A stretch of 64,000 bases of DNA from Octopus bimaculoides. Its lineage: Eukaryota. Positions 1 through 64,000 of this stretch are shown here, piece after piece. A program made the translations under genes and the position numbers. The notes under the pieces are model-generated. The model saw only the letters and a program-made list of their open reading frames with translations, had not been told where the DNA came from and made no database searches. Where the stretch lies: positions 41,168,814-41,232,813 of the forward strand of contig NC_068994.1 in assembly GCF_001194135.2 (NCBI RefSeq). The letters run 5' to 3'. Every line of letters starts with the position of its first letter. Positions within the stretch are counted from its first letter, which is position 1.

Positions 1-215
1 GTGTGTGTGTGTTTGTCTTTGTACCCCGCCCCTCATCACTTGACAACCAATGTTGTTGTGTTTATGTCCCCATAACTAAGCCATTTGGCAAAACGCACCG
101 ATAGAATAAGTACTAGGCTGAGAAAGAATAAATCCTGGGGTTGATTTCTTTGACTAAAGGTGGTGCTCCAGCATGGCTGCAGTCACATGATTGCAACAAG
201 TAAAACAATAAAAAA
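1..215 (+). mobile_element. SINE family A, 3' part (tail after central microsatellite)
   Basis: Contains GATAGAATAAGTACTAGGCT...GGTGGTGCTCCAGCATGGCTGCAGTC...AAACAATAAAA, a block that recurs more than 10 times in the window. Confidence 0.75.
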
Positions 216-306
216 ACAATGCCATTTTAATCCTGAGCAACACTGGGTATCTCTGCTAGTGTATATATATATATATATATATATATATNNNNNNNNNNAC
301 ACATAC

Positions 307-345
<39 letters not shown>

Positions 346-501
346 TACATATATATGTGTATATATGTGTGTGTGTCTATACATGTATATGTATATATGT
401 ATATGTTTATGCTTGTGTATGTGTGTTTACATACATACAAATATATAAATATATATGTAAACACACCCGCAGACACACACACATATATACATACACAAGC
501 A

Positions 502-544
<43 letters not shown>

Positions 545-822
545 AGAGCAGATCCTATCAGTAACACTTTTATAAGTGGCATTTTGACAGATTAAACTGG
601 CAGAATCTATTTGCAGTAATCAGTAGTGTGATTGCAGTTTTTTTTTTTATTACGTATTATCTAACTTTAGCATTACTTACCCTTTTGCTTCCCTAATCCT
701 TTTATAACTATCAGTCTTAATATTAAAGTTTATTTGCTAAAAGAATGTGGCAGTCCTATACAAGGACGATGTTACTGTTATTTAGCTCCAGAAAAATAGC
801 TTTTCCAGTTGGAAAATATCTT

Positions 823-950
823 TTCCATCTCTAGCCTTATGTGATACACACAGACCTAGGTTTCTGGGAGCCAGTAATTTTCTCACACTGAGGGCAGGTA
901 ACTACCCAGAAACCTAGGTCTGTGAGTATCACGTAAGGCTAGGGATGGAA
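823..950. repeat. Long inverted repeat / hairpin (46-bp arms, 36-nt loop), MITE-like
   Basis: 823-868 is the reverse complement of 905-950 with 3 differences. Confidence 0.9.
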
Positions 951-1224
951 GTAATGACCTCCCTTGCATGTACTATACGGGCACAAACTGTGTGCCGGTA
1001 GCCAACTGGGAAAGATATTTTCCTGGGGCTTAATAACAATAACATTGTCTCTGTATAGCACTGCCACATTATGTTGGAAAATAAACTTTATTATTCGGTA
1101 CTGTAACCATATATCTCTTGCTCAAATATTTAAAACAAGTTTTTTTTCCCTTTAGTCTTAATATTCTTTTAACATAATTATCTTATACAACTGCCGGTTT
1201 GTAATTTATTTCATTATACCTACA

Positions 1225-1590
1225 TGACTGAGTGGTTCTGGATTCAGTCCCACTATGTGGGACTTTGGCCAAATGGCTTTTACTATAGCCTTAGGCCAAT
1301 CATAGCTTTTTCAGTGGATTTGATAGGCAGAAACTGAAAGAAGCCTGTTGTATATATATATGCATGTTTGTGTGTGTCTTTGTTTGTTTTCCTGCCACCA
1401 CTTGACAACTGGTATTGGTTTATTTACATCCCTGTAACTTAGTGGTTCAGCAAAAGAAACTGATAGAATAAGTACCAGGCTTTAAAAAAAGAAAAAAAAG
1501 TACTGGAGCTGATTCATTTTACTGTGAAATTCTTCAAAGAGGTGCCCCAACATGACTGCAGTCTAATGACTGAAACAAGTAAGAGATGAA
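1225..1590 (+). mobile_element. SINE family A (tRNA-like head, central TA/TG microsatellite, conserved tail), diverged
   Basis: Head GGTTCTGGATTCAGTCCCACT...ACTATAGCC and tail CAACATGACTGCAGTCTAATGACTGAAACAAGTAAGAGA, both matching other copies. Confidence 0.75.
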
Positions 1591-1662
1591 AAAAAATTAA
1601 AGATACATACTTTAACCCATAGAAATTAGAATTGCCTACAGACAACTCTTATTTCTATAGAT

Positions 1663-2002
1663 CAGTGGTTCTCAACTATGATCTTGTGGGTCCATATAAG
1701 ATTTTTGTGGGGTCCATGCAGCAAAAGAGTCTATTGGGTCCACAGTAGCATTTTATGGGTAAATGTGAAACAATTTTGCTTTCAGTGTATGTATTAGTAT
1801 ATAGTGCAAGGAACATTTAGGTCTCTTTCTCTAACATTTTGCATAGATCAACCGAAACGAGTTAATGTATAACTAACAAAATACGAATTTTGAAAGAAGT
1901 TTCGATAAAACTAGTTTTTAAACATCGAATGGCTATGGGGATCCACTAGAATAGAATAGTAATCAAAGGGATACATAAACAAAAAGTGGTTGAGAACCCC
2001 TG
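1663..2002. mobile_element. hAT (Charlie-like) MITE
   Basis: TIRs CAGTGGTTCTCAAC / GTTGAGAACCCCTG with an exact 8-bp target-site duplication CTATAGAT (1655-1662, 2003-2010). Confidence 0.9.
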
Positions 2003-4044
2003 CTATAGATCCTCTATCCTAGCACTTAATGTTAGAGCTTAGGCATTTGGTTTGGCTGACAAACTTATTGTATGTGCCTATTATATGTGATTAACATCAT
2101 AATTTAATGTCTGTTTTCCATGTTAGCATGTGTTGGACGGTTTGACTGAAAACTGGTAAGCCAGGGAGCTGCACTAGGTTCCAATCTGATTTGGCATGGT
2201 TTCTACATCTGGATGTCCTTCCTAATGACAACCACTCCAAGAGTGTAATGGATGCTTTTTACATGCCACCAATACCCATTACGTAGTTATATTACTGCTC
2301 TTCATTGATAGGCATGCATTGGTTTGGGGTTTTTTTTTTCTAAAATCTTACATAGTTTAACTTCAAAATTTAATTTGAACAATAAGCTTGTTTCTGAATA
2401 TGGATTTAAATGGCTGTAATTTCAAATACAACCACCTTCCTTTTAAATTTCTTCTTGTCCTTTCAATGTTATACTTTCTCTTCTCCTTTCTCTTGTTTCC
2501 TTTTAAACTATTTTATTGAGTCACAAACAGATGTTTTTGCATTTGTACCGAAAAGATTGAAATTACTGAAGAATGCTTATAAATAAATTTACAAACTTAT
2601 AAACTAATAAATAAATTAGTAAAGTTTTTGGAATATTGAGCACTTTAATTAATTTGCAAACACTATTGTTTCTAAAAACAATTACATTATATATGTATTA
2701 AATGTTTTAATCTTTTGAAAAGCCAAAACAATGCTAGTTGTATACAAAAATATATGCATACATACACACACATATAGACATATAGACATTCAAAAAGTTT
2801 TTACAATGAATTCTTGATATGGCCACAAAAAATAAAGATTTTCTTAAATTAAAAATTATTAGTCATTAAAAAAAACAAATCTTGAACAAAAAAAAAAAAA
2901 GGGAACAGAATAACACAAACCTTTTGAAGGAAGTTTTCACATTGTGTGTAAGCACTTTTGCTGTTGACAACTTTTTAGACCCACATGTTATGCGATAATC
3001 TGTCTAGAAGTTTTGTTGTGGTATACTTTTGGATTTAGAATTCTTATAAAATATTCTTCATTTGCCTTTCATTCTAATTTGTAATATAATTTGCAGAAAC
3101 ATAATAGGTTGTTATTAAATATCCATCCAATTTTCGGTCCCTTCCTCCATCCATAAATACATACATGCATGCATACAAACATACATGTACACACACACAC
3201 ACACATTCTTTTATTCTTTTACTTGTTTCAGTCATTTAACTGCGGCCATGCTGGAGCACCACCTTAAAGGGTTTGTATTTGTCCTCTCTACTGCTTGACA
3301 ACCTGTGTTTGTTTATGTTACCATAACTTAGTAGTTTGACAAAAGGGCAGAACAGAATAGGTACTAAGCTTTAAAAAAACCCCCCAAAAAACAAGTACTA
3401 GCGTCGATTTATTCAACTAAGCCTTTCAAAGTGGTGCTCAAGCATAGCTGCAGTCCAGCTACTAAAACAGAAAATAAAGATGTCATTCAGTACATCAGCT
3501 TCAACTAGAATTTATCTAATTTCTTGCTTTGGCCCACATGAGTTATTTCCCTGCATTTAGTTTTTATTAATTATCAGCTCTGGTGAAACTTGATATCAGA
3601 ATGTCAAAGGAGAATTACTAGATACAATGCATTTAATGCCAAGAGGCTATTGCGTCTTACCATTTCAACACCGTCGTGACTTTGACATATTTAATAGTAG
3701 TGTATTAGATTTCTGCAAATTATATTATACGAAGTAGAATGATCTAAATGTCAATTAAACGAAAGTGGAAAAAAAAAAAATTAGCAAATAAACATTAAAC
3801 CATTAAAATGAAAACATGTGTTCATAATTATTTAATGACACTAATTATCCATGTTAAAACCTAGCTTGACTTGAATAAATCACCAAAGCAAATGACGTTA
3901 TATATTTAAACAGTGATATACTTAATGAATTCGGAAATGAATAACAAACATAGTTCAATAGATTTTTCTTCTTGGAAAAGAAAAACACAAAGCAGGTGGT
4001 TGATTTTGAGTACATAATTAAGCTAAATTATCTTTGATAAAGTG

Positions 4045-4250
4045 GAGGTGCATGACATAGTGGTTAGGATGATGGACACATGATAGTAAGATTTTGGTAT
4101 CAATTCCTGGATCAGTAATGTTGTGTGTTCTTGAGCAAAACAATTCAATTCACATTGCCCCAATCCACTCAGCTGGTAAAAATGAGTAATCCTGTTATGG
4201 ACTGGCATCCTATCCAGGGAAGAATATAAATGCCAGAGAAACTGAAAAAC
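4045..4250 (+). mobile_element. SINE family C (tRNA-derived head, TGTGTTCTTGAGCAAAACAC core)
   Basis: A/B-box-like head plus a core shared with copies near 13250, 15980, 16260, 24740, 29281 and 37928. Confidence 0.7.
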
Positions 4251-5299
4251 CAACATTATCAAATAACATACAGCATAAATTCCTGATTTATTAAAATCAT
4301 CTACTTCTCTAGAGGATGTGTCATATTTACCAAATAGCAATTAAGATAAGCTCCACTTGAGAAATCATGCTGTTAAGCAAAAAAGACAGGCTTATTTTCT
4401 GGAGATAAGAAGCCAGTTGTGGGCATGAATTTTTAACTCAATAGCCATCATCAGTACAACAATTGTCCAAACTTATCTTCAAAAGCCAAAAAACTTAGAC
4501 TTACACAAAAGGGATTAGAACATATTCATGGCCTAGCTAATCCTGAGTCCAAGACTGTCCTCTAATCTCCAGACAATAACCCTGTGCTTTTCCTAAATAG
4601 CATATCAGTAACTGGAGAATTCCTGATTCTTGATATTGTTTTTTCTCCTCATGTGGAACTAAACTGTAAACTCATGTGATACAAGCTGAAAAAATATTAA
4701 GAGTACTTCGCTGCAGATATTACAGTGATATGGTTTATTCTTTGTTTGAAAGTGTTTAGTAGTAATTAAGATACTTCATTTTGAGAATAATTTACCAAAG
4801 ATATCATGGCAATATAACTGTGTTGTGTTCTGCTATATTTCTTCAGCTTAATATAATCTCTGTAATATCGTGTTCAACTAAAGTTATTCAGCTGTACATT
4901 TTTTTATTTTGTCTCTTCATTCATTTGGTAATTTTCTCCTATTCATTCCTGGGCAAATTTCAAGATTGCTTTTGCACCAGCTTCAAAAACTTAATTCCAT
5001 GATATTACCTGTGTTTGTATGCATGTGTGTGTGTGTGTGTGTGTGTGCGTGTGAATGTTCATGTATATGTTTGTGTGTGTGCATGCATGCATGCATGTAC
5101 ATGAAACTGTGTGTATGTGTATATGCATAAATACATGAAAGTATATGTGTGCATATGTGTTTATTGTGTGCATTAGAAAGACAAAGTTTACAGTCATTAC
5201 TGTTTGTAATATATTTTGCCTGCGTTGGTTAAAGTTTTAAAATCCTCATTCCACTAGTTATCTCTGTGTTGTTAATCAGTTTATGTCTATCACAAGAAA

Positions 5300-5639
5300 A
5301 ACATTTTCTGAACGAATTGGGCTATAAAACTCTGCCTCATCTGCCATACTCACCAGATCTCTCACCGACCGACTACCAAAATTTTTCATGTATCTCGACA
5401 ACTTCCTGCGTGAGAAATGCTTCAAAAACCAAGACAATGCCATACACACCTTCAACGACTTGATCGCCACCAGAGTGCAGGATTTTTACGCTACTGGCAT
5501 AAATAAACTTGTTTCGCGTTGGCAAAAGTTTATTGATTCTGATGGTGTTTATTTCAATTAATAAAGTTTTGTTTGAGCCGAGATATGTGCATCTGAATTT
5601 AAAGGTTAAAACCGCAAGAACTTTCTTGACAACCTAATA
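5300..5639 (+). mobile_element. Mariner transposon 3' remnant (frameshifted transposase C-terminus plus right TIR)
   Basis: Translates LPHLPYSPDLSPTDY (mariner YSPDL motif). A shifted frame gives LDNFLREKCF...FYATGINKLVSRWQKFIDSDGVYF. The element ends in ...ACAACCTAA-TA. Confidence 0.85.
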
Positions 5640-6489
5640 TTATTATTATTATTATTATTATCAATAGGGCATAGTTTCATCTGACCCATGTGAGTATATA
5701 AAGTATATGATAAAATGTTAATGAATGATTGTGATTATATATCATTATTATTTACCATCATCGTTGTTTTAACATCCACATTTTCCTACAGCCTTATGCT
5801 TTTCCGCTCACCAACTCTCATCTATTTTCAAGCAAGTAATAATTCAGCATTGCCAAGGATGTTTACATGAATGATTGAAGAGAAGTAACTTCATTTGTAT
5901 AACTGTGATTTTCATTTACAACTATTGTGCAATGCCAAAACATGGACAACCAAACACACATACATTTCAAACACATAATTATACATATACAGTAGACTTC
6001 TTTCAGTTTCCCTTTACTAAATCCACTCACAAATTTTTGACTTGCCTGAAGCTATAGTAGAATACAATTTCCCAAAGTACTGCACACTGGGACTGGACAT
6101 AAAACCATATACTTGGGAAGTGAACCTCTTAAGAACAGTAGTGTCTGCACACGCACACGTGCGCACACAATAATGATGATGATGATAATAATAATAATAA
6201 GAAGAAGAAGAATAAGAACAACAACAACAACAACAATAATCCTTGGATGGAATTTATAAACATTTAATTCCATTCAAAGATTATTGTTATTACCATTATA
6301 TTTATCCTACATTATATTGGTACAGCATGATGCAACCTCAAAATACTGGTTCACCAGTCATCATCATTAGACAATGGCCAGCATAATTCAATAGGAGATT
6401 TATTTGTATATTCAAAATGTTTCCCATAAACAAATTTAGAAGATTATATATATATATTATAGGTGCAGGAATAGCTGTGTGGAACCACT

Positions 6490-6566
6490 AGGTTACGGGG
6501 ACGTAAACACACCAGCATCGATTGTCAAGTGATGTTGTGGGGACAAACACAGACACACAAACACAT

Positions 6567-6629
<63 letters not shown>

Positions 6630-6790
6630 TACAACGGACTTCTTTCAGTTTCCGTCTGCCAAATCCACTCACAAGGCTTTGGTTGGCCCGAGGCTATAGT
6701 AGAAGACACTTGCCCAAGGTGCCATGTAGTGGTACTGAACCCAAAACCATGTGGTTGGTAAGCAAGCTACTTACTGCACAGCCACTCATG
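6490..6790 (-). mobile_element. SINE family A, minus-strand copy
   Basis: Reverse complement of head GGCTGTGCAGTAAGTAGCTTGCTTACC..., central (TA)n, then GATGCTGGTGTGTTTACGTCCCCGTAAC. Confidence 0.8.
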
Positions 6791-6879
6791 TATGTATGCA
6801 TGTATTCATATACGTTTGTACATATATAGGGTTTATAGCACATGTGTTCTGCCATCATTGCTCTATGGAAGTGAGACAT

Positions 6880-7630
6880 GGGTTGTTTATCATAAGCATT
6901 TGAGGCATTTGGAATGATCCAATCAATATTGTCTTAGGAAAATTGATGGGATAAACTGTAGAATGGTGATCAGTGATTTAGAGGTACCTGAGAGAAGGTG
7001 CATTAGGAATGTGGAATTGATCATTCTGCAAAGTTGTTTGAGGTGGGGTGGACACCTGGTGAGAATGACTGATAAAAGACTTACTAAGCAACTTTTGTAT
7101 AGGGAACAGGAAGATTGTAAAAGCATGCACTTAAACCCAAAATGAGGTTCAAAGATTGCCTTAAAGCTGCTTTGACACAGACAAGAATTTCAGATGTTAA
7201 TTGGGTGAGAGAAGCACAAAATTGAAATGGATGGGGGAAAAGAGTGCACAGTGGTTGTTCAAAGTTTGAAAGAGAGAGAATGAAGCACAAAAAGATCAAA
7301 AGAAAGCTTAGAAAGAATGAACCAACAGAAAATGAAGAAGTGTTGCTTTTTACATATGTGATTTGTAGGAGGAAAAGATTCGAGTTATGCTAGTCTGGTC
7401 AGCCATCAGATAAGTCACAGGAATCAACACCTTGTAAATTGTTTTACAGGTATTGTTCACAACAGAACATGTGTGATCTGTGGAAAGGTGTACCGTTCAG
7501 ATGGAGGACATGTCAAAAGTCTTCATAGTTGTGGCACTTGTTCCTTCTGCCAGCCAGCACAACTGGGCATTATGCAATAAAATGTGCAAAATCATTGGCA
7601 GGACTTAAGCAATATATAAGGGCCTCATGT
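6880..7630 (+). mobile_element. RTE-clade (BovB-like) LINE, decayed 3' ORF region
   Basis: Peptide ISDLEVPERRCIRNVELIILQSCLRWGGHLVRMTDKRLTKQLLY resembles the RTE C-terminal LRWxGHVVRMxDxRLPKQLLY motif. Downstream CxxC / SxxGLxSH-like remnants are present, with many stops. Confidence 0.8.
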
Positions 7631-8146
7631 TGCATTATTAGTGACTCATTTCAAAGACTCTTTCCAGCAATGGCTTTGCTTGTATATGAGAATGCAGCCA
7701 CTATGTATGCATATATGTTTATACATATACATACATGCAGAGATGCATGTGAAATGAACAAAAACTGGTACTTATGAATATAAATACCCAGCGATATTTA
7801 TACTGTATGACTAGCTAAGTTTATCTGCTCATATGACAATTTTCGATCTATATTTTTTATCTTCCTAGACGATGGAATACATATCAGACAAATTACTTAA
7901 GTCAATATAATTGACTAAAGCACTCAAAAGTAGTCTGTCTCAGCATAGCTACATTTCTGAAACTGAAACCAGTGCAGGCATAAAATAATTTGGTCAACTA
8001 TCATCATACCTTAGTTTAAATGTGTTCAAATATAGCAAGCAAGAGCTACTAAAACCAGCAACAGCTGTAATAGCAGCAACATCATGCAACCTTACTCATG
8101 TTTTCAAACATTGTATGTTACTCTCCCTGACTGTGTGTGTATATAA

Positions 8147-8183
<37 letters not shown>

Positions 8184-8259
8184 TAAACAGATATAGATAT
8201 GGGTATATAGACATATCTTGTGTGTATATATATAATAGTGCATGTTTGGAAAAATGTAC

Positions 8260-8295
<36 letters not shown>

Positions 8296-8319
8296 ATGTA
8301 TATATGTATATATATATGT

Positions 8320-8790
8320 ATCATCATCATCACCATCATCATTTGTCCGCTTTCCATGCTGGCATGGGTTGAACGGTTTGCCTGAAACCTGGTAAGCTGG
8401 AGGGCTGCACCAGGTTCCGATCTGATATGGTAAGGTTTCTATAGCTAGATGCCCTTCCTAATGCCAACCATTCCAAGAGTGTAGTGGGTGTTTTCTACAT
8501 GCCACCGGTATGGATACCATTGACCTGACACTGGCCACGACTATGATCTCACTTAGTTTGACAAGTCTATACAAGCACGGTATATCGTCAAAAGTCTTGG
8601 CCACCTGTCATTGCCTCCATGAGGCCCAACACTTAAACGGTGCTTTTTACATGCCACCAGCATGGGTACCAGTCAGACAGCACTGGCATCAGCCATGACT
8701 ATGACTTCACTCAGTTTGACAGGTCCTTACAAACACAGCATATCACCCAACAATTGAAGGGTGATTTTAACAGGCCAGTTACACAACTCT
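8320..8790 (-). mobile_element. SINE family D ((GAT)n-tailed)
   Basis: (CAT)n then CCGCTTTCCATGCTGGCATGGGTT...GATGCCCTTCCTAATGCCAACC, shared with copies near 2095, 28470, 30300 and 48099. Confidence 0.75.
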
Positions 8791-8994
8791 GGCACCAGCC
8801 ATGTATGTATATACATATATATCAATATATCTATATCCATATATCAGTATCTATCTATCTATCTATCTATATATATATATATATATACACATCCACACAC
8901 CCATACACCTACACACAAATAAAGAATATTTACCCACCAACATAGTGTTGAGCACTCATTCACATTGTTCAATATTAAAATGTAAATGTATATA

Positions 8995-9240
8995 TCATCA
9001 TTTAACGTCTGTTGTCCATGGTGGTATGGGTTGAACGGTTTGACCAGGGCTGGTAAGCTGGAAGGCTGCACCAGGCTCCAGTCTGATTTGGCACGATTTT
9101 CTATGGAAGGACATCCAGCCATAGAAAGCCATGCCAAATCAGACTGGAGTCTGGTGCAGCCTTTCAGCTTACCAGCCCTGGTCAAACCGTCCAACCCATG
9201 CCAGCATGGACAACAGACGTCAAATGATGATGATGATGAT
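8995..9240. repeat. Fold-back (inverted duplication) of a family D SINE 3' end
   Basis: ~110-bp arms (8995-9106 vs 9119-9240) around a 12-nt loop. The ORF track shows near-identical peptides on both strands here. Confidence 0.9.
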
Positions 9241-9282
9241 GATATATATATACATACAATACTTAAAAAACTTATACAAGGT

Positions 9283-9384
9283 ATGTGTTTTGCCAGTTCA
9301 TGGGCAGGCTGCGATTATAGGAATAAAAGAATATATTCTCTTACACCTATAATTGCAGCCTGCCCATGAACTGACAAAACACAT
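9283..9384. repeat. Near-perfect loop-less palindrome (51-bp arms)
   Basis: Symmetry centre between 9333 and 9334 (GAATA|TATTC), with 5 non-Watson-Crick positions in 51. Confidence 0.9.
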
Positions 9385-10995
9385 GACTTGTGTATGTGTG
9401 TTTGGTATTGTGTATATCTCTCAGACTGCTTCTCATATATATTTTGAATTTGTGTGTGTGTGCATGTGTGCATGTGTGTGTGTGTGACCATTTTTTTTAC
9501 TTGGTAGTGGTTTAGCAGAATGAGTAGAACATGGGACAAGTTACCCACAGTATTTAATTACATTTCTTTTATGATCTCTAGTTCAAATGATACCAAGGAC
9601 AATTTTGCCTTTTGTCCTGTGGTCAATAGAATAAATTACAATCATGCACTGAGGTCAGTTTAATATTCCTATAAAGCTTCTGAGGTGTGAATAGAATCCA
9701 TAACATGTTAGACTGAGTCTCAATCTACCTTTCTCTCTTATTTTTTGCTCTCCCTGTTTTTACCCTCTCTCCTTTTCTTTTCTCCCTCTCCGATAAATTA
9801 AAGTTTCCTCAACATATTGAAAGAAAGGAGAGTAACAAATTAATAATCATAATTTACAACAATCAATCTTTATTCCATTGTCATTACAATAGACTTGTCT
9901 ACTTCACTAAAGGCAAAAATGATAACATTACGTTTCACAAATCCACATATTCTTACCATTTAATCAGTCTTTCTTCTCTTCAATACTTCAAGACTTTCTT
10001 TGACAATCACATCTTCCTTCACCGATTGCCAGAGTTGCCAAATAAGATTATTTGTGTTGTTCAATAAACTATAAAAAAAAATCAAAAACAAGAACAAAAA
10101 TGGAAGGCAAATGTTGTCATCTGAAATGAAATGAAATGCAATGAAATGTTATTTTTATCATTTTATTTGTGTCACTCGAATAAGTCCAGCCATCTTCACT
10201 ACCCTCAATCAACATGCTACATCACTTCCAATGCTTATTGATGAATGTAAACCACAACTTGCAGCTTTCACTTATTCTAATGAAATTGCCTCAGGCCTCA
10301 CTCATTCTATTTGGATAATTATTTTAGAAAATCTGATGGGGGAGGAAAGTGGGGGTGTTATGCGTCTTCTGATCAAAAGTCAAGAATATCAGAAGGAAGA
10401 TGGAAAGAGAAGATGAAATGAAAGATCGAATGAATGAATGAATGAATAAACAAATGAATGGAATAAAATAACATAAATAAATAAATATAATTTGGAAAAT
10501 GCAGAAATCTAATGAAAATGACTCAGGTTTAGTTCTTAGTGAGATTTTGTCTTGAGATCCATCTCAAGTGATCTCTGTTGACTGGACAAATTATTTATAC
10601 CTCTGATTCCCAAATGCATTGTGTCAAGAATAACATTACATTTCCTGCACTCCTTGTGAAAGTGGACACAGGAAATAAATAAAATATCAAAGAAGCGGAA
10701 AAGAAAAGGAAGAGCCACAAGAGAATCACAAATTGTAGATAATAAAACAACATCAACAACAACAACAAAAGAAACTACAACAGCAACAATTCCAACAACA
10801 CTGACCACATAAACAACCAGAAAAACATTAACAACAATAACATAATAATGCTGTTGAAGTGATAGTAATGTTGAGAGCAAAAAACAAAAGAAACTCATTT
10901 GACTGGAAAAAAAATAGACTTTTAAAACTGAACTAGGAATGAAGTTATTATAGACGTTTCACTCCGTCTGTCTTGGTGTTCCAGTCTGTCTCTCT

Positions 10996-11056
<61 letters not shown>

Positions 11057-11081
11057 TACATACATATATATATAAATATTA

Positions 11082-11158
11082 ATATAAGCTTAAAAGCAAT
11101 CACCATGCAATGATTAAAGAAAACAGTCTAATATTGGGGCATATAAGCCCCTAACGGA
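11082..11158. mobile_element. Truncated copy of the TIR of the 54109-54473 MITE
   Basis: ATATAAGCTTAAAAGC..ATCACCATGCAATGATTAAAGAAAACAGTCTAATATTGGGGCATATAAGCCC aligns with 54138-54212. Confidence 0.7.
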
Positions 11159-11378
11159 TATATATGTATGTATGCATGTATGTATGTATGTCTTCATCAT
11201 CACTTTATCATCTACATTTCCATGTTTACTTAAGTTGGACAGAGTTTATTTCTAATGGGTTAAATCTAAGAATAAATTAAAATCAAGGGAATTATCAGCT
11301 GTTAAAATGTGTATGCATTTTCAGGACCCCTGTATATACATGTGTGTTTGTGAGTATGTGCATGCATGCATGCATGCA

Positions 11379-11414
<36 letters not shown>

Positions 11415-13659
11415 GATATATACTTGCTTTGTAAATACATGTGTGTATTTATAAAGCAATAGGAGTTAACTTCTTATATAGGCAATCATTGATTTTGTGG
11501 TCTTGCTTTCCAGACACTGCTTAACTTCACGTTGTATAAACCATTATGAGAAATAGTTTTAAAAAGAATGTTTTCCAAAATACTGCCCATATTAAAGGGA
11601 ATAATTTTTACTCAGCACGTGTTAGTTATGTTTCGTAAATGTCTCTAATGTGGTAATGAAATGTTTGGAAACTGTATTTCTATGAAGTTGAGAAGGAACA
11701 AAATGTTATATGTGATAAAGAAAGATTAAGTTTCATAAAGGTGCTAGTTATGACAGTAGTGGAGAATAAAGAAGATGGCTGCTGTAGGAAAACTAAAGTA
11801 AGTAAATTGGAGATGACAAAAAGAATGTAAGTAAGCAATATCAGATGCACGTACACAATCAAGTGGATGTGGTGTTTCCCAGTTTCATAATAGGTGCTTT
11901 ATAAAGTGTTTACATTTCTTAGAATTCTCTGATCTTTGTTTAACTAGAGATTTTGTTATAAGGGTTCTCTGCTATGCACAAGAAACACTCCAGTTCTTAG
12001 CTACAGGCGGATAGGGTCTGGGTCTAATGCCCATATTTAAGACAAATTAAGGAATGACATCATCCACACTAAGTGCATTCATTCTTAAATAACTAGTCTT
12101 TGACTTCCATGTTGTTATACTAGATTTCACAAGCAGCTTACATAAATCTCACAAGAACTAAAGAAAAACTTATATCAATGTAGGAATATCCTGTACAACA
12201 GAAAAAGAAGTTTGACAACCGATATTAGTGTGTTTATGTCCCCGTAAATTAGCAGTTTGGCAAAAGAGACCGATAGAATATGTACTAGGCTTACAATGAA
12301 TAAGTCCTGGGATCGATTTGTTCTGTAGTTAAATGACTGAAGCAAGTAAAAGAGTATATATACATACACACACAGAGAGGCACACACATATATACATATG
12401 TATACCTACATACATACACGTCATATAAAACATATCTAATGTAGTGAAACTTGCAGTGAAGAATATCATGTTGAGTAATTCCTTATTTTTTTATAGTTAT
12501 TTAAAGACAACTCTTATTTCTCGCTATTGTTGTTGTTGCTGCAGGTGCTATTGTTGATGTCGTTGATGTTGCTGCTGCTGCATGTCTTTCTTTTATGCAT
12601 TTTCCTTTGCTTTTGATTTTAAGTTATGTAAGAAGTTTCGGTTTCATTCTCAACTAAACTAACTTTTCAATTCTCTTTTGCCTTTCTCTTTCTTTCGTTC
12701 TGACTTTCTCCCCCACTCCATCACCTCTATCTATCTATCTATCTATCAATCTTTCTATTTCTCAGTCACATCCCCTCTCTCTCTCTGTTTCTCTTTCAAT
12801 TTATTTTCCATCATTATTTCCCGCTTACCCTGTCTTTATCTCTCACTCACACACTCTCACTTTCTCTCTCCCCATCTCTTTGTCCTTCTCTCTAATTTAC
12901 TCTGACTGTCGGTTCAAACTTGATTTATTGGTATGGAAGTAGAACAGATGTTCAGTGAATTTTCCAGATGCTGCAACCACAAAATGAAACCAGCACTCTT
13001 TCATTCCTCTCTCTCTCTCTCTCTCACCCCTACACACACACATTCAGCCCTCTATCTTTAATAAAAAAAAAAAGATCTTGATTGTCTTGTCATCTCTTCA
13101 CACATTTTACATTCTAGAACCATATGTCCACCATCTTGTTCTATCTTTCCTTTCCACATCTTTTGACATTATAATTTTACAATGAATAAAGCTATAAATG
13201 AAAGCCAGCATCAGAGATACAAATTAATTAAGACTTAATTAAATACATGAAGACATGGTGATTTTAAGGTCTTGAGTTGAATTCCTGGACTGGTCTGCAC
13301 TTGGGAGCCTTGAGCAAAACACTTCATTTCATTTTGTGAGTTGTCATAAAGTTTATCTACAGCAAGAAACCCATTCTGTTCTGGTTCCTTCTCTCAAACT
13401 TTAACCCTACTTTCTAAAGCACAAAGCTGCATCCCTCTCTTTCTGTAACCCCACTTAATCGAGGAGGGTCTCAGTGCTATGAAAAACACACCTGATACAT
13501 GCTGTCAAAGGACTGGCTTTAATCAGGCCATCAGAGTACAATGCTGTCTTTGAACTTGTTGGATTTTGGATTTTGTCAAACAATCTGTCTCATGCCAGTA
13601 TGGAACATTGGTGCTAAATGATCATGATGATATTTCTGTATGTGTATCGCTCTCTCTTT

Positions 13660-13960
13660 GCATGCATGCACACATGCACAACTCCACAAACACACCACTC
13701 ACACACACACAAACATACTACACACGCATATGCAAACAAACACCACACACACTTACACATAAATAAACACCATACACACACACAAGCACACCACACAGAC
13801 ACCACATACACACACGCACATGCATACACAAATACACACACACACAAACATACCACACATACGCACACACACATGCCACACTCACATACACACAAGCAAA
13901 CACACCACACACACATGCACACTAACAAACACCACACACACACACAAACACACATGCACA
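13660..13960. repeat. Degenerate (CA)n-rich microsatellite
   Basis: Directly visible; it produces His/Thr and Val/Cys junk ORFs. Confidence 0.9.
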
Positions 13961-14373
13961 TATATTGGAAATCTAGTTATTTTGTGAATGTCAACACAAA
14001 AGCTTTGTGGTATGCATAACTGCATATATTGCAAAAATTGTTCAGTGAAGCACAAAGTAATTTGACTGACCGGTTAATAGAATCAATAGCATTTCTATGA
14101 ATCAATTATGAAGTAATACTTTTGAAATAATTAGTATATCATAGTCTATATGCTTTGTTTAGTTCAGTAATTAACTATTAAGTCCATACGGCCTTATTGA
14201 AAATTGCTGTCAATCAAGTTGTTGATGTTTAACCACAAGTCAATCTTGATTGAATAAGCTTATGTACAAAGACATTTTTTTGTATAACAAGGACTTTGCC
14301 AAGGACTTTCTCCCTCTCACCATTTTTTATTAGTCTCTCTCTCTCTCTCTCCCTCCTAATCTTTCTCTTTTTC

Positions 14374-14640
14374 TCTCTCTCGTTGCTTACACGTGACCAT
14401 CGTCCATCTTTTCTTTTCCTCTTTATATAAAATTAATATGAGTGTTTCTGCCACCCAAGTAGGCTTTGGAAGAATTTAAAGGATTTGAACGATGGATAAC
14501 AAAGGAAATAGTGAATGCTGAGAGATATATTTATGTTGAAAAGAGAAAAGATAGAAGAGAGAGATAGATGTCCAGTCCTTAGAACGTCCGTGCTGGAAAG
14601 AAAGATGGATGATGGTCACATGTGAGCAATGCGAGAGAGA
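14374..14640. repeat. Old inverted repeat, ~40-bp core arms about 190 bp apart
   Basis: 14374-14411 vs the reverse complement of 14601-14640; differences are mostly transitions. Confidence 0.75.
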
Positions 14641-17600
14641 AGAAAAGAAAGATGGGGAGAAAGAGAGAAAGATAGACACAACAACAAATGGATGTCTAAG
14701 GCCTCTGACCCTAAGACATGAGGGTGGGAACATGAATATTCATACCACATATGTTGCTTCTTTTTTTTCTACAATTATTAAATGTATAAGCAGTTCTTAT
14801 GTTGGTGTAAGAGTAATTAGAAAAATATAAAGAGAAGAACATAGATGATCGGACTGATTGTGAAGAAGTCACATGTACTAAAAAAGGAAAAGAAAAAAAC
14901 AAATGCACAAAATGAAACAAAGTGAAATATCGTGGAGTGCTCAGTGAAACATTATTGATTGCTTTAAGATGAATTAAGTTGCTTAATGTTTATAATGTTT
15001 ATCTTACTAATTTTATTACTTTGTCTGTCGTCGTCATCATCTTCATCATCATTCTAGTGGCCGTCTTCATCATCATTCATTATCATCATTGTTGTGGTCA
15101 TAACTGTCATTCCACCAGCACCAGCACTCCCAGCACCACAACCACTACCAACAACAACAACAACACCACCTTCATGACCACCAATAATTCATCTTCATTT
15201 TCGAATATAATTTACTTTTTGAATATATTCCGAAGGGTAATTAAAAAGTAACAAAATCTATAATATAGATTATTTCAAACTACAAAATAAACAATAAATA
15301 AATTAAAATTGGTTAAACAACAACTTCCTGTTATTGATGAATTCTTACATAGCAATAATGGTTTAGACATAAACAGAACTGCACTGCAAAAAGGTAGTTT
15401 CCATTTCTGTTTTATTATGACATTACCAAAGTTTATTCTAGAGTGATGATAAGAGTACTACTGAGGAGTGGGAATTGGAACAAAACAAAAGTTTAGGTTT
15501 ATTACATTCACTCTTCAGGTGCACTGCTTTTTGAGATTCCCATGACTCTCTGTCACCATTCAGTTCCATTATTATGAATTTGAATAGGGAGCTTGAGTTA
15601 TAGAGAATCTTCCATTAGCTGATTACACAACTATAGACGCTGCTCTTATGGATATGTTGCAGCTATTCTCTTGATAAAGGCTGATGATCCTGACCGTTGA
15701 TCTTCAAGGGTTCCTTCACTCAGCATCAATGTACGAAGCACCATTGGCTCAGTTGAGCTCTTCCACTACCTCTTCACAATCTGCCATACTGCAGTCCTAT
15801 AACTTCATCACATCCTTGGCAGGGTGGCTAAATGGATACTATGTCTTGCCATAGGGCAACCCATAACTATGCAGAGCATGGTTGTCACTCTGTGAGGCAT
15901 CTTCAAAATACCCATAGACCCATAGGTTCATTAAACATCTAATTTATTATATTGTAATAATGTCCAGCATCAGAATTGTGAAGGCATGTGGCCTAGTGAT
16001 TGGGGTGTTGCACTCATGATCATAAGAACATGGTTTCCATTCCTGAACCAGGTAGTATATTGTATCCTCAAACAAAACACTTCACTCAGTCCACTCAGTT
16101 GTAAATGAGTTCCTACAATAGATGGAAGTTAACCCTAAAACAGACCAGCATTTTGTTCAAGGGAGTGTTGTAATCTCAGTCACTTAAATGCCTTGAAAAC
16201 TGTGGAGACACATTGTAATATTTAAACAGGGACAAATAAAAGCTACTACATCGGATCTGTGGAGGCATATGACCTAGTGGTTACAGCAGTGGACTCACGG
16301 TCAAGGTATCACAGGTTCAAATCTCAGACGGGGTGATGTGTGTGTGTTTATGTGCAAAACACCTAAGCACCACCTGGCTTCAGCAGAAGATAATAGCGAA
16401 CTTCTGCTGACTCTTTCACCACAACTTTATCTCATTCTTTCCTCCTGCACCTAGCAGCTCGCCTGTGATGGGTAGTGTCCTGTCAAGGTGGGGAACTAAT
16501 ATGTCAATGAAACCAGGAAAACCAGCCCTTATGAGCCAGGCATGGCTCGAGAGGGAACAAACAACAATAACATCAGATCTAAAGCTATTCATCTGATTGG
16601 ATTTCATACACTTTTTGTCTACCTCTTTTTTTTTTTGACAAGGGTTTTAGTTGAGTTTAGGCTATAGTAGAAGACACTTACCTAAGGTGCCTGCAGTAGG
16701 ATCAAGCCGAAAACCATCTTGTTCCAAAACAAGCTTCTTAAGCATGTAGCCATATGTGTGGTGCCTATTGAATGTTATACAGTGGGAGGCCTCATCTAGC
16801 TGTCTATTATATGTGTCATCTCTATGACATAAAGCATCAACTTCATTAATGGTAGTAGACGATGATTAAAAGAGAATGTTAGTAAGAGTAATAACATTTT
16901 AAAGTTGGATAAAAAAAAAAAGACACATAAAAATATAAAACAGAAAAAAAGAAAAACTTGTTTTCTTTGGAAAAAAAATTCTTTAGCAAGAAATATAAGC
17001 TGAAGAAACTAAGAACATAAATGAAAAACCAATAAAAAAATAAAGGGAGAAAACAGGTAGCCATAGCAATGGGTGAAATGGGAAAAAATGAAGTAAAAGA
17101 TACCAATTAAGATATATCGTCTAAATTTTCCTTAATTTGATGAGAAGAATAAATTAGAAATACAAGCAAAACAGAAATAAATAAATGAATAAAAATAAAA
17201 ATGTGATATAAAATAAAGAAGGAAAAAGAAAATACACTGAATGAAATCCAAAATCAATCATTCAACTGAATGGCAAACAATTAATGTGGTTCGTTGGAGA
17301 GCGAAGGACAATTGAAACGAATTAGTGTGAAACACTGCTTGCTAAATATTCTCTTCAGTTTCAGCACATTTGTGTGGAAAGGTAAGGAGAAAGGGGGGCG
17401 GTGAAGCTAAGAGAATGATTGACCAAAAAGAAAGCAAGACAATAATGAAGAACTATAAAATATAGTGAGTAAATCACTGGGAAAAACAGTAGACAAATTA
17501 AGTGGTATGGCTAAATGCTAGTGGTAGTGGAGGTGGTGGAGGTGTTGTTGCTGCTGCTGTTGTTGGTGGTGGTGGTGTTTTTGTTGTTGTTGGTGGTGGT

Positions 17601-18339
17601 AGTGGTCATGGGGTGGTGAGGAGAGTGTTTTGTAATGGTAATGTTCATCTGTTGTTATTGCTGGTGTTGTTGTTGTCATTGTTAACCCTCAGGTAGGTTC
17701 TGACTGAAATATCTATGACCAAAGGCGTTCCAACAATGGCCATGTGATCTGTTTTGTAAAGGCAAAGTGTATCTAGGAATATTTTAGGCATCCTGTCAGT
17801 TATTATTCTTTGTTTTATCTTGTTTATTTTTTATTTCTTTAGATGAGATTTTAAGGAGATTTGACAATTATTTCTAGCAGTTTGCACGACTGCATGGAGG
17901 TTTCAATTGTAATGATGCATATTGTTGGCCCGAGGCCAACTACTATGGCCAACTTAGATTTCTAATCAAAGGCATTTCAACCATGACCATCTCATCTTAC
18001 AACTATGTAGGTCTGCATTATCACTGTACTCTTCTCTTTCCTAAGACAATAGTGTTATCAAATGGAGATTTGCTGCTATTTTAAGCAAGGTCAGTGATCA
18101 TTTAGAGGTTTCCTTTGGTGGTGGCAGTAATTATGGCTGTTGTGGCAGTGTTTGCCATCTTAGAGGTTATCCTTATAGTAGTGGTGGTGGTGGTGGTAAT
18201 TCTTGTAGTCTTGTCATGGTATTGGTGTGGTGCTGCTGATAGTGGTGTTGGTGGTGGTGCTGGTGTCAAAAGATTGAAAAAGAAATGTATGTAATAGTTT
18301 CTTTTGGCAATGAATGATAAAGGTATACTGATAGATAGA

Positions 18340-18665
18340 TAGACAAAATGACAGACAGATGGGTAAATGGTTGGATAGATAGATATATAGATAGACTAAT
18401 AGATTAAACATAGACAGAGAGTGATAGATAGATAGTTAGACTGACAGGCAGACAATAAGATAGACAGACGGGCTGATGGACAGTCAGACAAATATGGATG
18501 GATGGCTTGATAGATAGATAAATTCATCGTAGATAGATGAATAGATAGATAGACGAATGGACAGATAGATAGATAGATAGATAGATGGATGGATAGATGG
18601 ACAGATAGATAGATAGATAGATGGATGGATGGACAGACGGATAGACGGACAGATAGATAGATTGA
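18340..18665. repeat. (GATA)n/(GGAT)n/(GACA)n compound tetranucleotide microsatellite
   Basis: Directly visible. Confidence 0.9.
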
Positions 18666-19231
18666 CAGAAACAGAAAAAGCTATGAAAATATATATAAAA
18701 ACAGTCCAATAAAAGACAATCAATCAAATGTAAAACAAAAAAAAAGAGAAAATAAATTTATGCAAGTTGGGATAAATATTCTATCAATGTTGATGTGGAG
18801 TTGAATTAAAATGGTGTCTAGATGAGATAAGAGAATTGTAAAATTAATTTGTTTCATAGATTGTGTGTGTGTGTGTGTGTTTATGTTTAAATGTTTTATG
18901 CTCATTATGTGTAAGTATTTTGTTTTTTGTGTGTTAGAGTATGTGTGTGTCAGGGTGTGTGACAGTGGGTATTTTTCTCATTAAACAAAGAACAAAGGTA
19001 AAAATGTTCACAGAGGAAAAAAAACAAAAAACAACATAAACTATATAAAATATCTTGCTATAAAGATGGCTGTGGTGAAAATGAAAAAGAAACAGATTTA
19101 TTAGTCCTTTATCCTTTTAAAATCAGATGACAGAAGTTTTGCTTCACTAGCTACACAAGTTTTTTGTTATCTTTTTAGCCCACTTTTCTCTCATTTTCTC
19201 TCTATGTAAACCAACCCAGGAAATTTCTTCC

Positions 19232-19457
19232 TTAACCCTTTTGATACCAACCTACTTAAGCCTGCCATTAGATCCATGATACAAACTCCTTGTGTTGTAA
19301 AGATTTAAATTTAAATTTTCCGTCAAAATTTCATGTCAGTTTATGTTCCAAACCCCAGATTAACAATGATAAAATTATTTCACTAAATTCTTTATTGTTT
19401 TCAAAAATAATTGAAACAAAGACAATGCATTTTGAAAGAAATGTGGTAACAAAAGGG
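19232..19457. mobile_element. piggyBac-like MITE
   Basis: Left TTAA-CCCTTTTGATACCA and right TGGTAACAAAAGGG (14-bp TIR, 1 mismatch; right TTAA degraded). A related partial copy lies at ~48900-49075 on the minus strand. Confidence 0.7.
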
Positions 19458-19487
19458 TTTCTTGTATTTTCGTTTTTATTTTCTTAA

Positions 19488-19800
19488 TCTAGAATGAGAA
19501 GATCAGGGATAAAACTGGAGTGAAAAACATCATTGCAGAATACCACCAGGCAAAGCTATGGTGGGCTTGTCATGTCACAAGGCTCACAGACGACTGGTGG
19601 ACCCATACAATTGTTGAGTGGTATTCATGCAAGTGGAAGAGACCACTCAGGAGACCTCCACTCAGGTGGAAAGGTGATTTAAGAAAAATGTTTGGAGCAC
19701 AATGGAGGAGAATGGTAAGAGCATGAGGGGAATGGAATAAATGCTGTGGTCAGCAGAGCCAACTCAGCACCAGACAGCCTGGCCAATCCAAATGAATCAA
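19488..19800 (+). mobile_element. RTE-clade LINE fragment (C-terminal ORF remnant)
   Basis: Peptide KLWWACHVTRLTDDWWTHTIVEWYSCKWKRPLRRPPLRWKGDL resembles the RTE WxWAGHxxRxxDxRWTxxxxEWxPxxxKRxxGRPxxRWxDD motif. Confidence 0.8.
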
Positions 19801-22800
19801 ATAAAGAAGGGCAGCATCCAGACCCTATATTTTGGGGAAGAAAGGGAGTTATTTTTCTGGTCAGAGATCTAGTGTGAAGGTCTAAGTGAACGTATAGCAA
19901 AAGTTCCTTAGTTTGCATATCTTTGTAATGATGTCTTGTTGCTAGCCTCAGGCCAACCCAGTGGCATACTGTGGGTATAACATGGGTTTGGCTCCTCAAT
20001 AACAGATATCCAGTAATGAAGGAAACCAAAAAAGGGTGAAATCACATGATCTGGTAGTATACAAGAGGTTTTGTCAAGGTAAATAACACAGATTTCTGTT
20101 TCAGCAAAAACGTCCACATTACTGTGGAAATAAAGATTGCCTTTTGATATTAATACTGCTTCTGTCACTATTAATTATTTTTTAAAGTTATATACCTCAC
20201 ACATAAGGATTATAATTCACTCTAATGAAATAAGGATGAATCAAATAGTCAAGACAAATTTAACTATTTGTAAAACAACTTTTTGACATATACAAAACAG
20301 GTAATTTGAATAACTTCAACAAACCAAATGATAACCTAAATTTTTGTAACAAATATGCTGACATTTAATTTACTATTCATATTTTCAGAAAAAAACTTGA
20401 AAGAAAAATTTATCATAAGATTTTAATAAAATTTGAATGAACATATTAAAACAAGGCAGCATGATACGTTAGTAAACAGCCAAAGAGTGACTGGTAAAAA
20501 AATTCATATAATGCATTTTCAAATGGTGAAAGATAAGCTTGATATCATAATCTTTGACATTTATAGCAAACTAGATCAGAAGTGGGGCAAATAGAAACAA
20601 CATACATTCAATAAAAATTTTTAAATTTATTATTTCTATAAATACTTGAATGAAGAATGTATAAAATTTTCTCTCATGTCAGCAATATAAGTAGATGATT
20701 ATAAAAGTAGAAAATAACGCCAATGGATTGAAGTTTATGAAGAGATTCAACAAGATTTTTAAGCAATAACATGGCAGTTAGGAGTGAGGAAAGTTCAAAA
20801 CATACTGAAATATATAGGTTTTAATTAATTTTCTACTTGTTCTTTTTATTCATTTTTATCTCTCTACTTGAAAAGGATAAAATAAGTTTTTATGGTTTTA
20901 GAGATTTCATACCGATTTATATCTTTAAACGAAGAAGAGTTTAGTTGAAGTATTCTATGAAAGACTAGTTAACATCTTATCAACTACAAAAAAATTGTTA
21001 AAATCTTATTGAATTTATATTCTCTATTTGATTCATCATAGCTGTTGTAGATGTTAATAAACTAAAATATTAATGTCATGTCATGTGTTTCATGAGAATT
21101 TCTAAGTTCATGATATTAATTTAGAAGATCAGATCATTCTAGACCAAAAGAATTCTAGGAAAATCAGACTAGCCTGTTTAAGGGTCTCTGTTTTCTAGCA
21201 GAATATTTTATCAACCTTTGCAGCTTGATGATATCTAGAATTTGCAGTATCCTACATATATTTAAAGATATAATTGTAAGAGAGTTAAGCATCATTTCAA
21301 TAAGTGACTTTTTAAAGATAATATCTATATACTAATCTGATATATTGTGAGCATCGACCTGTAATAAATAAGCTCTGTAATCTCATGAGAAACATTTGCT
21401 TGATTTAATAGCTGAGAGACTGAGAGAGACATGGAAAGAGAGAGATAAAGAGAAGAGATAGATAGAGAGGGAGATAGAGAAGAGATAGATAGAGAGAGAG
21501 CAAGAAAGAGGGATAGGAAGAGAGAGACAGGGAGAGAGGGAGTCAGTTTTCATATGAAAAGACTTTGAAAAGAGAGGTACTTACTACATAAATCGAACAG
21601 AAAAAAAAAACTGTATGTGTGTGTATGTATATATGTATGTATAAATACATACATACATACAAATTAAGAACAACAACAAAATAATGTTTTTAGTTATGGG
21701 CAAATACAAAACAAATCAACAACCATAATCCAATCTAACTAAAAAAAAAAAAAAGAAACATTGATATAAGTAGGAGTCTAATGGCTATGTGGTCATTCCC
21801 ACCTGAGTAGCTACAAAAGAAGAAAGTCAATCTACTTTGGTAAATATTTTACTAGAGGAAACCAATTTCAGGAAAATTACTTTACATACCAGAGTAAATA
21901 GGATAAATAGGATTCTACCTGAATCATTAAACTTTTCTTCTTCCTCACAGCCAAATAATTTATTCCAATTTGTGAACTTTTTGTATTTACCATATTTGTC
22001 AATTCAGACTGCTTTCACTAGTTTTGGTGAATTCTACTGTTCCAGTGAGTTAACAAATAGGAGAGACCCTGGAAGCAAGTATATTTGCAGTGAGGAGTGA
22101 AAAAAATCTGTCATTTCAGACTTTTTGCCTTTCTTCTGAGAGCAATGTAAAAAGTAAGCAACAGAAAGTGAGAGGGAGAGAGAGAGAGGGCTGGTATTTT
22201 CACTCCTTACTAAAACTGAGTTTCTCAAACTCTTCTGCACTATTCTTTATGCCCCAACATGACTGCAGTCCAATGACTGAAACAAGTAAAAGTTAAATGA
22301 TACAGGCTAACTATTGTCAACACAGATCGTCAATCATTTCTTGATATTTTGGTAAAAAAAAGAAAAGAAATGGCAAAAATAGAATATAGTAGTCCACTAC
22401 TGGACATATTGCTCTTCATGACCGAAAACTTTTGATAATTCTACACACTCATTAATACTGACCAGAATCTGTCAGTCTTAATATTCATTTTGGTGACTGA
22501 GGAGATTGCAAATACACGAAGTGAAGGGCCTTATCCAAGAACACAACATGCCCTACAGACCTTTTGAACGAAAGCCCAGTAGTCCTGTCACTAGCCAAAC
22601 TTCCTTTTGGGATTTAGATTTTACTTTAAAAAGACTAAGTTTGAATTATTTTTCCAATAGTTTAGTCAGAGAAGGAGGTGAAGTATACATGAACCCTTTC
22701 CAGATCTTCTGTTACTGGGAAAAACAGAGAAGAAAGACTCTGCTACTAAAGTTGCACAAGGTTTTGATGTGAAGTCAAGCTATAGATTAAGTCTACCATC

Positions 22801-23088
22801 TAAGAATGACAATATGACAACTGACCGAAATTAAATCTACTTTATTCACACGTTATTTTATTTCATTATCCTGCTTTGCATTTTTAATTTATCTTCTGAT
22901 TTATTTTATTCTGTCTTAGGTTATCATATTTACTAGCAAATAAGTAAATATATGTGAAGGAAACAACATTTTTTATGAAGTTAAACTATTTTTGAAAAGT
23001 ATACACTTCATAAAAATATCTCTCAGATTTTTTTTTTTTTTTTTGTTCTGCCAAATGAGGAACATATCAGGTTTTTACTTTATATCGG

Positions 23089-23315
23089 TTACACATTGAG
23101 GGAAGTTGATGGAAACATTTTCTGTGGTATTTCAGGTAGGGGCTTAGTGCAAAACATTGAACCAGATATTGGCTTTGAAGACAAATTAGAACTGCTACCA
23201 TATTCCATGTTGTCATTTGTTTCTCTGTACATAAAATTTTGATTCTCAATTGATTTACTCAAAGATTTGCAAGATGTTTTTCTATTCTGGTGTTTGATGG
23301 GAAACGCATAAATAT
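23089..23315 (-). CDS. PCDH: Protocadherin terminal coding exon 3 (cytoplasmic), 227 nt to stop
   Basis: Strong acceptor CTTTTTATTTCTTTTTCAG|. In phase 1 it reads (D)IYAFPIKHQNRKTSCKSLSKSIENQNFMYRETNDNMEYGSSSNLSSKPISGSMFCTKPLPEIPQKMFPSTSLNV-stop with no internal stop. The phase matches the exon 2 donor. AATAAA hexamers follow on the minus strand around 22841-22910. Confidence 0.8.
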
Positions 23316-23404
23316 CTGAAAAAGAAATAAAAAGCCACTGTAATTAATAAATTCAATGCCTGTTCATTAGTTCATGTTTTAAGATTTCATTCCAGCTAAC
23401 TCGT

Positions 23405-23975
23405 TACTTATCTTTTACTTTTAACTAGCTTCAGTCACAGAATTGCAACCATGCTGAGACACTATCTTGAAGGGGTTAGTTGAACAAATCGATCCCAGTC
23501 AATTTGTTCAACTTAATCTTTATTTTTTTAAGCCCGATACTTGTTCTGCAGGGTTTTTGTTTTTGCTGAACCACCAAGTTACAGGTTAAGAAGCTTGCTT
23601 TGCTACCATACGGTTCTAGGTTCAGTCCTGCTGTGTAACAACTTGAGCAAGTGTCTTCTGCTATAGCTCTGGGCTGACCAATGCTTTGTGAGAGAATTTG
23701 GTATGTAGGAACTGTGTGGAACCCCATCATGTGTGTGCGTGTGTGTTTTTGTGTATGTGGTTGTCCACTTTCAACCACCACAACCACTTGACAATTGTTA
23801 ATGGTTTGTTTTCAGCCCCTGTAACTTCGTAGCCCAACTAAAACGACTGTTAGAATAAGTACCAGACTTAAAAGAGATGTACTGGGGTGGGGGTGGGATC
23901 AATTAGTTTCATTAAACCCTTGAAGATAGTGCCCCAGCATGGCCACAGTCTAGTGACTGAAATTAGTAAAGAGAA
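23405..23975. mobile_element. Two family A SINE pieces in opposite orientation (intron 2)
   Basis: Minus-strand tail at ~23405-23585 abuts a plus-strand full copy at ~23585-23975. Confidence 0.7.
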
Positions 23976-24454
23976 AATGAATGAGAAAAGAAACCCTATT
24001 TGTTTCATGTATAATAGTATAATAAAATCTAATCCAGATTTACAGTCTGCTTAGAAGTAATTCTTTATTTTTCTCTTAATTCTGAGGATTATAAAACCTT
24101 GTTTTGAAATGGCTTAATCTGAAAACAATTTATATTCTGAATGTGATATTAATAAGAAAGAAATAATAGTACAGAATCAAATATTTAGGAATCTCTATGG
24201 ACAATAATATCATATGATAAAAAGATCAGAAAAAAATAAACAATATTTTCAATAATGTTATCATAATTAATGTAAGAATTGAAAATATGAGTAAAACTAT
24301 TTAGGTGGTGAGAAATTTTGGCAAACATGAAAGACAGCTTGCAACATATTTCAGTCATATTCTGGCCACATCAACAAAACCTTCTCCAAAATGATAATAA
24401 TAATAATAATAAGAAGAAGAAGAATAGTAATAATAATAATAAGTATCAAAGGCA

Positions 24455-24710
24455 GCAAGCTGGCAGAAATGTTAGCACACCAGGCGAAATGCTTAGTGGT
24501 ATTTTGTCCATCTTTGCAAGAAGGTGGTGAGCTGGCAGAAACATTAGCATGCTGGGTGAAATGCTTAGTGGTATTTCGTCTGTCTTTATGTTTTGAGTTC
24601 AAATTCTGCCGAGGTCAACAAAATAAGTACCAGTTGCATACTGGGGTTGATCTAATCGACTAGCCACCTCCCCCAAAATTTCGTGCCTTGTGCCTAGAGT
24701 AGAACAGAAG
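24455..24710 (+). mobile_element. SINE family B (GGCAGCAAGCTGGCAGAA... tRNA-like head), partly duplicated head
   Basis: GAGCTGGCAGAA..TTAGCA..GGG.GAAATGCTTAG.GGTATTTCGTC..GAGTTCAAATTC.GCCGAGGTC; the family also occurs near 25830, 37770, 38225, 41790, 49170 and 61480. Confidence 0.75.
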
Positions 24711-24734
24711 AATAAAATGTATCAGATGCCCTTC

Positions 24735-24965
24735 TTCAGCTACAGGGTCATAAGGCCAGTTTCCCAGATTCTGTGGCATAAGAACTCCTACAGATAAACA
24801 TGATGCCAGCCCATTGCTGGACTACTTATTTCTGATAGCTGAGTGGACTGAAGTGAGGTGAAATGAAGTGTCTTGCTCAAGAACACAATGCATCGCCTGG
24901 TCCAGGAATCGAAACCACAATCATACAATCATGGATGCAACACCCTAACCACTAAGCCACATACC
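24735..24965 (-). mobile_element. SINE family C, minus-strand copy (intron 2)
   Basis: Reverse complement reads TGGCTTAGTGGTTAGGGTGTTGCATCC...GTTTCGATTCCTGGACCAGG...GTGTTCTTGAGCAAGACAC. Confidence 0.8.
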
Positions 24966-26496
24966 TCTGCCATGTCAATGAAGGAATAATCATTAAATCT
25001 CTAAATAACTTCTAAGAAGTTTGGTTGAATTTTCCATATTAAATCCCCATTATAAACTTTGCTATATTGGCTTCTACCTACTGTAATATTTTCCAGCCTT
25101 ATTCTCCTTTATTCTCATGTAAATTAGGTATGGTTTCAAAATAATAACTGACATATAATTAGAAGTGTTAAATCATAAATATTTAGATGTTCATAGAATA
25201 ATATGTACCAAAACATCAATATTTAGTGGTAAGGCATCAATATTTTCACTTCAAAGAAAGACAGGATAGAAATGAAGAAGAAACTATATACAAGATGGTA
25301 TTAACATAATTAATGCAAGAAGAATTGAAAAGTAAAGTGACAAATTTTGGTAAATATAGAAGACAATTCGTGACATATTTCAACCTAGTTCTGACCTTAT
25401 TATCAAAGTAAGGCTTCTTTGTACTTGATGAATCGGTGAGGTAAAAATCTCTCTGTATGTGTATAAAATTGTACATTGGCTGGTGTAGTAAAACAGAATT
25501 GTTTAGAAAATCATTAATTCAGGGATGCTAGCTGCATGGAAAACAGTAGTCAATTTACTGCTAATAAATCTAATGCAAGGATTGTTGATGGTCTGTGTAA
25601 ATATTTACATCTGTGAAGCCATTGAATTGTTCTAACATATTTTAGTAAATCCTTGGGCAAGAAAATAACTTCTTTTTCTCTCTGGATGGCAAAAACATAT
25701 CTATGAGGATGAAGATATCAGTGGAATGACTTAAAAACAAATGCTTAAAAGCCCCATAGGAATCTATTAAATTATGCCAACTTAGGCAAAATGATATAAA
25801 ATAAGCGTTTTTCAGTTATAAAATATATCCTTTTTATTATCGGCACAAGGCCTGAAATTTTGTGGGAAGGGTTAATTGATTGTATTGACTCAAGTTCTTA
25901 GCTAATTTCATCAACCCTGAGAAATGAAAGGCTAAGTCAACCTTGGTGGCATTTGAACTCAGAACATAAAGATAGATGAAATGCCACTAAGCATTTTGTT
26001 AAATGCTTTAACAATTGATTTCAAATTTTGACACAGGCCTGCAATTTGCAGGGAGGGCTAAGATGATTATATCAACCCTGGTGCTCAACTGGTACGTATT
26101 TTATTGACCCTAAATGGATGAAAGGCTTGGTGATATTTGAACTCAAAATGTGATGACAGATGAAATGCTGCTAAGCATTTTGTTTGTGTTATTCTAAAGT
26201 AAACTCTAGATCATAATTGATTTCTTTTAATTGGAAATATTTCATAGATTTGAATACAGGCATGTGGTTTGAAGTTCACTTCACAACTGTATTGCAGAAC
26301 ATTTTTTTGTAGTTAAGTTGACTGAGCTATTTGGGAATTAAATGCTACTTGAGACAGCATATTAACTGCTAATTTCTTAGTTAATTGTTTGATACCCAGT
26401 CTACCCAGCCAACAATTCTCTTAAACTGAATCCATACTAACATTAGAAATGTCAAATAATAAATAAAAAAAAGCTAATAGTAATTCTATAACTTAC

Positions 26497-26662
26497 CAAG
26501 AAGTTCTTCATAGTGATTAGCATCTGCTTCAGTCCAGCCATGTCCAGTGTAATTACAGGAGGATACCTCTGACATTTCATTGTAATTTCCAAGAAATTCT
26601 GGCTTAAAAGAACTTTGTATTCTTGGCCCATCATATATTATGACCATATCATCAAGGAAGTT
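26497..26662 (-). CDS. PCDH: Protocadherin coding exon 2 (cytoplasmic), 166 nt, phase 0 to phase 1
   Basis: Acceptor TTTTGAAATTTATAG| and donor CTTG|GTAAGT. Open in phase 0 for all 55 codons: NFLDDMVIIYDGPRIQSSFKPEFLGNYNEMSEVSSCNYTGHGWTEADANHYEELL. The phase matches the exon 1 donor. Confidence 0.85.
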
Positions 26663-27245
26663 CTATAAATTTCAAAACAAGTTTTATTAAATTTCAAACT
26701 AGACGATTTAAAATCATTCACATCTAACAGAAAGAAAAAAAACTAACTCATTCAGATCTTAAATAATAACTAGGAGTAAGACATCACCAAATCAACGTAT
26801 AAGCATTGATGATAATTAGTTGCATTTACATTGTGAGATTGTGACATCAGATCTTAAGGTGTTGGGCTTTATGAAAAAGGCAAAGGGAAAAACCAAAACA
26901 AATGGCAATGTGTGATGAAGCAGATCTATCAAATACAAAAGAATGGAGTGGGGGAAACAAAACAAAAACATCAAAACACTGATGATGACAATAAACAACA
27001 ATGACAGCTATCAGAATTTGAGGTGGATTTTTTTGCAGTCAAACGTCTTTCCTGTCACCAACATATATTTGTGTGTGCGCGCATGTGTGTGTGCACGCAT
27101 GTGTGTGTGTATGTGATAAGGGGGCTGCTAGTTTATATCTTATCACATGTATTGGATTGTTTCCTTCAGAAAACCCTTTTAGGTGTTAGTGACTGCCCAT
27201 CATGCTGAGCTTTGTAAATCAAGATCAACTTGATCTAAGATCAGA

Positions 27246-27429
27246 GGTTCCATTCTCATTCCTATTTAACCCACAGTCCAGCTTAGTATTACACACACAC
27301 ACATATTTATATATATGTGTGTGTATGTAAGTATGTATGTATGTACATATATAAATGTATGTATGTATGTATATGTATATATGTAATATAAAGCTTAACT
27401 GTGGGTCAAATATGAATAAGAATGGAACC
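27246..27429. repeat. Inverted repeat (~48-bp arms) enclosing a microsatellite (intron 1)
   Basis: 27246-27293 vs the reverse complement of 27382-27429, about 7 mismatches. The spacer is (CA)/(TA)/(TATG)n. Confidence 0.8.
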
Positions 27430-29280
27430 CACAGAGAAGTTCTATGATACTTAAATTTATTTCAGTTCTGATTCATGTAATATATTTAATCTTTACTTGT
27501 TTCAGTCATTTTGTATGGCCATGCTGGGGCATCAGCCTCAGTACTTATTTATGTATTTATTTATGAATCAAAGTTCCACTGCAGTGGTGGTGGTGGTGGT
27601 GATGATGATGCAAGGGGCTGCTACACAGTTTTTGTCGACCAAGTTCCACTCAGAAAGTACAGGTTAACCCATAGCTATTGTAGAAGATACTCAAACAAAT
27701 TGCTGTGCAGTGAGATTGGACCCAGTAACCTGTTGCTGTGAAGCGAACATCTTAACCACACAGCCATATCTCTGCCTACAGTTTGTTCTTTGATCAAGCA
27801 CATTACCTTTACTCCTTATCAATCTCCTTCCAATGATGGTAATAATAATTATAACGATTGCGGTAGTTTGTAATATTAATACTTGTTCATAAAAAAATAA
27901 TACTCAAAAACATTTCAATAATATTTCTGTTAATGACAAAGACAGGAAAAAGATATAATACTTCTTAAGTTTGCATTTCTTTGATCTTTCTATATTATAA
28001 CCATGATGCAGTTTATTTCGTATGATCACAAATTGTATCTGAAATAGCTCATCATATTGTTTGTCCTCTTATGAAAAGAAAAAAGAAAAGCAAATCAGTC
28101 TTAAATATATTTCAAAGAAAATATAATACATTCCAATAATATTCCTGTAATTTTACAAAAGTATTTATCAATATTCTATGTATTACTGTCATTGAGATAT
28201 TCCTCCCCTCCACACTTCCAGAATTTTTTATATTTAAATGGTAATTAATTCTTAGCTTAACTATAATTCCTTGTCTTGCAAGATTTCAATTTTACAGTTG
28301 ATTAATCATTTTCATGCTGTTTTTTTTATCTTTATATATGTGTATGTACATATTTACATGTATGTAATAAAATAAATGTAGTATATACCAAATAATATTT
28401 GTATTTTGCAAACCAATCATGTCTTTCATTTATTTTACAAATGTGTCTATGTGCGTGTGTGTTTGTGTGTGCCGCCTGATTGGTTCCTGTGACAGTGGTA
28501 TGTATAAAGCACCATTCGAGTGTGGTCGATGCCAGTGTCAAGTGACTGGGCCCCGTGCCAGTGATACGTAAAAAGCACCCACTACACTCTGGGAGTGCTT
28601 GGCGTTAGGAAGGGCATTCAGCTGTAGAAACCTTGCCAAATCAGATTGGAGAGACAAAGAAATTCAGGGAGAGTTGATGATGTTTTTATTACAAGTAGTA
28701 GTGTTGATGGTGACAGTGAGAGTAATAATAAGAGAGTGAGAAAGAGTGGGTATGTGAGAGAAAGAGGAATTGAACACAATTCATTTACACACACATTTAG
28801 CTTTTTTGTGATTGAAATGGGGTGATAGTAATAATAGTTGTGATAGAGGCAGAGATGGCGGTGATGATGGTGGTGGTGGTGGTAGTGGTAGTAGCCGAGG
28901 CGGTCAGGGATGATGGTGAGAGTAAGTGATGTGAAAGACAGTGGTGGTGGTGGTAGAGGGGAAGGTAGCGAAGTCAAAGGTATTGATGGTGGTGGCGTCA
29001 GAAGCCTGAATGGTGTGTGTACAGCAGAGATGGTGGTGATGGTAGTTGTACTGCTGTTTATCATGCAACTTTACAATAACTTTCAAATCAACAAATTATA
29101 TCATTGTTTTGATGAAAATTGTTCATTGCTTGAAAAATATTGTTCAAGTTTAATAAAATTTAAGATGTACTCAATGCATGAAGAGTCATTGTTGGGCCCA
29201 AGGCCTAACGAAGAGCCCTCCACAGGAGCTAGCTTAAAAGCCACCTGATATATATACATATATATGCATATAGCGAAAGT

Positions 29281-29560
29281 GCTTCATGGCTTAGTGGTTA
29301 GGGTATAAGGTTCATGATCATGAGGTTGTGAGTTCAATTCCCACCAACACATTCTGTTCTTGAGCAAGACACTTTATTTCATATTGCTCCAGTCCACTCC
29401 ACTGGCAAACATGCATAGCACCTGTATTTCAAAGGGCCGGCCTTGTCATGCTGAATCTCCCTGAGAACTACATTAAGGATACACATGTCTGTGGAGTGCT
29501 TGGCCACTTGCCCATTTTCATTAGCAGGCTATTCCATTGATTGGATCAACTGGAACCCTC
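29281..29560 (+). mobile_element. SINE family C, plus-strand copy (intron 1)
   Basis: TGGCTTAGTGGTTAGGG...GTTCAATTCCC...GTTCTTGAGCAAGACAC...CAGTCCACTC. Confidence 0.8.
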
Positions 29561-30076
29561 ATCGTCAGAACTGGTAAATGAACATCACTTTTATACATGT
29601 GATGTTGTTCGTTTCTAGTCTTCCATGGAAAATATGTCTGATCATAGGAAGTATCAGCTGGAAGCAGGTGAGTGTTGGTGACAGGAAGGTCATCCAGAAA
29701 CAGAAAATTTGATTCAACAAACCCCATCTGACCCATGCAAGCATAGAAAAGTGGACGTTAAAATGACGAGGACGATGATAATATTTGTATATATCTGTAT
29801 CTATACTCTCACACACATACTTATATTTAGTGAACTCACTTGTCATAAATGATAGATGAAAGCTCTGCAACTTCTTGCTGAAACACCTGCACAGATGATT
29901 TGCTTATAGTGATTAAATGCTTGTGTTGTTTAATAGCTCACATGTTTGTTTCAAATTGACATTACCTGTAGAGGTGCATGATATGCTACATATCTGAAGG
30001 ATGTGGCCACAGAGCAATGTGAAATTAAGTTTTTTTGCATATGAGTGCAACAACTCCACCCACTAGGTCACACATC

Positions 30077-30108
<32 letters not shown>

Positions 30109-31205
30109 NNNNNNNNNNAATAATAATAAAAAGTAACAACAAAAGAATGAGACTTTGATATTAGATAAATATATGATTATTTATATATGTTATAATTTAG
30201 AACAAACAGTAAAAGGTTGTCATTATAATCTTTACTCGGAGTTTCGAATGTCGGAGCAAAGAGCTACGATACATTCTCACTGGCTATTAATGGCAACACA
30301 CTCCAATTTCATCTGGCAAGGTTTATACAGCTGGATGCCCTTCCTAATGCCAACCACTCAGAGAGTGTAGTGGGTGCTCTTTCACATGCCACTGGCACAG
30401 GTGCCAGTCAGGTAGTACTGGCATTGCCATTGATATATATGAAAGAGCATGACTTAAATTTATTCCAACCTTACTGGGTTTCCTAATATATAATATATAT
30501 GTACATAACTAATTTAGAGACGAACCACTACTCTACAACTCAGAACCCGTCCAAATCCATGCTGTAAGGCATATACCATCTTAATATATCTAAGATTTTA
30601 ATCTAAAAATTTAAATTAAATAACATATATAAATAAATCATAGAAATATTAATTTAAAAAATTTTTAAAGTCAAATTTATAAATTGGACAGTAAAAATTA
30701 ATACGATAACATACAGTATGGAAGTCTAAATGTAGAAAATTAGTGCTAGTACATAGACTATGCGCGTTTCATGACTGAAATAGGACTATATAAAATCATA
30801 ATCAAATTTTATCCGAGTTCATTAGAACGGGGAGATGATTTTACTCCCCAAATCAGACACTCTTCAGGTCAAATCCCTAAGAAAATACCTAAAATCATTC
30901 AGAGAATAAACATAAACATGAGAAATAAAAATATATATAAAGAGACAAAATCTGTAAACTAATCCCTACATTAACGGTATTAATATAATTATTAAGAGTT
31001 ACAATCTAAAAATATTATAGTATTATAGTAAACAAGGTTAAAACATTATGGAATAAGTAGATAATAGTAAAAAAAAATGTGTTAGTGTACAAAGTTACTA
31101 AAAGACGGATGTCAATATTGTTTATAAAATTAAAATACGAAAACATGATTTATCTGCCGGCTGGTGACTGTAGATTAAACCAACATGTGCTATAGAATTT
31201 ATACT

Positions 31206-31655
31206 AAAAGGTCACGTGATAAATATGGCGTATATTACCCAGAAGTACCTGCGTATTATAATTACTAAAATAATAACGAAAATATCGAATAAGAAAATCT
31301 ACCTAAAATAAAAAAGATTCTTGAGGATTAAAAATACTAAAATACTTAAACTTGCAAATTAACGCAGAGTAATAACTACTCACATACGAAAATTCTATAT
31401 TACGTAAATAATGCTATGAAAATAAATACTGAAAAGTCACGTGATAAATATGGCGTCCATTACCAGAGGCAAGTACGTGTTATAATTACTAAAATAATAA
31501 CGAAACTATCGAAAAAGAAAATCTACCTAAAATAAGAAGTTTAATGAAGATTAATAATACTAAAATACTTAAAACTCTCAGATTTACACAGAATAATAAC
31601 TATACCAAATATGAAAGTTATATATTACTTTAATAATGTTATGAAACATTTTAAA
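31206..31655. repeat. Two-copy tandem repeat, period ~225 bp
   Basis: GTCACGTGATAAATATGGCG at 31211 and 31436; the following ~200 bp align (TATAATTACTAAAATAATAACGAAA, AAGAAAATCTACCTAAAATAA, ATACTAAAATACTTAAA). Confidence 0.85.
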
Positions 31656-31959
31656 AGACTGCTTATATTATCGTTGAATACTTAAAGTAAAGGAAGTTAT
31701 ATGTTCCAATTTTGTATAATATTGTGATGATTAAAGTGTATTCTAACCCTAATTTGATGTCTTTTACGCTACTGATCATAACTATAAGTTGGTATTTAAT
31801 ACTAGGTTTAAATAAATAAATTAGTTATCTAAACTTATTATATAAGTAATTTAATTTATGTCTGCATTGAATATTACGTTTATCATGGGAGTTAAAGAAT
31901 TTGTTATTAGCTAATGATATCTCTTTAAATTCGTTAGTACATAATATATATATATATAT

Positions 31960-32165
31960 TTCAATATGTGACCGCGTGTGTATCGTTGGTAATTTTCTTT
32001 CTCCGTCTTCCCTTCTGTGGACGTTTTCTATATTTCTGATGAAGAGCCTTGCTCGAAAAAATCCTCTTTCTTTTCTTTCCTTTCCTGAGCGTTCAATAAC
32101 ACTGTACTTATTCCACGTCCTCGCGTTGTTGCTTTTTCTTGTTTGTTCATGTTTGGATTGACTAT
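31960..32165 (+). mobile_element. Penelope-type LTR/tail fragment with degenerate hammerhead-like core
   Basis: CTGATGA-A-GAGC-CTT-GCTC-GAAA at 32036-32058 within a CpG-retaining block. The family assignment is inferred from this motif. Confidence 0.55.
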
Positions 32166-32639
32166 ATGTATATATGCATATATATATATATATGTATATA
32201 TATATATGTGTGTGTGTGTATATGTTTGTGTGCCCGTGTTTATGCCCCCAACATTGCTTGACAACAAATGCTGGTGCATTCACTTCCCCATAACTTAGTG
32301 GTTCAGCTAATAAGTCCGATAGAATAAGTACTAGGCTTACAAAGAATAAGCTCTGGTGTCGATTTGTTTGACTAAAGGTGGTGCTCCAACATGGCCACAG
32401 TTAAATGACTGAAACAAGTAAAAGAATAAGAGAATAAATATATATATAGACACATGAGTGGCTGTGTGGTAAGTAGCTTGCTTACCAACTACATGGTCCC
32501 AGGTTCAGTCCCACTGTGTGGCACCTTGGGCGAGTGTACTAGGCTTACAAAGAATAAGTCGTGGAGTTGATTTAAATAAAAAGACGGTGCTCCAGCATGG
32601 CCACAGTCAAACGACTGAAACAAATAAAAAAATATAATG

Positions 32640-32943
32640 TGTACATTATTTACATTTGACGGATATTTGTCCTCATCTTGTTTGCTGTTAACACAATGTT
32701 TTGGCTGCCTTCATCAGGTGTCTTTGGGAAATTTCGAACCTGGGTTCTCATTCCTAAGGTATTTTTCGATGTTATTATTATTATTATTATTATTATTCAG
32801 GTCACTGTCTCAGAATCTTGGGGTTAGTAGTCGTGCTCTTAACTGCTATGCCATATGCCCGTAGTGATTAAGAGCATGGGCTACTAACCCCAAGATTCCG
32901 AGTTTGATTCCAGGCAGTGACCTGAATAATAATAATAATAATA

Positions 32944-32985
<42 letters not shown>

Positions 32986-33128
32986 TCGAAAAATACCTTA
33001 GGAATGAGAACCAAGGTTCGAAATTTCCCAAAGACACCTGATGAAGTTTGGAGGGTATATCAGCCGAAATGTTGTGTTAACAACAAACAAGATGAGGACA
33101 AATATCTGTCAAATGTAAATAATGTACA
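32640..33128. mobile_element. ~490-bp palindromic element: head-to-head tRNA-like heads, (AAT)n, hammerhead-like tails
   Basis: 32640-32860 is the reverse complement of 32870-33128 apart from microsatellite length and two small deletions in the left arm. Confidence 0.9.
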
Positions 33129-33800
33129 TAGTGTACATTATTTCTCATCTCTTAAATATAGAACTGTATAACGTGTCTTGTGTGAACAAAAGAGATGTAC
33201 AACTGCTACTGTTAAGTTTAGAGCTCTACATAGATTGTCATCCTCCAGTCTGCTTCCAGTAGTGTGGTTAAGTAAGTACTATGCTTAGTAGTATTACTAG
33301 TTATGATGTACATAGCGACTGTAGAAGAAATTACAATGAAATTGTTTGTATTGTTTGTTCCTACATACCTAAGAAAAATCTGTATAAACTTGTGTTTATC
33401 AAAATTTCTCATCTCTCTTTCGCTTTCTCTCTCTATCTCTCTTGATATATATATGTGTGTGTTCATATACTTATAGCCACATACATGTACATGCATTAAA
33501 TATGTATGTTAGTATGTGTATATATGCATATGTACACACACACACACACATATACATACACATGTATGTGTATATGTACGCAACATAATTAGATAGTACT
33601 ATAAGCTTTTCAAATAAAGCTTAATTCTATGTCCAAGATAATATCTGAAAATAATACCTTACTTGCAATATGACCACATTTTTTTTATTCCTTTTGCACA
33701 AAAGATATCTCAACTTATTCTTGAAACAATATAAGAATTCCTCAAGAAATAAATGCTATTAAATCTATATGAACAAAAACTAATCAAGAAAAACACTTAC

Positions 33801-36170
33801 TTGATGTTTCCATTCTGTTTGCATCTCACTATGTATTCTGGGAGTGGAACCTTTCCAGCTGTAGGCTAACTCATGCTGCTTGCAAGATTCTTGTTTTGAA
33901 TTAAAATCCTGTGAATATGAATCATTTGCTGCAGGTTGGTATAAATGTTCCTGTTGCTTCACCCCTTTAAGTGACTGTGATGAGGCATTTTTCCTCTGAT
34001 AACACAGAAAGTTTTTTTGTTGGTTAGTTCGTACAACACAAAGTGCTGTAATTACGACCATACTCACTGAGAGCGCAAGAGCCACAAATATCACAATTAG
34101 TACAAGATAGATGCGTACACTATGGGGCTCTTGCTGTAGAAACTTGCTTGAAAATGAAGAGGTAGCATTACTAACAGTCACTTTTAAAGATAAATTAGTC
34201 GATGTGGATAAAATAGGTGAGCCACTGTCTTTAGCAATGATTTGAAGGTGATACAATCCAGCATCTTTCTGGAATAGTTGTCGTGTAAAAGAGAGCACAC
34301 CAGAGTATTTGTCAAGCTGAAATAAATTCTTCTGATTACCTGCTGATATTTCATATTGAAGAAAGGCATTAATGTTAATATCATCATCCACAGCTCTGAG
34401 AACAGTTATGTTTCTGGATCCCCAAGAGTAAAAATAAACGTCCATAATAAAATTGGAGTGACGGGGGAAAATAAAGTAAGGAGTATTGTCATTTTGGTCC
34501 AAGACAGTTACAGTTGTATTTACAGTATTATTGAGAAATGGAATCCCATTATCTTTCACAAGTATTTGAAAATTATATTCTTCTTCTTCTTCTCGGTCTA
34601 AAGCATCTGTCGTTGAAATAAAACCAAAGTCAGAAATTTCAAAAGGCAGACGTACTCCCTTCTTTGATATCAAGAAATAGGACAATTGCCCTCCTGGGCC
34701 TAAATCTAAGTCATTTGCACTGACAAGTCCAATGGGGAAATTTGGCTTCTGATTTTCATGCACGGAAAATTTAAATTCATCTTTAGAAAATTGTGGTCTC
34801 ACATCATTGATGTCTTCTAGTTCTATAATAACTGACTTGTTTGTCTCTAAAGGAGGCGTTCCATGATCTCTACAAGAAATGGTGAAATTGACACTGACTT
34901 CCAGTTCTCGATCTATTGCTTCTTTGATAATCACTTTATATTTATTTGAACCTAAACTCACAAGTTCAAATTTCTTAGCTCTGAGATTACAATAAACTTC
35001 TCCATTTTTACCAGCATCATCATCTGTAATTTTAACAAATGCAATAAAGCTTCCAATTTCAATCGCTTCAGAAATATATACCTTTTCTTCCTTTTCTTTT
35101 GAGATGAAATTTATATCTATTTTTGGCGCCTTGTTTTGTTGGTTTATAATGTTTACCAGCATCAGTGCTATGGAACTAAGAGGTGGGTTACCTTGATCTG
35201 TAGCTTTGATGAAAAGCTTGCATGACTGGTTCAATTTAGAATTGAAATTTTCTGTGAAGAAAAGTTGACCTGTTTTTTCATTCAATTGAAAAAAAGATCT
35301 ATTTATCATTGAAGTTTTTGTACTGAAGTGGTAGGAAATTTTCCCATTGTCTCCAGAATCTTGATCAATAGCTGACAATGTGGCTATTGGTTTGCTCCAC
35401 TGATGCTTATATATAACAGTTATATTGTATACATTGTGAACAAAAGATGGGACATTGTCATTAATATCTTCCACTGTTATCAAAATTTCTAACTGGCTTT
35501 TCTGTGATGGAAATCCACTATCTTCTGCAATAATTTGAATTTTATATGAATCATTTTTCTCTCGATCAATTCTTTCTTTCAGTTTTATACCAAGAGTTGA
35601 TGTGCTATCTACATTTTCAGAAACTGTGAGTTCAAATGGATCACCTTCATGTTTTAGAAGTTTGTAATTAATCTGAGAGTTCAAAGTACCCACATCTTTG
35701 TCCACTGCATTGGGTATGTGTTTAGTGATGCCTTTCCCATCACCTTCAGAGAACTGAAGTAAAATTTGGTCCTTTAGGAACTCAGGCTTATGATCATTCA
35801 CATCACTTATTATAACTTTTATTTCTAATATCTTAATAAATGATTGTTGGAACCTCACTGCAACAACAATTATTCTAGAACATTCTTTATCATATTCACA
35901 AAGAATTTCTGCATCCAAAGGTTGAATGGCATAAAGTTTACCTGTTTGGGTGACATTGAACAGATGGGAATTTGCATTACCACCCTGTTGTAATTGGCTA
36001 AACCAAATCAATTTGTGCCTGTTTGAAAGGATTCCCTTTACAGACTGGATATCAGTGGCTACATCTCCCAGATACGTAATTGGATTATTCGTCTCCTTAA
36101 CATGGTAGATAAGATCAATGCACAATGTTGTGCATACAGCTGAGAGGATTAGAAATACTTGCTTTTGCAT
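33801..36170 (-). CDS. PCDH: Protocadherin, coding exon 1 (signal peptide, EC1-EC6, TM, start of cytoplasmic tail); family-level name only
   Basis: ORF 33780-36170 has an N-terminal hydrophobic signal. Cadherin motifs are DVNDHKPEF, IDRE, DINDNVPSF, DINDVRPQF, LDRE, DQNDNTPYF and several A-x-D-x-G-x-P-type motifs. EC1 has the LDAEILC...C cysteine pair, and the TM is aa ~687-713. The whole ectodomain plus TM lies in one exon, which is typical of protocadherins. The exon ends after codon 790 at CAA|GTAAGT (phase 0, intron starts at 33800). Confidence 0.97.
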
Positions 36171-36474
36171 CTTGATGTTCCTATGTAATACATCAACATG
36201 TCCTTTTTAAAAGAAAGGCTGTACAAACCACAATTCATGCTGGAATATAAAGCAAAAAGATTACAATTTTTCGCATCAAGCAATCTTTGAGTTTCTAGTT
36301 TCTTTTCATAGCATCTTGACTTAAGCAAACATTTTATGATTCAGCCATTTTGGATTCTTTGAATGAAGCAGTTCAACATATATATTTATGAGTGTGTTTG
36401 AGTGTGCATTTGTGTATGTGATTATTTATGCATGTATATATGTTTGTATGTAGGTATACATATATACATATAGA

Positions 36475-36771
36475 CAATGGCGAACTGGGTCTAAAAATGC
36501 TGGTTGCCAAGAGACTAAGGGGGCGTACCTGCAACTACAAGGTGGCTCACCTACAACTACAATGCTATCATTTAATTTTTTTTTTTTTTTTGTTAGAAAT
36601 ATTCTTTTCAACTGTCTACAAACACAGCCAGACTGAAATAATTAGTACATTCTTCCAGGAGTAAATAAAAAATTCTCAAACTTGAGGGGATGGGCCCCCA
36701 TATATGGATTCTAAAGGCTCAGGGGTCCACTTACCATCGGGCAAGCTGGCAACCTGGCCAGTCTGCCACTG
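36475..36771. mobile_element. hAT-type MITE about 300 bp upstream of the protocadherin ATG
   Basis: TIRs CAATGGCGAACTGG / CCAGTCTGCCACTG with an exact 8-bp TSD CATATAGA (36467-36474, 36772-36779). Confidence 0.88.
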
Positions 36772-36789
36772 CATATAGACATAATCTTT

Positions 36790-37175
36790 TATTCTTTTAC
36801 TTGTTTCAGCCTTGCTGGGGCACTGCCTTGAAGGACTTAGTCCAACAAATTGACTCCAGTATCTATTTTTAAGCCTGATATTTATTGGACTCTTTTTTGC
36901 TGAACTACTAAGTTATAAGGATGTAAACAAACCAACACTGGTTGTCAAGCAGTAATAGGGACAAACAGAAGCATAGACACCAACATACACGCACACATAT
37001 GCATACACACACACACATACACACATATATACAATGGGCTTCTTTCAGTTTCTGTCTTCCAAATCCACTTACAACACTTTGGTCAGACTGGGGCTATCGT
37101 AGAAGACACTTGCTCAAGGTACCACACAGTAGAACTGGACAAAGAATTATGGTTGGGTAGCAAACGTTTTACCAC
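36790..37175 (-). mobile_element. SINE family A, minus-strand copy
   Basis: TTCTTTTACTTGTTTCAG tail, central (CA)n, then the reverse complement of the head. Confidence 0.75.
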
Positions 37176-38224
37176 ACATTTACACACACACACACACATT
37201 TAAAATACATATTTTCAATATATATGTGTATCTATATATGTGTGCATATGTATGTATGCACTCACACACACATAGATGCACACACACACATGTACACACA
37301 CATGTACACATGCTCACACACACACACATACACACATATTCTTAAATATTTCTTTCATTACATTTACCAACTTTGAAAATTATATTTAGCCAACATCTTA
37401 TATTCTGATACATTGAAACAGATCAAGGATTATTTATGAAGTGAAAACAACAACAACAGCAACAACAACAACAAAAATAAAAACAACAACAACATTATAA
37501 GAGAGTCTAGTATATCAACAAACAATTCTTTATCAGAGGTGATATATTTTGTTTCAAAATTTACTTAATATATTACTGATTTATAAAATAATCTCACATA
37601 GATTTATATGATATCAGCAGTGTTATATAAATGATTTTAGATATTTTTTTTATGAATACTTACAACTGAGAGAAATGGAAAACGATTTCCATAGCAATCT
37701 GCTTTAAACTTAGTTGAGACTGAGTAGCTGCTGACGTTTGCTTTCCATTATTTTTATACGTACATAAATTTGGTGAGCTGGAAGAGTTGTTAGCATGCCA
37801 GACAAAATTAGTTGGTGGTATTTCATTTGTCCTTACATTTTGGATTCAAATTCCACCAAGGTAGACTTCACCTTTCATCCTGTCAGGGTTGATAAAATAA
37901 GAGGCAGTTGAGTTCTGGGCCTGATGTGAAGGCACGTGACTTAGTGGTTAGGGTGTTGGAGTTATGATCATAAGATTGTGATTTTAATTCCCGGACCGGG
38001 TAATGCATTGTGTTCTTCAGCAAAACACTTCATTTCACATTGCTCCATTCCACTCACCTGGCAAAAATGATTAACCTTGTGAGAGACCAGCAATACCATC
38101 CAGGTGGGGAATATATATGCCATGAAACCAGGAAACTGGCTCATATGTGTTGATATGACTTGTGAAGGTAACCTTACCTACTGGGGTAAATGTAATTAAC
38201 TATCCTTCCTTCTCACAAATTTTC

Positions 38225-38400
38225 AGGTGGTGAGCTGGCAGAATCATGAGCACCCTGGGCAAAATGCTCACTGGCATTTTGTCTGGCTTTACATTCCAAG
38301 TTCAAATTCTCTCAAGGTCCACTTTGCCTTTCATCTTTTTAGGGTTGATAAAATAAGTCCCCACCCCCAAATTTCAGGCCTTGTGCCTTTAGTAGAAAAG

Positions 38401-38441
<41 letters not shown>

Positions 38442-38720
38442 TGAAGGCAGTAAGCTGGCAGAATTGTTAGCACGCCAGGCATAATGCTTAGCAGCATTTT
38501 GTCTGGCGTTACATTCTGAGTTCAAATTCTGCTGAGCTTCACTTTGCCTTTCATCCTTTCAGGGTCGATAAAATAAGTAACAGTTGAACACTGGGCTTGA
38601 TCTAATCGACTATCCACACCACCAAATTTCAGATTTTGTGCCTGTGGTAGAAAGGGTTATTATTGAAGGGGGAAATTTGGCAGAATTGTTAGCACATGGG
38701 ACAAAATGCTTAGTGGCATT
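38225..38720 (+). mobile_element. Head-to-tail array of three family B SINEs
   Basis: Heads at ~38225, ~38445 and ~38668, separated by (ATT)n tails. Confidence 0.8.
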
Positions 38721-39399
38721 TCATTTGTTTTTTACATCATGAGTTCAATGTTAATATATGTCCTCTTAGGGTCCAGTTGAACACTGAGGTCAATCAACTA
38801 GCCCCTCCCACCAAATTTCAGGCTTGTGCTTATAATAAGAAGGATTATTTTTATACGCACGCATGCATTCAGCTTGGCCTACACACATACATGTTGCAAT
38901 CTGTTTTTGTTTGTGTGTGTGTGTGGTGTATGCAATTCAGTATCATCATGGCATTGGTTGAATGGGTTGATATGAACAAATGAGCCAGTGGACTGTACTG
39001 AGTCCCAATGATTACTTTGACATGGTTTCTACAGCTTGATGCTCTTCCTAATGACAGCCACTTCACAGAAATTACTAGGTGCTTTTCTTCGTGGTCCTAG
39101 AACTAGTGAGGCCACCAAGTGCCCATAAAAGATTAGACCCCTTCAGCTGTGTTGGGTACAATATTGAATGTGAAGAATGTATGCTAGAGGGACAGGAACA
39201 GGTGTTTTGTTGAAAAGGTGAGTAATGGCTTAACCATCTGGAAAGATATATATATATATATAGATAGATAGATAGAGAGAGAGAAACAGACAGACAGACA
39301 GTTAGACAGATAGACAAATAAACCAAAAAAGCCAACAATTTGTTTTGACCTATATACATCTTTTGATATATAAACAATTCAATTCCCTTATATATAAGC

Positions 39400-40270
39400 C
39401 TCATCAGGGCATTTGGTGTGTTGATAGATGAAATTCCATGTGAAAGAATTCTTGGCTTGTAAAAAAATTAATACAGTATCACGGATGTTAAAAAAAATGA
39501 TGAGCATGCAACTGATTGTGCTGCAGCTCTGTCGTGCATTCTTCGGTCATGGAGATGAAGGGTTTTTCCATGGTGATAACTGCTGCTTTATCTCAGAGTC
39601 ATACCTGTACACTCAACTTTTCTCGCCACTCATGATCCTCACCATGAAGGATGAGTTATCAGTGGCACACTGGTGGAGATCTTGAGACACTGATGTGATG
39701 TTCTTTCTGCTCAATGGTCAAGTGGGGAACAAACTTGGCAGAAACACTCTGTATGTTCAATTCAGATGATAGAATTGCCTGCATGGCCTGATATAATAGA
39801 TCAACAACATCAACAATGTCATTGATTGTCCTCTGACAATCCTCATGTACAAGCTGATGAATTTTATTCCCATTTCCAGGGGTGACCCCCGTGGCAGATC
39901 TTCCAGATCACTGATCATCTTCCAGGGATGCACCTATGCCACTCAAATCATTGCGTACAACCCATTGCCTCATCACCGTAATCTTGCTGAAGCATGTTCA
40001 ATGTCTCTGTAGCAGACTTCCCAAGTTTAACACAAAATTTCATGTTGGCTCTTCATTCGAGCTTCCTGTCCATGACAAAATCACTGACTACAGCATACGT
40101 GTGATCACAAAAACAGAAATTTCAAAACTTGCAAAGTAAACACAGCAATGTCACACAGCAAACTGCCTCATGAAGGTCATTGCTAGCTCTCACTGCACAC
40201 ACAACCATGTGCTGCCATCTGTTGGCAGAACTACAGAACTAGTCTGGGAACTTTTTGATACCATCTCGTA
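39400..40270 (-). mobile_element. Mariner transposon, 5' part with TIR; transposase pseudogene
   Basis: TIR (TA)CGAGATGGTATCAAAAAGTTCCCAGACT at 40241-40270. The minus-strand translation RIMSGEKS*VYRYDSEIKQQLSPWKNPSSP*PKNARQS...MLIIF resembles mariner TGDETWVYxYDPETKQQSxQWKxPxSPRPKKARQ. Confidence 0.85.
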
Positions 40271-41088
40271 ATTTATTTGACTTTACAAACTTTCTGTATT
40301 TACCATTTGTCAACACAACCATCATTAGTTTCCTCAGCTTCTACAGTTTCACTTTAGCAATTATATTTTGGCTAAGATTTCTATTGATTTCTATAGTCTT
40401 TCTGTATCAGTTCATATTTCCTTAATACAAACTGAATGTTTTACTAATCATAATTTCAACAGAAAGCACCAAACACTGAAATTTGTTGGTAAAAAGTTGA
40501 ATTCTAAATATAGATAAATAATAATTAACAATTTCTGTTTTCTCAAATTGTGTCTGGGAATGCACTTTGTTAGAACATTGTACAATTTTTCTTTTACATC
40601 TTGTATATAATTGGAAGTTTTGTATTTTGAAAATGATTAATGAAAGGTCAGAATCTCTGTCATTATTCATTAAAAAGAATTGTTTTACTAAAATATCTTT
40701 AAGCTTGTAGTTTTTAATGTCAGTTTCTAAGTATGACAAAAGCAAAGCTTTTGATGGTATCAGTAAACAAACTATTAATAGAGACAATATCGTATGGGAA
40801 CTTATGAAGACAGGCTTTGACTCTAACATCACCATTGTTATAATCATTATCCTCATCATCATCATTATTATTGTCGTCATCATTGTAGCATCTATTTTCC
40901 CATGATTGCACGAGTCAGATGTGGCTACACTGAGGCAGAATTTTTTACATCTGGATGTGCTTTCTTGTGTCAACCCTCGCTACTTTGTTTCCAAGCAAGG
41001 AAACAATCCTCTAATCTATTGAAGAACAAACAGCTTGGACATGATTATGCAAAAATACAATAATAATTGACATTTTTCAATGTGTGTC

Positions 41089-41126
<38 letters not shown>

Positions 41127-41413
41127 NNNNNNNNNNNNNNNNNNNNNNNNNNNNNNNNNNNNNNNNNNNNNNNNNNNNNNNNNNNNNNNNNNNNNNNNNN
41201 NNNNNNNNNNNNNNNNNNNNNNNNNNNNNNNNNNNNNNNNNNNNNNNNNNNNNNNNNNNNNNNNNNNNNNNNNNNNNNNNNNNNNNNNNNNNNNNNNNNN
41301 NNNNNNNNNNNNNNNNNNNNNNNNNNNNNNNNNNNNNNNNNNNNNNNNNNNNNNNNNNNNNNNNNNNNNNNNNNNNNNNNNNNNNNNNNNNNNNNNNNNN
41401 NNNNNNNNNNNNN

Positions 41414-41456
<43 letters not shown>

Positions 41457-41789
41457 ATATATATGCATATATATCTATGTATGTCCATACATATATGTGT
41501 GTGTGTTTATGCATGTCTTCATTGTCCTCTTCACTGTTTGACAACTGGTGTAGGTTTGTTTACATCGTTACATCCTTGCAACTTAGCAGTTTTGCATAAG
41601 AGACAAATAGAAGTACCAAACTTAACAAAACGAAAAATGTTAGGGTTGATCTGATCAACAAAACCTTTCAAAGTAGTACCCCAGAATGACTAGAGTCCAA
41701 TAACTGAGACAAGGAAAACGAAAGAAAAGAAGAATAAATGAATACCAATCTATCTCATATCTAAGGAAATATTGGTTTCACATTTTGGC

Positions 41790-42590
41790 ACAAAGCCAAC
41801 AATTATGATGGAGGGATAAGTTGATTACATCAAACCCAGTGATCAACTGCTACCTATTCTATTGACCCTGAAAAGACAAAAGTAAAATCGACCTTGGCAG
41901 AATTTGAACTCAGAACATAAAGATGGATGAAATGTTGCTAAGCATTTTGCTAGTGATCCTGCTGGCTCACCACCATAATCCAAGTAAATATTACAAGGGA
42001 AACCTGAGACCCAAGCTATAGCATTTTGGTTACTCTTCCATCGACCTTGGCAAGATTTGAACTCAGAACATAAAGAAGGATGAAATGCTGCTAAGCATTT
42101 TACTTGACATGTTAGCATTTCTTATTTCTTTATTGCCCACAAGGGGCTAAACATAGAGGGGACAAACAAGGACATACAAAGGGATTAAGTCGATTACATC
42201 GACACCAGTGCGTAACTGGTACTTAATTTATCGACCCCTAAAGGATGAAAGGCAAAGTCGACCTCGGCAGAATTTGAACTCAAAACGTAATGGCAGACAA
42301 AATACAGCTAAGCATTTCGCCCGGCATGTTAATGTTTCTGCTAGCTCGCTACGTTAATCTAAGTAAATAGTACAAAGAAAACATCACACCCAAGCAATAG
42401 CATCCGGTTGCTCTTCCATCAACCTTGGCAAAATTTGATCTCAGATTATAAAGATGGTTGAAATGCCGCTAAGCATTTTACCTGGCATGCTAACGTTTCT
42501 GCCAGCTCGACACCTTAATCTATGTAAATATTACAAAGAAAACATGAGGCTTAAACTGTAGTGTCCCTGTTACTCTTCCATTCATCCCTT
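41790..42590 (-). mobile_element. Tandem/nested array of family B SINE heads with a repeated flank
   Basis: Four head-containing segments; the flank AATC.AAGTAAATA.TACAA.GAAA...G.T.CTCTTCCAT recurs near 41977, 42356 and 42517. Confidence 0.75.
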
Positions 42591-43312
42591 TCATTTATGT
42601 TCTAACATAAAACTTATAATCTCCTTTCTTAAATTTCATTAATAAGCAATCAAATCATGTGGAAGTATAATTCATGATATATTAATGCATGTGATTGAGT
42701 ATGTGTGCATGTGTACGTTTTCAATTTAGTGTTGAAATAAATTATCCTCTATCCATTCAAGGATTCATACAGGGAAATTTATTGATCTCTATTTATTCTT
42801 CTATAACATATTCTAATGATTTAGACATCTATATGCATACTGTAAGGATGGATATATATTTATACTGTAAGCCAATGACAGTTAGCTGATTTCTTGATAA
42901 ATAGTACCAAAAATAGAAATGATAAATGTGATGTTCATGCTTTTACCACATATATGTTGTACAAGTGTAGTGACATAGCTTTAGCTGGGAATTGAAACTT
43001 TATCGTACCCTTACTTTTATTTTATTATAGTTGTTTATTTTTATGTATTTATTTTATATTATACATCATAATTTGTGAACAAAATTAGAGTGCTTGGTTA
43101 TAAGACATTTTCAGTCACTGGTCCAGAGTATTTCCTGATGGCAGAAAAGACAACGGAGTGTCTGTAACTCGATTCTGAACAAATATTGCAAGGGATTTCA
43201 TTCATGAAGCACTGATTTCTTTTTTTTCCACTGATGTTTATGTCTTTTCATGGTGGATATCAGCAAAATACACAAATACATATGCACACATGCTTCTGTG
43301 TGTGTCTATGCA

Positions 43313-43354
<42 letters not shown>

Positions 43355-46003
43355 CATATTTATATATATGTGTGTGTGTATGTATATATATTTAATAGTC
43401 AATATAAATGTTTCTTAGTTTGTTGATTTTGTTGTCTAGAGACAGGGATAAAGAGTAAAAGAGAGATACAGAGAGTTAACATAAAAATTGTTGGATGAGT
43501 GCACATACTTGGCTTGGTGGCAGGTAATGCGGAAAGAACACTTGCACACATAATATATATTCTAGAAACAAAAGTTATTTAAAAAGTAGAGGGAATAAAA
43601 GGAAGGGAAGAAAGAGAAAGAAAGACAGTAGAAAGACTGTGATAGGTAGAGGAGAGAAAATAGGGGAGACAGAGACTAAGGGAGAATGTAATAGAGAGGT
43701 TGTTAGAGGAGGGGAGGCAATCAACTTCAAGCATATTATGGAAGAAATTAAAGCATGTCATACTTGAAAAGTTATCTAGAAAACAAGGAAAATGGGGTAA
43801 TAAAACCACATTCATTAATTTAAAAAGTCTTTAAAGAGTTTACTGTTAAATGAGATTTCACAGAAGCATATAAATGTAAGTAAAAATGTTTTCAAATCGT
43901 CATCGTCGTCGTTGTTGATGTGAGTTTATATGAGTGCATGTGAGTGTGGGCGTGTGTATGTTTTGTAATTGTTGTACAAGCAGTGTTATTCGTTTCTGAT
44001 ATTTTACCAGAACATGTCTGTTCATAGAGAATTTACCTCAATAAATTTTGCCCAGCCCATGAAAACATGAACAAGTGAATGTGAAAACAACGATAATGAA
44101 GCTAAGTTCTTCCAAATAGTTCTTGTCAACCAAATTCCTCTCTCAAATTATTGATCAATCAGAGGTTATGGCAAAAGACATTTACCCAAGTTTTCTGCTG
44201 TAAGACTAAATCTGGAAACATACTTCTTAACCTTTCTGCCATGATTCTACTGCACTTGCCATACGTCTGTGCAAGTGTATTCTTGCATATATTAATGCAT
44301 AAAATTGTAACTCATATATTCCTGTTTTGAACCTATACAACCGTGTTTTCCCTGCAAAAAAGGCAAGTAAATATTTTTCTTCATGCAATTGTTGTTGTCA
44401 TCTATCTTCAAAAATATATGAAACCAGCCATTCTACTGTTTAATTCACCTGCACAGCTCTCATCTAATGTCTACACTCATTTCTATCTTCCTTAGTAAAT
44501 TTCTCTTCTCTGTCATCTCTAATTAGTAAGCTGACAGCTAGGTGGTACCTTTGAAGAAGAAAAAAATTCTGTAGAAAAGCCAGAGGAATCCTCGAAGTTT
44601 AGATTGAAATATCAACAGATCAAAGGGCAGAAATTATTTACAAACTATGTCTAGTGTTTCTCAAAATAAAGTTGTTTATCAATAGTTTGACTATGTTTTA
44701 ACAGTATTTGGCATTTGATATTTTGCTACAGTAATTCTATTTATTTCATGGATATATGTTTGTGTTTGTATTGCATGTATGTTTGTATTGTATATGAAAT
44801 TGCATCTACTGTGGTATATGAATATTTATTGTATGAGTTGTTATGTAATGTACCGTATATCATAAAGATTCAAAGCAAAGCTAGGAATCCATTTTCATAA
44901 ATATGATGAATGAATAATGTGTTGCACATATACATGTGGTATTGTATATGCAATTACATATATTATTAATATGTGTGTTCCAGCTGTTTATCAGTTGTTA
45001 ACATATTACAAGGCATTATTCAGTGTTGTGCTGCTGCTCATTTCTTAGTAAATAGAAAACTGGTGTTTTGATTCCTGCTGTATCTATAGAACAAAAACAT
45101 TCTGACATCCTATATCTTACTCCTATTATTCTAATGTTTTGTTTTCTGCCAAATATTTTGTTATACAATAATGTTATTTTTGTTGTTGTTTAATCCCAGG
45201 TATGAACTGATAGAACGAAATTTTGATCAGAAGCATTCCAGCCTTGATCATTTTGGCTTTTAATTTAGTTATTTCAAAGACTACATTGTCCAGTGTGTTT
45301 CCTGGTTAAGATGGTAGAAAGTTTTTTGAAGCGTGTTTGATTGTTATTTCTAACAGTAAGCTTAGTGGTGTTGCATGCTCAGGAGATAGCAGAGCCATTA
45401 TACTGAGGGTAGCAAACTGGTATCGTTCTTAGACCACCAGTAGAAATGCTGTGCAGTATTTCTTCTGATTCTCTACACACTTCATTTAAACTCTGCAGAG
45501 ATCACCTTTGCTTTTCATCCACAGGGATCAATAAGCTTAAATGCCATTTAAGTATAGCAGCTGATGTACTTGACTAACACCTTCCCTCAAAATTTACTGG
45601 CCTAGTACCTAAATTAAAAGCAGCTATTATGTGATAATTTTGCTATACATCTTCAGAACTCACCAATTAAAATTGTAGGAAGATCTGTTCAGTTAAGAAG
45701 TTTGATTTGAAGCCATGTGACTTTCGGTTTGAGTAGGTGTAGTCTATTTATACAATAGACACTTTGAGTAGATGTATTCTACAATACACATAGACCAATT
45801 AGAGTTGTGTGAGTGAATTTGAAAGAGAGAAACTGTGTGGAAGCCGATCATTTCTCTTTCTCTCATTTTCTTCCTCCCTCCCCTTTCTCTCATTATCACT
45901 CACATATATATATTTGTATGTTTGTGTGCGTGAATGTGTATAATTATATTTATATTTATGTAGTATTTGTATGTATATATATGGAAGAGGGCAAAAATAT
46001 ATG

Positions 46004-46035
<32 letters not shown>

Positions 46036-47049
46036 CGTGTGTGTGTGTGTGTGTATGTGTGTGTGTGCATGTGTGCATAATTATACATATATATGTGTAT
46101 ATTTTATTTTCTCTGTTTATTTCCTCATATTCCTTTCTGTTGAAGAGCGTAGGCTCAAAACATATAAGACTTACTCACTTTCGTGTGTTAAACTAATACA
46201 CCTGCTTGTTGTTCATACNNNNNNNNNNNNNNNNNNNNNNNNNNNNNNNNNNNNNNNNNNNNNNNNNNNNNNNNNNNNNNNNNNNNNNNNNNNNNNNNNN
46301 NNNNNNNNNNNNNNNNNNNNNNNNNNNNNNNNNNNNNNNNNNNNNNNNNNNNNNNNNNNNNNNNNNNNNNNNNNNNNNNNNNNNNNNNNNNNNNNNNNNN
46401 NNNNNNNNNNNNNNNNNNNNNNNNNNNNNNNNNNNNNNNNNNNNNNNNNNNNNNNNNNNNNNNNNNNNNNNNNNNNNNNNNNNNNNNNNNNNNNNNNNNN
46501 NNNNNNNNNNNNNNNNNNNNNNNNNNNNNNNNNNNNNNNNNNNNNNNNNNNNNNNNNNNNNNNNNNNNNNNNNNNNNNNNNACAAATATAAAATATTAAA
46601 AATGATATTAATATTTCCGAATATTAAACAAAATCAAAATTACTATAACCACGTATTATTTGAAGTTGGATTTAAAGATAAAATTTGCTATATCCAGAAT
46701 TAAAAGAACAATAAAATTCCTGGAAATGATAGAATATTAGATAAGCTGGAACTTGATAGGGAGTATGATAAAAATAGAAATATAGATAGAAGTAAATGCA
46801 TTAAGCAATCTTTTTTTTAAACTAGACTAAATTAAAACAAGAAGGTAATGATACAAGTGTGATAGTTGAAAAACCAAGTATTGAAGATGAACATATTAAA
46901 AAGTATAGATCTAACTCAGTAGATACTGAATATACGGTTGATATTAATAATAATAATAATGATAATAATAATAATATTCCAAGATTAAAGTTACTCTTCA
47001 CGAAGGTAAAGAAACAAGAAGAGCGCGACTGTTATTGGTAATAAATAGA

Positions 47050-47720
47050 GATTGACTTTGTTTATTAAAACGAAAATGAAATGAAGGAACAATATTTCGT
47101 CACTCCGTGTGTCTTTTACAAGTTCAAACTATGAAATGAAATTATATTCAAAGATAGGAAATGGCTGAAACATTCAAAATTAAACCAGAATAACTGCGCT
47201 TCTTTCCAAGTAAAATGATGTCATCAGTCTTCAGTCTTTCATAAAAGGTAGCAGAAGGAAGGAAGGAAAGAAAGAAAAGAATGGGGGGAAACAAAATTAT
47301 TCAGTCAAAAAGTTTAGTATAAATATGGTGGAGTTCACCTGCCATTTTATTAATTCCTCTAGGCTCAGATGTCAACAGCTCACAAATATATCTATCATCA
47401 TGGGTTTTGAGGACTGAAAGTGCAGTGTGGGTGAGGGTATTTTTTGAGAATGTGCAACCTCAGGTCCTCCTCAAATTTACACCCTTTTGATGTGAAATGC
47501 TCTGCAAGTTCCATGGAATCACTGTTATTGTGCCTGACATCACACCTCTGTCCGTTAAGTCTTTTTTGTAATTGTTCTGTTGTGCAACCAATATAAACCA
47601 TTTTGTGGTCTACTGCATACACCAAATGGGAATCCTTACATGTCCCTCCTTCTGTGTAAATCATAACATTTTTGTTATAATTCTTGATGGAATTGGTCTG
47701 ACTCATGTTATTGCACAACG
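47050..47720 (-). mobile_element. Penelope-like element 3' remnant (GIY-YIG endonuclease fragment plus LTR-like tail)
   Basis: ORF 47398-47718 reads TCKDSHLVYAV..KMVYIGCTTEQLQKRLNGQRCDVR...LAEHF, a PLE GIY-YIG pattern. It continues after a frameshift as YICELLTSEPRGINK. Downstream are a degenerate ...GTGAC-GAAAT motif and AATAAA near 47060-47120. Confidence 0.8.
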
Positions 47721-48098
47721 AACTGGAAATATTTCACATGTTCACTTCAAATTTCACTAATTTTGAATTGCCTTGATATCATAGTGTTAACATACATTTT
47801 TGGAAATATTAATATTAATTACAATAATATTTTATATGTGTGTGTGTATGTATGTATATGTATATATATATATATATCAACACAAGTTTATTATTCTTGA
47901 ATTTGTTTTGCCTGNNNNNNNNNNNNNNNNNNNNNNNNNNNNNNNNNNNNNNNNNNNNNNNNNNNNNNNNNNNNNNNNNNNNNNNNNNNNNNNNNNNNNN
48001 NNNNNNNNNNNNNNNNNNNNNNNNNNNNNNNNNNNNNNNNNNNNNNNNNNNNNNNNNNNNNNNNNNNNNNNNNNNNNNNNNNNNNNNNNNNNNNNNNN

Positions 48099-48345
48099 TT
48101 GTGCGGGTGGCACATAAAAGACACCATTTCGAGCGTGGCCGTTTTTGTGCGGGTGACACGTAAAAGCACCCACTACACTCTCTGAGTGGTTGGCGTTAGG
48201 AAGGGCATCCAGCTGTAGAAACTCTGCCAAATCAGACTGGAGCCTGGTGTTGCCATCCGGTTTCACCAGTCCTCAGTCAAATCGTCCAACCCATGCTAGC
48301 ATGGAAAGCGGACGTTAAACGATGATGATGATGATGATGATGATA
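48099..48345 (+). mobile_element. Young family D SINE with intact CpGs and (GAT)n tail
   Basis: Ends AAATCGTCCAACCCATGCTAGCATGGAAAGCGGACGTTAAACGATGATGATG; the 5' end is lost in the N-gap. Confidence 0.85.
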
Positions 48346-48504
48346 TGTATATATATATGTGTGTATGTATGTGTATGTGTATATGATTATGTATCTAGAT
48401 GTGTGTGTATATATATATATATATCAACACAAGTTTATTATTCTTGAATTTGTTTTGCCTGAGTTTTCAAGTTCCACCTCATGGTTTATTCAACTAGTTG
48501 ACTG

Positions 48505-48895
48505 ACTAGATGTGATTGTGTGGTAAGAAGTTTGCTGCTCAGCCACATGGTTCCAGGCTCAGTTTCATTGCATGGCACCTTGGGTAAGTGCCTTCTACTA
48601 TAGCCTTGGGCTGACCAAAGCCTTGTAAGTGGATTTGGTAGATGAAAACTGAAAGTAACCCATCATGTGTATGTGTGTGTGAGTGTGTTTATTTTTTTGT
48701 GTCTCTGTTTGTCCCCCACCATTGCTTGACAATTGATGCTGGTGTGTTTATGTCCCCAAAGCTTAGCAGTTCGGCAAAATAAACCAATAGAATAAGAACT
48801 AGGCTTACAAAAACAAGTCATTTGACTGTGGCTCCAGCATGGCCACAGTCAAATGACTGAAACAAAAGAATAACAGAATAAAAGAATATTTCTAT
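48505..48895 (+). mobile_element. SINE family A, near full length
   Basis: Head, central (TG)n and tail are all present. Confidence 0.8.
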
Positions 48896-49160
48896 TGCTA
48901 TATACTTACTTTGCACTAATTAATTTTGAAAATAATGTTATGATTAAGCTTGAGTTTAGAACATAAATTAGTATGAAATTTTGATGGAAGATTTTAATCT
49001 TGGTTACTTTTACACAAGAAGTGCATATCCTTGAATTAGGAGCAGTTTCAGCTAAGCTGGTATCAAGGGGTTCATAAGAAATTTGACTCTATATTCAATA
49101 TTGAATCTCCCAAACAGTAAGTGTTGTGTTGTTATACTTAAACTTGCTTTGAAATTATAG

Positions 49161-49607
49161 CCTTAATTTAATATTGATTTCAAATTTTGGCAAACGACCT
49201 GCAATTTTAGCAGGAGGGGGATAAGTCAGTTTTATTGACCCCAATAAAATGGAAGGCAAAGTCAACCTCAATGAAATTGAACTCATAATAGAAAGATGGC
49301 AGAAATGCCATTAAGCAGTTTGCCAGGCATGTTAACAGTTCTGCCAACTCATTACCTTAAACCTTAATTTAATATTGGTTTCAGATTTTGGTACAAGGCC
49401 AGCAATTTTAGAGGGAGGAAGTGAGTCAATTGCATCAATCCCAGTGCTCAACTGGTACTTATCTTATCGACTCTGAGAAGATGGAAAGCAAAGTTGACCT
49501 CCATGGAAATTGAACTCAAAATGTAAAATACAAATGAAGTGCCTCTAAGCATTTTACCAGATGTGCTAATAGTTCTGCCAGTTCGCTGCCTTAAACTTTA
49601 ATTTAAT
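49161..49607 (-). mobile_element. Two tandem family B SINEs bounded by three copies of a 12-bp flank
   Basis: CCTTAATTTAAT at 49161 and 49362, and CTTTAATTTAAT at 49596. Confidence 0.75.
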
Positions 49608-50556
49608 CTTCAAAACATGTAATACATGATGTTATAACACAGTTTCAGTTTTATTGAATGCTAACATGGATTAATTAGATCTACAAATTCTACTTTCAAA
49701 CCAATACCTGTAGAAAAAAAGTCATATGAGTATATAGTAAACTATTGTTTGAAATAACAGGTAAATTTTTCACGGAAACAATTTTATCTGAGAAGCTCTA
49801 ATCATTGAAATCTGTTGAAATCTATTCTGCTAGACAATACTAACTACTGTTAAATAGATATGAAAATCAATGCTACATATTTAAAAACAAAATAGGAAAT
49901 AAAGTTTTCAAACAGCTAAAAGTCTTATTTTGGCACATTTATCTAAATACTGAACATACTATAATATTATTAATGCGTCATTTTATTTTTTTTTTTCTCC
50001 CAAAGAGTTAACTTCTAATCCAATTTCTGTATGTCCCTCGAGGCAAACTACATTTGAGATCTCAATCTGAAAGGCATTGCAGACAGAGAAGATGAAATGC
50101 AGTAGATAAGGAAACTTGAGCTTTTAAAAGGTAACTTTATTCCAAATGAGGCAATGGAGATTTTGAAAAGAAAAGAAAAAAAAATAGATAACTGTTTTTG
50201 GTATTGTTTAACAGAGTGTAATTTGATTAAAGATTATAATATATAAATATNNNNNNNNNNNNNNNNNNNNNNNNNNNNNNNNNNNNNNNNNNNNNNNNNN
50301 NNNNNNNNNNNNNNNNNNNNNNNNNNNNNNNNNNNNNNNNNNNNNNNNNNNNNNNNNNNNNNNNNNNNNNNNNNNNNNNNNNNNNNNNNNNNNNNNNNNN
50401 NNNNNNNNNNNNNNNNNNNNNNNNNNNNNNNNNNNNNNNNNNNNNNNNNNNNNNNNNNNNNNNNNNNNNNNNNNNNNNNATATATATATATATATATATA
50501 CATATGTATACATATATATTATATATATATACATACACATACACACATGCACACAC

Positions 50557-50601
<45 letters not shown>

Positions 50602-51921
50602 TATATATATATATAAGTATTTGTGTATGTAGCTATGCATGTAGATATGTATTTATATATGTATATATGCACATATATGTATATGTATATGTGTATGAAT
50701 GTATACACACACACACACATATATAATAGGTAGATAAATAGATAGATGAATAGATAGATGGATTGATAGACAGATAGATATATATGTGAACAGATATATA
50801 TATAGATATATATGTATGTATATATGTGTGTGTTATTTTATATATATATGTGCATATATAGGTATGGGTGTATATATATATATAAATATACACGCATGTA
50901 TTATCTACATATTAATATACTTATATATATTTATAAGTGTGTATATCTGTATGCCTGTATCACCATCATCTTATGTTTCTTGTTTCACTATGATTTATAA
51001 ATTTATATATTTACACATGCTTATGCACACACAAACACAAGCACACACACATGCACACAAACAGGCACGGTGGTAGACGGGATTCATTCAATTTTAGAAA
51101 TAAATAAATTATTGCAAATACATGTGTATATGATTATTTGGATATGTTGACATATATATATATGCTTGTACATGTGCATGAGTGTACATGTGCATGTATA
51201 TGAGTGTGTGTGTGTATGCATGTGTGTGTGTGCATGTGTGTGGGCATATGTGTGTGTGTGTGTGTGCGTGTGTGTGTGTGCGTGTGTGTGTGTGTGTGTG
51301 TGCTATTTAAATATTTACAAAACAATAATCTTCTGCTATTAATCTATGTAATGACAATCAAAATGCTTATTTTTGCAACAAGGCAATGAAATATAATTAT
51401 TTTCAGTTTGATTGAGGCAAACAATGCACAGATTAGCTTGTTAAAATTTCTTTTCTTTTAGATTTTAATATATTTGGACAAGTTTGATTTGTTTTGTGTG
51501 CATGTGTGTGTGTGCATGTGTGTGGGCATATGTGTGTGTGTGTGTGCGTGTGTGTGTGCGTGTGTGTGTGTGTGTGCGTGTGTGTGTGTGTTAGAATGTG
51601 ATTCTTGTAGTTTGATGTATCCTCTTGTGTGTATCTGAGTGTCAGATGGTGTGATTTATGGTTGTTTGCATGTGTGAATGCTTGGTTAAGTGTATGTAGG
51701 CATAAATCTCTGTATATGTATGCCTGTATTTGCACTTCTGTGTATGTGTGTGTACGTGTATACATATTTATATATTGTGTGATACGAAATTTGCTTCCCA
51801 ACGACGTGGTCCCTGGTTCAGCTCCACTGCATGGCACCTTGAGCAAGTGTCTTCAACTAAGCCTTCAGCTGACAAATGAATTACTAGTTGACTTTGTGGA
51901 CAGAAACTGAAAGAAGCCTGC

Positions 51922-51956
<35 letters not shown>

Positions 51957-52211
51957 TTTTCCTAGCTACTTAGAGTGTAAAGTACAATTTTGATAATAAG
52001 GAGAATGAAGAATTTGAATATTCAAACTTTATGTTTATTGGCAGTTGGTCTATTCATAATAATTGTCTGATGCATATTTTGATTGCATTAATTTCATATC
52101 ATTGCATATTTATATTCAGTGATTTATGCATTATTAGTATGGTCTCTTCGAGGTGTATAAATATGACATTATTATTAAAATTGTACTTTACACTCTAAGT
52201 AGTCAGGAAAA
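51957..52211. mobile_element. MITE, ~43-bp TIRs, superfamily unassigned
   Basis: TTTTCCTAGCTACTTAGAGTGTAAAGTACAATTTTGATAATAA vs the reverse complement of TTATTATTAAAATTGTACTTTACACTCTAAGTAGTCAGGAAAA. Confidence 0.8.
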
Positions 52212-52973
52212 TGCTTTAACATCAGATGGGACTTATAGAAAATTTACCATAAAATGCAACATCTGGAGGAACACAGCACCGTTAAGTTAAGCTTCGTGCA
52301 ATGGCCATACTCGATAACGGGGGGGGGGGGCAGCCATCATGTATGTGTGTATATATGTGTGTGTGTATTTGTGTATGTCTTTTGTTTGTCTCTTGTCACT
52401 ATTTTGTTTGTTTACATCCACATGACTTTGAAATTTGACATAAGATGATAGAATAAGTACCAGACTTTAAAAAATAAGCACTAAACCTTCCTAGGTGATG
52501 CTCCAGCATGGCTGCTGTCCAATGAGTGAAACAAGCAAACATAAAATGTGTGTGTGTATGTGTGTTATACCTTCATCATTTTTGCATCTCTTTTTCCATG
52601 TTTACATGGGTCACAAAATTTGTTAAGGCAGATTTTCGACGGGTGATGGCTGCATAAATCAAAGATGTAACTTTATTGTCAAACAGAAGCAAAAAGAAAG
52701 AAAATATCTAATCAAGCTAGACTTGAATAACATTTAATTGGCTACAGTAGTAGAAAAATTCAATGAGGATCCCACTATGTGGTATTTTACCTGATAGATA
52801 TAGTAAACAACAATCTTTCAAATCAAACCAACTATTTTTTTTTTTTTTAATGCCTTGGTAAGAAGTAAAAGGATGATGAAGCAGCTTAGGTCTTAGTGAA
52901 AGAAGAATACATTAAGTAACATAGTCCTGGATATACAGTGCTTGTATAAAATACATGATGATCACAATTGTGA

Positions 52974-53008
<35 letters not shown>

Positions 53009-53225
53009 CTGTTTATCACAAATCTGCTCAATTGGAGCTGATCTGGGTCCAAACAGCTACATTATCAACATCGTGATGATGACGACGCCACCACCAGCAA
53101 CAACGCCACCAACAACAACAACAATGAGTCAAAGCTGAAGCTTCTATAATGTCGCCCAACTTCCAAGAAATAACAACCAATTTTCCTTCAAATAAAAGCC
53201 TACATGTTCTTGGGTTGTCTGCACA

Positions 53226-53265
53226 TAGGGAAAAGAGGGTGCACTTTCTCTTATATATGTACACA

Positions 53266-53315
<50 letters not shown>
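53226..53315 (-). promoter_or_regulatory. Candidate core promoter (GA repeat, TATA box) possibly for the protocadherin
   Basis: Minus strand: (GA)n, then TATATAAG (53250-53257), with a possible start ~30 nt downstream and a CAG|GTAAAA donor at 52791/52790. Motif inference only. Confidence 0.25.
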
Positions 53316-53326
<11 letters not shown>

Positions 53327-53395
53327 NNNNNNNNNNNNNNNNNNNNNNNNNNNNNNNNNNNNNNNNNNNNNNNNNNNNNNNNNNNNNNNNNNNNN

Positions 53396-53427
<32 letters not shown>

Positions 53428-53495
53428 TAGATAGATAGATAGACTGACAGAGAGATAGATAGATAGATAGATAGATAGACAGACAGAGAGATAGA

Positions 53496-53561
<66 letters not shown>

Positions 53562-53618
53562 GATATAGATACATATACAGATTCATACATATATATATAT
53601 GTATGTGCGTGTATGTAC

Positions 53619-53655
<37 letters not shown>

Positions 53656-54108
53656 CACACACACACATGGATAACAAAATTTCTTTCATTCTCCATCTCT
53701 TAAATCCACTGATGTGTGTGTGTTTGTGTGTGAATGTGTGTGTGTGTGCACGTGTGTGTGCGCGTGCATGCATGCATGTGTGTGTGTTCATATGCTTAGC
53801 AATATATTTTCAGGATGCATACTGTGTTGATTTTTAAGCCAGTGTTCCAAGATACCATCAAAACTAATATACTGACATTTCCCAGTTACAAAAGATGTTG
53901 GATTGTCAAAACTGTACTATATTGGATTTGATTTATTCAATTATACTCTTTAAGAAGATAAGTCAAAGAATAAAAGAATGTATCCTCTCTGTAACATCTT
54001 GTACATTCTCCTTTTGCATCATTTCTTAAATTAGGAAATTAAAAATTTTAAATTATGGAATTAAAAACCCAATTACATCCTTTGCAATATATATATATAT
54101 ATATATAT

Positions 54109-54473
54109 ATCCTGTAAATAACAATAATGGTATTTTTATATAAGCTTAAAGCTTATGGTGATTACCATGCAATGACTTAGGAAAATAGTCTAATAAAGGG
54201 GTATATAAGCCCTCGACAGACAATCGAAGGCTTTCCTATCTGCGTGGGAATCGAACCCACATCCCTTTGTTAATGCAGCTAAGTGTGCTACCTTTACACC
54301 AGTGAATCAGCCTCCCTTTTCCTTTCAAATTTAAGAACTATAATAGTTCATGTTTGTTTTTTCATATGTAAAACTTTCTATATGCTTATTAGACTATTTT
54401 CCTTAGTCATTGCACGGTGATCACCATAAGCTTTAAGCTTATGCAAAAATACCATAATTATTAATTACTGGAT
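54109..54473. mobile_element. MITE with ~88-bp TIRs enclosing a tRNA-derived Pol III cassette
   Basis: The TIR core 54123-54196 vs 54386-54459 has 6 differences in 74 bp. Inside, on the minus strand, are A-box-like TGGTGTAAAGG (54291-54301), B box GGTTCGATTCC (54247-54257) and T stem GTGGG/CCCAC. Confidence 0.85.
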
Positions 54474-55739
54474 TGTAAAAATGGTGCCTTATACTCACTA
54501 ATTTCAGAAAGAAAGGTATGAGATGGAACTAATACTGAAAGTCCTGCCATAAATATTTTATGCCTTGATATACTCTCCACCGCCATCACCATCATAGCAC
54601 TAGCCTTATCGTCATCATCATCACCACCACCCCTACTACCACCACTCTCATCATCATTCCCATCACCATCACTGCTACCACCAGTGTTACCTTCATTATC
54701 ATCACTTTCATCATCATTATCATCTTTGTCACCACCACCACCACCACCACCATTACCACCATCACTACTAACACCACCGCTACTGCTGTCATTATCATCA
54801 TCACTGTTTCCCTGAGTGCTTTCCTACATGTTGAGCAGGATATTTCTTGCTATGTGCTGGGAAGGACATTTTTGAGATGGTCTCTTATGGTCTGGTGCCT
54901 TTTCCATTTCCACCCACTTTAGTTCTTTCTTAAAGCACAAGGAACACAGCATAAGCAAAACAATCCTGGAATACACATCATTATAATAAATTATAATTGA
55001 TTATATAAATCACAGTCTTTTTCTCATTAAAAGCTTAGCAAATCAAATACCATTTTATTGTTTGTACAAACTATTAGAAATATTTCAAAATACCTTTTCC
55101 AGTTTAGCACACAGTAGTACTTCTCCCATAAAGATCTGCATTTTATGTACATACAGATGTACATACACTTACATATATACAGATGTATATGAGTATGTGC
55201 GTGCGTGTGTGTGTGTGTATATGTGTGTACATATTCCAGCCAGTGGATAATACCACACCAATAAAGCATGCAGAAAACCTGCATTATGATCATCAATAGA
55301 AAGTTTCATTGCTTATAAAAGATTTGTTAGAAGTGGAACAACTCGGAATTGATGATAATTAAAATGAAAAGGTACGTAATTAAATTTTTAAGATTCTTTG
55401 TTAAAAATATTTCAACAATGTAAAACACTTTTAGTAATTATACCTGGCTAATTAAATTTAAATTGCATTTTATATCCAATGCTATGCCTTGCTATACCAA
55501 GCATCATGGAGTATTGTTGTAGAAATAAATAAAGTTTTATAATTTCTATGCTTCAATTATCTAACATAAATGCTTCAGGAAGATTATATACAGTAATTGA
55601 AATAAGGAATACTTGAACTATCCTGTGCTAGATTTTCCTATGAAATAATCCAGATGAACTACAATGGACATTTATAAAAGAAATAGAAAAGTGAAATTGA
55701 ATATGGAAAGGTTTGAATTTCTCTGTATCTAAATACAAT

Positions 55740-56280
55740 AGCGTCTACAATACTATCTATCTATGTCTGCTTGTGCATTTCTGTAATCATGTGTATATGT
55801 GCATGCATTTGTGCATGTATCTGTATTTATGTGTGCATGTATCTGTGTGTGTGATTGTGCATTTAAAGGTGTGGACGTATGGATATATGTATATGTGTGT
55901 TTGTGTATATCTATCTATCTATCTATCTATATATAAGTGCATACATAGCACTGACAATATCATGTATGTCTACTTGTACATTTCTGTAACCATGTGTATG
56001 TGTGTATGCATTTGTGCATGTATCTGTATTTATGTGTGTATGCATATGTATGTATGTATGTATATATATATATATATATATATATGCATGTAAGTGCATA
56101 CATAGCACTGACAATATCATGTATGTCTGCCTGTGGATTTCTATAACCATGTGTATATGTGCATCTATTTATGCATGTATCTGTATTTATATGTGTGTGT
56201 ATCTCTGAGTGTGTGCTTATTCATTTAAGGGTGTGGATGTATTGATATGTGTATGTGTTTATACATATATGTGCGTTAAG
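55740..56280. repeat. Three-unit minisatellite (~160-190 bp) built on microsatellite-like sequence
   Basis: AAGTGCATACATAGCACTGACAATATCATGTATGTCT is identical near 55935 and 56092. ATTTCT.TAA.CATGTGTAT...GCATGTATCTGTATTTAT occurs three times. Confidence 0.8.
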
Positions 56281-56339
56281 TGCTAGCAAAGCAAGGCTTC
56301 TATGAATCATGCTAAATCACAGATGTCTTTATATATCAT

Positions 56340-56833
56340 ACATGGTTGTGTGGTTAAGAAGCTTGCCTTGCATCCACGCGGTTTTGGATACAGTTCTCCC
56401 TGTACCGCACCTTGGGCAAGTGTTTTCTTCTATAGTCCAAGGTCAACCAATGACTTGTGTGTGAGTATGGTGGGCAAAAACTGCATGCAAATCTGTCATA
56501 TACATAAATATATTTGTGTGTATGCATGTGTGTGTGATTGAGTGTGTATATGGGTGTGTACGTCTCTGAGTGAGTGTGTGTATGTGTGTGAGTGAGTGAG
56601 TGTGTGAGTGAGTGTGTACGTGTGTGTGTGTATGTGAGTGTGTATGTGTGTGCATGCACATGTGTGTGAGTGAGTGTGTACGTGTGTGTGTATGCATGTG
56701 TGTGCGAGTGAGTGAGTGAGTGTGTGTTCTTGTATCTTTCACCACTTGACGACCAGTACTGGTTGCTTGTTAGTTTACAGCCGCATAAATCAGCACCTCT
56801 GCAAAAGGTACTAATAAAATAAACGCCAGAATT

Positions 56834-56907
<74 letters not shown>

Positions 56908-57120
56908 GTATCTGTGTGTGTGTCCCCCCACCAACATCGCTTGGCAACTGATGCTGGTGTGTTTACGTCCCCGTAACTTAGCGGTTTGGCAAAAGAGACC
57001 GATAGAATAAGTACTAGGCTTACAAATAATAAGTCCTGGGGGTTGATTTGCTCGACTAAAGGTGGTGCTCCAGCATGGCCGCAGTCAAAATGACTGAAAC
57101 AAGTAAAAGAATAAAAGAAA
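56340..57120 (+). mobile_element. SINE family A with expanded central microsatellites
   Basis: Head at ~56340 and a near-consensus tail at 56925-57120. Confidence 0.7.
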
Positions 57121-58069
57121 ATATATAGAAGAGTGGTGATATATAAAGGTGTACATGGTACAATATATTTATAGCTATATATGTGTATGTGTGTATAAAT
57201 ATACAACATGATTCTGAACAGTTCCTATCAAATTTCACTCACAAGGCGGTAGTCAACATGAGGTTACTGAAGAAGATATTTTCTCTCAGGGCAACATGCA
57301 GTGTGATTGATCCTAGAACCATGTGGCTGCAAAACAAACTCCTTAACCACATAACCATGCCTGCACTGCTTACGATTTGTTCCAATATTTTTTGCTTATT
57401 GATTCCACCTTCATCCTACATGTTTCTGTTGCATTCATTTCTTTAACTTAAAGTTCTTGTTGCAATTTCTGTACGGTTTTATTTAATTTATTCCCACAAT
57501 TTGTTTCCTCATTGGTTCACTTTTAGCATTTTTCTTCTATTTTTGTCATAAATTATATTGTTGGCTGTCTGTTAGCTCTAGAAGTTATAATCAAATCACC
57601 AATATATATATATAAATTTATTTTCATTCTGTTCAAAATTTTATCATCCTGGAAGCTTATTGGTCTTCATATTTGACTTTCCTTGCTTATTTTCTTAAAC
57701 CATTGTTAAGTTAGTGCAGATAAAACTCGATTGCTATCTACTAGGTAGCAACAGTCATTTCCTTTCTTTTAATAGCTTAGTCCAAGGCTTATGCTTAGGG
57801 GCTATGACACTTTCAGAGTTGTTGCGACTGATGAGGGAAAGGATAGAAATTATTCCTCTGCTTCCAACCTGACCGAGATATTCTCAGCAGAGTGGACAAC
57901 ATTAAAGGGATGGAAGAATTCTGTAGTGAGTGTCAGATGAAGCTTCTTTCTCGAAAGGATTGAATATGGGTCCACCATCAATAAAATTCCACACAATTAT
58001 TATCAACCAGATTACCAAATTTCAGTCACAGCGCTTTAGCTGATTCAAGGTTTTCCTAGGAGACACATT

Positions 58070-58285
58070 TGTAGTACATCAAACAACCTGGTGTTTGCCC
58101 TTCCAAAAAAAGTTGCATTTCATTTCAAAGAAAGAATGAAACATATGTTACTTGACTTTTACAATGTTTACAAAGATACACCAAAGAAAATAACTAATCA
58201 GTTACTAAACTGAATTTGAGATGTCAAAATATTGACCGGAATAACGTGACTGTATACACTGCTGACAATGTTAGTGTAAACCAGT
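58070..58285 (+). pseudogene. Probable hAT-like transposase remnant
   Basis: Frame from 58070 gives ...FHFKERMKHMLLDFYNVYKDTPKKITNQLL, and after a frameshift NVTVYTADNVSVN. This recalls the LLDF...E(T)...YSADNASVN pattern of hAT-like transposases; recognised from memory, not searched. Confidence 0.4.
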
Positions 58286-60784
58286 GATTCTTGACCTGCA
58301 TAACAATGTCTCACAAAGGAGACAGCAAACATCAAGGGTTCCTTATTGGGAGATGGTGGGTATTTAGAAGAGTGAGTCATCAAGTTTGCAGAGCAAGTGT
58401 TTTCTACGATAGCCTAGGACCAACCAAAGCCTTGTGAGTAGATGTGGCAGTAGATGGAAACTGGAAGAAGCCCATTGTATGTATATTGCAAGGTTGGATT
58501 TGCAACAGTGAGTAGTTGCTGTAGCAGAAGCATGTGTAGGTCATTATAATATGCTGTATATAACTATCAAACTCTTTATTATTAATACTTATATATATAT
58601 ATATATATNNNNNNNNNNNNNNNNNNNNNNNNNNNNNNNNNNNNNNNNNNNNNNNNNNNNNNNNNNNNNNNNNNNNNNNNNNNNNNNNNNNNNNNNNNNN
58701 NNNNNNNNNNNNNNNNNNNNNNNNNNNNNNNNNNNNNNNNNNNNNNNNNNNNNNNNNNNNNNNNNNNNNNNNNNNNNNNNNNNNNNNNNNNNNNNNNNNN
58801 NNNNNNNNNNNNNNNNNNNNNNNNNNNNNNNNNNNNNNNNNNNNNNNNNNNNNNNNNNNNNNNNNNNNNNNNNNNNNNNNNNNNNNNNNNNNNNNNNNNN
58901 NNNNNNNNNNNNNNNNNNNNNNNNNNNACCACAATTTGACAACCGGTATTGGTTTATTTATATCCCTGTAACTAGCAGTTCAGCAGAAGAGACTAATAAA
59001 ATGAGTAGCACGCTCACAAGAATAAGTAACTGAATCAATGTTCTCGACTAAACCCTTCAAGTCAGTGCCCCACCATGGCTATGTTCCCATGACTGAAACA
59101 AGGAAATGATAAAAGGATAACAGAAAAAAAAAAACAGGTACATGCTTCTCTTTTGAACACAATTTCAAAACATCTTTGTTCGGATTAAAATATGAATAAG
59201 TCATTATGTGATCAGTGAGCAGATGCAGAACTGATGATGTGCCAAGATCCAATAAAATTTATAATAAAAATGTTCCGCTATAGTAAATCCTATGCAAAAA
59301 GAAAAAAAAAAAACATTCTAGATGGGTTCCTCAAACACATCCAGCATCTGCCCTTTTTATGATAAAAACTTCTGATTAAAAATTATTCTATTTTTGCTTA
59401 TTCTTTTATTTGTTTTTGCAACCAAGTGGTGTGGATGTTTGTAAAATGCAATTCAAATAAAAAGACGATACTGAGCCACAAAAGAATAATATTCCTGTAA
59501 ATTGTCAACCTAATATTTTTGTTCAATACAACATGATTTGCTGTAGCAAACATGGAAATCATCGTCGTCATCATTATCATCATTATCAACATTATTGTCA
59601 TTGTTGCCGTCGTCGTCATCATCATTATCATCATCATCATCATTATTCTCCTCATCGTCATGTAATCTTTTCTATGCTTACATGGGCCAGAGAGAATTTA
59701 TTTAGGTAGATTTTTGTGCACTCAGAAGCCTTTCCTGTTACTAACCCTCACCTGTTTCCAGACATGTTTCTGCAGGACATTGGAAATGAATGACATTCAC
59801 TTAGCAAAAGGTTTGTATATAAAACTGTAATAGTATGTTATAATTCTTAAACTTTGAAACAAGATGTGTTTCATATGATATGAGATGAAGCGATCTCAAG
59901 TGGGTTAGTATTGAAAGTGTTAAATATTTATTCAACAGAGGCTGTACAATGTACAACATTCAACTTAAAATCTATAACATAACGTACAGTATAATGTAAA
60001 GTTACTATAAAAAACAAACTACAGCAGACAGTGTGCAAAAGACAATTTTGAACAAGCTATAACTCGATAGAAAATTGAGTGCTTTTCAGAGTCAAATTCT
60101 TATATAATCACTTTGAAAAAAATTGTTTAGGAAAAAATAACATTTATTTATTTATTTATTCCTCTCATATTACAGACTCCATATGTATTCTTTGATTAAA
60201 TTTTACTTCCAGAATTTTAAAAGTAATCCAAATTATGGCAAAACTAAATGTAAAAATGATGTTTGGAAGTAATCATATTGCATTGCATTTTATGATAAAA
60301 AAATAACAAGAACAATATTTATGTACATGCAAACATGCATATAAATTTTACATACACTTATCAATATACAACTTTGCAAACTCATATATACTGTATACAT
60401 ACATACATAAAAATAGATAATTTCTTTGAGATGGAAATTATAACTTCCACCATTATGGCAACAAACAACAATAATAATTTAGCTTCAATTCCTTAGCTAT
60501 AGAATCTAATTCTATAGAAGTCCTCTTCTAAAACATTATGGTCCACTTGCTATGGATGTTTTATTAAAACAATGAGTTCAATAAAAGGCCTTTTGTTTTG
60601 TTTGAAAATGTATGAGGAATGCCTTACCATATTTCACTGAATAAGTAACTCAAGGATTTTACTCCCTGTTTCCTTCCTCTGCTACTCTCTCTTTAGTCTC
60701 TTTCTCGATATATGTATGCATATTGCATGTGTGTATATGCGTGTGTGTGTGTGAATGTATGCATAAATATATATGCATGTACAC

Positions 60785-60871
<87 letters not shown>

Positions 60872-63250
60872 CATGTTTATATTTGTGTGTATATAATTAT
60901 ATATATGTTTATGCATACATATATATATATATATATATGCCTGTATACTTACATATATATATATGTAATATGCACACATGTGTGTGTGTTCATATATGTG
61001 CATATGCACATATACTAACACTCACACACATAAGCTTATAGATATGTATATCCTTTTACTAGTTTCAGTCTATAAATGTGTGTGATGATGAGGAGGTGCA
61101 ACGGAATATAACAGTATACAATTGTACATACATCCACATATGCCCAATAAACATGATTAGAAATAAACTACAATCAGATTGCATCCATATTACAATGAAA
61201 TATTTAATTCTTATTATCCACCATTTTTCTGGCAGTATTAGTAATGTAGACGTCTATAAACGTTATTTAATAATCAGACATTGAAGCCGTTTTTTTTTTT
61301 TTTTATTCATCACATATATGAATTTTGGAAATGTTGTAAAATGAGATAATTACTTACAAGGCTTGGAATGTTCTTTAGCTTAAAGACAGCTTATTTATTT
61401 GTAGCACTTCCTGGCAAACATGATGGCAGTGGTGAGGCAAAATCCTTAAAATATTAGGTAACATGTCTACAGTGTTTAGTTACAAGTCCTTTTGGTCTGA
61501 AAGCTAATCCTGCTGGTATCAATTTTGCCTTTCATTTTTCCTGGGGTTGACGAAATAATGTATTGGTCAAATGCTAAGGGTTTGTAAAATATTCCTGTAA
61601 AGTGTTTTAGACGTGATGGAATTATAATAAATGATGTTCTTTGCCCTTCATCAAGGAAGTGAAGGATCAAATATGTTCAGTGACTTTTGCCATCTGCTGA
61701 AGAAAGACTAACTTTCACTTTCAACTTTATTAAAATCAATCAATGTAATTAAAGATCAGTGATTAGTAAATTAGCACACATATGCATTCACCTAAATGCA
61801 CTTTCACCATTACTTCTTTCTATACTCACATACATCGATACACATGCAGACACATTACACATACAAATATCCATGTACACTGAAACAAACACAAAGTGGT
61901 AATATGCAGTCACAAACACATGCTAATAGCATGCACATATACATGCAGATAAAGCTAACACCAAACCACATACAGTGTATAATACCATTTACTCAATCAT
62001 ATACAAACACATGCACAAATGCATTTGCTATGTTTCGTCCATGTTTCACAAAGAGGATAATAATAAAAAAAATCTTGAAATGGGGTTATCAATTCCTCCA
62101 TTACAACAGCAGATGTTCAATTTCAAATGGTTTTTCAGTCAAAATTAGATTTTCAAAATTAGATTTCAATGTATTGAAACAGTTTGTACATATTGATAAA
62201 AACTAAAAATTTGTATCCAACTGACTGTGTTGATTTGATATTTTCTTGGATGTAAACATCATTGTCAAAATACCTTTCATTCTATATCAGAAAAAAATTT
62301 AAAATGGGTTAATTATTGTCCCATGAACAGTAAATTTTAATGGTCGGCTTATCATGTTTTAGAAATCTCAGTATTTTATTTTTTATAAATGAACTATCAG
62401 CATCCTGCAAAGAAATCTATTGAATTTTTTTTTTTATTTTTGCTTTTATTTTTATACATTTGCCAAGTATTCATTTATCTGTAAGTGTTACTTTTTTTTT
62501 CATTCTATTCATTAGGTAATTATCAAAGAATTTTTATTTAAAAATCTGATCAAGGAAAAAGCTTTTGTATCATGAAATCTTCAAAAATCTGATCATTATA
62601 GTTAACTTTGAATTATTATCTGAAATTTGCTTTCAGTAACAATATCAATTTTATCTTTATTTTGTGAAGTACAATTTTTGTTAATTCAACATCCAAGTGA
62701 CATGAGAAAATTCAGAGGAAATCAAAGACATATTTGATTTATTCATTTTTTTTTTTTTTTTTAAATATGAAAGTAACATTTAATACCTCGATAAACTGCA
62801 TCCAAGATACTTTGTAAAGTTTGCAATAAGACAGGCATCCTACCATAGAATCCATGCAAACAGTGAAACTTATGAGTGGAATATGGCTGCCACCCAATCT
62901 GTCTTGGAGAGCAGTAACTCCAAATAAGAAATTACTCAGACTGTGATGACTCACCTAACCCATTCCGATAAGTAAAAGCAGGCGCAAAGTGATGACAATG
63001 ATGACAATGACAAATACTACAACAACAGCAATGATAGTGATGATAGTTGTAATGATGATGCTGGTTGTTGTTGTTGGTTTTGGTAGTGATCACCAATCTT
63101 TCTCCTCTTATCTCAGTGTTTCAGAGTTGGCCTTCAGTTCTTGTTAATACTTTCCTAAATCTCTACTATTCTCACCATTGTCCTGTTTTCCTACAAACAC
63201 ACACACACACATATGCACGCACACACGCACACACACACACACACACGTAT

Positions 63251-63770
63251 GCAAAGTGTCGATAAAGTCATGGGGCAATGCTACAAAATTACTTCATTCC
63301 TAAGCTTGAACAATTAGACCTAATAAAGAATGCAGTTTTTCAACAAGGTGGTGCACTTTGTCACTTTGCTCTGCAAATTAAGCAGTTTCGAAATGAGAAA
63401 TTCCCTAACAAATGGATTGGAAGAGGTCGACCGTTATTTTGGCCTCCATTAGATTTCTTTTTATGGGTACATGTGAAAAGTATTGTTCATTCCACTAAGC
63501 CTCGACCTTTAGAAGATTTGAAAACCAGGATAACTGATGCGATTGAAAATATCACTGAAAATCAGCAGGAAAATGTTTTTCTGAGAACTACAGAATCGTA
63601 ATTCTCTTTGTATTAGTAATGATGGTGGGCATGTTTTACAAAATTAAGAAGACCAATAAAAAAGTTTGATCATTTTTCTTTCTTATTCTTTTTACAGATT
63701 AATTCTATCATGTGTAGTTATGAAGATACAGTTATTTTAAATTGCACCATGACTTTATGGACACCCCATA
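63251..63770 (+). mobile_element. Internally deleted Tc1/mariner-superfamily element with both TIRs
   Basis: TIRs GTGTCGATAAAGTCATGGGGCAA / TTGCACCATGACTTTATGGACAC. ORF 63278-63601 reads FQQGGALCH..FPNKWIGRG..WPP-LDFFLW..VKSIV, matching the QQDGAPxH / WPPRSPDLxPxDFFLWG region with catalytic residues lost. Confidence 0.85.
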
Positions 63771-63939
63771 CACAGCCTTGGTTTTTATCTCATTATGAAA
63801 AGTAAATCCGTATNNNNNNNNNNNNNNNNNNNNNNNNNNNNNNNNNNNNNNNNNNNNNNNNNNNNNNNNNNNNNNNNNNNNNNNNNNNNNNNNNNNNNNN
63901 NNNNNNNNNNNNNNNNNNNNNNNNATATATATATATATA

Positions 63940-64000
63940 CAGTGGCAGGCTGGGTCTAAAGATATTGGTTGCCAGGAGACTAAGGGGGCCTACCCTCAAC
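63940..64000. mobile_element. Start of a second copy of the 36475-36771 hAT MITE (cut by window end)
   Basis: CAGTGGCAGGCTGGGTCTAAA...TGGTTGCCAGGAGACTAAGGGGGC aligns with 36475-36525. Confidence 0.8.

Follow-up and report, generated by a model that had tools for sequence, protein, structure and literature searches.

The 64,000-nt stretch of Octopus bimaculoides DNA analyzed here (the window) carries on its minus strand, at positions 23089–36170, one ordinary stand-alone protocadherin gene with three coding exons, a model that comparison with related sequences makes about 95% probable (Table 1). The locus lies on chromosome CM046614.1 (GCA_001194135.2), at about 41.19–41.20 Mb. The 920-aa product is identical at every residue to XP_014785610.1 / UniProt A0A0L8FYW5, "putative protocadherin beta-18"; the same sequence (P0121) is also present as XP_052829057.1 and XP_052829058.1. 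The annotated CDS in the public assembly spans 13,082 nt, as does the gene in the first-pass annotation, and the public gene model does not differ from the one given here. The gene model is already known, its layout is typical of the family, and by itself it brings no new biology; its value is as a check on annotation quality only.

Gene Model

The ORF joined from three minus-strand blocks comprises 2763 nt and translates into 920 aa, with the sole stop codon at the end; the intron phases are, in order, 0 and 1, and both introns show GT/AG at their ends in the window sequence. The first-pass annotation, made from the same DNA, had listed the exon sizes, AG/GT ends, phases 0 then 1, open frames, and intron lengths, all of which agree when recomputed, and the spliced sequence returns its totals of 2763 nt and 920 aa. 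Both splice junctions are derived from comparative evidence and public gene models.

Six cadherin repeats are encoded in exon 1, preceded by a putative signal peptide and followed by a putative transmembrane helix and the first 77 aa of the cytoplasmic tail. The start codon is ATG at 36170; between it and the upstream stop there is no other in-frame ATG, the open fragment extending from 36206. Exon 2 (borders ttatag/AAC ... CTTG/gtaagt) supplies the tail segment ...NYNEMSEVSS..GHGWTEADANHYEELL; exon 3 has the borders ttttcag/ATAT ... TAA; together, they contribute the distal 130 tail residues. Intron 1 carries dispersed SINE-like repeats. Downstream of exon 3, AATAAA/ATTAAA signals occur 180–250 nt past the stop, the first of them at 22910–22905.

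Table 1. Features of the protocadherin locus (window positions; minus-strand exons are given 5' to 3').
Feature	Position	Strand	Description
Coding exon 1	36170-33801	-	2370 nt, aa 1-790, end CAA/GTAAGT, phase 0
Putative transmembrane segment	34032-34112	-	aa 687-713, IYLVLIVIFVALALSVSMVVITALCVV; read from sequence
Intron 1	26663-33800	-	phase 0, nominal 7138 nt, GTAAGT donor, TTATAG acceptor
Assembly gap	30109-30118	.	10 N, in intron 1, adjoining (AT)n microsatellite
Coding exon 2	26662-26497	-	166 nt, aa 791-845 and base 1 of codon 846
HYEEL motif	26501-26515	-	3' end of exon 2; once in six-frame translation of the window
Intron 2	23316-26496	-	phase 1, 3181 nt, G/GTAAGT donor, TTTTTCAG acceptor
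Coding exon 3	23315-23089	-	227 nt, aa 846-920, TAA stop at 23091-23089
KPLPEIP motif	23125-23145	-	near C-terminus, exon 3; once in six-frame translation of the window

A 152-aa ORF within intron 1 (31825–32283) is rejected as a gene, being translated microsatellite/repeat sequence with no Pfam family; the remaining long "ORFs" in the window cross N gaps or consist of simple repeats and are likewise set aside. At gathering thresholds, Rfam reports nothing in the window.

Family Assignment

Pfam Cadherin matches the protein in five stretches (E 6.1e-69), Cadherin_2 covers the N-terminal repeat, and DxNDxxP-type repeat ends are seen at aa 123, 235, 344, 453, and 558. The hydrophobic N-terminus MQKQVFLILSAVCTTLC, read from the sequence by eye, is a putative signal peptide; the single hydrophobic stretch (aa 687–713) is followed by 207 cytoplasmic residues, and in this 207-aa tail Pfam identifies no family, the two listed matches (E 0.1 and 0.63) being far below the cut-offs. 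The features defining a protocadherin are all observed: tandem cadherin repeats, one putative membrane span, a tail with no match to the catenin-binding domain, and an ectodomain encoded together with the membrane span in one uninterrupted exon of 2370 nt. The homology search yields 727 matches, and the named top matches are almost all octopod protocadherins.

Membership in the octopod expansion is indicated by this homology and by the chromosome, and also by tail exons that are private to the gene and keep the intron positions and phases of the family. Further paralogs are found on CM046614.1 at 34.3 and 38.5 Mb; judging from accession order only, this chromosome would be "chromosome 14" of PMC9068888. 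In total, 168 multi-exonic PCDH genes are reported for O. bimaculoides (PMC6339937), octopus protocadherins have already been termed multi-exonic (PMC6339937, PMC9068888), and those of cephalopods are described as arising by duplication of whole genes, with no shared final exons (PMC9068888).

The paralogs P0009 and P0151 (O. bimaculoides), P0015 (O. sinensis), and P0006 (Argonauta hians) have the same three-part layout: the first exon measures 2379–2418 nt and closes on a conserved Q codon, where a phase-0 intron begins; the second, 130–154 nt long, stops just past YEEL-x at a phase-1 intron; and the last one carries KPLPxΦP. Base-level mapping gives the same junctions in P0009, P0006, and P0015, and for P0151 tblastn recovers these three blocks at its locus. 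Protein identity between these paralogs and the window gene is about 44%; exon 3 of the latter lacks IDLKS and WNLP..NSF, which are motifs of most paralogs. Intron lengths across the compared genes range from 260 nt to 73 kb. The O. vulgaris GenBank protein QBA31124.1 (P0133), which most likely belongs to the transcriptome-derived set of PMC6339937, extends over all three blocks of a paralogous locus and spans both introns there.

Conservation of the Exons in Orthologs

Full-length orthologs are found in O. sinensis (96% identity) and A. hians (70%), and the O. vulgaris ortholog falls in the same 90%-identity cluster as A0A0L8FYW5. The first-pass annotation would have counted missing homology of the exon 2/3 peptides to other cephalopod protocadherin tails, along with missing junction reads, against its model; such homology is indeed found, the tail being common to the O. 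sinensis, O. vulgaris, and A. hians orthologs. Intron codons and phases, as mapped in O. sinensis and A. hians, match those of the window gene. The corresponding introns are 4928 nt (intron 1) and 7343 nt (intron 2) long in O. sinensis, and 260 and 287 nt, respectively, in A. hians.

For exon 1, protein identity to O. sinensis is 96%. Exon 2 is 166 nt long in all three species (O. bimaculoides, O. sinensis, and A. hians), with the AG/GT ends kept. Between O. bimaculoides and O. sinensis it is 98.8% identical, both differences falling at third codon positions, vs. 61–71% for its 300-nt flanks (rough global alignments); with A. hians, the nucleotide identity is 78% and stops within 5–9 nt of the exon borders. 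Exon 3 shows protein identity of 93% with O. sinensis and 46% with A. hians; both its ends align to A. hians nucleotides, and the stop codon of the orthologs is at the same place. At nucleotide level, O. bimaculoides and A. hians resemble each other in the exons only.

Identification of Exons 2 and 3

The first-pass annotation argued for exons 2 and 3 from AG/GT ends, open frame, and matching phase; these properties hold for both exons, but do not rise above chance and are insufficient alone. Applied to the 20 kb downstream of exon 1, the same three requirements admit 967 internal candidates of at least 60 nt, 190 of them of at least 150 nt, and 27 terminal candidates of at least 180 nt. It is homology, and not splice or frame criteria, that settles exons 2 and 3.

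In the six-frame translation of the window, a tail profile built from paralogs only has exon 2 as its sole significant match (E 1.8e-7), and the substitutions in exon 2 are biased to third positions, a coding-type pattern. The same profile does not detect exon 3 in this translation, and phmmer with the exon 3 peptide retrieves orthologs only; hence, the case for exon 3 is built on the orthologs and on KPLPxΦP. The word-index protein search with the 182-aa tail yields no match, although P0001 and P0121 contain this tail, which is a limit of the index. The short tail-profile matches P0125, P0128, and P0129 are rejected as transcript fragments: each begins with translated intron (poly-pyrimidine read-in), which marks it as the product of a genomic contig and leaves it mute on splicing.

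Exons 2 and 3 had also been described in the first pass as hidden. They are absent from a prokaryote-style ORF list, but present in the public eukaryotic annotation. The accompanying warning, that ORF-only annotation produces a wrong C-terminus (VSVFLD), is borne out: translation past the exon 1 donor ends in ...KHQVSVFLD and a stop, and the protein database contains such a read-through artefact from a related octopus, P0123 (835 aa, ending ...KHQVSVFFDCFF...). P0125, P0128, and P0129 are the mirror artefacts, consisting of intron and exon 3. Prokaryote-style ORF lists cut cephalopod protocadherins at the first donor and append a false C-terminus; as the two small exons contain some 130 residues, among them the best-conserved motifs of the tail, signaling studies of the ~170 octopus protocadherins need full tails.

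Alternative Gene Structures

The count of three holds for coding exons, and the gene may have a non-coding 5' exon as well. That the three coding exons are right but incomplete, lacking such an exon and/or a shorter isoform with an alternative C-terminus, is a real possibility, if somewhat short of an even chance. One sequence stands under three RefSeq protein accessions, suggesting transcripts with different UTRs; a conserved acceptor-like site, ttatattccAG (AG at 36241–36240), occurs 70 nt upstream of the ATG, within a 300-nt block identical at 285/300 positions between O. bimaculoides and O. sinensis (global alignment). As regards the C-terminus, isoform X2 of a paralog diverges exactly at the end of exon 1 (...KEIHQ/SDLTP, 807 vs. 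941 aa), and P0009 uses a fourth exon; however, the 90% cluster holds no alternative protein of the window gene, save the read-through product of another species.

Vertebrate clustered alpha/gamma protocadherins (variable plus three constant exons) resemble the octopus genes in having a large exon followed by small distal-tail exons, and also in forming large tandem arrays. Given this similar layout, in which ectodomain, membrane span, and proximal tail share one large exon and small tail exons follow, exons 2 and 3 might be shared "constant" exons joined by several upstream variable exons; first introns of 17–73 kb in some paralogs and isoform labels on many RefSeq models of the family point the same way. 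Such sharing is nevertheless very unlikely for the window gene. The 64-kb window, 28 kb upstream included, contains one large protocadherin exon and no second one, and every examined paralog has its own divergent tail exons, with no foreign large exon in the introns. Tail exons in octopus are private to each gene, whereas the vertebrate alpha/gamma constant exons are shared; according to PMC9068888, splicing of several first exons to common final ones does not occur in cephalopods. No homology to the alpha/gamma constant region is seen in the tail, as judged from Pfam cytoplasmic families, none of which matches, and from the profile search described below. In another respect the stand-alone window gene is similar to the vertebrate delta (non-clustered) protocadherins, which are stand-alone multi-exon genes with cytoplasmic motifs in downstream exons; none of the delta motifs CM1, CM2, and CM3 is found in octopus protocadherins (PMC6339937).

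The assembly gap within intron 1 is situated 3682 nt past the donor and 3446 nt ahead of the acceptor. No coding frame crosses it, hence, the frame is unaffected, and the uncertainty it brings concerns the length of intron 1 only. As the gap parts exon 1 from exons 2–3, the scaffold join matters, and the two exon sets could in principle come from different protocadherin genes misjoined at this point. The exon 1-side flank of the gap indeed has no collinear counterpart in O. sinensis, so that the intron 1 length is nominal; but on the exon 2 side the flank and O. sinensis intron 1 are collinear, the O. sinensis locus, which has no gap, agrees in the order and strand of all three exons, in A. 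hians the whole gene, with the same exon order and strand, fits within 3.4 kb, and the O. sinensis and A. hians proteins are orthologous over the full length. These observations make a misjoin very unlikely.

Vertebrate beta-protocadherins, from which the automatic name derives, have six cadherin repeats and a similar ectodomain, as does the window gene. The vertebrate beta genes are single-exon and have no distal tail; the window gene, in contrast, has two further conserved coding exons, hence "beta-18" is a similarity label and not a statement of orthology. A single-exon gene ending in ...KHQVSVFLD, with exons 2 and 3 as chance open frames, is hinted at by this name, by the hundreds of chance exons that splice and frame criteria alone admit, and by the read-through product P0123, but can be practically dismissed, since O. 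sinensis, O. vulgaris, and A. hians retain exons 2 and 3 within identical borders, the substitutions are of coding type, the family tail motifs in the window are confined to them, and the read-through peptide varies by species (VSVFLD vs. VSVFFDCFF...).

Tail Motifs and a Possible Docking Role

Judging from its family, the three-exon gene would encode a type I membrane protein that serves neurons in adhesion or recognition. Its distal tail may be a docking region. Src-family SH2 domains have pYEEI as the preferred ligand, and the class I SH3 consensus is +xΦPxΦP; the docking role is proposed here because HYEEL and KPLPxΦP, the two best-conserved short motifs of the tail, are similar to SH2 and class I SH3 ligands, respectively. 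YEEL is present in 11/16 octopod tails. The KPLPEIP motif is seen in 15 of the 16 full-length octopod tails, and five of its residues (K, P, L, P, and P) do not vary across the seven-sequence alignment.

By this analogy, exons 2 and 3 might form an octopod-restricted cytoplasmic module that recruits a Src-family kinase via HYEEL and KPLPxΦP, the sole elements strongly conserved in it, although we consider this doubtful. If true, it would be a convergent counterpart of the reported vertebrate protocadherin-alpha/Fyn interaction, to which PMC6339937 refers. The octopus-specific protocadherin motifs listed in print are confined to EC1, EC5, EC6, the membrane span, and a PP1 site, hence, HYEEL and KPLPxΦP seem undescribed in the literature consulted. 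In an exhaustive profile search, the tail module turns up in no more than 28 clusters; ten of these were looked up, and each proved to be octopod or unnamed.

Gene structure in the window

The three-exon protocadherin of the minus strand, read in the first-pass annotation from the sequence, is confirmed as an observation: exon borders and lengths, AG/GT ends, intron phases (0, then 1), and a spliced frame open over 920 codons are exactly as described (see the table). Exon 1 starts at the first in-frame ATG 3' of an upstream stop; the introns are nominally 7138 nt (intron 1) and 3181 nt (intron 2) long. Reading through the first donor yields VSVFLD and then a stop, reproducing the C-terminus predicted for an ORF-only annotation.

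AG/GT ends, an open frame, and matching phase are, as sole proof, not above chance: the 20 kb that follow exon 1 downstream contain 967 open phase-0 segments with AG...GT ends and a length of 60 nt or more, of which 190 reach 150 nt, and 27 candidate phase-1 terminal exons of 180 nt or more. Once a GTAAGT donor is required, only two donor sites remain for the internal exon. Comparative evidence decides for the exon model; the interpretation as a three-exon gene is supported.

Coordinates of the gene, of its A. hians counterpart, and of other window features
Feature	Position	Length	Remarks
Exon 1	36170-33801	2370 nt	minus; ends in CAA before GTAAGT
Exon 2	26662-26497	166 nt	minus; TTATAG acceptor, donor G before GTAAGT
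Exon 3	23315-23089	227 nt	minus; TTTTTCAG acceptor, TAA at end
A. hians ortholog, intron 1	L003 5437-5696	260 nt	
A. hians ortholog, intron 2	L003 5863-6149	287 nt	
Palindrome 1	8994-9231		arms 118 nt, 91% complementary, spacer 2 nt
Palindrome 2	9250-9417		arms 84 nt, 82% complementary, no spacer
Long ORF	40422-41654		through or beside N gap
Long ORF	45971-46703		through or beside N gap
Long ORF	50208-50720		through or beside N gap
Long ORF	53315-53791		through or beside N gap
Long ORF	58404-59033		through or beside N gap
N gap	41127-41413		
N gap	46219-46581		
N gap	50251-50479		
N gap	53327-53395		
N gap	58609-58927		

Conservation in orthologs

O. sinensis and Argonauta hians each have a full-length ortholog, with 96% (P0001) and 70% (P0002) identity, respectively, and the O. 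vulgaris ortholog P0122 falls within the 90%-identity cluster of the gene. Base-by-base reconstruction of the exons in O. sinensis and A. hians gave proteins identical to the database entries. Both introns occupy identical codons and phases in these two species and in the window gene; exon 2 measures 166 nt in all three; and the splice sites read CAA or AAA followed by GTAAGT, YAG followed by AA., CTTG followed by GTAAGT, and TTTTTCAG followed by ATAT.

Introns 1 and 2 measure 4928 and 7343 nt in O. sinensis. In A. hians, where the entire gene lies within 3.4 kb, they shrink to 260 and 287 nt. The A. hians paralog at locus L005 retains 10- and 11.5-kb introns, and the Octopus ortholog introns measure 3–7 kb; hence, intron size varies strongly between genes. 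At the nucleotide level, O. bimaculoides resembles A. hians in the exons only; for exon 2 the match ends 5 and 9 nt past the borders. Compared with O. sinensis, exon 2 is 98.8% identical, versus 61–71% for its 300-nt flanks (rough global alignments). Both differences from O. sinensis, and 22 of the 38 from A. hians, fall at third codon positions.

Exon 1 is parted from exons 2 and 3 by an assembly gap, so the join was tested by synteny. The gap (10 N at 30109-30118, adjoining an (AT)n run) lies in intron 1, 3682 nt from the donor and 3446 nt from the acceptor. The O. sinensis locus is ungapped, with exon order and strand as in the window. The flank toward exon 2 (30096-29573) aligns collinearly to intron 1 of that species; for the flank toward exon 1 (30119-32535, 2.4 kb) no collinear O. 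sinensis sequence was found, and this flank contains dispersed repeats of 100–330 nt with many copies at other octopus loci. No reading frame crosses the gap, which leaves uncertain only the length of intron 1. A 152-aa ORF in this intron (31825-32283) is translated repeat and microsatellite sequence.

Public annotation

Window positions 13089-46170 are identical to 41,181,902-41,214,983 of the Octopus bimaculoides chromosome CM046614.1 (GCA_001194135.2), where the public CDS annotation covers the same 13,082 nt as the three-exon model. The 920-aa product is identical to the public protein P0121 (XP_014785610.1, XP_052829057.1, XP_052829058.1, UniProt A0A0L8FYW5), named 'putative protocadherin beta-18' under XP_014785610.1 and A0A0L8FYW5. 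The three-exon model is therefore already public, and the result is known and family-typical. The warning against ORF-only annotation is borne out in public collections by ORF-calling products from genomic octopus contigs (P0123, P0125, P0128, P0129), in which exon 1 is extended by intron 1 sequence or exon 3 is preceded by translated intron 2.

The protein and its cytoplasmic tail

The predicted product is a type I membrane protein: a signal peptide and six cadherin repeats precede a single membrane span (aa 687-713), and a 207-aa tail follows it, whose last 130 residues are encoded by exons 2 and 3. Judging from its family, it would act in adhesion or recognition between cells in the nervous system.

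The first-pass annotation named a lack of homology between the exon 2/3 peptides and other cephalopod protocadherin tails among the grounds against the model; exon 2 shows such homology, and exon 3 shares a short motif. A profile built from paralog tails only, with orthologs excluded, was run against the window, cut into all its 2030 stop-to-stop fragments: exon 2 is the sole significant match (E = 1.8e-7; runner-up 1.7), while exon 3 is too diverged to be detected among these fragments. Exon 3 carries KPLPEIP, in which K, P, L, P, and P are invariant in a seven-sequence protein alignment; of 16 octopod tails of full length, 15 have the motif. When the window is translated in six frames, HYEEL turns up a single time, inside exon 2, and KPLPEIP likewise, inside exon 3.

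Across 1.84 billion representative proteins, searched exhaustively by profile, no more than 28 clusters contain the tail module; all ten looked up are Octopus, Argonauta, or unnamed. The tail matches no Pfam family and is absent from the octopus-specific protocadherin motifs listed in the literature consulted. HYEEL is similar to pYEEI, the Src-family SH2 ligand, and KPLPxΦP to class I SH3 ligands; hypothetically, the two motifs may serve in docking.

Paralogs

The paralogs mapped to the base (P0009, O. bimaculoides; P0015, O. sinensis; P0006, A. hians) share one layout. The first exon measures ~2.4 kb and closes with a conserved Q codon, at which the phase-0 intron begins; the second exon (130–154 nt) stops directly after YEEL-x, and a phase-1 intron leads on to the last exon. 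In P0009 there is an extra small exon. The same three blocks are seen by tblastn at the O. bimaculoides locus of paralog P0151. No second large protocadherin exon is found in paralog introns of up to 73 kb, nor any besides exon 1 in the 64-kb window. Private tail exons for each gene agree with the literature, in which cephalopod protocadherins are multi-exonic, arose by duplication of whole genes, and do not share final exons (PMC6339937; PMC9068888).

The O. vulgaris protein QBA31124.1 (P0133) maps onto the paralogous locus L007 in three blocks. It most likely belongs to the 53 sequences that PMC6339937 derived from transcriptomes; if so, it would give indirect transcript support for the family architecture. 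The tail-profile clusters also include two very long models, P0157 (6653 aa, O. sinensis) and P0161 (1785 aa, O. vulgaris), which cluster at 90% identity with ~950-aa protocadherins or a 182-aa tail fragment and look like automatic-annotation fusions of several tandem protocadherin genes.

Possible additional exons and isoforms

A non-coding 5' exon is possible, since three RefSeq accessions share one protein sequence and an acceptor-like AG is conserved upstream of the ATG. There, window positions 36171-36470 (minus strand) match O. sinensis at 285 of 300 nt, and similarity collapses further upstream; within the block lie ttatattccAG, with its AG at 36241-36240, and two short frames that open with upstream ATGs. 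It may be a promoter, or else UTR together with the 3' part of an intron in the 5' UTR.

A short alternative isoform is also possible, as an O. sinensis paralog (P0143, P0158) has an annotated 807-aa isoform X2, which parts from the 941-aa form precisely where exon 1 ends and terminates in SDLTP. Read-through was rejected for this tail: a GT intron start would give V first, hence the X2 end is an alternative terminal exon.

Other features of the window

The long ORFs listed in the table overlap or adjoin N gaps and are thus artefacts; ORF 56354-56947 is a simple-repeat translation. The two palindromes are adjacent and near-perfect, yield similar peptides from both strands, and are probably a foldback-type repeat.

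Follow-up and report, generated by a model that had tools for sequence, protein, structure and literature searches.

The cytoplasmic tail of an octopus protocadherin encoded in a 64,000-nucleotide stretch of Octopus bimaculoides DNA (the window) carries a real and conserved set of short linear motifs, of which two, YEE[I/L] and KPLPxΦP, stand out as the best conserved features of protocadherin tails in octopods. The first-pass annotation of this DNA had read three motifs in the tail (YEEL, IYAFP and KPLPEIP) as a compact cassette that could dock and activate a Src/Abl-type kinase. Taking the sequence comparisons together, we find this reading partly supported and hold it with moderate confidence: YEE[I/L] and KPLPxΦP are real, conserved and match their consensus sequences, but the Abl/Crk leg is confined to direct orthologues and the pairing of SH2 and SH3 sites to a long-tail subgroup of the family.

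The protocadherin gene comprises three exons, all on the minus strand of the window. Exon 1 (33801..36170) encodes 790 amino acids, made up of the signal peptide, the cadherin repeats, the transmembrane segment (34118..34032, amino acids 685–713) and the juxtamembrane part of the cytoplasmic domain, and ends at a phase 0 donor (CAA/GTAAGT); its 796 amino acid ORF matches the Pfam Cadherin family with E=2.3e-69. Exon 2 (26497..26662; 166 nt, or 55 codons plus one nucleotide) lies between the acceptor tttatag/AAC and the phase 1 donor G/GTAAGT. It reads NFLDDMVIIYDGPR...NYTGHGWTEADANHYEELL followed by a single G, and its 3′ end encodes ...GHGWTEADANHYEELL. Intron 2 (23316..26496, minus strand) is 3181 nt long, contains interspersed-repeat copies and is ~90% identical to that of O. 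sinensis over the alignable parts; no coding signal was found within these 3181 nt. The coding part of exon 3 (23089..23315) consists of 75 codons and a TAA stop at 23091..23089. Its acceptor, tttttcag/AT, completes the junction codon (G)AT for aspartate, after which the exon reads IYAFPIKHQ...FCTKPLPEIPQKMFPSTSLNV, giving the order IYAFP, KPLPEIP and finally SLNV immediately before the stop. The spliced product of 920 amino acids is identical to the O. bimaculoides RefSeq model XP_014785610.1 (UniProt A0A0L8FYW5), which confirms the exon 2/3 junction, the three motifs and the SLNV terminus as originally proposed; the motifs, which had been placed within ~70 amino acids of one another, span 69.

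Neither another cadherin exon nor a duplicate of the tail exons was found in the 64-kb window, and Rfam and tRNA scans of the 20–38 kb region were empty. Orthologues have the same private three-exon organisation, and exon 2 with its phase 1 donor is common to orthologues and paralogues (A. hians; paralogues P0009 and P0120). That paralogues have a homologous exon with the same intron phase shows common descent rather than chance. The window gene does not display the sharing of constant exons between variable exons that characterises clustered protocadherins. Near-identical tails in groups of Argonauta and O. sinensis paralogues were considered as possible products of shared constant exons but proved to belong to recent duplicates instead, with ectodomains 92–94% identical and tails 98–100% identical, not all of them fully so.

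The tyrosine of the YEEL motif, Y841, is cytoplasmic, 128 residues past the transmembrane segment. In a single-sequence AlphaFold2 model (a weak type of evidence) the tail has a mean pLDDT of 29 with no predicted fold, and a PDB sequence search returned no match. The function of the exon 2–3 tail probably resides in short linear motifs. As the first-pass annotation had noted, vertebrate CM motifs are absent from the tail; it is also without WIRS and PP1-binding motifs and matches none of the Pfam cytoplasmic families, in agreement with a report that O. vulgaris protocadherins likewise lack vertebrate tail motifs (PMC6339937). Pfam Protocadherin, Cadherin_tail, Cadherin_C_2 and Cadherin_C have no match on the exon 2–3 tail (Cadherin_C_2 scores 16.2 bits on the juxtamembrane part of exon 1, below its cut-off of 31.5), a Pfam scan of nine tails identified no relevant family and eight family tails gave no cadherin-tail family match at E values up to 5. 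The PP1-binding RVxF motif ([RK][VI]xF) is absent from the window tail and present in 1/51 family tails, with corresponding results for WIRS (Φ-x-[ST]-F-x-x) of none and 3/51; ITIM, NPxY and di-leucine motifs were also sought in the window tail and not found. Two other candidates were rejected: the WIRS-like NSFTSY before KPLP, where F-3 is occupied by R or K rather than by a hydrophobic residue, and a p85-type YNEM that is not conserved, being YNDL in Argonauta.

Searches with the tail by itself, whether word-indexed, by exhaustive phmmer or with a profile of the exon 2 block, identified the O. sinensis orthologue only (an additional match, P0121, was discarded as a low-complexity repeat protein), and the family data were therefore drawn from a single full-length search. 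This yielded 120 matches, ~60% of which are single-exon read-through predictions that lack tails and so are uninformative on motifs.

YEEL (26501..26512, minus strand; Y841–L844) does not stand alone: it is the terminus of a block of ~25 amino acids (SEVSSCNYTGHGWTEADANHYEELL; 26498..26572, minus strand) that is conserved family-wide, with the consensus T[LM]SS..DSGHGW[ST]E[GA]D..HYEE[IL]P, and that ends exon 2 as HYEELL in the window gene and as HYEE[I/L]P in nearly all octopod protocadherins with a spliced tail. When 30 non-redundant tails are aligned on the motif, the tyrosine is present in 27/30, glutamate at +1 and at +2 in 26/30 each, and I, L or V at +3 in 29/30, with information peaking at W-8 and from the tyrosine through +5; the same tails can barely be aligned outside the four consecutive near-invariant positions of YEE[I/L]. 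The tyrosine has been lost in a few members (C in P0017, S in P0038) and P0041 is without a recognisable motif. In cuttlefish relatives GWSE is retained from the block, with DY[ILV]EP in place of YEE[IL].

The length of the block raises the question of whether it binds some other partner, such as an Atg8/LC3-type protein through an LIR ([W/F/Y]xx[L/I/V] after acidic residues), the reader of a DSGxx(x)S phospho-degron in its upstream half or a cephalopod-specific protein, its resemblance to an SH2 ligand and that of KPLPxΦP to an SH3 ligand being incidental. The block exceeds an SH2 site in length, and the 30-tail alignment shows D-13, G-11, H-10 and W-8 conserved along with the motif. With acidic residues before it, YEE[IL] conforms to the core of an LIR, 11/51 tails have D[ST]G with [ST] following after two or three residues, and the cuttlefish proteins retain just the upstream half. 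We nevertheless think this unlikely: in the window gene and its Argonauta orthologue, which keep YEELL unchanged, the DSG part has degenerated (NYTGHGW and DHTEHDW), and neither an LIR nor a degron accounts for KPLPxΦP.

Comparison of related genes indicates that the motif is maintained as protein. Nine pairs of tails were compared, eight of them Octopus–Argonauta orthologues and the ninth more distantly related; YEEx agrees at 36/36 positions, against 74.5% identity in the remaining tail (Fisher p = 3e-5). Exon 2 differs from that of O. sinensis at two of 166 nt, both changes being synonymous, and exon 3 at 12 of 227 nt, with all five amino acid changes falling between the motifs. The leucine codons of YEEL vary synonymously (CTT, CTC, TTA) and in one paralogue GAG replaces GAA for glutamate; synonymous codon changes with the amino acids unchanged show selection on the protein. 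The motif also lies 4–15 nt from the splice donor in a small exon between long introns and its Glu-Glu codons read GAAGAA, features that would suit selection on RNA, for a splicing enhancer and the 5′ splice-site consensus. Indeed, the residues at +5 (G/A/D) all begin with G, the last nucleotide of the exon, and P/A at +4 (CCA/GCA) fits the CAG/GT consensus, so that conservation at +5, and in part at +4, is attributable to the splice donor rather than to protein function. For Y-E-E-[I/L] itself, however, the synonymous variation, already evident in the few loci compared, leads us to reject an enhancer. Constraint on RNA is very improbable as the explanation of the conserved motifs, as it leaves Tyr and Ile/Leu unaccounted for, the motif is still kept in the Argonauta orthologue with introns of just ~260–290 nt, and KPLPEIP is distant from any junction, with third positions that differ between Octopus and Argonauta in six of its seven codons and amino acids that do not.

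KPLPEIP (23125..23145, minus strand; amino acids 903–909) matches the class I SH3-ligand consensus +xΦPxΦP. KPLPx[I/V/L]P is present in 14 of 15 long-tail proteins, the fifteenth having KSLPSAP, and sits 11–18 residues before the C-terminus of these proteins and 62–140 residues downstream of the YEE tyrosine. In the nine-pair comparison KPLPxxP is identical at 27/28 positions (Fisher p = 3e-3). KPLP is missing from most paralogue models, many of which stop at or shortly after YEEIP, and the pair of SH2 and SH3 sites is thus not universal.

Motifs as short as these are common proteome-wide, and one reading of all three would be as functionless chance matches to degenerate patterns in a low-complexity tail. 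In 100,000 shuffles of the 130 amino acid tail, Y[DE][DE][ILVM] occurred in 1.9% of cases, [ILV]YxxP in 6.2% and [RK]xxPxxP in 3.4%, so that each pattern singly is found in 2–6% of shuffled tails; all three occurred jointly in 0.004%, and the strict form [RK]P[LIV]Px[LIV]P not once in the 100,000. Conservation is a stronger test than shuffling. An unbiased k-mer scan of the tails ranks YEE.P, YEEI and KPLP top, in 11–12 tails against 0.04–0.08 expected (KPLP in 11/35 against 0.08). Together with conservation across the family, invariance between orthologues and change that is synonymous only, this already contradicts a chance origin for YEE[I/L] and KPLPxΦP, and makes chance scarcely credible for the set of three. 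The check suggested earlier, for conservation above background, comes out in favour of YEE[I/L] and KPLPx[I/V/L]P, on both k-mer rank and the counts in the 30 tails and the long-tail proteins; IYAFP is conserved among orthologues only.

IYAFP (23299..23313, minus strand; Y848) is an Abl-substrate/Crk-SH2-like YxxP motif specific to the window gene's orthologue group. A fourth conserved tyrosine motif, overlooked previously, is a second [ILV]YxxP, IYDGP (26624..26638, minus strand; Y800). Alignment of the window gene's orthologues reveals three conserved islands, DDMVIIYDGPR, which contains IYDGP, EANHYEELLDIYAFP.KHQ and SKPLPEIPQKMF. Neither IYAFP nor IYDGP differs in O. sinensis, O. vulgaris or Argonauta, and both are absent at these positions in paralogues; some YxxP is found elsewhere in 34/51 tails. 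Of the three motifs first noted, IYAFP alone may have arisen by chance and then been retained in one lineage.

What might the two family-wide elements do? YEEL has the Y-E-E-[I/L/V] sequence of a Src-family SH2 ligand and is a candidate pYEE[I/L]-type site, and it fits equally well the Y-x-x-[LIMFV] sequence of a YxxΦ signal in a cytoplasmic tail. YEE[I/L] could accordingly be a sorting or endocytosis signal, read unphosphorylated by a clathrin-adaptor μ subunit and setting the surface level of the protein, with KPLPxΦP an unrelated SH3 or proline-recognition site. YEEL and YEEI match YxxΦ exactly, at least one YxxΦ is present in 49/51 spliced tails, the motif lies in a membrane-protein cytoplasmic tail with no predicted fold and cytoplasmic domains are known to govern surface delivery of vertebrate clustered protocadherins. 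Nonetheless, μ subunits read chiefly the Y and Φ positions and acidic residues at x are not favoured by AP-2 μ2, so that near-invariant glutamate at both x positions across deeply diverged paralogues is unexpected, and the conserved class I SH3 motif is left unexplained. Overall we consider the sorting signal an unlikely reading. A mixed form is possible, in which phosphorylation toggles the same tyrosine between adaptor and SH2 binding. Such a switch operates in the adhesion and immune receptors L1CAM (YRSLE) and CTLA-4 (YVKM), whose YxxΦ tail motifs bind AP-2 when unphosphorylated and are turned to signalling or retention by Src-family phosphorylation; unlike octopus YEE[I/L], these have no acidic residues at their x positions.

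We see as the most likely mechanism, plausible if somewhat short of probable, that phosphorylation of Y841 allows SH2 docking, that KPLPx[I/V/L]P engages an SH3 domain and that a Src-family-type kinase is thereby recruited and opened. The comparisons establish the sequence, its splicing, the cytoplasmic location, conservation through protein-level selection and the fit to both consensus sequences; that the tyrosine is phosphorylated, which proteins bind and that a kinase is activated is what we infer here. Y841 in HYEEL would be phosphorylated once the protocadherin engages, and a Src-family-type kinase, or a similar SH2 protein, would dock on the phosphorylated motif through its SH2 domain. 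In long-tail members, including the window gene's product, the C-terminal KPLPx[I/V/L]P would bind an SH3 domain, either of that protein or of a partner, and the kinase would then be brought to the site of adhesion and kept in an open state, much as with the tandem Src docking sites in FAK. In the window gene's orthologue group the extra YxxP tyrosines of IYDGP and IYAFP may add Abl/Crk/Nck-type inputs. Src-family kinases prefer a large aliphatic residue at -1 of the substrate tyrosine; in the octopod motif this is mostly H or Q, and another kinase may thus be needed. A more general proposal, that octopod protocadherins all use HYEE[I/L]P as one phosphotyrosine switch, to which older long-tail lineages add a class I SH3 ligand that opens a Src-family kinase, is tentative and on present comparisons somewhat unlikely.

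Several known systems bear on the docking model. In FAK and p130Cas the SH3 site lies shortly before the tyrosine, whereas the order is reversed in octopus, with the proline motif 62–140 residues after the tyrosine. FAK, p130Cas and Sin resemble the octopus tail in that one segment, unfolded in these proteins and with no predicted fold in octopus, combines a proline motif of class I type with a pY-x-x-[I/V] site, a candidate one in octopus, but the octopus motifs belong to an adhesion receptor rather than a cytoplasmic scaffold. Drosophila Dscam1, a hyper-diverse neuronal self-recognition receptor, also carries PxxP and YxxP motifs in its tail for an SH2/SH3 protein, and binding of the SH2/SH3 adaptor Dock is experimentally supported; Dscam1 is, however, an unrelated member of the Ig superfamily, with adaptor-type YxxP rather than YEE[I/L]. 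Biochemically, pYEEI is the optimum ligand of Src-family SH2 domains, whose preference for it over unrelated phosphopeptides is modest and does not exceed about two orders of magnitude (PMC7337045). The comparison for KPLPEIP is RPLPPLP, found in the Src SH3 ligand VSL12: a peptide of this type binds and activates Src, Fyn, Lyn and Hck via SH3, and FAK has tandem SH3 and SH2 sites, of a type that jointly can open a Src-family kinase (PMC4140816).

Vertebrate clustered protocadherin-α (CNR) genes share with the octopus genes membership of a large neuron-enriched family and the combination of a big ectodomain exon with small tail exons. Vertebrate protocadherin tails are tied to non-receptor tyrosine kinases, α to Fyn (an interaction of the Pcdh-α tail reported in work cited in PMC6339937) and the α and γ constant regions as regulators of Pyk2 and FAK (PMC6339937, PMC7339444). 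The octopus tail, by contrast, has no sequence similarity to these proteins, leaves Cadherin_tail, Cadherin_C_2 and Protocadherin unmatched and contains no WIRS, and the tail exons of the window gene are private copies, not shared constant exons. The δ-protocadherins, too, have short conserved cytoplasmic motifs that define subfamilies and couple to effectors, namely CM1, CM2, CM3 (with the PP1-binding RVxF) and WIRS, all of which are missing from the window tail. We found no description of a YEE[I/L] plus KPLPxΦP tail module in the literature.

Octopus has about 160–170 protocadherins, for whose tails published surveys note just the absence of vertebrate motifs (PMC6339937). A small module with family-wide conservation and a clear biochemical reading, as SH2/SH3 docking or as phosphorylation-gated sorting, lends itself to simple experiments, and Src-type kinase docking is now a concrete, testable idea for octopus protocadherin signalling. 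The module also provides an annotation marker for complete gene models, as in a genuine exon 2 YEE[I/L]P and one further nucleotide precede the GT of the donor. Should the docking model hold, the tail would represent a convergent counterpart, built from unrelated sequence, of the link between vertebrate constant regions and Fyn, Pyk2 and FAK, and the octopod expansion, which is independent of that of the vertebrate clustered protocadherins, would have copied its switch gene by gene rather than sharing it via splicing. The module thus allows one to ask whether two independent protocadherin expansions converged on coupling to tyrosine kinases.

The window contains a three-exon protocadherin gene on its minus strand. 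Exon 1 (36170..33801), an open frame of 790 codons, specifies a signal peptide, a set of cadherin repeats (Pfam Cadherin, E=2.3e-69), a single transmembrane segment and then ~77 cytoplasmic residues; a consensus donor (CAA/GTAAGT) closes it. Exon 2 (26662..26497, acceptor tttatag) reads NFLDDMVIIYDGPRIQSSFKPEFLGNYNEMSEVSSCNYTGHGWTEADANHYEELL, with one extra G ahead of GTAAGT, and exon 3 (23315..23089, acceptor tttttcag) completes the Asp codon and continues IYAFPIKHQ...SMFCTKPLPEIPQKMFPSTSLNV to a TAA stop. The 920-aa spliced product matches RefSeq XP_014785610.1 / UniProt A0A0L8FYW5 (Octopus bimaculoides 'putative protocadherin beta-18') residue for residue, so existing annotation already includes this gene model. 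Elsewhere in the 64-kb window neither a further cadherin exon nor a duplicate of the tail exons was found. The introns are 7138 and 3181 nt long, and intron 2 contains no RNA gene, only interspersed-repeat copies. One such repeat is present there in at least four copies or fragments, in both orientations (24449-24615, 25940-26000, 26126-26184), and is also multi-copy at the O. sinensis locus. A 90-nt segment 3' of the gene (21147-21236), single-copy in the window, forms a tandem array in O. sinensis (locus L001, 27461-29084; period ~125 bp, at least 13 copies). Nine runs of N (assembly gaps) lie mostly within TA/CA microsatellites (e.g. 41127-41413, 46219-46581, 47915-48098, 50251-50479, 58609-58927), and the other window ORFs above 150 aa are all artefacts of these repeats.

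The cytoplasmic tail encoded by exons 2 and 3 carries YEEL (26512..26501) at the end of exon 2, IYAFP (23313..23299) at the start of exon 3 and KPLPEIP (23145..23125) further into exon 3, all on the minus strand. The first-pass annotation had singled these out as a Src/Abl-type cassette, and re-reading the exons, whose product is that of the RefSeq entry, bears out their text and coordinates. Absent from its list is a fourth tyrosine motif, IYDGP (26624-26638, minus strand), at the start of exon 2 within the island DDMVIIYDGPR, which has the same residues from Octopus to Argonauta. A single-sequence model predicts no fold for the tail (mean pLDDT 29), which on that evidence appears to act as a chain of separate short linear motifs. 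The C-terminus (23092-23103, minus strand), -SLNV in the Octopus proteins and -SYDV in that of Argonauta, resembles a class II PDZ ligand, with its final Val at 0 and the residue at -2 hydrophobic; only this orthologue group shows it.

Neither this tail nor the tails of eight paralogues matched any of the Pfam families for cytoplasmic cadherin or protocadherin regions, a PDB sequence search with the tail gave no match, and in a pattern scan WIRS, RVxF (PP1), NPxY, ITIM and di-leucine motifs were absent from the window gene's tail and rare in the family. These results accord with the published statement that octopus protocadherins lack vertebrate CM motifs (PMC6339937), and with the earlier remark that CM1/CM2 were not obvious here. 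The published octopus-specific motifs (EC1, EC5, EC6, TM and PP1) include neither YEE[I/L] nor KPLP (PMC6339937), and our literature search, whose coverage stopped short of the Albertin 2015 supplement and Wang & Ragsdale 2017, returned no paper joining YEEI or SH2 to protocadherins or cephalopods. The gene is known; the conserved module in its tail seems not to have been described.

No motif pattern stands out on its own: shuffling the tail 100,000 times produced Y[DE][DE][ILVM] in 1.9% of cases, [ILV]YxxP in 6.2% and [RK]xxPxxP in 3.4%, with all three together in 0.004%. Conservation is the real test. One full-length search gave 120 cephalopod protocadherins, ~60% of them single-exon read-through predictions of ~800-830 aa that lack the spliced tail and are uninformative on motifs. 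In proteins with tails, a block of fixed spacing, T[LM]SS..DSGHGW[ST]E[GA]D..HYEE[IL]P[GA], stands directly ahead of the exon 2/3 junction. Information content across 30 non-redundant tails peaks sharply at YEE[I/L]P (Y 27/30, E+1 26/30, E+2 26/30, I/L/V at +3 29/30, P+4 20/30, counting from the tyrosine). Of 15 long-tail proteins, 14 carry KPLPx[I/V/L]P at a distance of 11-18 residues from the C-terminus, the fifteenth having KSLPSAP. When k-mers were ranked without bias by their enrichment in 35 non-redundant tails over shuffled sequence, the top patterns were YEE.P (12 tails, 0.05 expected), YEEI (11, 0.04), KPLP (11, 0.08), YD.P (12, 0.77) and WNLP (8, 0.01). Whilst shared descent inflates these figures, the contrast between motif and tail is real, because the remaining tail sequence has diverged almost past alignment. 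Over nine pairs (eight of Octopus-Argonauta orthologues and one more distant), YEEx positions are identical at 36/36 and KPLPxxP at 27/28, against 74.5% for other tail positions. Among the window gene's orthologues (O. sinensis, O. vulgaris, Argonauta hians), exactly three islands are conserved, DDMVIIYDGPR, EANHYEELLDIYAFP.KHQ and SKPLPEIPQKMF, and identity to Argonauta outside the motifs is 55%. YEE[I/L] and KPLPxPhiP (Phi, hydrophobic) therefore stand well above background, and chance is nearly excluded; IYAFP is kept among orthologues only, paralogues having P-G/A-x in its place. Many paralogues (P0006, P0009, P0014, P0015, P0017 and others) share the juxtamembrane motifs Y[DN][IVM]P[VF] and [ST]WKGS..G.QL in the cytoplasmic part of exon 1; the corresponding stretches of the window gene read just LYQPA and YSWKGS.

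Codon comparisons show that the tail motifs are under protein-level selection. Exon 2 differs from that of O. sinensis at 2 of 166 nt, both synonymous, and exon 3 at 12 of 227 nt, with five amino-acid changes, all between motifs; alignable intron sequence is 82-90% identical. Of the seven codons for KPLPEIP, six differ in their third base between Octopus and Argonauta and the amino acids stay the same. The YEELL leucine codons vary (CTT, CTC, TTA), and one paralogue encodes the two glutamates as GAG-GAA. Such synonymous variation rules out a pure splicing enhancer as the source of Y-E-E-[I/L], and RNA-level constraint is nearly excluded. Conservation of the following 'P-G' is partly a splice-site effect, since the +5 residue (G, A or D) always has a G-initial codon whose G is the last exon nucleotide ahead of GT, and +4 P/A (CCA/GCA) is compatible with the CAG/GT donor consensus.

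The three-exon structure, with a phase-1 junction right after YEE[I/L]-x, recurs in O. sinensis, A. hians and the paralogues P0009 (O. bimaculoides; ...TAT GAG GAA TTA CCA G/gtatgt) and P0120 (...TAT GAA GAA ATT CCA A/gtatgt), indicating exons homologous across the family. The annotated P0120 protein reads through this donor to a stop, so the 'short' tails YEEIPSM, YEEIPR and YEEIAGML (P0076, P0070, P0074, P0120; locus L004, 12883-13045), which likewise read through it, may represent incomplete gene models or isoforms that retain the intron. The A. hians orthologue (locus L002, 2001-5397) has introns of only ~260 and ~290 nt; the octopus gene (23089-36170) is ~4x longer through repeat-rich introns. 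In a neighbour-joining ectodomain tree of uncertain rooting, KPLP-bearing long-tail lineages, the window gene included, form early, paraphyletic branches and YEEI-only genes a large derived group, a pattern suggesting that the KPLP-bearing long tail came first. Relatives in cuttlefish retain the half-block S[ED]DGWS[ED] and have DY[I/L/V]EP in place of YEE[I/L], in some cases as four repeats, as in the last 230 aa of P0054 (Acanthosepion pharaonis; four SDY[VL]EP...SG..TYSQP). Recent tandem duplicates (A. hians P0034, P0035, P0042, P0043, P0044, P0060; O. sinensis P0032, P0050, P0051) have ectodomains 92-94% identical and last 110 residues 98-100% identical, the tail diverging more slowly. The P0037 gene of O. 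bimaculoides (CM046614.1) is annotated over 112 kb for an 855-aa product, so its big exon connects to tail exons a long way off, perhaps with other protocadherin genes in between; such an arrangement would be like the vertebrate variable/constant layout.

A partner constraining Y, +1, +2 and +3 at once is best matched, on sequence grounds, by an SH2 domain of Src-family type, for which pYEEI is the best binder (PMC7337045), and KPLPxPhiP, a textbook class I SH3 ligand pattern, is a candidate site for the second contact. An RPLPPLP-type peptide both binds the kinases Src, Fyn, Lyn and Hck and turns them on; activation of Src by FAK relies on SH3 and SH2 sites in tandem (PMC4140816). The proposed Src/Abl docking is partly supported: two of the three motifs are conserved and fit the domain classes suggested, whilst IYAFP is orthologue-specific. 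Against it, SH2 domains are only modestly selective, position -1 has H/Q instead of a Src-preferred residue, the order and spacing of the two sites vary, many paralogue models lack KPLP and the tyrosine is gone from a few members. The main rival, a YxxPhi sorting signal, accommodates the tyrosine and the +3 residue, with the glutamates at its x positions; we consider it unlikely but worth keeping in view, and LIR, degron or other partners slightly less likely still. Sorting and SH2 docking are compatible, as phosphorylation could switch one tyrosine between both. The leading model, which we infer at slightly under even chances as a whole, is that phosphorylated Y841 of YEEL would dock an SH2 domain, that the proline motif near the C-terminus of long-tail members would add an SH3 contact, and that the two together would recruit either a Src-type kinase or an SH2/SH3 adaptor and open it, with IYDGP and IYAFP as possible extra, lineage-specific inputs.
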